A stretch of DNA of 34,532 nucleotides from an uncultured Synergistales bacterium. GTDB lineage: Bacteria; Synergistota; Synergistia; Synergistales; Aminobacteriaceae. The stretch is taken from positions 1 through 34,532 of the forward strand of contig CALCQG010000057.1 of NCBI GenBank assembly GCA_937897575.1. The letters are read 5' to 3'. This document shows, piece after piece, positions 1-34,532 of this stretch. The notes beneath the pieces were generated by a model, which was given only the letters and a program-made list of their open reading frames with translations, did no database searches and was not told the origin of the DNA. The stretch's first letter is position 1, and each line of letters starts with the position of its first letter. The position numbers and the translations under genes are program-made.

Positions 1-1215
1 GTACTGCGCCGCCACACGGCCGAGGGAGGGACGGTTCGGTTTGAACCGTTCGCCCCCGTGGCCGAACAGGGCGATCAGAGAGCCCGAGCAGAGCGGGCGG
101 AGTGCGGAGAGGATGTTCTTCAGAGCGAAGGGCGTGTGGGCAAAGTCGATGATGGCGCAGACGCCGTTGGAGAAGAAGTATTTTTCGAGCCGGCCGGGCA
201 CCTGAATCATGGAGCCGAGGGCCTCCACGATGGCCCTACGCTCGTGCAGGACTCCGGACAGGAGGGCTGTGGCGCCGAGCATGTTGGACACGTTGAACGT
301 CCCCGTCAACGGCGTCGAGACGGCGTACCGCTCGCCCGTATCGGGGAAGAAAAAGGTCGCCGTTGTCCGCTCGAGCCCCACGTCGATCTCCTCCGCCCAC
401 ACCCCGGCTCCCCTGGGCTCTGAAAGGCCGAAGGGGCGCACGTTGCCGGAGAACTCGCCGACGATTCGCCTGCCGTAGGGGTCGTCCCAGTTCCCAGCGC
501 CCTGCCAGCCGTCCTTCATGTACGTCGTGAAAAGACGCCTCTTCGCGAGGTAGTACTCCTCGAGGGTGTGATGGAAATCGAGATGCTCCTCGCTCAGGTT
601 CGTGAAGACGGCGCCGTCGTAGGAGCACCCCTCCAATCGCCCGAGGCACAGGCCGTGGGACGAGGTCTCCATGACGCAGGCCGTGCACCCGTTGCGCACC
701 ATGTCCCCGAGAGCTCTCTGGATATCGCAGCTCTCGGGCGTCGTCCTGTCCGCATCCCGTTCCGAGAGGCCGTCATTGTAGACGATGGTCCCGAAGAGGC
801 CCGTCTTGATACCGAGCGACTGGAGCATGTGCCGGATGATCCACGTCGTGGTGCTCTTCCCGTTCGTCCCCGTGACGGCGAACATGGAGAGCTTCTTCGA
901 CGGGCAGCCGTACAGGAGCGATGCGATTCGTCCCATGTCCCGGCGCACGTCCATGGAGAGGAGCTGCGGGACATCCAGCGGGAGCAGTCGTTCCACCAGG
1001 AGCGCCGAGGCCCCCCGCTCCACGGCCTGTCCGGCATGGTCATGCCCATCGGCCTTCTCCCCCCGGATGCAGCAGAACAGGGCGTCCTGCTCCATCCGAC
1101 GGCTGTCGCACACCGCCTGCGCCACGTGCACCTCGCCGTGAGAGGCTCCATGCAGTACAAGATAGGGGGAAAACTGTTCGTTGTACTCCGTGAGGAGCTG
1201 CGACAGAATCGCCAT
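1..1215 (-). CDS. murE: UDP-N-acetylmuramoyl-tripeptide synthetase MurE (3' end outside window)
   Basis: Not in the ORF track because its stop is outside the window. Hand translation from ATG at 1213-1215 gives MAILSQLLTEY..., with Mur ligase motifs VTGTNGKSTT, TTPES, METSSHGL, FTNLSEEHLDFH, VPGRLE, IIDFAHTP. Lies directly downstream of ftsI. Confidence 0.92.
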   Translation of the reverse strand, partial: MAILSQLLTEYNEQFSPYLVLHGASHGEVHVAQAVCDSRRMEQDALFCCIRGEKADGHDHAGQAVERGASALLVERLLPLDVPQLLSMDVRRDMGRIASLLYGCPSKKLSMFAVTGTNGKSTTTWIIRHMLQSLGIKTGLFGTIVYNDGLSERDADRTTPESCDIQRALGDMVRNGCTACVMETSSHGLCLGRLEGCSYDGAVFTNLSEEHLDFHHTLEEYYLAKRRLFTTYMKDGWQGAGNWDDPYGRRIVGEFSGNVRPFGLSEPRGAGVWAEEIDVGLERTTATFFFPDTGERYAVSTPLTGTFNVSNMLGATALLSGVLHERRAIVEALGSMIQVPGRLEKYFFSNGVCAIIDFAHTPFALKNILSALRPLCSGSLIALFGHGGERFKPNRPSLGRVAAQY

Positions 1216-1219
1216 GGTA

Positions 1220-2896
1220 TCAACCAACCCTTTCTATCGCCGCAGTCAGGCCGATCTGCATCATGTCCTCCACAATGCGCCGAAAGACGGGGGCCGCCAC
1301 GACTCCGCCGTAGTACTTGCCCTTCGAGGGCTCGCCGATAACGACGAGCAGGACGTACTGCGCCTTCTCGACGGGCCAGAAGCCTCCGAAGGAGGCGACC
1401 CACTTCCCCTTCATATACTCACCGCGCTCGGCGACCTGGGCGGTCCCCGTCTTCGCCGCGAGTTCGATACCCGGGATATCCGCCGAGCGCCCCGTCCCCT
1501 TGCGAACGACATCCCGAAGGGACGACCGGAGCCATTGAGCCGTCTCCCGGGAGAGAACCTCCCGAAGCATATGCCGTCCTCCCGCATAGAGGACGTCGCC
1601 TCCTCCGTCCCGGACCTCCGATACGATGAAGGGGCGAAGGAGATCGCCTCCGTTCGCTATGGCCCCGATCGCCGACGCCAGGTGCAGAGGGGTCACCGCC
1701 AACCCCTGGCCAATGGCGATGTTCGAGGGGACGACGCCCCGCCACTGCTCGGGCGTCGCAAGGAGGCCGCTCTCCATCCCGTTGAGCTCGATCTCCACCG
1801 TTTTTCCGAATCCCCACTCCCGCAGGCCGCTGTACATATCGGCCGCCTTCACTCGCAGCCCGATCTGCGCCATGCCCGTGTTGGAGGATTTCACCAGAAT
1901 TTCGGGCACGCTGAGCTTTCCGTACCCTCTGTTCTCCGCCTCGGAGACGTGACCGTCGGCCACCTTGATACGGTAGGGGCAGTTGAACACCTCGTTCTTG
2001 CCAATGGATCCCCGTTCGAGGGCGACACCGAGGATCACGGGTTTGAAAGTGGAACCCGGCTCATAGGTCCGGCCGATGGAGTTGTTGACGATCTTTTTGA
2101 GGTTAGCAAGCTCTTTCCTGTCGTTGGGGTCGAAGGAGGGCCAGCTCGCCATGGCAAGGACGGCCCCGCTGTTCGGATCGAGACAGACGATACTGCCCCA
2201 CTTCGCTCCGTGCTCCGCGATGCCCTCGTTCAATCGCCGTTCCACGATGAACTGAATGCGCGAGTCGACGGTCAGGTTCACCGAGCCGATCCCACCGCCC
2301 GCGCTTTCGGAGAACGCCGTCACGTCCAGGGTCTTTCCCGAGGACTCCTTCGCCAGCACCCGGACACCCGGTGGGGAGTACAAGACCCTGTCCCATACCA
2401 ACTCGATCCCGGACAGCCCTTTGTCATCCACATCACAGAAACCGATGACATGGGCCAGAAGCGACTTGTTCGGATAGAGCCTCTTTTTCTCGTGGAGTTC
2501 GTAGATGCCCTTGAGACCGAGGGACCGTATCGCCTCGGCCGTCTTTTGGTCCGTCTTTCGCGCCAGCCAGGTGAATCGTCCCTTGAGCTGGGACGACACG
2601 GAGCGTACCGTATCCTGGGGAAGGATCCCCGCGAGCTTCTGGCCGTTGGCGGGATCCCAGAAGGCGGGGTCGATGAAGAAACTTGAGGCTGGAACGGAGA
2701 GAGCCAGGGCGTTGCCGTTCTTGTCGTAGATGACGCCCCGATTCGTGCTCACGGGGACGTGATTCCAGTATTGGCGCTGGGACTGCCGCTGCACTCTGGG
2801 GTCGGGGAGAAGCTGTAACGACGCGACTCGCCAAGCGAGCACGCCGAAACAGGCGAAAACAAGAATCCAGTGGAATCCCCCGAAGCGCTTGAACAT
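1220..2896 (-). CDS. ftsI: Class B penicillin-binding protein (FtsI/SpoVD family transpeptidase), 558 aa
   Basis: N-terminal TM segment; RGVIYDKNG and RLYP motifs; active-site motifs EPGSTFK (SxxK), KSSN (SxN), KTGT; dcw position between ftsL and murE. Confidence 0.9.
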   Translation of the reverse strand: MFKRFGGFHWILVFACFGVLAWRVASLQLLPDPRVQRQSQRQYWNHVPVSTNRGVIYDKNGNALALSVPASSFFIDPAFWDPANGQKLAGILPQDTVRSVSSQLKGRFTWLARKTDQKTAEAIRSLGLKGIYELHEKKRLYPNKSLLAHVIGFCDVDDKGLSGIELVWDRVLYSPPGVRVLAKESSGKTLDVTAFSESAGGGIGSVNLTVDSRIQFIVERRLNEGIAEHGAKWGSIVCLDPNSGAVLAMASWPSFDPNDRKELANLKKIVNNSIGRTYEPGSTFKPVILGVALERGSIGKNEVFNCPYRIKVADGHVSEAENRGYGKLSVPEILVKSSNTGMAQIGLRVKAADMYSGLREWGFGKTVEIELNGMESGLLATPEQWRGVVPSNIAIGQGLAVTPLHLASAIGAIANGGDLLRPFIVSEVRDGGGDVLYAGGRHMLREVLSRETAQWLRSSLRDVVRKGTGRSADIPGIELAAKTGTAQVAERGEYMKGKWVASFGGFWPVEKAQYVLLVVIGEPSKGKYYGGVVAAPVFRRIVEDMMQIGLTAAIERVG

Positions 2897-2930
2897 GCGA
2901 CCTTCCCCCTGTTATGGTCTCCCGCGCGGA

Positions 2931-3347
2931 TTAATTCCGTGCCGACGCTCTCTCGAGGAAGAAGTAGAACCACCCCTCCCTTCCTCCTTCGTCCGCACTG
3001 CCGGAAAGGGAGGAGTCAGGCGCCGAGGCAAGGAGCGCCCCGTCCACCCGCAGCACTTTGACGTCGGCGGCGTAGGTCATCCCGAGCTGATCCTTCGAAA
3101 AGGCGTACACCCGCCCGGGGGAGAGGACAGCGGACAGCTCCTGCCGCAGCGTGATCTCCTGGGCTCTGAAGGATTCTATCTGACTGTTGATGCCGTTCAA
3201 CCGGCACTCCAGCCGGAAACTGTACAACCTGAGGACCCCCAAGCCCATGAAGGCGATGAATCCGAGGATGACGCACAGGGCGGCGTAGGGCCACACCTTC
3301 CTGAAAGGAAGAGAAGAAAGGGCCTGGACATTCATCTGACTCTCCAT
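2931..3347 (-). CDS. ftsL: FtsL-like cell division protein (single TM plus coiled coil); start may be ATG at 3335
   Basis: One hydrophobic helix followed by a heptad-rich segment. Occupies the canonical slot between rsmH and ftsI, so the assignment is mainly syntenic. Confidence 0.6.
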   Translation of the reverse strand: MESQMNVQALSSLPFRKVWPYAALCVILGFIAFMGLGVLRLYSFRLECRLNGINSQIESFRAQEITLRQELSAVLSPGRVYAFSKDQLGMTYAADVKVLRVDGALLASAPDSSLSGSADEGGREGWFYFFLERASARN

Positions 3348-4261
3348 CTTCGCTCGTTGCCTCCTTCGCGGCTGCCGCCCACGGAAAAAATTCTCAATTT
3401 CGCGCTTCGCGCCTTATGGTTCCGCACTGTCTCCTCGTCCGACGGAGTTATCGGCCGTCTGGTCCGGACCGTCCCGAGCTCCGCTTGCTGCCACTCCCTG
3501 AAGAGATGCTTCACGATCCGGTCCTCCAGCGAGTGGTAGCTAACCGCCAGAATCGACCCTCCGTCGCGACAGAGGGCTTTCGCCCCCCTCAACCCGAGCG
3601 TCAGAGCCTCCAGTTCGTCGTTCACCGCAATCCGCAGCGCCTGGAAAACCCGCCTCGCCGGGTGCCCCCCCATCTTTCTCTGAACCGGGGCAGGGAGCGT
3701 CGAACGAATGATCTCCACCAGCGTGGAAGTCCTGTCGATCCGCCCACTCCTCTGTCTGAAGCGGACGATCCCTCGCGCGATGGGGCGCGAAAACCGCTCT
3801 TCGCCGTACTTCCAGAAGATATCGGCCAGATCTTTCTCGGAGCCCTCGTTGACAAGGTCTGCGGCGGTCAGCGGCGACGAGGCGTCCATTCTCATATCCA
3901 GCGGGCCGTCCTCCTGGAAGGAGAACCCCCGTTCACCGCTCGTCAGCTGAAGGTTCGACACGCCCAGATCGAAGAGTATCGCATCGAAAGGGGCTTCGTC
4001 TCCCACCAGGGCGTCCATGGCGGAAAAATTGCCGTGGACCGGATGAAACCGATCGCCGTAGCCCGACGCTCTCTCTGCGGCGATGGCGAGGGCTTCGGAG
4101 TCCTGATCGATCCCCCAGACCTGCGCACCGGGAAAGGTCTCGAGAATCGCCACCGTATATCCGCCAAGGCCGAGAGTACAGTCAAGAACTCGTTCCAAAC
4201 TATTTTCACGGTCCGAAAGAGCGCGAAGAATTTCATCGAGCAGGACGGGAACGTGTTCCAT
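3332..4261 (-). CDS. rsmH: 16S rRNA m4C1402 methyltransferase RsmH (MraW)
   Basis: Motifs HVPVLLDE, DCTLGLGGY, FDLGVS, RGFSFQEDGPLDMRMD, FQALRIAVNDEL, SYHSLEDRIVK, RSAKLR. The ATG overlaps the mraZ stop (TGATG). Confidence 0.96.
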   Translation of the reverse strand: MEHVPVLLDEILRALSDRENSLERVLDCTLGLGGYTVAILETFPGAQVWGIDQDSEALAIAAERASGYGDRFHPVHGNFSAMDALVGDEAPFDAILFDLGVSNLQLTSGERGFSFQEDGPLDMRMDASSPLTAADLVNEGSEKDLADIFWKYGEERFSRPIARGIVRFRQRSGRIDRTSTLVEIIRSTLPAPVQRKMGGHPARRVFQALRIAVNDELEALTLGLRGAKALCRDGGSILAVSYHSLEDRIVKHLFREWQQAELGTVRTRRPITPSDEETVRNHKARSAKLRIFSVGGSREGGNERRWRVR

Positions 4262-4686
4262 CAAAACCCGTCCACACCCTCGGCTATCTCTGGAAGCTCG
4301 TCAAGGATTTGATTCCTGTACTCATCCCACTTCGCCTTGTCCCATAGCTCCACATGGTCGTTCACGCCGACGAACACCACGTCCTGTTCAAGCATGCCGT
4401 GCTGACGCAACACCGACGGGACGAGGATCCGGCCGGCCGAATCGATCTGAAGCTCGTGGGCGCTCGAGAGCATCACGCGGAGAAAACCGCGCGCCTTTCC
4501 CTTGGAAAAGGGAAGCTCCTGGAGTTTGTCCAGGACCTTCTCCCACCCCGCAAGGGAGTATAATGAGATGCACTGGTCGATGCCGATGGTGGACACTACG
4601 GTCTCTCCAAGCTCGTCTCTGAACTTGGAAGGAAGCACGATTCTGGCTTTTGAATCGATCTTGTGCTCGTAGGTCCCAACCAGCAT
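4261..4686 (-). CDS. mraZ: Division/cell-wall cluster transcriptional regulator MraZ
   Basis: MLVGTYEHKIDSKARIVLPSKFR and IDSAGRILVP (two DxxxR-like SpoVT/AbrB repeats), ELWD; SD GGAGG before ATG at 4684-4686. Confidence 0.95.
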   Translation of the reverse strand: MLVGTYEHKIDSKARIVLPSKFRDELGETVVSTIGIDQCISLYSLAGWEKVLDKLQELPFSKGKARGFLRVMLSSAHELQIDSAGRILVPSVLRQHGMLEQDVVFVGVNDHVELWDKAKWDEYRNQILDELPEIAEGVDGF

Positions 4687-4695
4687 GGGATTTCC

Positions 4696-4739
4696 TCCCA
4701 CTTTCTAACATTATTTCCCACTTGCTCCCACACTACCAC
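4696..4739 (-). promoter_or_regulatory. Probable MraZ-binding repeats
   Basis: GTGGGA at 4696-4701, 4716-4721 and 4726-4731 (10/20-bp phasing) plus GTGGTA at 4734-4739, immediately upstream of mraZ. Resembles known GTGG/TGGG MraZ boxes. Confidence 0.6.
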
Positions 4740-4753
4740 CTTGCATAAAATAG

Positions 4754-4808
4754 AAATAGGTCTGCAGACTCATAAAAAAAGAACGAGAGTGAGTCTGCAG
4801 ACCTATTT
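4754..4808. repeat. Perfect 19-bp inverted repeat (possible rnpB terminator or insulator)
   Basis: AAATAGGTCTGCAGACTCA (4754-4772) and TGAGTCTGCAGACCTATTT (4790-4808), located just 3' of rnpB. Confidence 0.7.
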
Positions 4809-4825
4809 GTGTTCACCGAAAGAGC

Positions 4826-5162
4826 AAGGGAGTATCCTGTAAGCCGGGTTCTGTCAATGGATGGCCATTTATCTGAAAAACGCCTTACGACGTTCTTTAC
4901 GCGACCGTACCCGAGGGTCGGCGGGCAGCGTCATCCCCTCCTATTCGGTCTTGCTCCGGACGGGGTTTGCCTGGCATGGAGATCACTCTCCACCCGGTGG
5001 GCTCTTACCCCACCTTTTCACCCTTACCTGCAAGCAGGCGGTATGTTTCTGTGGCACTTTCCTTTGGCTCGCGCCAACTGGGCGTTACCCAGCGTCCTGC
5101 CCTGCGGAGCCCGGACTTTCCTCTCCTCCTGAGACGAAGAGCGGCCATCAAGGATACTCCCC
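4826..5162 (-). ncRNA. rnpB: RNase P RNA (bacterial type A)
   Basis: Conserved GAGGAAAGTCCGGGCTC near the 5' end and ACAGAACCCGGCTTA near the 3' end; P1 helix GGGAGTATCCT / AGGATACTCCC (4828-4838 pairs with 5151-5161). Confidence 0.96.
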
Positions 5163-5167
5163 GCGCG

Positions 5168-5176
5168 ATTATACCA
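5168..5176 (-). promoter_or_regulatory. Extended -10 promoter of rnpB
   Basis: TGGTATAAT (TGnTATAAT) about 6 nt upstream of the rnpB 5' end. Confidence 0.7.
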
Positions 5177-5200
5177 CGGCACCTTCTCTAGTGTCGCCGC

Positions 5201-5233
5201 AAAAAAATCTCCGGAGTGGAAACACTCCGGAGA
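5201..5233 (-). terminator. Rho-independent terminator of the V-ATPase operon
   Basis: 11-bp stem TCTCCGGAGTG/CACTCCGGAGA, 4-nt loop, then 7 T on the minus strand, 22 nt after the subunit D stop. Confidence 0.88.
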
Positions 5234-5255
5234 CTGAGACGAACTTCTGGTGAGG

Positions 5256-5879
5256 TCAGTGGGACCGGACGATCTCCTTGATCTTCATGAGCCGGCTGAG
5301 CGTGGAGCGCTCCTGTTCGTCCAGCTTCATGGTGATGTATCGGATCGTGTCGGCGAAATTCGGGATGAGCACGTACTCGAGGGCATTGACCCGTCGACGG
5401 GTCCGCTCGATCTCCACCGCCATGAGGTGTATTGCCTTCTCCTTGGCGGCCAGCGCGATCAGCTTCGGGATCAGCTTGGCAAAGCGCTCGAGGGCGACAT
5501 CCAGGCTGCCCAGAGACGAGGCAAGGCCGTAGTTGAGCGCCACGCCGTCCTGATGGGTCGTGTAGTCGGGGACCATGACGCTCATGACGTTATGCCGGCT
5601 GATCTCGATGTCGCACTTCGCCCCCGACACCATCAGCGCCTGCTCAAGCATGGCCGGCAGAGTCTGGGCCCGGGCGAGGAGAAAACTTCCGTAGCTCGCC
5701 TCCAGCTCCTTCTCCACTTCCTCCCGAATGGCCTTTCCCTCCCGGGCGCGCTCAAGAAAGGCCTTGATCAGGGCATCCTGCTTGTCCTTCAGCAGCTTGT
5801 GCCCCCGCCTCGCGGTGACGAGGCGCTTCTTCAGCCTTGAGAGCTCCATCCTGTTTGGATTGACGTTTAAGTGGGCCAT
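5256..5879 (-). CDS. atpD: V/A-type ATP synthase subunit D
   Basis: NVNPNRMEL...RGHKLLKDKQDAL and EIERTRRRVNALEYVLIP. Confidence 0.95.
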   Translation of the reverse strand: MAHLNVNPNRMELSRLKKRLVTARRGHKLLKDKQDALIKAFLERAREGKAIREEVEKELEASYGSFLLARAQTLPAMLEQALMVSGAKCDIEISRHNVMSVMVPDYTTHQDGVALNYGLASSLGSLDVALERFAKLIPKLIALAAKEKAIHLMAVEIERTRRRVNALEYVLIPNFADTIRYITMKLDEQERSTLSRLMKIKEIVRSH

Positions 5880-5891
5880 CGTACCGCTCCT

Positions 5892-7310
5892 TTACGCTCT
5901 GTGCGCGACGGGCTCTCTGTCCGCTTCCTTCGTAAGACGGGGTCTGAAATACTTTTCAATGTATGCGTCGCGAACCCGTTTGAGCTCCTTCTCCGGGATC
6001 ATGGTGAGCAGGTCCCATCCAAGCTCCAGGGTGTCCTGGAAGGTCCTGTTCTGGTACTCGCCCTGGCGGACGTACTGATCCTCGAAGGCCTCGGAGAATT
6101 TCGCGAAGGCCTTGTCCTCGTCGTTCAGGGCCCCGTCACCGAGGATGACCGCCAGCTCCTTCGCCTCCTTGCCCCGGGAGTACGCCGCAAAGAGCTGATT
6201 CATGAGGTCGGCGTGGTCCTCCCTCGTCTTGTCCTTGCCGATGCCCTTGTCCTTCAGTCGGGACAGGGAGGGCATGACGTCCACAGGAGGATAGATGCCC
6301 TTCCGGTGCAGCGCTCTGCTCAGGATGATCTGCCCCTCCGTGATGTACCCCGTCAGGTCGGGGATCGGGTGGGTCTTGTCATCCTCGGGCATGGTGAGGA
6401 TGGGGATCTGGGTGATGGACCCCTTCTTGCCCTTGAGGCGTCCCGCCCGCTCGTACATGGTGGCGAGGTCGGTGTAGAGGTACCCCGGATATCCGCGCCG
6501 CCCGGGGACCTCCTTTCTGGCCGCCGAGACCTCGCGCAGCGCCTCGCAGTAGTTCGTGAGGTCCGTGAGGATGACCACCACGTGCATGTCGTGCTCGAAG
6601 GCGAGATACTCCGCTGCGGTCAGGGCGAGGCGGGGCGTGGTAATCCGTTCGATTGCCGGGTCGTCGGCGAGGTTCACGAAGAGGACGGTCCGCTCGATGG
6701 CCCCCGTTTTTCTGAAGTCCTCCATGAAGAAGGAGGCCTCTTCGAAGGTGATCCCCATGGCCGCGAATACGACGGCGAAGTCCTCGTGTCCGCTGATCAC
6801 CGTCGCCTGACGGGCGATCTGCGCGGCCATCCGGTTGTGAGGCAAGCCGCTTCCCGAGAAGATGGGCAGCTTCTGGCCCCGCACCATGGGGTTCATGCCG
6901 TCGATGGTGGAGATGCCCGTCTGGATGAAGTCCGAGGGGTAGTCCCGGGAGAAGGGGTTCATGGGCATGCCGTTGACGTCGAGTTTCTTCTCCGCCAGGA
7001 TGGGCGCGCCGCCGTCGATGGGTTCGCCCCGGCCGTTGAACGTCCGGCCAAGCATGTCCCGGCTCACGGGCAGCGTGAGGACTTTGCCGAGGAAGAGGAG
7101 CTTCGTTTCCTTGGCGTCGATTCCGTCCGTCCCCTCGAACACCTGGACCAGCGCCCTGTCCGAACTGATCTCCAAGACCCTCCCCCTGCGCTTTTCGCCG
7201 CTGGGGAGTTCGATCTCCACAAGTTCGTCGTATCGGACGCTCTTCGTCCTCTCGACCACCAGAAGCGGGCCGGAGAGCTCGCTGATGGTCCTGTACTCCT
7301 TAGGCAGCAT
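5892..7310 (-). CDS. atpB: V/A-type ATP synthase subunit B
   Basis: [58 protein letters not shown] before ATG at 7308-7310. Confidence 0.96.
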
Positions 7311-9099
7311 CGCTTTCACCTCCGACGGGGGTCACTTCGTTGATCTCCCGCTTCATCTGCTCCTCGAACTCGTCTATCTTTCCGATGTTGTCCTCGTCCA
7401 GGTACCGCATGCGGGCCAGCTCAACCCGCACGTGGAGGTCGAACAGGGCTTTCAGAGGCGCTCCCTTGCGAAGGGCCTCCATGGCCAGGTGATGGAACTG
7501 GACGATACTCCGAAGCATCTTGAACTGCTTGTTCATGGAGGCGTAGGTGTCAACCTCGTGGAAGGCGTTCTGGTGCAGGAAGTCCTCCCGGATGGACTTG
7601 GTGGTCGCCAGGACCATCCGCTCCTCCTTGGAGAGGGCCTCCACGCCGACGAGGCGGACGACCTCCTGAAGGTTGGCTTCCTCCTCGAGAAGGCTCATGG
7701 CCTCTATCCGAAGGGCGCTCCATTCGTTGTCGAACTTTGTGTTCCAGTACTCGTCCAGCTTGTCCGCGTACAGCGAATAGCTCTGCAGCCAGTTGATCGC
7801 CGGGAAGTGACGCTGATACGCCAGGTTGGCGTCCAGGCCCCAGAAGACCTTGGTCACACGGAGCGTGTTCTGGCTCACCGGTTCGGAGATGTCGCCGCCC
7901 GGGGGGGACACGGCGCCGATGGCGGTAACGGATCCCTCGCGGCCCTCGGAACCCAGGACCACGGCCCTGCCCGCCCGCTCGTAGAACGAGGCGAGGCGCG
8001 TCCCAAGGTAGGCTGGATACCCCTCTTCGCCGGGCATCTCTTCAAGCCGGCCCGACATCTCGCGGAGCGCCTCCGCCCACCGGCTGGTAGAGTCCGCCAT
8101 GAGCGCCACGGAGTACCCCATGTCCCGATAGTATTCCGCCATGGCGATGCCCGTGTAGATGCTCGCCTCTCGGGCCGCCACGGGCATGTTCGACGTATTG
8201 GCGATCAAAACGGTGCGCTTCATCAGAGGCTGTCCGGAACGGGGGTCTTCGAGCTCGGGGAACTCCAGGAGCACGTCGGTCATCTCGTTGCCGCGCTCAC
8301 CGCAGCCGACGTAGACGACGATCTCCGCCTCCGCCCATTTCGCCAGCTGGTGCTGGATGACCGTCTTTCCGGAACCGAAGGGGCCGGGCACGCAGGCAGT
8401 GCCCCCCATGGCTATGGGGAAAAAGGCGTCCACGACACGTTGCCCGGTGGTGAGGGGCGTGACGGGCGGCAGACGTTTCGCGACGGGCCGGGGCTTCCGG
8501 ACGGGCCACCGCTGGAGCATGGTCACGTTGTGCCGAACACCGTCCTGTTCTAGAACGGCAACCGTCTCCTCCACGGTGAAGCTGCCGTCTCTGATCTCCG
8601 CCACCGTCCCCTCCATGCCCACGGGGACCATGATGCGATGCTCCACGAGGACGGACTCCTGCACAACGCCGAGGATGTCGCCGGGAACAACCCTATCCCC
8701 CGCTGCGACGCGGGGTGTGAAGTCCCACTTTTTGGTCCGGTCGATCGCCGGAACGTTGATCCCGCGGGAGATGAAGTGGCTGTCCGCCGCTCTTTCGATG
8801 AGGTTCAGCGGGCGCTGTATTCCGTCGTAAAACTGCTCGATGATGCCGGGCCCCAGCTCGACGCTGAGGGGTTCTCCGGTGCTCGTCACCGGTTCCCCCG
8901 GCATAAGCCCCGACGTCTCCTCATAGGTCTGTATGGAGACCGTGTCCCCTCTCAATTCGATGATCTCGCCCACGAGGCCCATGGTGCCGACCCGGACCAC
9001 GTCGTACATATTGGCGCCGTACATCCCTTTCGCTATAACCAGGGGGCCCGATATCTTCTCTATAGACCCCTGAATACCCTTCTTCGCTTCATTGGCCAC
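7300..9099 (-). CDS. atpA: V/A-type ATP synthase catalytic subunit A
   Basis: Walker [47 protein letters not shown] start with SD GGAGG. Confidence 0.96.
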
Positions 9100-9137
9100 A
9101 GTCTATCGCCTCCAGACATCCCGGTAATCTCGTCATT

Positions 9138-9479
9138 TTATTTCTCCTGGAAGATATCCATTCCGACCGCTCGTTCGACGCTGCTCCTGATGGACTCCAA
9201 CCCGATGCCCATGCTGCCCCTGAGGCCGGGAACGGGGACGAAGCTCGTCTCGTGCTCCCGGTTCAGCTGGTTCACTTCGTCGGCCATCTCGGCATAATAA
9301 CTCTCCTGCACGAAGACGACGGCGTACTGCTCGCGGGCGAGCCTTTCCAGCGTCTCGCGAACGGCGGAGAGCCCCTCTCCCTTGATGATGAAGGGCCTCA
9401 CTCCCACCGCCTGAAAGGGCAGCACCGTCTCATATTCACCGACCGCTGCCATGCAATACTCTGTCGATTGTTTAGACAT
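9138..9479 (-). CDS. atpF: V/A-type ATP synthase subunit F
   Basis: AAVGEYETVLPFQAVGV and SVERAVGMDI; operon position between C and A. Confidence 0.9.
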   Translation of the reverse strand: MSKQSTEYCMAAVGEYETVLPFQAVGVRPFIIKGEGLSAVRETLERLAREQYAVVFVQESYYAEMADEVNQLNREHETSFVPVPGLRGSMGIGLESIRSSVERAVGMDIFQEK

Positions 9480-10482
9480 GACGGAGCAACCCCTTTGCCA
9501 TCGATCTGTCCGTATCGTTCGCGACGGAGACCATCGCTATCCGGAGGTTCTTCGCCTCCATCTCCTTCTTCCAGAGAAAGGAGAGGACGTATCCGGGTTC
9601 GAAGGCCCCGAACTTGCTCTCCTCGAGGACAGAGAAAATGTATTCGTCAAGCAGCCGCTCCATCCGGACAACGAGCGTCGAAAGATCGGAGGAGTCCTCC
9701 ACGTGGGAGAAAGCGTCTCCCACCTCGGAGAAGGAGAGGCTTCGCCCCCAGCTCTCCACCGGCTCGGGCAGCAGGGAGAGGAGTTTCTCCTTCGAGATGA
9801 GCCCTCCGGCGTGCAGGAACGAGCCCACGTCCGACGGATCTATGTCGAGGCGCTTCAGTCGAAGCAGGTTGCGGATGTTCTCCGCGTCAATTCTGCCCCG
9901 AACCCACTGCACCGCCGCCTCGATGTTCGTCTCCCGGGCAAGGTTCCCCATGGCCTCGAAGAGCGCTCTGTCGAGCGACTTTTCCATGACGAGAGCATCC
10001 TTCGTCTGCTCCCAGAGGGCCAGCGCCTCGGGGACAGCCCTGTGAAGGCCGAAGGGCAAGAGACGGTACTCCTCCGTCTCCATGGCCGTGATCAGAACAT
10101 CCCTGTCGATGTTGCCGAGAGGCGTCAGCAGATCGAAGCGCCTCTCTCCGCCCTCCTTCGCCAGGATCAAACTCTTCAGCAGGACCTTGACGTTGTGAAA
10201 GTCGTAGGGAAGCCGGCATATCTGAACAAGCCGGGCATCGGGCACGAACTTCTGAACCTCGTCGTACCCATGCACCAGTTCGTTCTCTATGACGCGGTCA
10301 AAGTCGAGGGTCCCCTTCTGCTCGCCGAGCCACTGAACGTAGGATGTTTCGCCGAGGACCTTCACCGCCGTCTCCAGATCGTCGCTCTCCAGAACGCGCT
10401 GTATGAGAGACTCTTCAAGCAGGCGTCCGGACATCGCCCGGAGGCGCGCAACCGAGTACCCGTACTGCTCTGCCGGAGGCAC
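9472..10482 (-). CDS. atpC: V/A-type ATP synthase subunit C (d)
   Basis: YGYSVARLRAM..LL, YDFHNVKVLLK, IDAENIRNLLR, KEMEAKNLRI; 336 aa; operon position. Confidence 0.9.
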   Translation of the reverse strand: MPPAEQYGYSVARLRAMSGRLLEESLIQRVLESDDLETAVKVLGETSYVQWLGEQKGTLDFDRVIENELVHGYDEVQKFVPDARLVQICRLPYDFHNVKVLLKSLILAKEGGERRFDLLTPLGNIDRDVLITAMETEEYRLLPFGLHRAVPEALALWEQTKDALVMEKSLDRALFEAMGNLARETNIEAAVQWVRGRIDAENIRNLLRLKRLDIDPSDVGSFLHAGGLISKEKLLSLLPEPVESWGRSLSFSEVGDAFSHVEDSSDLSTLVVRMERLLDEYIFSVLEESKFGAFEPGYVLSFLWKKEMEAKNLRIAMVSVANDTDRSMAKGLLRHV

Positions 10483-10498
10483 GAGACATCACCTCCCG

Positions 10499-11080
10499 TT
10501 ATTCCGAAAACAGCCGTTGCGCAACGTCTGCCTCAATGTCGTCCCGCACCCACCGCAGGAGCATATCCCACGAGCAGTTCGTCTGGATGTCGCCGCTCTG
10601 CAGGATAAAGCCGCCGGCGATGTCCGCCCGATCGGCGCTCAGAGTCAGCATTTTGCCCCGCTTCTGGTTATAACCGGCCAGCCACTCCTCGGTGATGTAC
10701 CGCTCCGAGGGGGATACCCGCACCTCTTCGCTCCCGGACTCGACAACCCTGTCCAGAAGCTTCTCCGCAAAACCGAGGTACTCCTCCTTCGGAAGGTTGG
10801 CCAAGCGGTCCAGTGCTCCGCTGAAGGCCCGGTTGATGAGGGCGTACTTTCCTCCCAGGAGGATTTTCTTTATGTCGAGATCGGATACGATCTCCCTTCG
10901 CCTGTAGATCTCCGGCTCCTCTTTGCTGAACTGGGCAGCGTAGTGCGCTTCGATTTTCGCTATCTCCGCGTCGGCCTCGCCGGAAATCACCGCGGCCTGA
11001 GACTTCGCCTTCTCAAGGAGAACGGCCGCCTCCTGCTCCGCATCGGATATTATTTTACGCTGAATCTCCGCAAGGGACAT
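10499..11080 (-). CDS. atpE: V/A-type ATP synthase subunit E
   Basis: N-terminal coiled coil (MSLAEIQRKIISDAEQEA) and C-terminal IAGGFILQSGDIQTNCSWD. Confidence 0.9.
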   Translation of the reverse strand: MSLAEIQRKIISDAEQEAAVLLEKAKSQAAVISGEADAEIAKIEAHYAAQFSKEEPEIYRRREIVSDLDIKKILLGGKYALINRAFSGALDRLANLPKEEYLGFAEKLLDRVVESGSEEVRVSPSERYITEEWLAGYNQKRGKMLTLSADRADIAGGFILQSGDIQTNCSWDMLLRWVRDDIEADVAQRLFSE

Positions 11081-11094
11081 GGTTTCCCAGCCCC

Positions 11095-11577
11095 CTACAC
11101 CTTTATTCCATTGAGAAGAATAATGCTCATCAGAAGGGAGAGAACGGCATAGGTCTCGACCATTGCCGGGAGAATGATGGCCTTACCCATCTCTTCGGGC
11201 CGTTTCGCAATCATTTGAATGGATGCGGCGGACGTCTTCCCCTGGGCTATGCCGGAGAAGTACTCGCCGATGGCTGCAGGGAGGCAGGCACAGAAAATGC
11301 CGAAGCCCTGGGCTACGGACACGGTTACGGGATCGCCGCCGAGAAGACCGACCTTCAGAATGGCGAAGAACGCCACAAGAAGACCGTAGATTCCCTGCGT
11401 CCCTGGCAGGGCCTGAAGAGGAAGAATTAAGCCGAACTTGCCGGGGTCCTCCGTCATCACACCAGCGCCGGCTTCACCCGCAATGCCGACTCCGATGGCT
11501 GAACCGGCTGCTCCCCACCCTGCGGCCATGGCCGCACCTCCGACCGCCAACATTGTTCCGAGAAGATCCAGATTCAT
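11095..11577 (-). CDS. atpK: V/A-type ATP synthase subunit K (c, four-TM proteolipid, Na+-type signature)
   Basis: 160 aa with four TM helices; LPGTQGIYG, SGIAQG and MVETYA match the Enterococcus hirae NtpK pattern. Confidence 0.93.
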   Translation of the reverse strand: MNLDLLGTMLAVGGAAMAAGWGAAGSAIGVGIAGEAGAGVMTEDPGKFGLILPLQALPGTQGIYGLLVAFFAILKVGLLGGDPVTVSVAQGFGIFCACLPAAIGEYFSGIAQGKTSAASIQMIAKRPEEMGKAIILPAMVETYAVLSLLMSIILLNGIKV

Positions 11578-11632
11578 CGTACCGATACACTCCCCTCAAA
11601 CATATAGTGTAAACATCCTGTTGTCGGTGTTT

Positions 11633-13645
11633 CTATTCCGTTTTGTCGTCCTGCAGAAGGACGTAGTTCGTTCTGTAGGTCAGCGGATTGAAGTCGCGGC
11701 CGCCTCCACCGTAGAACTTCCCGAAGAACTCGACGTACTGAAGGCGCATGGAGTGCACGAAGGCGCCCATCACGTTGATGACGAAGCTGAATATGTTGCC
11801 GCCCAGAAGAAGGACCAGGGCGAAGAGCAGTCCTATGTACGGAATCCCCGTCGCCAGATCGGCGAGGACGTTGACGATCAGACCCACTGCCGCGGATGCA
11901 AGCCCGAGAGCCAGCAGCCTGCTGTAGCTCAGGAGGTCGCCCAAGTAGGACGACGTACCGTAGAGGGCGAGGCCCCCGGAGAACAACTTCCTGAATATCC
12001 CGTTCTTTTCACGACCCTGGGTGACCAGGAGAAAGAGCGCACTTCCGATGGTCACGAACTTGAAGAACTTGCCCACCCCTTCGGAGAACGCCCCGGAAAA
12101 GGTTATCCCCCACATGAGGATGCTGAAGAGAAAGACCATCCATCCGATCTTGTCCACGAACATCGTGACGTAGTCCTTTTTCCTGTAGGCGTCATAGGCG
12201 GCTATGCCCATTCCGAAGAAGAGGTGGATTGCGCCCAAGGCGAGGCTGATGGCCAGATACTGCATCGGCTGGTTCATGGGGTCGATCTTCATGAGCCCGT
12301 CCTTCACGGGTTTCAGGAAACTCAATATGGGGAAGGTATCGACCAGGTTGCCGAACCACCCACCCGTAAGAGCGCCTACGAGGATGGTGGAGACGCCGGT
12401 CATGACGAACAGTTTGAGGAAGTCCGAGAAGATCGGCGGCATCCTTCTGTATTTTTTCAGAAGCCAGAGCGACATGACGACCATGACGATCCCAAATCCT
12501 CCGTCGCCGAGGCACATGCCGAAAAAGAGGATGAAGAAGGGTGCCATGAGCGGCGTTGGGTCGGTTTCTCCGTACTGAGGCAAGCCGTACAGCTTCGTTA
12601 TGAACTCGAAGGGTTGGCTCCACGATGCGTTCCGAAGCAGCGTCGGCGGTTCGTCCCCTTCGCCGGGATCCGTCAGCATCAGCTCGACGGAAGAGCCGTA
12701 GGGAGCGAGGAGTTTCTGAACGTCGGGGACCTTTCTCTCGGGAATCCAGCCGCTGAGCATCATGACCTGCTCCGTCGCCAAACCGGAGGACAGGATCTGA
12801 CCTCTGTCCCGCAGCACGGACCAATAGTCGCTCAATATCCGGATGGACGGCACCCATTCTTGTGCGGCGGCATCACGTTGAGAGAGAATATCCTGTTCTT
12901 TCCGGGTCAGGATGTCCTTTCTCTCCGAGAGCGCGGCAAGTTCCTCCCTCACGGTCCCCTTCAACGTGGCGGGAAGATCCACGCGGACAAAGGAGTTGGC
13001 CGCATTTATATCGGCCACGCCCGTGGCCAGGGATTCCTCGAAGAAGACGGCGACTCGGATGTCCGGATTTTTTTTGTCGGCCTTGGAACCGACGAAGACC
13101 TCGCCCATAGAGCCGAGGAGAGACTCCATGCCGTTCCTCCAGTCGTCGAGCGTCAACGACGGGACCGTCCCAAAAATGCCGGAGACTCGCTCTGTTCCGG
13201 AGGTAATCAGTTCGAGGGGGTACGGAAAATCGTCGAGGGAGGAGAGAAGAGCTTCAAGGGACGCTATCTGAGAGAACTCGGCGCGGGTCTCCGCCAAAGA
13301 GCGCTCGAGCTCCCGCATCTGCTCTGCGAGCGACGAGACGTCTATCCGGGCCGCAAGGTCCCTCCCCGTCGAGAGAGCAACCTCCTCTTTTCCCTCGAGA
13401 AGGCGGACGATCGCCGATTTGTCCGTCGCAAAATGGGGTTCGAGAAAACGAAGGAGGAAGCGAGACTCACCCAACAGGGTCTCGAGCCGTGTAAGATCCG
13501 GGTGCCTTGGTACCGCCTGTTCAGAGTCATTGGAGGCCAGAGAGCGAACCTCGAAGGAGCCGGTCTTTTGCAGCGCCGCCAGAACGCCGTCGAGAGCAGA
13601 CCGATGCACGTAAATCTCCGCTTTTTTCATCCTGTCAACTGCCAT
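11633..13645 (-). CDS. atpI: V/A-type ATP synthase subunit I (a)
   Basis: Soluble N-half and hydrophobic C-half; YGLPQYGETDPTP, LSYSRLLAL (essential Arg), HSMRLQYVEFFGKFY. Confidence 0.94.
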   Translation of the reverse strand: MAVDRMKKAEIYVHRSALDGVLAALQKTGSFEVRSLASNDSEQAVPRHPDLTRLETLLGESRFLLRFLEPHFATDKSAIVRLLEGKEEVALSTGRDLAARIDVSSLAEQMRELERSLAETRAEFSQIASLEALLSSLDDFPYPLELITSGTERVSGIFGTVPSLTLDDWRNGMESLLGSMGEVFVGSKADKKNPDIRVAVFFEESLATGVADINAANSFVRVDLPATLKGTVREELAALSERKDILTRKEQDILSQRDAAAQEWVPSIRILSDYWSVLRDRGQILSSGLATEQVMMLSGWIPERKVPDVQKLLAPYGSSVELMLTDPGEGDEPPTLLRNASWSQPFEFITKLYGLPQYGETDPTPLMAPFFILFFGMCLGDGGFGIVMVVMSLWLLKKYRRMPPIFSDFLKLFVMTGVSTILVGALTGGWFGNLVDTFPILSFLKPVKDGLMKIDPMNQPMQYLAISLALGAIHLFFGMGIAAYDAYRKKDYVTMFVDKIGWMVFLFSILMWGITFSGAFSEGVGKFFKFVTIGSALFLLVTQGREKNGIFRKLFSGGLALYGTSSYLGDLLSYSRLLALGLASAAVGLIVNVLADLATGIPYIGLLFALVLLLGGNIFSFVINVMGAFVHSMRLQYVEFFGKFYGGGGRDFNPLTYRTNYVLLQDDKTE

Positions 13646-13958
13646 AACGGGAAATCACCTCTCCAGCGATCCAGTCTGATACGCCCGCAAGCGCATTTTC
13701 ATACTGCCGTGAGCGGTCCTCCATCTCCCTATGGCCGGTTGCCAGCTTTTCATCGGCCCTTTTCTCGGCATCCCGCTCCACCGAGACAACCTTGTCCCTG
13801 AAGAACCGGAACGCCTTCTGTTGCGCCTCCTTCGTCCGCCGCTGGGACTCGTTCCGCGCCTCGTTCACGAGACGAACGGCCTCGTTCTTCGCATGCTGGA
13901 CGATTTCCTTGGAACGCGCCTCAACCTCTTTAATCTCGTCCGCCAGATTCACAGTCAT
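13635..13958 (-). CDS. V/A-type ATP synthase subunit G/H (peripheral stalk), 107 aa
   Basis: Charged coiled coil MTVNLADEIKEVEARSKEIV...; SD GAGGAGGTG before ATG at 13956-13958; first gene of the operon. Confidence 0.8.
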   Translation of the reverse strand: MTVNLADEIKEVEARSKEIVQHAKNEAVRLVNEARNESQRRTKEAQQKAFRFFRDKVVSVERDAEKRADEKLATGHREMEDRSRQYENALAGVSDWIAGEVISRYGS

Positions 13959-14023
13959 CCATTCCACCTCCTCCCCGTGTGCAGGAGATATACCACAAAG
14001 AATCATCAAATACGAATAATTAT

Positions 14024-14053
14024 ATTGTATTCCCAGTGTAAAGTCTGTGTCAA
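14024..14053 (-). promoter_or_regulatory. Sigma70-type promoter of the V-ATPase operon
   Basis: TTGACA (14048-14053), 18-bp spacer, TACAAT (14024-14029). Confidence 0.6.
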
Positions 14054-14143
14054 ATTTAACAAAGTCCAACAGAGCCGATCGTCTCACCTGCTGCCGCAAT
14101 CGCCCATCTCGTGCAGAATGCTTCCAGGAAGAATATAAAAAAA

Positions 14144-14219
14144 TGGAGCGGACAACGGGGTTCGAACCCGCGACCCTCAGCTTGGGAAGCTGATGCTCTA
14201 CCAACTGAGCTATGTCCGC
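14144..14219 (-). tRNA. tRNA-Gly (anticodon CCC), CCA encoded
   Basis: GCGGACATAGCTCAGTTGGTAGAGCATCAGCTTCCCAAGCTGAGGGTCGCGGGTTCGAACCCCGTTGTCCGCTCCA folds as a 76-nt cloverleaf. Confidence 0.97.
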
Positions 14220-14243
14220 TCGCTTATGAATGAGTCACGGATC

Positions 14244-14272
14244 ATTATATCTGCCTGTCCACTATTTGACAA
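14244..14272 (-). promoter_or_regulatory. Sigma70-type promoter of tRNA-Gly
   Basis: TTGTCA (14267-14272), 17-bp spacer, TATAAT (14244-14249). Confidence 0.7.
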
Positions 14273-14624
14273 GGCAGGGTCGATACTCTCGCCCTCGCGC
14301 CGTCATGGCATGGCCAAACGCGGGAAGGGATTTCGCACGCACCGGTGGAGCGTGCACGGTTCTTGCACGCACTGGACGGCCGATACCGGGACTTCACCGG
14401 CGTGATCCCCTTCTCCCGTGCCGAGAGAGGCAATCCCGTCCCATCCAGCCTCGGGTACCCCATCCTCCGCTTGCCGTTCCGCGAGACATGAGATTTTTGC
14501 CTCTTAGAAGAGGTTGCCGTCACCCCGTGTACGGCAGTACGTTCCTGCTCTTCTTGACGAACGTCCACGTCCGAGGGCAATTCTTCTTAAGAATACGACC
14601 AGCTAATCCCGTCCTGTGTCCTTC

Positions 14625-14870
14625 AATTATGACGATGTCGCCGATGAGATCGATCGTCCAAGCGAGGAAAAGCAAAAGGTTCAGCTGGTACGCGCCGGAA
14701 GGGGTGAACTAAAAAGCGTATTGCTGACATGGCCGCATTCCTGAGGAAACGACCAATCGTCATGGAGCGTCAAGCAGCGTGTCCGGCGGCTTGAGAAACG
14801 GGATACTGACTGTAAGAGAAAGTCAGCCATGGGATATCCGATTGACACGGCGGTGCTTCTTCATGAATAA
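14625..14870 (+). pseudogene. Decayed C-terminal fragment of a large serine recombinase
   Basis: Translates as NYDDVADEIDRPSEEKQKVQLVRAGRGELK / (frameshift) RIADMAAFLRK...VRRL.EK...E-stop. This matches the C-terminus of the intact recombinase at 32385-33953 ([42 protein letters not shown]...IRRLIEN...EE-stop). Confidence 0.75.
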
Positions 14871-14907
14871 AAAAAGGCACTCTACGCGTATTGCCATAGA
14901 GTGCCTT
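14868..14907. terminator. Hairpin, probably the terminator of the QueD-like gene (possibly bidirectional)
   Basis: AAGGCACTCTA (14874-14884) pairs with TAGAGTGCCTT (14897-14907); the preceding A-run gives a U-tract on the minus strand. Confidence 0.7.
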
Positions 14908-14953
14908 GATTCATAGCACGTTCAAAAACGCGGATTTTCCAATGTCTTGCGGT

Positions 14954-15523
14954 CTATTTCTTGTATCCACACTTAGGGCATACGCCGTTTGCATTTAACG
15001 CAATGCCGCATAACGGGCAGCGATCGATATCTGTGCGGGGCTCGTACGTTTCTGTAGCGCCGTTCACTCCGCTTGTAAAAGTGAGCTTGACGATGTTCAG
15101 TTTGTCCTTCAGCAAGTCGTATACGATTTTAATCATGCCTTCGACGGTCATCGTTTCTTTTGTGACGACCAAACGGCATTCAGGGTATGCCGTCGCGAGT
15201 TCCGTCTTGAAAGCCGGGCCTTTTTGCTGATTAGTCGGCGCACCGTTTCTGATACCTTGTGCTTCGTACACACCAAGAATCGCAGGAAGCAACGGGTCAT
15301 CCTCTCTTAAAACCAGCGCATGGTCGAAGTTCTGTAAAACTTCCCACGCCGTCTTCTGGATCTCGTTGCATGGAAAGACCATATTGACTCCCATGTTGAC
15401 AGTACCTTCAACTTCAATCGTCAGTATCCCCGTATGTCCATGCAGATACTGCGCCTCGCCTTTGAACCCATAAAACCTGTGTGCGTATTGCAAGTCTAAC
15501 GTCGTAAAGCTTCTCATCTCCAT
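14954..15523 (-). CDS. QueD/6-pyruvoyl-tetrahydropterin synthase family (T-fold) protein with C-terminal zinc ribbon, 189 aa
   Basis: AHRF, YLHGHT, FDHALVL and TVEGM motifs; C-terminal CPLCG...CPKCG; SD GAGGAG. The usual Cys before LHGH is replaced (EAQYLHGH). Confidence 0.8.
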   Translation of the reverse strand: MEMRSFTTLDLQYAHRFYGFKGEAQYLHGHTGILTIEVEGTVNMGVNMVFPCNEIQKTAWEVLQNFDHALVLREDDPLLPAILGVYEAQGIRNGAPTNQQKGPAFKTELATAYPECRLVVTKETMTVEGMIKIVYDLLKDKLNIVKLTFTSGVNGATETYEPRTDIDRCPLCGIALNANGVCPKCGYKK

Positions 15524-16023
15524 TCTCCTCTCATTGATATGTATTTACGGGTGTTTCGCTCCCGCAGGCGTACAGAGTTCATTTGTAACCTTTGCCCGTC
15601 CTTCATGTTTGTCGTAACGATCCCTTCTCATGTTCAGGGTACGCACCCTCGAAACCAACACCACCCTGCTACACCCGAACCGTGAATCCTCTTTACGTCT
15701 TTGTCCGAATCCGAGATGTAACCCTTGTTCGTGCGAAGACGTGCTCCCCTTCATGCATTGCTCGAGATCATGTTCGCGGCCTACAGGATCATGAAGAACG
15801 GCCCGACCTGGTATTGCCACTGTGCTGATTTCACCACCCCCGGGGCAATTTGAGCTCCGTGATACCGTCCGTTGGTACTAGTAGGGTTTCCCATCGTTTT
15901 ATAAATTTCATCGCCATACTATGACAACGGCACACTGTTACCGCTTTAGAACCAAGGATACTTGTTGGTATTGCGATTCTTTAATCTGTAATAATTACTT
16001 ATTAGAGTTAAGTATTGATAAGG

Positions 16024-16052
16024 ATCATATATCAACAAACCGAATGTGTCAA
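16024..16052 (-). promoter_or_regulatory. Putative sigma70 promoter facing the QueD-like gene
   Basis: TTGACA (16047-16052), 17-bp spacer, TATGAT (16024-16029). Confidence 0.5.
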
Positions 16053-16389
16053 GGGCGCGCACATCCGGAGGATATTTTGGCCGGTAATCGGGAGATAAGA
16101 AGAGGGGTCGAGTCCACCGGTTAAAAGGATAGTGTTGCACTCTCTTTTGAAAGGAGGTGCTTCGTGCGGGTTGAAAAAACGCAAGGGCTGTGAAGTTCCA
16201 TTTCGGCTCTTGAGCCCACTTTGTCCTCTAAAAGTTCAGGAGCACCGCCCATGAGCCTTTCAAGAGCTTCTCAGTCCATAGTGGACGGGCTCGAAGCAAG
16301 AGGCCAAACCCTCTCGTTTATACGCTTCCCCGCGTCTCTCAAACATACTCATGCCACCGGACTTTTCACGCACGCACTAACCCGCCCTT

Positions 16390-16439
16390 GACATCAATAC
16401 TACCGTCTCAACGTGGAACGAGAGCATCAGGTTGATGTC
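16390..16439. mobile_element. att-like site of a serine-recombinase element, carrying the rlmD/rumA 3' tail
   Basis: 50-bp dyad: GACATCAA (16390-16397)/TTGATGTC (16432-16439) and TCTC/GAGA share one axis at 16414/16415. The minus strand reads CAC GTT GAG ACG GTA GTA TTG ATG TCA AGG GCG GGT TAG = HVETVVLMSRAG-stop. Confidence 0.75.
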
Positions 16440-16455
16440 TGGTATGTATTTTTCG

Positions 16456-16557
16456 TTTTGTCCGTTCTCGGGAACAGGTCAATAGTGGTTTTTATGGGGG
16501 TGTTCTGTTCGAGGGAACAGGTCAATGATTTTTGTCCGTTCGGGGGAACAAGTCGAT
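16456..16557 (+). repeat. Three imperfect ~28-bp direct repeats with GTTC-N4-GAAC dyads
   Basis: TTTTGTCCGTTCTCGGGAACAGGTCAAT (16456), GGTGTTCTGTTCGAGGGAACAGGTCAAT (16499), TTTTGTCCGTTCGGGGGAACAAGTCGAT (16530). Confidence 0.8.
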
Positions 16558-16662
16558 ACATGGGGTTTAATTCCTGTCATCTCCGGTGGCAAAGGAACTA
16601 ACTATCGATAAAATGCACCGGTCAAATCAAATCGTTAAAAGATGCACCGCTTTTGCACACCC

Positions 16663-18489
16663 CTATGGAGTTGTCACCATATCTGCCTTTATCAGTTTAA
16701 CACCATTGATAGTCACCAAACAGGAAAAGACACTACTCTTTTCGTTTCCGAAATAGTCTATCCTTTTGGAACTCGCTGAAACAAACACCTGTTTTCGTGC
16801 TCGCGTTATTCCTACATAGAACACTGACAACTCATCTAAAGCGATATCCCGAAAACCCGATGACAGAGGAATTGGTAAAGAACAGCAACAATTAGTAGTA
16901 GAGGCGAATTTATTAGGGCAATCGTTACAGGTATAGTATCCGGGGAATACCCATCGTTCCACATCCGCGAGTACAACATAGTCCCACTCAAGCCCTTTCG
17001 CTCCGTGGACGGTAGAGAGTATAATTTGCGAATCCACATACTCCATAGCTTGTTTCAATTGGCGGTTCTCAAAAATATCCAAGAGCAGATTGTACTTATC
17101 CTCGGACAAGAGATCTGAGTAATCGATTGATACTTTTTCGACAAGAGCATCAAGCAAACGGAGCAATGAGTCAATTGTTTTGCCTGTCGCTGCATCATAT
17201 GCTTTTTTGACGTTGTCGGAGAAAGAAATCAAAGCTTTCTTGTTGATGCTTTTTGACTTCCCGAACCGCTTTATAAACATCTCTTGGCATTTGTTGTGAA
17301 ATTCTACATACTCGGCATCTTCGTCAGTGAACATACCGTAGAAGTACGCCACCTTTTTATCGGTAAGTTCTGCTTCTACTATTTCGGCATTCTTCCCTCG
17401 ACCCCTGAAAAGAATAGCAATTTTGTCTATCCCGTCACCCATCAGAGTCTGGACTTTAGCAACAACCTGCTGCGCTTCATCTTGCTGGGTTGTTCCCCAA
17501 ATGGCAGGTAACTTCGCCACATCATCCTCTAAGACGGTTGTAGAGAAACAAGACGCAGCGTTCTCTCTGATGATTTTATCCAGCTTTAGCATTTCGGGAT
17601 TGTTACGAAATCGATAATTCTTTGACAGAGTAACTTTAGACATTCCGTATTTGTCAACAACCATTGTCATTATATCAGGTAACGCTCCAATGAATCCGTA
17701 AATCCTTTGCAGCGGATCGCCAAGAAAAACAAGCTGTGTCTGTTCAACTATAATTGTCTCAAGCAATTTCCAGGCAATGCAGTTTGTGTCCTGAAACTCA
17801 TCGACAACAATAAGAGGGTAATAGCTCTGGTAGAATCTTTTGACCTCGGGAAACCGGTCGAACATCTCCAAAACGAACAAGATTACAGCATTATGAGTGA
17901 TATACTCCAGCGGCAGCAACTTCTTGATAACAATCTCGTTATAGGCGTGGATTGTCTGTGCGTCTGGAACCCGAGCCTCTTTGACTGCGGTTTCCACGGC
18001 TTTGAGTTTTTCAAGTTCATCTGATGAAAGAGCCGTTTTTAGGCTCGACTGTCTTTCAATATCGCTATCACCAACGGCTCGAAAAAGATTGACATCCTTA
18101 CGCAAGCCATCAGCAATGAGATACCCATACTTTTTAAGAACACCTTTGCAGAATCCGTGGTAGTTCGTGACGGTTACTTTTTCACCTAAGGCAACAGGGC
18201 TGTTCTGTGAACCGAGCAGAACAGGCAATTTTTCAGCGACTTCGCGTTTGACTTTCAGCGCAGCGTTTACGCTAAATGTGAGACCAAGGATGCGCTTAGG
18301 ATTTGGTATGCCTCCCGAAGCAAATAAATAGGCAATGCGACTAATCATCGTCGTGGTTTTTCCATATCCGGCAGGAGCTTCAACAATCAGTCGCAGACTA
18401 TCTGAAAAAATTACTTCAAGTTGTTTCTCATCACCTTCGTGTTGGACAGAGATTTTCTCTTTTATTTCAGCGAGAGTAGCGTTAGTCAT
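16663..18489 (-). CDS. gajB: UvrD/Rep-family SF1 helicase, Gabija GajB-like, 608 aa
   Basis: APAGYGKT (Walker A), LTFS, VVDEFQD (Walker B), GDPLQRIYGF, NYR, STVHGAKGLEWD, FYVGITRAR; start overlaps the upstream OLD nuclease. Confidence 0.75.
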   Translation of the reverse strand: MTNATLAEIKEKISVQHEGDEKQLEVIFSDSLRLIVEAPAGYGKTTTMISRIAYLFASGGIPNPKRILGLTFSVNAALKVKREVAEKLPVLLGSQNSPVALGEKVTVTNYHGFCKGVLKKYGYLIADGLRKDVNLFRAVGDSDIERQSSLKTALSSDELEKLKAVETAVKEARVPDAQTIHAYNEIVIKKLLPLEYITHNAVILFVLEMFDRFPEVKRFYQSYYPLIVVDEFQDTNCIAWKLLETIIVEQTQLVFLGDPLQRIYGFIGALPDIMTMVVDKYGMSKVTLSKNYRFRNNPEMLKLDKIIRENAASCFSTTVLEDDVAKLPAIWGTTQQDEAQQVVAKVQTLMGDGIDKIAILFRGRGKNAEIVEAELTDKKVAYFYGMFTDEDAEYVEFHNKCQEMFIKRFGKSKSINKKALISFSDNVKKAYDAATGKTIDSLLRLLDALVEKVSIDYSDLLSEDKYNLLLDIFENRQLKQAMEYVDSQIILSTVHGAKGLEWDYVVLADVERWVFPGYYTCNDCPNKFASTTNCCCSLPIPLSSGFRDIALDELSVFYVGITRARKQVFVSASSKRIDYFGNEKSSVFSCLVTINGVKLIKADMVTTP

Positions 18490-20233
18490 TGGTCGCCACC
18501 TCCTGCGCTTTCTTTATAGCATCGCTATAGCAAGTGGGTATAAATTCGGTGGGTAACGATTCACCAACAATGCGTCCAAGGAGGACGCCTTTTTTTGCCA
18601 TAAACCACGCTGAGTACATCTGACAGAATTCAGTTTCATCGGTGTCACTTACATCAGATAACTTCTTAGGTGTGTAGCCGTTGATATCTATGCCCATCTT
18701 CTTGAAATGCTTCCGGACGAAATCCACGTCCAAAGCTACTGACTCGGCTTTACGGTCTAAATCCAGCGCGATCTTACGAACGACTGAAGTCTTATCGTTT
18801 GTAAATAGCGTTTTGACTACTTCAATCTCGAAACATAATTCTTTTGTAAAAAACTCATCGTCATTAGCAGTCTGACCAGCTTTAACATCCCCATCATAAA
18901 TGGCAATGCTTGGAACGGCAAATAGCCTAAGCAACTGGCGAAGCGGTTTAATAGAACCCTCACCCCTTGCATTTATCACGCAAATACCATAATCATCCAA
19001 ATCAATGCCTATCTTATCGGAAAAAGCGTGAATACAGCCGTATTCCGTCTCGCCTTCAATCAAGATGGCGCTTTTGGCATAAAACGCCTCCTTGATTTCT
19101 GGGAAGTGCATAATGAGGTGTTTTTCATCCTCGGTTTTAATACGCCCATCGTTATTAGTGTGTTCAATCGGACGCAAATCATATCCACTGATTACCGATG
19201 TCTTATCTCCGTTCTTATAGAAACGGATAAGGTTGCGATAATCCCCAACCAATGCGTCCGTCGAGTGCGTGACAATAATCAACTGTCCGTCGATACCGTC
19301 AATACCGAAGCAAGTATTCAATAGGTCGGCAAACTCAGAGTCCTCGTTACACAGTATTCGCTTGTAGTAACCGATAAGTGACCTTTGCAAATATGGGTGT
19401 AGGTGGACTTCCGGCTCATCAATCGCCAGCACGAGTGGCAAAAGTTTTTTACCTTTGTCGTCGGTGTATAGCTGCTCCTCGAACGGAGCGGACTTGCTTT
19501 TGTATAACTCCATTATCTGGCACAGAATATTTATTGAAGCCATCGTCATATACTGGACGCCGCTTCCTGTGGTTTCAATTTTTCTGTCGCCATCAGAAAG
19601 GTAAAAAAGGCTTGTTAGCATTTCCGTAGGGTTCGGAGCGATAGTCGCCTCTATCGCATAGTCACGGAAACTTCGAATTTTGCCAAGGTGACTATTAATA
19701 AACTCCCTTAGACTATCTACTTGAGTGTCATTCAAAAACGATGGAACACTATCACCAATAAACCTTTCAATGATTCCGTTAATGAGGAGTCCGGCTCCCT
19801 TTTGGGTATCAAGACGCAACTCCCTACTCGGCATAGACGTAGTCTCATATTTCAAGAAATTAATCTTTCTGATGAGCCTCGTCTGTATACTCTCATTTGA
19901 GTCTGCACTGACAATTGTAGGATAGGCTTCCTTAATGGTCTGATGATAACGAATCTTCAACAGTGAAGCATCATCCGGTGAAAAGTTGTCACCGAAAAAA
20001 CCCTGTTCATTGGGGAGCAGTCTGATATCTAGTTCGACCTCGATAGCTTTTTCAGGGTCAGAAAAATCCTTTTCGTCAAATCCCTTGCCATTACACACAG
20101 TACCAAGAAGCGACAGAAAGTTGCTCTTACCCAGATTGTTTTCTCCAATGATATAATTGCAACCCGGATTAAAACAAACATCTATCCCGTCGATATTTCT
20201 GTAGTTAGAAACCTTAATATTAGAAATCCTCAT
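18482..20233 (-). CDS. gajA: OLD-family ATP-dependent endonuclease (ABC ATPase + TOPRIM), Gabija GajA-like, 583 aa
   Basis: MRISNIKVSNYRNI start with SD GGAGG; GENNLGKS (Walker A), IDEPEVHLHP (Walker B), VTHS (H-loop), TOPRIM IEGETE and YDGD. Confidence 0.78.
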   Translation of the reverse strand: MRISNIKVSNYRNIDGIDVCFNPGCNYIIGENNLGKSNFLSLLGTVCNGKGFDEKDFSDPEKAIEVELDIRLLPNEQGFFGDNFSPDDASLLKIRYHQTIKEAYPTIVSADSNESIQTRLIRKINFLKYETTSMPSRELRLDTQKGAGLLINGIIERFIGDSVPSFLNDTQVDSLREFINSHLGKIRSFRDYAIEATIAPNPTEMLTSLFYLSDGDRKIETTGSGVQYMTMASINILCQIMELYKSKSAPFEEQLYTDDKGKKLLPLVLAIDEPEVHLHPYLQRSLIGYYKRILCNEDSEFADLLNTCFGIDGIDGQLIIVTHSTDALVGDYRNLIRFYKNGDKTSVISGYDLRPIEHTNNDGRIKTEDEKHLIMHFPEIKEAFYAKSAILIEGETEYGCIHAFSDKIGIDLDDYGICVINARGEGSIKPLRQLLRLFAVPSIAIYDGDVKAGQTANDDEFFTKELCFEIEVVKTLFTNDKTSVVRKIALDLDRKAESVALDVDFVRKHFKKMGIDINGYTPKKLSDVSDTDETEFCQMYSAWFMAKKGVLLGRIVGESLPTEFIPTCYSDAIKKAQEVATND

Positions 20234-20425
20234 AAACCCTCCCGCGAAGTGTGTGCTCCGCCCTCCTTCGCTAAACCAGAGATCAAACATTCGTAGAGTC
20301 AGGAAGTTCCTGTAAACTGCTCGTACGGTCATTATTCCAAGACATCCCAACCCAGCTGTCCGAAAGTTTAACCCATAAACTGGTTTAGGTTATTGCAAAG
20401 CATAACCATCGCCCTCCGTTTATTT

Positions 20426-22489
20426 TCACTCCACATCCTGCAGTCTGAACGCCTGCTCAATAACCTCCATCACGTCGTCGAGCATATCCAAGCTGTCCAG
20501 ACCGATCTCGACATCGCCGTTGCCCCATCTGCCGACACCCGTGATGTCTTTGCAAATGCCTTTCGGGTCGATGACGTCGGCGAACTTCATATTGATGGCC
20601 AAGCGGAGCCGCGAGTTCTGGATAACAACATCCACGAAGTTGGTGTCGGCCTTGTAGGCGATATACAGCTTTTTAAACTCACGCTTCACATAGGTGCCGA
20701 GGTTAAGGATTCGGGTGTTCAGCTTCTCAAAGAGCATACGGTTGAAAGCGTTCAGATACTGATAGCTTTCAAGGTTATACTCCGGCGCGATGTCGTCCTG
20801 TTTGCGGTACGGCGCGAGTTCGGCTTCTGTAAGCGTCGGGTACGGCCACGCCTTTTTCGCCACCTCCCCAAGCTGGGCTGCGCGTTCATTGACCTGCGGC
20901 TCGCCCCAAGTGATCTGGGTAACAACATACTTATTCAAACGAAGCGCACTCTGCTGGAAACCGCCGTCCATTGTCAGCTTGTCGGCGAACGGCGAATCGC
21001 TCATCTCAGAGTTATAAGCCGTCAACGTCAGGTTGCCGATAGTATGCAAGTACTTCTTTTGAATCTCCTCCCAGTCGCTTCCGAGGGTGGATACCCAGTC
21101 GGCGGAGAGGTGCGGGTTCTGCGGGATGATGTGTTCAATGGTCAGCTTTTCCGCATTGACTGCCGACTTGTTGTCCCAGTTTTCAAGTCTCCCAAGGATA
21201 TAACCGCAGCGGTTCATATGGTAGATGTCCCTCGTCAGGAAGGTATCGAGGAATCGCTTGTCGTTCGGGAACTCCTTGTAGGAGTCGAGCAAGATAAAGA
21301 ACGCCTTTACCGAGTTCAGATAGTCGAACTGTCTGATGTCATTCTTCATTGTGGCGAAAGTCTTGTTCAGGGAGTTCGTCGGAATGTCGCAGACGGCGCG
21401 GCGCAGTACGTAGCTTACGCAGAGCCGCAGGATTTCCCGCAGTTCCTCGATGGTTATCAAGTCCTTGTCGCAATCGTCGTGCACTTTCAGAAGAAACGGG
21501 TAAGCGACCTCCATGCGAATTGCCTTCATATCGCCGTAGAGCGATTTCAACACGGCGTCGCCGCTCCGCACAAAATACATGTCGGAATAGTGCTTGGCGA
21601 AGCTGTAGATGTCTTGACATAGGTCGCGAATGGTTAGTCCACTACCGTTGTGGTAAGCGCGGAACTCTTTGTAGACCTCGTTTTTGCGAGGAATCCTGCC
21701 CAGCTTCATCGTGAGGTAGTCACGGAAGAAGTTGTCCAGCAACTCGCTTTGATGCTCGTAGTCAAAGAGTAGTTCCGTTGGCCGCCAGATGTTGTTGTAA
21801 ACATCCGTCTGGGTCGCAGAGTCCAAACCCATCAATAGATGATTGCGGATGAGGTCTGAGTCCTTCAAGTCCATACCTGTGGAGTTGAGACTCTCGAAAA
21901 TCGCCTGCGGGTCATCATACTGGCGGTCGAGGACGATGTCCACGATTTGCAGTTTTCCGATGGCGTCGTAAAGATCGGATGGTGCAATCTCGCCCTTTCC
22001 AATTTGCCCTGAGAAGAAGCCGTAGTTGTCCAGCACTCGAGATTTCAAGGTGTCGGAAATTGGCGCACCCTCAATCTTCTTTATCAGCGCGTCCCTGTCG
22101 GACTGCGTAAGGAGCAGTTTGTATTTGGCATTTCCCGTTTCATATTGGTTCAAGAGCAGCGTGTCGGTTATCTTGTTCGGGTTCACACCACAGTCTGAAT
22201 GAGTCGCCGCATAGTCGCGCAGGGCGACGAGAAGAAGAGTCAGCGTGGTAAGCCTCTGCTGACCGTCGATAATCATTGCAAGGGTAGACCCCGCCGCGGA
22301 ATCCTCGTCAATGCGGACAATCGATCCGACGAAGTGACCCTCCCTTTGCGTAGTGTGGAGGTTTACGATGTCGCTCCAAAGACGGGCGCACTGCTCACGC
22401 TCCCAACTGTATGTTCTCTGATACAGCGGTATTCGGTATTGACAGGTCCCGCCGAGGTATTTGTAGATATTGCTCTTGAAAGCGTTCAT
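20426..22489 (-). CDS. GmrSD-like DUF262 + DUF1524 (HNH) modification-dependent nuclease with C-terminal DUF5655-like domain, 687 aa
   Basis: IPLYQRTYSW, IIDGQQRLTT, IFESLNSTG (DUF262); TIEHIIPQN...IGNLTLTAYNSEMS (HNH); tail FKKLYIAYKADTNFVDV...GRWGNGDVE. Confidence 0.85.
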   Translation of the reverse strand: MNAFKSNIYKYLGGTCQYRIPLYQRTYSWEREQCARLWSDIVNLHTTQREGHFVGSIVRIDEDSAAGSTLAMIIDGQQRLTTLTLLLVALRDYAATHSDCGVNPNKITDTLLLNQYETGNAKYKLLLTQSDRDALIKKIEGAPISDTLKSRVLDNYGFFSGQIGKGEIAPSDLYDAIGKLQIVDIVLDRQYDDPQAIFESLNSTGMDLKDSDLIRNHLLMGLDSATQTDVYNNIWRPTELLFDYEHQSELLDNFFRDYLTMKLGRIPRKNEVYKEFRAYHNGSGLTIRDLCQDIYSFAKHYSDMYFVRSGDAVLKSLYGDMKAIRMEVAYPFLLKVHDDCDKDLITIEELREILRLCVSYVLRRAVCDIPTNSLNKTFATMKNDIRQFDYLNSVKAFFILLDSYKEFPNDKRFLDTFLTRDIYHMNRCGYILGRLENWDNKSAVNAEKLTIEHIIPQNPHLSADWVSTLGSDWEEIQKKYLHTIGNLTLTAYNSEMSDSPFADKLTMDGGFQQSALRLNKYVVTQITWGEPQVNERAAQLGEVAKKAWPYPTLTEAELAPYRKQDDIAPEYNLESYQYLNAFNRMLFEKLNTRILNLGTYVKREFKKLYIAYKADTNFVDVVIQNSRLRLAINMKFADVIDPKGICKDITGVGRWGNGDVEIGLDSLDMLDDVMEVIEQAFRLQDVE

Positions 22490-22503
22490 CGCTTTGCCCT
22501 CCC

Positions 22504-25500
22504 TTATTTATCCGTCCACATCTCACATTGTCCAATAACAGTGGCAATGGCATCTTCCATACCCTCCGGCGGGTATTTGTACTTTTTTAGCAATTTTTTG
22601 ACCATCCGGCGCATGCCGGCGCGGGCAGACTCTTTCTTTTGCCAGTCGATGGTGCGGTTCTTGCGGAGCATATCGGCAAGTTCATGGGTCATCGCCACGA
22701 GTTCCTCATTTTGATAGAAGTCCTTGACCGCTTCTGGACGGGTTAATGCATCGTAGAACGCCAACTCTTCATCAGTCAGTCCCATAGCGTCACCTTCCGC
22801 TTGGGCGGTCGCCATCTCCTTCGCCATCTTCATCAGTTCGGCAATGACTTCCTCGTTGGAGAGCATTCCATTCAGGTACGCTTTCATTGCCCGCGAGAGC
22901 CTTTCCGAGAACTTCTCCGACTTGACGAGGTTCGTTCTGCGATAGAGGGACACCTGCTCAGCAAGTAATTTCTTTAAAATCTCAACGGCGAGGTTCTTCT
23001 CCTTCATCTTGGCGATCTCGTCAAGGAACTTCGGGTCAAACAGGGAAAAGCCAGTGTCTACGTCCGAGAATAAATTAATAACACCTTCGCTTTGAATGCT
23101 TGCTTTCAACAGTTCGTTGACGCGTGCATTTATTTCTTTCAAAGACAGCGGTTTGCCTTCTCCTGTGATACGGGTTAGGAGAGTTCGCACCGCCTCAAAG
23201 TAAGCAGCTTCGTATCGCTGTTCCGCAGTCAGTAGCGAACGGCAAAGGGATAGTGCCTGACGCAGGAGCATAGCCTCTTTGATGAAAGCATCCTTGCGGT
23301 TTGTGGTGTCGCCATATCCTATCGATGACTCGGCAATGCGTGATACCGTCTCTTCCATAAATCTGTGTGGTTGTCTGTCTATTGCCGTCAGGAAGTTCAC
23401 CCCACCGCTGATTGCCTTAGCACGGGAAAGGTCACTGGCGTTTGACCGCATAAAACCGGAATAGTCGAAACCATGGAAAAGGTCGCGGCAGACTTCCAGT
23501 TTCTCGACGAATTTAGGTAGGGCTGTTTTTGCGATGTCGGTGTCGCCGTAGTTGCTCTTGTCGCGGTTGGTGTAGTCGTTCATTGCCTGTTTCAAAGCAC
23601 CCGCAATGCCGACATAATCCACTACCAAGCCGCCTTCTTTATCCTCATAAACCCGATTGACACGTGCGATTGCCTGCATAAGGTTGTGACCTGTCATCGG
23701 CTTGTAAACATACATCGTTGCGAGCGAGGGAACGTCAAATCCTGTCAGCCACATATCCACGACGATGGCGATTTTCAGCGGGTCGTCGTTGTCTTTGAAC
23801 CGCTTTGCCATTGCGTCTCGGTGACGTTTGTTGCCAATTACGCTTCTCCATTCTTCAGGGTCTTTATTGCTTTCGGTCATAACCACGCCGACTTTATCTG
23901 CCCATTCAGGACGGAGTTCGATCAGCTTGCGGTAAATTGCCATAGCGATGGCGCGGGAATAGCCGACCACCATAGCCTTGCCCGTGAGTTCATATTGACG
24001 ATTTTCTTCGTAGTGCTTGACGATATCCTCGCAAAGCGCGGTGATGGTTTGCTCCGCACCGAGGATGGAGTCCATTTTGCCGAGTTCCTTCTTGCTCTTT
24101 TCGATGGCGTAGTCCTCGGCATTCTGCGCCATGATGTCATATTCAGCATCAATGAGATGTAGAATATCTTCATCCAGTTTCAGATGAATGACTCGGCTCT
24201 CATAATAGACTGGGCGGGTCGCGCCATCCTCCACGGCTTGGGTCATATCATAGATGTCGATGTAATTGCCGAACACCTCGATAGTCGAGCGGTCTTTGCT
24301 TGAAATCGGTGTCCCCGTAAAGCCTATGTAGGTTGCATTCGGTAGGCTTTCGCGAATAATAAGACCAAAGGATTTCTGAATGCGTCCCGTCTTGCTGTCC
24401 ACTCGCTCGTCGATGAACTGGCTACGGTGTGCCTCGTCCGCCATGACGATGACGTTTCGGCGATCTGATAGGAATTCTGAACTCTCCTCAAACTTCTGCG
24501 CCGTGGTAAAAATAATGCCGTTTGCTTGCCGTCCGGCGAGCAGTTCTTTCAAGTGGCTGCGGCTTTCAGCTTGTTGCGGGGTCTGACGCAGGAAATTGGC
24601 GCATTTGGCGAACTGCCCGAAAAGCTGATCATCCAGATCGTTACGGTCGGTCAGCACGACGATGGTTGGGGAATTCAGTGCAGCTTGGAGCAGATGGGCA
24701 TAGAAAACCATTGACAGCGACTTGCCGCTTCCTTGAGTATGCCAGAACACACCACCTTTTCCGTCCGTGACGGTGGCGGTAGCGGTCGAAGCGACAGCCT
24801 TCCGCACGGCGAAATACTGGTGGTACGCGCTTAAAATTTTTGCGTCGCCGGAGAAGCAGATGAAGTTTTTGATGATGTCAAGCAGCCGCTCTTTGTTGAA
24901 CATTCCTTCAATGAAGGTGTCGAATTGGGCATACTGCGTATTCTCATAACTGCCGTCCTTCGTTTTCCATTCCATGAAGCGGTCTTCGCCCGCCGTTATC
25001 GTACCAGCTTTGGAAATGGCGAGGTCGCTCATTACGAGGAAAGCGTTATAAGTGAACAGCGATGGTATTTCGTGCATATAGTTCCGCAGTTGCAGGAACG
25101 CCTCGGAAGCATCGGTTTCCTCACGGGAGGGAGACTTTAACTCGAATAGAACTACCGGCAAACCGTTCAAGAACATGATAACATCAGGCCGTTTCTCGCT
25201 GTTCTCGATAATCGTCCACTGGTTGGCGGCGGTGAAAGTATTCTTATCTACGTTCTCATAGTCCACAAGCCGAACCAAAGCCGCCCGCTGTTCTCCTTTG
25301 TCGAAGAAGTTCACAGATATACCATTTTGAAGGTAGTCCATGAAATCAACGTTCTTCTTGAATATAGTGCCGCCCTCAAAATTGCGCAGCTTATATACTG
25401 CCTCGATCAAGGCGGATTCGGGCAACTTAGAGTTGATCCGTCGCAGGGCGGGCAGTAGCTCGTCCAGATATAGCGGTTCGGCGTAGTCGCGGGCTACGTC

Positions 25501-25584
25501 GGGTCCATAAGCGTAGCCATACCCCAAGGTATCTCGAAACACCTCAATAACCGCATTTTCATAGTTTGCTTCTGTATATGCCAT
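22504..25584 (-). CDS. hsdR: Type I restriction enzyme R subunit, 1026 aa
   Basis: RPDVIMFLNGLPVVLFELK nuclease motif, HTQGSGKS, DEAHRSQ, GFTGTP, MWLTGFDVP, QAIARVNR; SD GGAGGAGG. Confidence 0.95.
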   Translation of the reverse strand: MAYTEANYENAVIEVFRDTLGYGYAYGPDVARDYAEPLYLDELLPALRRINSKLPESALIEAVYKLRNFEGGTIFKKNVDFMDYLQNGISVNFFDKGEQRAALVRLVDYENVDKNTFTAANQWTIIENSEKRPDVIMFLNGLPVVLFELKSPSREETDASEAFLQLRNYMHEIPSLFTYNAFLVMSDLAISKAGTITAGEDRFMEWKTKDGSYENTQYAQFDTFIEGMFNKERLLDIIKNFICFSGDAKILSAYHQYFAVRKAVASTATATVTDGKGGVFWHTQGSGKSLSMVFYAHLLQAALNSPTIVVLTDRNDLDDQLFGQFAKCANFLRQTPQQAESRSHLKELLAGRQANGIIFTTAQKFEESSEFLSDRRNVIVMADEAHRSQFIDERVDSKTGRIQKSFGLIIRESLPNATYIGFTGTPISSKDRSTIEVFGNYIDIYDMTQAVEDGATRPVYYESRVIHLKLDEDILHLIDAEYDIMAQNAEDYAIEKSKKELGKMDSILGAEQTITALCEDIVKHYEENRQYELTGKAMVVGYSRAIAMAIYRKLIELRPEWADKVGVVMTESNKDPEEWRSVIGNKRHRDAMAKRFKDNDDPLKIAIVVDMWLTGFDVPSLATMYVYKPMTGHNLMQAIARVNRVYEDKEGGLVVDYVGIAGALKQAMNDYTNRDKSNYGDTDIAKTALPKFVEKLEVCRDLFHGFDYSGFMRSNASDLSRAKAISGGVNFLTAIDRQPHRFMEETVSRIAESSIGYGDTTNRKDAFIKEAMLLRQALSLCRSLLTAEQRYEAAYFEAVRTLLTRITGEGKPLSLKEINARVNELLKASIQSEGVINLFSDVDTGFSLFDPKFLDEIAKMKEKNLAVEILKKLLAEQVSLYRRTNLVKSEKFSERLSRAMKAYLNGMLSNEEVIAELMKMAKEMATAQAEGDAMGLTDEELAFYDALTRPEAVKDFYQNEELVAMTHELADMLRKNRTIDWQKKESARAGMRRMVKKLLKKYKYPPEGMEDAIATVIGQCEMWTDK

Positions 25585-25615
25585 AGGGTGTACCTCCTCC
25601 TGTATCTATATCTGG

Positions 25616-26305
25616 GTGCCCGAAGGCAGTAAATTAAACAATCATTTAGAGCAGATGGCTCACGCTATTTTCAAGTCGTGGTTCGTAGACTTCGAGCCAT
25701 TTGGCGGGGAGCAACCCACAAACTGGACAACTGGAAACCTACTCGACATCGCCGATTACCTCAACGGGCTTGCAATGCAGCGTTTTCGTCCTATTGATGA
25801 TGAAGTTGGGCTTCCCGTCCTCAAAATCAAGGAACTGCGGCAAGGTTTCTGCGATTCATCGAGCGAACTTTGCTCACCCAACATTCGCTCTGATTATATC
25901 GTTCATGACGGCGATGTAATCTTTTCATGGTCTGGAAGCCTACTTGTTGACTTCTGGTGTGGCGGCGACTGCGGTTTGAATCAGCACCTTTTTAAAGTCA
26001 CCTCCACGAGATACGACAAATGGTTCTACTACGGCTGGACTCGTCATCACCTTGCCCAGTTTGTGACTATGGCGGCTGATAAAGCAACGACGATGGGTCA
26101 CATCAAACGTGAAGCCTTGGCAAACGCCGAAGTTCTAATCCCTGACGAGGACGGCTACCGAGAACTCGGTAGTCTGCTTGCTCCGATGTATGAGCAGGCG
26201 GTCGCATGTCGAGTCGAGAGCCGACATCTAGCTCTTCTACGTGATTCCTTGCTTCCGCGCCTTATGTCGGGTGAACTAACGGTGTCGGAGGTGCCTTATG
26301 AATAA
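25616..26305 (+). CDS. hsdS: Silent C-terminal half of hsdS (central conserved region + TRD2a + C-terminal conserved region), invertible cassette
   Basis: Homology begins at the repeat core (NNHLEQMAHAIFKSWFVDFEPFG) and ends RDSLLPRLMSGEL. No N-terminal TRD and no convincing SD; inverted relative to hsdM/hsdR. Confidence 0.85.
   Translation: MPEGSKLNNHLEQMAHAIFKSWFVDFEPFGGEQPTNWTTGNLLDIADYLNGLAMQRFRPIDDEVGLPVLKIKELRQGFCDSSSELCSPNIRSDYIVHDGDVIFSWSGSLLVDFWCGGDCGLNQHLFKVTSTRYDKWFYYGWTRHHLAQFVTMAADKATTMGHIKREALANAEVLIPDEDGYRELGSLLAPMYEQAVACRVESRHLALLRDSLLPRLMSGELTVSEVPYE
25635..25649 (+). repeat. hsdS recombination core A (TAAACAATCATTTAG)
   Basis: Exact 15-mer; extends as a 70-bp inverted repeat (6 mismatches) with 28711-28780. 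Confidence 0.9.
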
Positions 26306-26513
26306 AACCCTGAAAGTTCCATTTGATGCACCGCTTAACGAGTTGGACTCCGAAGTTCAGACTTTCGGTTGCCGTCAGAAGAATCCCGATATCTGCGGCA
26401 ACAACTCACTGCCCGACGTTTGCGCTTTTGCCACTGACGACTGTATTTGCCGTAAGCCGTCGAGGGCGTGGAAGCGACAGTATGAAATTCTCAAGGTTCA
26501 AGCCGCTAAATGA
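26298..26513 (+). CDS. Hypothetical 71-aa Cys-rich protein on the TRD2a cassette
   Basis: SD GGAGGTG; start overlaps the hsdS-half stop; five Cys (C-x7-C-x8-C-x6-C-x-C); stop codon lies inside core B. Confidence 0.7.
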   Translation: MNKTLKVPFDAPLNELDSEVQTFGCRQKNPDICGNNSLPDVCAFATDDCICRKPSRAWKRQYEILKVQAAK

Positions 26514-26520
26514 TTGTTTA
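26506..26520 (-). repeat. hsdS recombination core B
   Basis: CTAAATGATTGTTTA is the reverse complement of the core. Confidence 0.9.
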
Positions 26521-26576
26521 ACCGCGCCTCCTGCCACTGTTAGAACACATTTTTAACCGAAAGGCAGGAGGAACAT

Positions 26577-27569
26577 ATGAAAGATAAGATAATTACAGAG
26601 ATTCAGACAAGCATGGCGTCGGTGCTTAATCCGGCGCAACAGGAGGAATTACGGCGGGTACTGATGTACCACCTCCACAACGTGGAAGTCACGGAGCGCA
26701 AAGCCCCTAACCCACAGGAAACCGCCGAGAACGGAGGGTTGCTCGAAGTGTTTATAGCCGCAAAGAGAGTAGAAGGCTGCTCGGAGAAGTCGCTGAAATA
26801 CTACGACTCAACCATACGGCAGATGACCGACAACGTAAAGAAACCCGTGCGGGAAATCATCACCGACGACCTGCGGATTTACCTTGCCGACTACCAGAAA
26901 GAGCGCGGGTCCAGCAAGGTCACGATAGACAATATACGGCGTATCTTCAGCAGCTTCTTCGGGTGGCTTGAGGATGAAGATTACATCATAAAAAGTCCCG
27001 TCCGCCGAATCCACAAGATTAAAGCGGACAAAACCATCAAGGAGACATTCTCCGACGAGGGCTTGGAACTGCTCCGCGACGCTTGCGAGGAAGTCCGCGA
27101 CTTGGCGATGATTGACCTGCTCGCTTCAACGGGAATGCGCGTCGGAGAATTGGTTGGCTTAAACCGTGAAGACATCAATTTCCATGAACGAGAGTGCGTG
27201 GTGTTCGGCAAGGGTAGCACAGAGCGTCTGGTCTACTTTGACGCTCGAACAAAAATTCACTTGAGGAACTACCTTGACGGCAGAAAAGACGCCAATCCCG
27301 CTCTGTTCGTGTCGTTGACACTGCCCCGAGAGCGGCTGATGATAGGCGGCGTGGAAACGAGGCTGCGGGAAATCGGAAAGCGAGCCGATATGCAAAAGGT
27401 ACATCCGCATAAATTTCGGCGGACGCTTGCAACGCGAGCCATTGATAAGGGAATGCCCATTGAACAAGTACAACGGTTACTTGGTCATGTAAAGATAGAT
27501 ACGACCATGTCCTATGCGATGGTCAATCAGACAAATGTGAAGAACTCGCATAGGAAATTCATCGGATAA
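26577..27569 (+). CDS. Tyrosine recombinase (XerC/D-like with N-terminal SAM-like domain), putative hsdS shufflase, 330 aa
   Basis: Catalytic residues in GMRVGEL (R), GKG (K), HKFRRT (HxxR), LLGH (H) and TTMSYA (Y); embedded among the hsdS halves. Confidence 0.92.
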   Translation: MKDKIITEIQTSMASVLNPAQQEELRRVLMYHLHNVEVTERKAPNPQETAENGGLLEVFIAAKRVEGCSEKSLKYYDSTIRQMTDNVKKPVREIITDDLRIYLADYQKERGSSKVTIDNIRRIFSSFFGWLEDEDYIIKSPVRRIHKIKADKTIKETFSDEGLELLRDACEEVRDLAMIDLLASTGMRVGELVGLNREDINFHERECVVFGKGSTERLVYFDARTKIHLRNYLDGRKDANPALFVSLTLPRERLMIGGVETRLREIGKRADMQKVHPHKFRRTLATRAIDKGMPIEQVQRLLGHVKIDTTMSYAMVNQTNVKNSHRKFIG

Positions 27570-27582
27570 GGAGGGGCGGAAA

Positions 27583-28197
27583 ATGCCTCAAGGTTGGACG
27601 CCTACACGTATAGGCAACATATGTAAGACAAATCATCGCACCTATTCGATAGCGGAGAAGTGGCCGTTCGTTAATTACTTAGATACGGGAAACATTACGG
27701 AAAACCGCGTGGGTGATATACAGCACATCGTTATTGGGCAGGATATCCTCCCAAGCAGGGCGCGGCGTAAGGTCGCCGTGGATGACATCATCTACTCAAC
27801 TGTTCGACCAAATCAACGGCATTACGGCATCGTGAGGGATGTTTTACCGAACATGCTCGTGTCCACGGGCTTTACGGTTATCACGGTTGATAAGGAGAAA
27901 GCCGACAGTGACTTCCTCTACTACTATCTGACCCAGAGCGAAATCGTGGATAGCTTACACGCCATCGGCGAGCAGAGCGTTTCTGCGTATCCGTCAATCA
28001 AGCCCTCTGACATTGAGCGCGTCGAGTTAGATTTGCCGCCGCTCCCAGAGCAAGTTGAAATCGGTCGCACCCTTCGGGCGTTGGACGACAAAATCGCAAA
28101 CAACACGAGGATAAACAATCATTTAGCATCGCCGAGATCAGCTACGGATAGCTCGCCGGACATCAGGCGGGGTAACAAGGAATCGCGGGCGGCTTGA
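27583..28197 (+). CDS. hsdS: N-terminal half of hsdS (TRD1b) with its own start; currently truncated at core C with a 23-aa antisense-derived tail
   Basis: SD GGAGGGG and ATG; TRD motifs PSRARRKV..DDIIYSTVRPNQRHYG, STGF, LPPLPEQVEI...LDDKIANNTRINNHL, then non-HsdS sequence. Confidence 0.85.
   Translation: MPQGWTPTRIGNICKTNHRTYSIAEKWPFVNYLDTGNITENRVGDIQHIVIGQDILPSRARRKVAVDDIIYSTVRPNQRHYGIVRDVLPNMLVSTGFTVITVDKEKADSDFLYYYLTQSEIVDSLHAIGEQSVSAYPSIKPSDIERVELDLPPLPEQVEIGRTLRALDDKIANNTRINNHLASPRSATDSSPDIRRGNKESRAA
28112..28126 (+). repeat. hsdS recombination core C
   Basis: Exact TAAACAATCATTTAG; supplies the AK-stop of the expressed hsdS on the minus strand. Confidence 0.9.
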
Positions 28198-29261
28198 AGA
28201 TTACAGCTTTCCGCATAGTTCGCTTCGATGGCTGCGTCCATCGGATTAACCAGTTCCCCAAACTGACGGAGTACGTCGTCAGTTGGGATAAGCACAGGGA
28301 GGTTTGCCATATCGTTCTTATTGATAGAGCCAAACACTGTGCCTTCGCCGTTGAACATATCAAGTGTTTGTTTCAAAGCGAACATCGTGTAGAGGACAAA
28401 GGACTGACCGTCATTGTTGCTTTGGATGCCCGCCAAGCCGCGACCGAGGCAACAAGACTCGAAGGCGATGTTCAAGTCCCCGACAGGAGCGCGAACGCTC
28501 ATAAGCACATCGCCTTTTGTCGCCATACGTTTGGGTTGGGTGGTGAACAGGCGACGGGTGGGAAACCGAGAACCAAACTCGGCACGACCTTGATAAAAGA
28601 CAGTCCCGATGCCGTCTTCGTTGTAACTCGAACCGTCGGGAGATTGCCCCATAGTGATGGTAGCTATCTCGCTGAGTGTACCTTCCCGCCAATCGTCAGG
28701 CATTACGGCTCCGAATGGCTCGAAGTCCACGAACCACGATTTGAAAATGGCCTGCGCCATCTGCTCTAAATGATTGTTTATCGCTCTGTTTTCAGCAATC
28801 CGAGCGTCCAGAGCGGCCAGCGTGTCAGCAATCCCAATCTGTATGTCAAGCGGTAGGTCGGGGACTTCATACCGCATTATCGCACCTTTGTCGCCTCTCG
28901 GCATCTTCGTTCCCTTCGCCGTAGCTGTGGCGTAGTCAAAGAAGGTGTTATCCGAGAGCAGGTAATAGAGAAAGTTCGGATAGACATTCTCCTTCGCCCG
29001 AAACACCAGCACATCATTAGAGCACCCGCCGTCACGGTCGGCATACCAAATTTTCCTGAAGTAAGGACGTATATTGGAGACCAACACGTCCTCCGCTTGG
29101 TAGGCTTGCGTCTGGTTGACGGTCGGCAGTCCCGCCGAGCGCGTTATACCCTCCTTGTTCTGGAGCATATTCTCCGTGGAGATATAGTTGTTCAAGTCCA
29201 AGTCGGCGACAGCGATCCGTCCATCGGCGAAAGTGCAAATGTCAGAGAGTTTAAATGTCAT
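28119..29261 (-). CDS. hsdS: Type I R-M specificity subunit (currently assembled TRD1a + TRD2b), 380 aa
   Basis: Two TRDs joined by LDARIAENRAINNHLEQMAQAIFKSWFVDFEPFG, ending RDSLLPRLMSGEL; ATG overlaps the end of hsdM. Confidence 0.93.
   Translation of the reverse strand: MTFKLSDICTFADGRIAVADLDLNNYISTENMLQNKEGITRSAGLPTVNQTQAYQAEDVLVSNIRPYFRKIWYADRDGGCSNDVLVFRAKENVYPNFLYYLLSDNTFFDYATATAKGTKMPRGDKGAIMRYEVPDLPLDIQIGIADTLAALDARIAENRAINNHLEQMAQAIFKSWFVDFEPFGAVMPDDWREGTLSEIATITMGQSPDGSSYNEDGIGTVFYQGRAEFGSRFPTRRLFTTQPKRMATKGDVLMSVRAPVGDLNIAFESCCLGRGLAGIQSNNDGQSFVLYTMFALKQTLDMFNGEGTVFGSINKNDMANLPVLIPTDDVLRQFGELVNPMDAAIEANYAESCNLQAARDSLLPRLMSGELSVADLGDAK
28766..28780 (-). repeat. hsdS recombination core D
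   Basis: CTAAATGATTGTTTA inside the central conserved region of the expressed hsdS. Confidence 0.9.
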
Positions 29262-30753
29262 ACCCAATTGCCCCCAGTCTTTTGCGGATTTCGTCCTCCA
29301 GTTCGCGGGAACGTTTGAACATCTCCGAGAGTTCGCCGGTCAGCCGCGCCATCTTCTCCTCGAACGGCTCACCGTCGTCCTCCTGATCTTCAATGCCGAC
29401 GTAGCGACCGGGCGTAAGAATGTAGCCCTGTTTGGCTATATCGGCAGTAGTTACGGCTGCACAGAAGCCCTTCACATCCTCAATCATTCCGTCGTCGAAG
29501 GCTTGGAAGGTCTCGGCAATCTTGGAGATGTCCTCGGTGGTCATCTCGCGCAGGCGGCGGTTGACCATCGTCCCCATCTTGCGGGCGTCGATGAACAGCG
29601 TCTTGCCCTTCTGCGCTTTGTTACGGCTGATGAACCAGAGGGACACGGGGATTGGTGTGCCGTAAAATAGTTGTGTAGGCATAGCTACAATGCCTTCTAC
29701 AAGATCAGCATCTACAATGTTTCTTCGAACGTCCCCTTCGCCGCCAGTCTGTGAGGATAGTGAACCATTTGCTAGAACAAGGCCAAGTTTTCCGTTCGGT
29801 GCAAGGTGGTAAATCATGTGTTGAATCCACGAGAAATTGGCGTTACCATCATACGGCGCACCAAACTTCCATCGTGGGTCATCTATAAGGCGGTCAGCTC
29901 CCCACTTGTCTTGATTAAACATTGGATTAGCCAATATGTAATCGGCTTTCAATGTTGGATGCAGGTCATTATGGAAAGTGTCGGCATCAGAACTTCCAAG
30001 GTCAGCCTCGATTCCTCTTAAGGCAAGATTCATCAAGCAGAGTTTCCGTGTTGTAGGGTTAGACTCTTGCCCATAAATCGAGATGCTTTTCCTGCTTCCA
30101 CTATGATTTTCAACAAACTTTGCAGACTGAACAAACATGCCTCCAGAACCACAGCATGGGTCATACACGCGCCCGTTGAAAGGCTGCAAGACCTCTACAA
30201 GTGTTCTTACAATGCAGGATGGAGTATAGAATTCTCCAGCTCGTTTGCCTTCCTGTTCGGCAAACTTAGCGAGGCAGTACTCGTAAGTGCGACCTAAGAT
30301 GTCTTTGTCCGTCCCGTGTTCAATCATCTGAATGTTGGTGAAAAGGTCAACAACATTCCCAAGGCGGCGTTTGTCTAGCTCTCCACGTGCATAGTTCTTT
30401 GGCAGGATGTCCTTCAGCCGCTTGTTCTCTTTTTCAATCGCCCGCATCGCGTCATCAATGACCGTGCCGATTTCCTCTTCGTGCGCCGCTTCAGAGATAA
30501 CGCTCCACCGCGCCGAGGGCGGCACGAAGAAGACATTCACTTCTGCATATGCGTCCTTATCTTCCACGTCGTCGTCATCGGCGAGCAACTCTTGATACCT
30601 CTCCTCGAACTTGTCCGATATATATTTAAGAAATATAAGCCCCAGCACGACATGCTTATATTCAGCAGCATCCATATTACCTCGCAGAATATCAGCTGCC
30701 GCCCAAATTTGTTGCTCAAAGCCTATGCTCGCGGTATTGTTTCCGTTAGCCAA
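29251..30753 (-). CDS. hsdM: Type I R-M N6-adenine methyltransferase M subunit, 500 aa
   Basis: IWAAADILRG, GEFYTP, motif I DPCCGSGGMF, motif IV variant NPMF, LTPGRYVG; TTG start with SD AAGGAGG. Confidence 0.93.
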   Translation of the reverse strand: MANGNNTASIGFEQQIWAAADILRGNMDAAEYKHVVLGLIFLKYISDKFEERYQELLADDDDVEDKDAYAEVNVFFVPPSARWSVISEAAHEEEIGTVIDDAMRAIEKENKRLKDILPKNYARGELDKRRLGNVVDLFTNIQMIEHGTDKDILGRTYEYCLAKFAEQEGKRAGEFYTPSCIVRTLVEVLQPFNGRVYDPCCGSGGMFVQSAKFVENHSGSRKSISIYGQESNPTTRKLCLMNLALRGIEADLGSSDADTFHNDLHPTLKADYILANPMFNQDKWGADRLIDDPRWKFGAPYDGNANFSWIQHMIYHLAPNGKLGLVLANGSLSSQTGGEGDVRRNIVDADLVEGIVAMPTQLFYGTPIPVSLWFISRNKAQKGKTLFIDARKMGTMVNRRLREMTTEDISKIAETFQAFDDGMIEDVKGFCAAVTTADIAKQGYILTPGRYVGIEDQEDDGEPFEEKMARLTGELSEMFKRSRELEDEIRKRLGAIGYDI

Positions 30754-30963
30754 TTATTGTTCCTCCTTCACTGTCTCAAACAAGTCCTCAACCTTACAGT
30801 CGAGCACCGCTGCAATCTTCATCAGCACATCCATTCGCACCGGTTCGTTTTTACTGAGCTTAGCGATAGTGTTTGAACTGATTTCAGCAGCTTCTCTGAG
30901 ATCAACCTTTTTCATGTTTTTATCGATGAGTATTTTCCAGAGTTTATTATATTGGATTCTCAT
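30754..30963 (-). CDS. Cro/C1-type (XRE) helix-turn-helix regulator, 69 aa
   Basis: MRIQYNKLWKILIDKNMKKVDLREAAEISSNTIAKLSKNEPVRMDVLMKIAAVLDC; directly upstream of hsdM. Confidence 0.85.
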   Translation of the reverse strand: MRIQYNKLWKILIDKNMKKVDLREAAEISSNTIAKLSKNEPVRMDVLMKIAAVLDCKVEDLFETVKEEQ

Positions 30964-31520
30964 TTTGCAGTATCCTTTCTGCCCCATTTTCGCCCGAACA
31001 GCGCTTGTTCATCAGCATCCAATTTCAGTACAGTGTTTTCTCTAATGATGGACTGTGCCATTTTGTCATATTTGCTCGCCCTGTCGAAGGCTATAAATAT
31101 TTGCTTCTGTTTTTCTCGCGCATACAAAGCCAAGATTTGTCCTATGGTATCATCGGAGACATTAGCAAACAGAAGGGAGTCATGCGCCAACGCAGGGAGC
31201 GCCGTACTATTAAGGATACTGATATCGTATATCAGCATTCCTTTGAAATTCGTACCTGTTCCAGTATCCTTTGGTGTTTCAAAGGAGTAGCTGTTATATT
31301 CCTTGATTCCTAAAACAGGTGGATTATCTTTCCCTTGAGAGACGTAATCACTGATCTCACTCATATGGCGATTAATTGTAGTTTCTATGACTTTTAATAC
31401 TGTTTCCATCTGCAACCTGAGCCTATCACTTGCTTGTTTTTTCTCATTTTGCAATGTGTTACGAGTGTCGAAAGCTTCATTTTCATCTTCTAATTTATGA
31501 ATCCGGCGGTCAAGATGTGA
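30960..31520 (-). pseudogene. 5'-truncated DUF2326-type ABC/SMC ATPase (ABC three-component / Lamassu LmuB-like), C-terminal part only
   Basis: End of coiled coil (HLDRRIHKLEDENEAFDTRNTLQNEKKQ), then DTGTGTNFKGMLIYD, LAHDSLLF, KQIFIAFD, LFGRKW. No Walker A half; the frame is closed upstream by TAA at 31527-31529. Confidence 0.65.
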
Positions 31521-31966
31521 ACAAGCTTATATTCGGACATGAAATTGTCCTGAAGCCTTTGCTCATCAGCCTGCGCGGTATGGATTCCGATGAAACCATG
31601 GAAAACATTCGCACGATTGACAAGAAGCTTGAAGAAAATGAAAAACAGCGGAATGTACTTGTAGGTCTGATGACCAAAGGTTATCTTGAGCCTGCTGTTT
31701 ACAATAAGAGCAATAATGAATTGTTGCAAGAGGCAGAACGCCTGCGCCGCCAAAAGGAATCCATAACGCGATTCTTGAATAATGACTTCCAAAACCTAAG
31801 TGAAGTCAGTGCTCTGCTGCAATATGCTACCAAAGCATCAATGCTGGAGGGCTTTGACGGTGAATTGTTTGCCCGTTTTGTGGAGAGGGTTCTTGTTTAT
31901 TCACGAGCGGAAATTGGATTCGAATTAAAATGCGGCATTACGCTAAAAGAAAGGTTGGTGAGATAA
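31517..31966 (+). pseudogene. 5'-truncated large serine recombinase (C-terminal coiled-coil part only)
   Basis: NKLIFGHEIVLKPLL...FDGELFARFVERVLVYSRAEIGFELKCGITLKERL resembles the recombinase C-terminus. Catalytic and DNA-binding domains are absent. First gene of a three-gene recombinase module. Confidence 0.7.
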
Positions 31967-32398
31967 ATGAGCCATATACCATTTGGCTACCGTATTGAAA
32001 ACGGAAAAGCCGTAATTGATAAAGAGGCTGCAGAACAGATTAAAACATTATTTCAATCTTACCTGAGCGGCGATTCCTTGGCTACGGCCGCAAAGAAAGC
32101 AGGTATTAAAGCTTTCCATTCCGGTATCGGAAGAATGCTACGAAATACCCGATACCTCGGTGATGAGTTTTATCCGCCGATTATTGACAAAGACACTTTC
32201 AATACTGCCGAAGCAGAACGAATTATGCGGGCGGAAAGACTCGGCCGTACCAAAAAGTTTATACAAGAAAAAGAGGTCGTTTATCCTACCATCTTTCGCA
32301 TGAAAGAAGGAACAGAGGAACTCGACGACCCCTTCGGGCAGGCGGAATACGCCTACAGTTTAATTGAAATGGAGGTGAACAAGAATGGCAGTCAGTAA
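31967..32398 (+). CDS. Small recombinase-domain protein (middle gene of the triple serine-recombinase module), 143 aa
   Basis: [11 protein letters not shown]...[20 protein letters not shown]...[19 protein letters not shown] is a recombinase DNA-binding domain without a catalytic domain. Confidence 0.8.
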
Positions 32399-33953
32399 AA
32401 ATGTCACCGTGATTCCGGCAAGGAAGCATACTCGCAAGAGCAAGGACGAGGAAAAACCGAAACTACGCGTTGCTGCTTACTGCCGTGTTTCCACAGACAG
32501 CGAGGAGCAGGCTACCAGCTATGACACACAGATTGAGCATTACACCGCCTACATACAAGGGCACCCCGACTGGATGCTGGCGGGGATTTTTGCGGACGAC
32601 GGTATTTCCGGTACCAATACTAAGAAGCGTGAAGAATTCAACCGCATGATTGACGAGTGTATGGCCGGTAATATCGATATGATCATCACAAAGTCCATTA
32701 GCCGCTTTGCCCGAAACACACTGGACTGTTTGAAGTATATCCGCCAACTAAAGGACAAGAACATTCCGGTCTATTTTGAGAAGGAAAACATAAACACCAT
32801 GGATTCCAAGGGCGAGGTTATGCTCACAATTATGGCATCCCTTGCACAACAGGAAAGCCAGTCCTTAAGTCAGAATGTGAAACTGGGTTTGCAGTATCGT
32901 TACCAACAAGGTGAAATACAAGTCAACTGCGCACGGTTCCTCGGTTATACCAAGGATGAGAATAAGCGCCTTGTGGTTGTACCCGAAGAAGCCGAAATCG
33001 TAAAGCGCATCTATCGCGAATACCTTGAGGGTGCCAGTATGCTGAAGATTGCCCGTGGGTTAGAAGCCGACGGTATCCTGAACGGTGCAGGCAATGAGCG
33101 CTGGCACACCAGTAACATTAACAACATTCTACGAAATGAAAAGTACATCGGAGATGCGCTCTTGCAGAAAACCTATACGGTTGATTTTCTTACAAAGAAG
33201 CGGGTCAAGAACAACGGTATCGTTCCGCAGTACTATGTAGAAAACAGCCATGAAGCCATCATCCCGCGTGAAGTTTTCATGCAGGTACAGGAAGAGCTTA
33301 TCCGCCGCCGTATTGTGCACACAAGCCCAAACGGAAAGACCAGAACCTTCAGCAGCAACCACGTGTTTGCTCAGATAATCATCTGCGGCAAATGCGGTGA
33401 GGTTTTTCGCAGGGTGCATTGGAACAACAGAGGTAAGAAGTCCATCGTCTGGCGCTGTGTCAGCCGGTTAGAAAACACCGGCCTATTCTGCGATGCCCGC
33501 ACGGTACTGGAGAGCACCATCGAGCAAGTGCTTGTTACCGCTATCAATCAGACGCTCTGCGACAAGGACTCTTTCCTTATTACTCTGCGGGACAACATCG
33601 CAACCGTCATAAATCGTGAAAGCGACAAGGCCTTGTCGGATATTGATAAGCGGCTTGAAGAACTGCAAACGGAGCTTTTGAAACTGGCCACCTCCAACGC
33701 GGATTACGAAAAAGTAGGCGATGAGATTCACCGTCTGCGTGACCAAAAGCAAAAGCTGCTTCTTGAAAGCGCTAACCGTGACGAGCTCAAAAAGCGGATT
33801 GCTGATATGAGCACATTTCTAAAGAAGCAATCCACCGCCCTCACCGAATATGATGAGCAACTTATCCGACGGCTGATTGAAAATGTCATCATCTATGAGG
33901 ACAAATTTACCGTGGAATTTAAATCGGGCTTGACGGTTGATGTGGAAGAATAG
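32385..33953 (+). CDS. Large serine recombinase (resolvase + recombinase + zinc ribbon + coiled coil), 522 aa
   Basis: [13 protein letters not shown] (catalytic Ser), [33 protein letters not shown]...WRC; SD GGAGGTG. Confidence 0.94.
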
Positions 33954-33967
33954 AGCAAAAAACGAGC

Positions 33968-34006
33968 AAGGCACTCTACGGAAATTAAGTCGTGGAGTGT
34001 CTTTTT
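33968..34006 (+). terminator. Rho-independent terminator after the recombinase
   Basis: AAGGCACTCTACG pairs with CGTGGAGTGTCTT (with G-U pairs), followed by a T-run. Confidence 0.7.
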
Positions 34007-34023
34007 CATAAATCACATAAAAC

Positions 34024-34082
34024 ATATTGACATTTTTGGATTTGAAGCATATAATGTATCATATCAAGTTTTTTGGATTTGA
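34024..34082 (+). promoter_or_regulatory. Consensus sigma70 promoter overlapped by ArsR-type operator repeats
   Basis: TTGACA (34027-34032), 17 bp, TATAAT (34050-34055); related 22-mers at 34024-34045 and 34061-34082. Confidence 0.85.
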
Positions 34083-34091
34083 GGTGAGAAC

Positions 34092-34409
34092 ATAGTTACC
34101 ACATATGATGATCAAGTAAAGGTATTCAAAGCCTTCTGCGACGAAAAGCGGCTGCGTATCCTTGAGTTACTTCGGAGCGGTGAAAAATGTGCCTGTGTTC
34201 TGATAGAACAGCTTGATATGCCGCAGTCTTCACTATCCTACCACATGAAAATTCTCTGTGAGTCTGGAATCGTGGATAGCAGACCTGAAGGAAAATGGAT
34301 GTACTATAAAATAAGCGAAAAGGGTGGTGGAGAAGCTATGGCACTTTTGAGAGAGCTAATCACACCAAATGCTATTGCTATGACTGAAGAACGTAATTGT
34401 TGTCTGTAA
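34092..34409 (+). CDS. arsR: ArsR/SmtB-family metalloregulator (apparent ATA start), 105 aa
   Basis: KVFKAFCDEKRLRILELLRSGEKCACVLIEQLDMPQSSLSYHMKILCESGIV...GKWMYY; CxC box and C-terminal CC; SD GAGGTG 5 nt before ATA at 34092. Confidence 0.85.
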   Translation: MVTTYDDQVKVFKAFCDEKRLRILELLRSGEKCACVLIEQLDMPQSSLSYHMKILCESGIVDSRPEGKWMYYKISEKGGGEAMALLRELITPNAIAMTEERNCCL

Positions 34410-34411
34410 AG

Positions 34412-34436
34412 GCCATTTATATAAAATGGCTTTTTT
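34412..34436 (+). terminator. Weak terminator/attenuator hairpin after arsR
   Basis: GCCATTT-ATATA-AAATGGC followed by TTTTTT. Confidence 0.5.
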
Positions 34437-34497
34437 CAGACACTATACATCAAGTTTTTTAGATATGATTGTCCGTTTTCAGAAAGAAGGTTAACTT

Positions 34498-34532
34498 ATG
34501 CAAATATTAAAAACAATCTGGGATATTTTTCA
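34498..34532 (+). CDS. 5' end of the next ars-operon gene, possibly an ArsP/DUF318-type permease (truncated by window)
   Basis: AGAAGG then ATG, MQILKTIWDIF. Only 11 codons are visible, so the product is a guess from context. Confidence 0.35.
   Translation, partial: MQILKTIWDIF

Follow-up and report, generated by a model that had tools for sequence, protein, structure and literature searches.

The type I restriction-modification (R-M) locus in the window, by which we mean the whole 34,532-nt contig from an uncultured Synergistales bacterium analyzed here, is very probably a four-site hsdS switch of the SsuCC20p type, with coupled expression sites and one complete hsdS gene at a time. SsuCC20p is a phase-variable type I R-M system of Streptococcus suis (Willemse & Schultsz 2016, PMC5198162; Roodsant et al. 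2024, PMC10790761). The window locus belongs to this kind, and as its layout and its post-recombinase expression site have already been published (PMC10790761), the two-site hsdS shufflon noted in a preliminary description of this DNA is not novel. Our additions to the S. suis work are modest, namely a recombinase segment that is inverted with intact sites and a predicted, family-wide hairpin that would hide the recombinase Shine-Dalgarno (SD) sequence.

Four identical cores divide two pairs of hsdS halves

The sequence TAAACAATCATTTAG occurs exactly at four cores, A to D (Table 1), where the preliminary description had placed them, and the window contains no further copy even if as many as two mismatches are allowed. 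As 100 shuffles gave a mean of 0.07 copies and none reached four, a chance origin of the four exact cores is excluded. Elsewhere in the genome a single near-match was found, on contig C113, which carries a decayed second locus. The cores are of a single type and alternate in orientation (+ - + -). What is conserved among relatives is the 14-mer TAAA-N6-TTTA. The last base of the core is variable, being G at 84 of 114 start ends and at 100 of 114 tail ends, and the tails are conserved (GCGGCTTA), leading to a stop two codons past the core. A core scan of L166 (Methanosphaera) and L167 found no core.

The gene layout previously proposed around the cores matches the open reading frames and their Pfam and PADLOC annotation. 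The start of the complete hsdS overlaps the end of hsdM, the frame of TRD1b reads through core C and closes at 28197 after a short tail, and the post-recombinase hsdS site lies, in the window orientation, antisense to hsdM. All four TRD1-core-TRD2 joins are open (383, 380, 399 and 396 aa), and identities of 28% between TRD1a and TRD1b and 36% between TRD2a and TRD2b indicate that the TRDs are distinct. This bears out the suggestion of a shufflon with a recombinase and four possible HsdS alleles, whose expression and methylation motifs we infer. Among the sequencing runs that contain this stretch, none is an RNA run.

Table 1. Features of the locus and its surroundings, in window coordinates
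Feature	Position	Strand	Evidence and remarks
GajB, GajA (Gabija) and GmrSD-family nuclease	16663..22489	-	PADLOC GajB 1.9e-221, GajA 3.3e-212; Pfam GmrSD_N/C
hsdR, type I restriction subunit, 1026 aa	22504..25584	-	Pfam HSDR_N, SWI2_SNF2, T1RH-like_C; TIGR00348; PADLOC REase_I 1.9e-296
Core A	25635..25649	+	non-coding hsdR-side end meets TRD2a start; altered joints in X2, X7
TRD2a, silent C-terminal hsdS half	25650..26305	+	Pfam Methylase_S; no TRD1 ahead in window state
71-aa Cys-rich ORF	26298..26513	+	travels with TRD2a; stop codon within core B
Core B	26506..26520	-	recombinase-upstream end meets segment 1 tail; B-C joint in X12, breaks in X2, X9
Predicted hairpin CCTCCTGCC/GGCAGGAGG	26527..26571	+	covers recombinase SD; -23.6 kcal/mol, z -4.2
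XerD-like tyrosine recombinase, 330 aa	26577..27569	+	Pfam Phage_integrase and Phage_int_SAM_4; NF040815 above cut-off
TRD1b, second N-terminal half	27583..28111	+	own ATG, AGGAGG-like SD
Core C	28112..28126	+	TRD1b end meets antisense TRD2b tail; hsdS stop codon on reverse strand
Complete hsdS TRD1a-TRD2b, 380 aa	28119..29261	-	Pfam Methylase_S, 2 stretches; PADLOC Specificity_I; PDB 5ybb, 3okg E 1e-44
TRD2b; TRD1a	28119..28765; 28781..29261	-	halves of complete hsdS, divided by core D
Core D	28766..28780	-	TRD1a end meets TRD2b start; codes N-N-H-L; A-D joints in X7, X2
hsdM, 500 aa	29251..30753	-	Pfam N6_Mtase and HsdM_N; PADLOC MTase_I
Large serine recombinase genes	31967..33953	+	Pfam Resolvase, Recombinase, Zn_ribbon_recom

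The recombinase between the cores has an intact reading frame and carries R188, K212, H278, R281, H304 and Y313, which we take to be the catalytic motif residues of the family; presumed to be catalytically active, it is most likely the agent of hsdS rearrangement. The large serine recombinase genes on the far side of the island likely serve island mobility rather than shuffling. This island, which also holds the Gabija and GmrSD genes, has a GC content of 43-52% versus 62% for the genome. The locus was present in none of 40 host relatives compared, four of which gave short matches only, and phage records gave, above 60%, unannotated matches only. The 71-aa ORF had no Pfam, NCBIfam or PADLOC match and only unnamed clusters in the Atlas; homologues (56-69%) are present in at least eight GTDB loci among those listed, five of them directly 3' of a 2a-like TRD2. 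An Rfam search of the locus returned nothing.

Relatives nearly always carry a single complete hsdS

Exactly one complete hsdS was present in 63 of 68 co-oriented four-site relatives (binomial P = 8e-14 versus 50:50), and the same tally by recombinase clusters gave 52 one-gene cases versus 5. Zero- or two-gene states were found in none of 34 GTDB genomes and complete plasmids, and five complete plasmids include both one-gene layouts. Of the exceptions, L104, L108 and L156 have two complete genes and L125 and L154 have none; all five are unphased metagenome contigs, and the 1.6-kb middle segment is too long to be phased with short reads. The truncated L142 and L151 and the three-site L053 probably add to these exceptions, while L087, two-gene in appearance, was dropped as unclassifiable. 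In the window orientation one hsdS, and only one, is complete in every arrangement; inversion between A and B alters no allele. We conclude that the two hsdS expression sites are coupled, not independent, and that zero- and two-gene states, the all-forward operon included, are rare or artefactual. The preliminary description had envisaged two independent expression sites, and states with zero or two complete genes that included a co-oriented hsdM-hsdS-int-hsdS-orf-hsdR operon. The second site stands, as its counterpart in the homologous system of S. suis is expressed (PMC10790761), but independence does not, given the 63 one-gene relatives; the zero- and two-gene states are at best rare, with five among the 68 relatives and none in the S. 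suis study.

These counts also bear on a free combinatorial shufflon, in which inverted pairs all recombine alike, the sites switch independently and states with zero, one or two genes are ordinary. The cores are identical, so their sequence permits every pair, the five exceptional contigs (to which L053, L142 and L151 may belong) are of the expected kind, and '2+2' states, in which two hsdS are complete, exist at the pneumococcal tvr locus, which is unrelated (PMC6265443). Free shuffling, however, would leave half of the co-oriented loci with zero or two genes, far from the five observed, all of them unphased, and from the absence of such states among GTDB genomes and complete plasmids; in S. 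suis, 22 assemblies, long reads and PCR were likewise devoid of them (PMC10790761). We regard free shuffling as improbable and favour the coupled switch.

Near-identical copies of the locus are rearranged

Assembled contigs of six of the 23 listed metagenome runs (X1, X2, X3, X7, X9 and X12) were compared with the window, counting joints only at 98% likeness and discarding those present at 90% alone; the low-share runs X16-X23 were not counted as evidence. This comparison between samples revealed three arrangements, with X9 unresolved. The window arrangement was found in X1 and X3, from two studies, on contigs unbroken at the cores at a depth of 9-16. An A-D inversion joint was present in X7, where a 2898-nt contig joins 25634 to 28780, and in X2, where 25660 is joined to 28756, while a B-C inversion joint was carried by an 8334-nt contig of X12 that joins 26520 to 28111 at a depth of 92. 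X9 contigs end at all four cores, and contigs break exactly at core B in both X2 and X9; 42 of 138 related loci also stop within 120 nt of a core. The recombinase is inverted relative to hsdM in the window, X1 and X3 and co-oriented in X2, X7 and X12. As another TRD2 lies upstream of the recombinase in X12, this run represents a variant locus; X2 and X7, both of them bioreactor runs of 2019, may be one campaign, and the alternative joints, coming from different runs, may belong to different strains or hosts. Two candidates seen at 90% likeness were rejected: an X2 joint of 25629 to 28112 (depth 3.3) was gone at 98%, and an X3 joint of 28110 to 28783 had a depth equal to that of a further skip, likely reflecting a related organism. 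Among the compared contigs no clean joint of a single A-B or C-D inversion was present at 98% likeness, nor was there any circle or clean joint left by excision. The locus thus rearranges, with near-identical copies carrying the A-D or B-C inversion, and these are the two of the four inversions proposed earlier (A-B, C-D, B-C and A-D) for which a joint was found.

Were the sites and recombinase leftovers of a copy that no longer switches, the lack of alternative joints in X1 and X3, the layout of the sequence, which severs the inverted recombinase from hsdM read-through, and the decayed locus on C113 would be accounted for. The intact recombinase frame and motif residues, the four perfect cores and the rearranged near-identical copies all speak against such a relic, which we consider very improbable compared with a working switch.

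The locus is of the SsuCC20p kind

The window recombinase is 75% identical over 330 aa to the XerD of S. porci NZ_AUIP01000006.1 (L012), which is listed in Table S3 of the S. suis study with 93.6% to SsuCC20p (PMC10790761); this 75% is below that study's 90% cut-off for SsuCC20p itself. Both systems have hsdM, hsdR and a central XerD-type recombinase surrounded by four TRDs (two TRD1, two TRD2), with both TRD2 bounded by one identical 14-bp TAAA-N6-TTTA inverted repeat (IR). The SsuCC20p IR TAAATCATCATTTA, given in the Fig. 1 legend of the report that describes xerD-dependent shuffling (PMC10790761), is identical to the window's TAAACAATCATTTA at 12 of 14 positions, with TCATCA as spacer versus CAATCA in the window. 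The two also share four alleles, an hsdS after hsdM or after xerD (the latter transcribed and methylating in S. suis; PMC10790761), location in a mobile region, and alternative arrangements each with one complete hsdS, in our case between samples; TRD1a has long motifs in common with SsuCC20p TRD1, as judged by reading Table S1, and from this resemblance alone would be predicted to recognize GAC as that TRD1 does. In contrast, TRD1b and the TRD2 sequences are other, segment 1 contains the 71-aa ORF, the locus lies in a Gabija/GmrSD defence island and not in a prophage, and the 62% GC host comes from fermentation, bioreactor and sludge metagenomes. The inverted recombinase segment with intact sites has not been seen in S. 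suis, the SsuCC20p recombinase being co-oriented with hsdM according to the published text, like the recombinase in X2, X7 and X12; since orientation is a state of the locus and not a defining part, membership of the SsuCC20p type is kept.

The type I R-M shufflon of the Lactococcus megaplasmids pMPJM1 and pMPJM2, mentioned only in passing in PMC6458302, has a recombinase 75% identical to the window's, the same four-site layout and the SsuCC20p IR, but is plasmid-borne and all co-oriented; four complete Lactococcus plasmids are in one-gene states. S. pneumoniae SpnIV/tvr (PMC6265443) shares the order hsdM-TRD-recombinase-TRD-hsdR with hsdS located before or after the recombinase, and an RNA hairpin restraining the recombinase, although the tvr hairpin is a transcription attenuator and that of the window a predicted SD-hiding stem. 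Its repeats are all direct and of two types, it contains the tvrAT toxin-antitoxin and two complete hsdS are tolerated, whereas the window has alternating cores with no toxin-antitoxin pair between them. S. pneumoniae SpnIII/ivr (cod) and the epigenetic invertons (Huang et al. 2020, PMC7672463) likewise shuffle TRDs between hsdS copies through a tyrosine invertase, but they use several different IR pairs and express only the hsdS beside hsdM, where the window has one core in four copies and a further TRD1 equipped with a start and SD of its own.

A hairpin is predicted over the recombinase Shine-Dalgarno sequence

In predicted folds the SD was paired at 63 of 73 recombinase starts versus 14 of 43 for hsdR and 5 of 38 for hsdM, and an SD-hiding hairpin at the recombinase is accordingly a family-wide prediction. 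RNAalifold gave no consensus structure for 38 upstream regions and a weak 6-pair stem for 12 close relatives. A stem set by hand gave pairing in 84.6% of cells, compared to 39-55% when it was slid; two-sided changes were no more frequent than in shuffles, and covariation is therefore not demonstrated. A promoter and terminator scan was at chance level, with no promoter standing out for the inverted recombinase segment (6 matches versus 5.4 expected). The hairpin is predicted to hold recombinase output low.

The inverted recombinase segment suggests a route of switching

The usual family layout is hsdM-TRD1-x-int-TRD1'-y-hsdR, all forward, with one TRD2 forward and the other backward, such that the complete gene follows either hsdM or the recombinase. 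The recombinase is co-oriented in 65 loci versus inverted in 14, the inverted layout being found again in 13 loci besides the window. The window has this rarer layout, in which the recombinase-TRD1b segment is inverted; again no more than one hsdS can be complete, at present 1a-2b. As a single A-D or B-C inversion would restore the usual layout, the window state is likely an intermediate, probably the midpoint of a nested two-step inversion that would exchange the TRD2 behind TRD1a. A change of site by the complete gene would likely proceed by excision and reintegration at direct repeats, for which SpnIV/tvr provides a model (PMC6265443), or by paired exchange.

It is possible, though rather unlikely, that paired exchange or excision-reintegration is the only route, and that the window layout is an infrequent dead end, or else a chimera of two normal states. 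In S. suis an inverted-recombinase state was sought and not found, which is more in line with paired exchange than with free single inversions, and the authors of that study propose coordinated double recombination; in five S. agalactiae strains whose xerD was inverted, the IRs were gone (PMC10790761). Each joint of the window is also present in the normal states of X7 or, for shared parts, X12, and free access would favour the inverted layout by 8 to 4, opposite to the 65 to 14 counted. A mixture of two states, however, would not give the inverted contigs unbroken at the cores in X1 and X3, and the four sites are intact in the window, with the same layout in the 13 other loci. Reading the window state as a working intermediate, we put forward only tentatively, and at low confidence for the whole, that ordered single inversions occur only between pairs with a common flank type (TRD1 ends, non-coding ends, TRD2 starts, TRD2 tails) and never between the two 'diagonal' pairs, and that the hairpin, just past the core's stop codon, ties recombinase output to the current arrangement. 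The flank consensus of relatives held no clear base rule dividing allowed from disallowed site pairs, which leaves the 'diagonal' rule descriptive.

The S. suis work left the question of how four identical sites give one-gene states only. The window locus and its copies suggest a route, A-D and then B-C inversion by way of the inverted-recombinase state, and were the ordered scheme true, it would amount to a built-in counter that holds one specificity gene despite four identical sites. The one-gene rule and the predicted SD-hiding hairpin reach far beyond streptococci, into Bacillota, Treponema and Bacteroidota records and plasmids. For the host, the switch likely provides a changeable anti-phage specificity within a Gabija/GmrSD defence island.

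The sites and genes of a shuffling type I locus

The window locus belongs to the same published kind as SsuCC20p, a phase-variable restriction-modification system (type I) of Streptococcus suis. The four exact core copies of the preliminary description were confirmed, with exactly four occurrences of the 15-mer, on the strands and at the positions claimed (cores A-D); chance matches averaged 0.07 in 100 dinucleotide shuffles, even allowing two mismatches. From hsdR to hsdM, the order is hsdR, TRD2a, a 71-aa ORF, the recombinase, TRD1b, a complete hsdS and hsdM, where TRD1 and TRD2 denote N- and C-terminal hsdS halves. The four proposed hsdS alleles also hold up, with all four TRD1-TRD2 joins open (380-399 aa); the core encodes the inter-TRD linker residues N-N-H-L, and the stop codons of both hsdS and the 71-aa ORF come from its reverse strand. 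The recombinase has R188, K212, H278, R281, H304 and Y313, residues that have a catalytic role in tyrosine recombinases.

Features of the window locus and its surroundings
Feature	Position	Strand
Gabija (GajA, GajB) and GmrSD-family nuclease	16663-22489	-
hsdR	22504-25584	-
Core A	25635	+
71-aa Cys-rich ORF	26298-26513	
Core B	26506	-
Recombinase leader stem	26527-26571	
Tyrosine recombinase	26577-27569	+
Core C	28112	+
Complete hsdS (TRD1a-TRD2b)	28119-29261	-
Core D	28766	-
hsdM	29251-30753	-
Cro/C1-type HTH gene	30754-30987	
DUF2326 fragment	30960-31454	

The locus sits in an island of 43-52% GC (genome, 62%) that also carries Gabija, a GmrSD nuclease and large serine recombinases, and it was found in none of 40 related genomes, four of which gave short matches only. 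The Gabija and nuclease genes lie directly downstream of hsdR on its strand, while the DUF2326 fragment and the small HTH gene, which may regulate the operon, are directly upstream of hsdM. The 71-aa ORF belongs to no family, ends within a core and comes after 2a-like TRD2 segments in several relatives; Atlas clusters matching it are all unnamed, one having 1624 members.

Possible and observed arrangements

Each core joins an upstream end (T, end of TRD1; N, non-coding) to a downstream end (S, start of TRD2; E, segment tail), cores A-D of the window being NS, NE, TE and TS. By sequence logic 16 linear arrangements are possible: eight with the recombinase opposite to hsdM, as in the window, each holding exactly one complete hsdS, and eight co-oriented, comprising four one-gene, two two-gene and two zero-gene arrangements. 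From the window state, A-B inversion alters no allele, C-D inversion transfers TRD2b to TRD1b, and A-D or B-C inversion gives a co-oriented one-gene state; the two-gene operon envisaged earlier is two steps away.

The stretch was present in 19 of 23 metagenome runs, none of them RNA, and rearrangements were compared in assembled contigs of six runs from six studies, which may stem from distinct strains or hosts (X2 and X7 possibly from one campaign). In X1 and X3 the window arrangement lies on contigs unbroken over the cores (depth 9-16), which weakens the less likely reading of the inverted-recombinase state as a dead end or a chimeric assembly. At 98% likeness, X7 has the A-D inversion, in a contig of 2898 nt that links 25634 with 28780 and continues through core C; X2 has a TRD1a-TRD2a join (depth 60) that is the same inversion from its other end; and X12 has the B-C inversion, in a contig of 8334 nt that links 26520 with 28111 (depth 92), with a TRD2 in front of the recombinase that differs from the window's. 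Contigs end at all four cores in X9 (43% of run covered) and precisely at each edge of core B in X2, which we read as branching between alternative joints. Among the contig pieces listed for the six runs, clean A-B or C-D joints were absent at 98% likeness, and every resolved state has one complete hsdS. The feature is real and mobile. At 26810-26870 and 27636-27669, SNP clusters set the window apart from X1, X2, X7 and X12, which agree among themselves; the changes in the recombinase are silent except N86S and I95V.

One complete hsdS in related loci

About one third of the GTDB scan yielded 585 recombinase relatives, and 1/16 of the metagenome scan yielded 594; the best 80 of each were used in a survey set of 168 sequences, including the window and seven plasmid-collection regions. 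A core follows TRD1 in 139 of the 168, and 88 have four alternating cores. After leaving out L003, L087 and L099 (unclassifiable segments), ten loci with a cut-off outer end and two with two T outer ends, 68 were co-oriented and five, among them the window, inverted. Zero- and two-gene states had been proposed as possible, an extension that was not borne out: 63 of the 68 co-oriented loci have exactly one complete hsdS (after hsdM in 34, after the recombinase in 29), three have two and two have none. Counted as recombinase clusters at 95%, 52 are one-gene versus five exceptions (binomial P = 8e-14 against the 50:50 expected under free shuffling, a significance inflated by kinship). All five exceptions are metagenome contigs, with none among 34 GTDB and complete-plasmid loci; L142, L151 and L087 (dropped rows) and L053, which has three sites, may add to the zero- or two-gene loci. 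The one-gene rule may reflect selection against cells that hold none or two. Scored on the direction of hsdM/hsdR, the co-oriented loci number 65 and the inverted ones 14; 42 of 138 loci stop within 120 nt of a core. L074, L032, L016 and L027 have other layouts, in which the cores exceed four or the recombinase lies outside the TRD array.

A proposed model of switching

The recombinase most likely exchanges strands between cores, with the population channelled into one-gene states. A single inversion separates the window state from the X7/X2 state, and a single one separates it from the X12-type state; this is compatible with its being the intermediate in a nested double inversion that would swap the TRD2 behind TRD1a. 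The simplest account of how the complete gene shifts to the post-recombinase site is excision at one direct pair followed by reintegration at the other, as in tvr (the S. pneumoniae SpnIV locus), or a paired exchange; no excised circle was seen among the assembled contigs compared. If only site pairs sharing a flank type react, all observed one-gene states would become connected; the survey of relatives' core flanks revealed no sequence basis for such a rule.

Across loci the core arms TAAA/TTTA are almost constant and the spacer varies (14 core variants), while spacers within one locus differ by no more than one mismatch, which is the limit of the scan. This is consistent with the spacer-homology rule that tyrosine recombinases follow between recombining sites. 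At segment-tail ends, the bases after the core are conserved in relatives (GCGGCTTA), placing a stop two codons past an uncoupled TRD1 in most loci, unlike core C of the window, where reading continues for 23 codons. The same genome has a decayed second locus (contig C113, about 1986-5254) with a 79% identical hsdR, a core whose spacer (TCATCA) is that of SsuCC20p and the same leader hairpin as the window; its recombinase gene is cut after ~10 codons and fused to the hsdR upstream region, and the contig ends in a TRD2 start.

A predicted hairpin in the recombinase leader

In the recombinase leader, a predicted stem of CCTCCTGCC with GGCAGGAGG covers the Shine-Dalgarno sequence (z -4.2). Taking one locus per cluster, this region is predicted to be paired at 63 of 73 recombinase starts, versus 14 of 43 for hsdR and 5 of 38 for hsdM (P = 5e-16). 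Pairing in the stem is conserved across the family with no covariation demonstrated in the relatives' alignments, so that repression of the recombinase by the hairpin is a prediction. A hairpin hiding the ribosome-binding site is predicted family-wide, in the window and, in L001-L165, upstream of the recombinase; loci of the larger gut clade form the stem from GTCGTTCTC and GGAGA..GAC, often with a second GC-rich hairpin upstream. The window hairpin has no Rfam match.

Relation to known systems

The novelty claimed for the locus is already in print. As described by Roodsant et al. (PMC10790761), SsuCC20p comprises hsdM, hsdR, four TRDs and xerD, with TAAATCATCATTTA flanking both TRD2; shuffling is xerD-dependent, and the hsdS downstream of xerD is transcribed and methylates. 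That study reports that no zero-gene, two-gene or inverted-xerD states were found in S. suis and calls the mechanism unknown. Its Table S3 includes S. porci NZ_AUIP01000006.1 (XerD 93.6% identical), which is our L012, with a XerD 75% identical to the window recombinase. In other papers, SsuCC20p inversions were first noted in PMC5198162, a Lactococcus copy is called a 'type I RM shufflon' (PMC6458302), excision-reintegration is the model for tvr, whose recombinase is limited by a hairpin (PMC6265443), and a BREX locus passes through unstable single-inversion intermediates (PMC9881135); PMC7672463 and PMC13076061 add, in the text available, no mechanism for the SsuCC20p type. A search of the literature outside subscription papers returned, in the texts it reached, no published description of an inverted recombinase together with intact sites, nor of a hairpin over the recombinase Shine-Dalgarno sequence. 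Both the inverted state and the hairpin of the leader are handles on an open mechanistic question.
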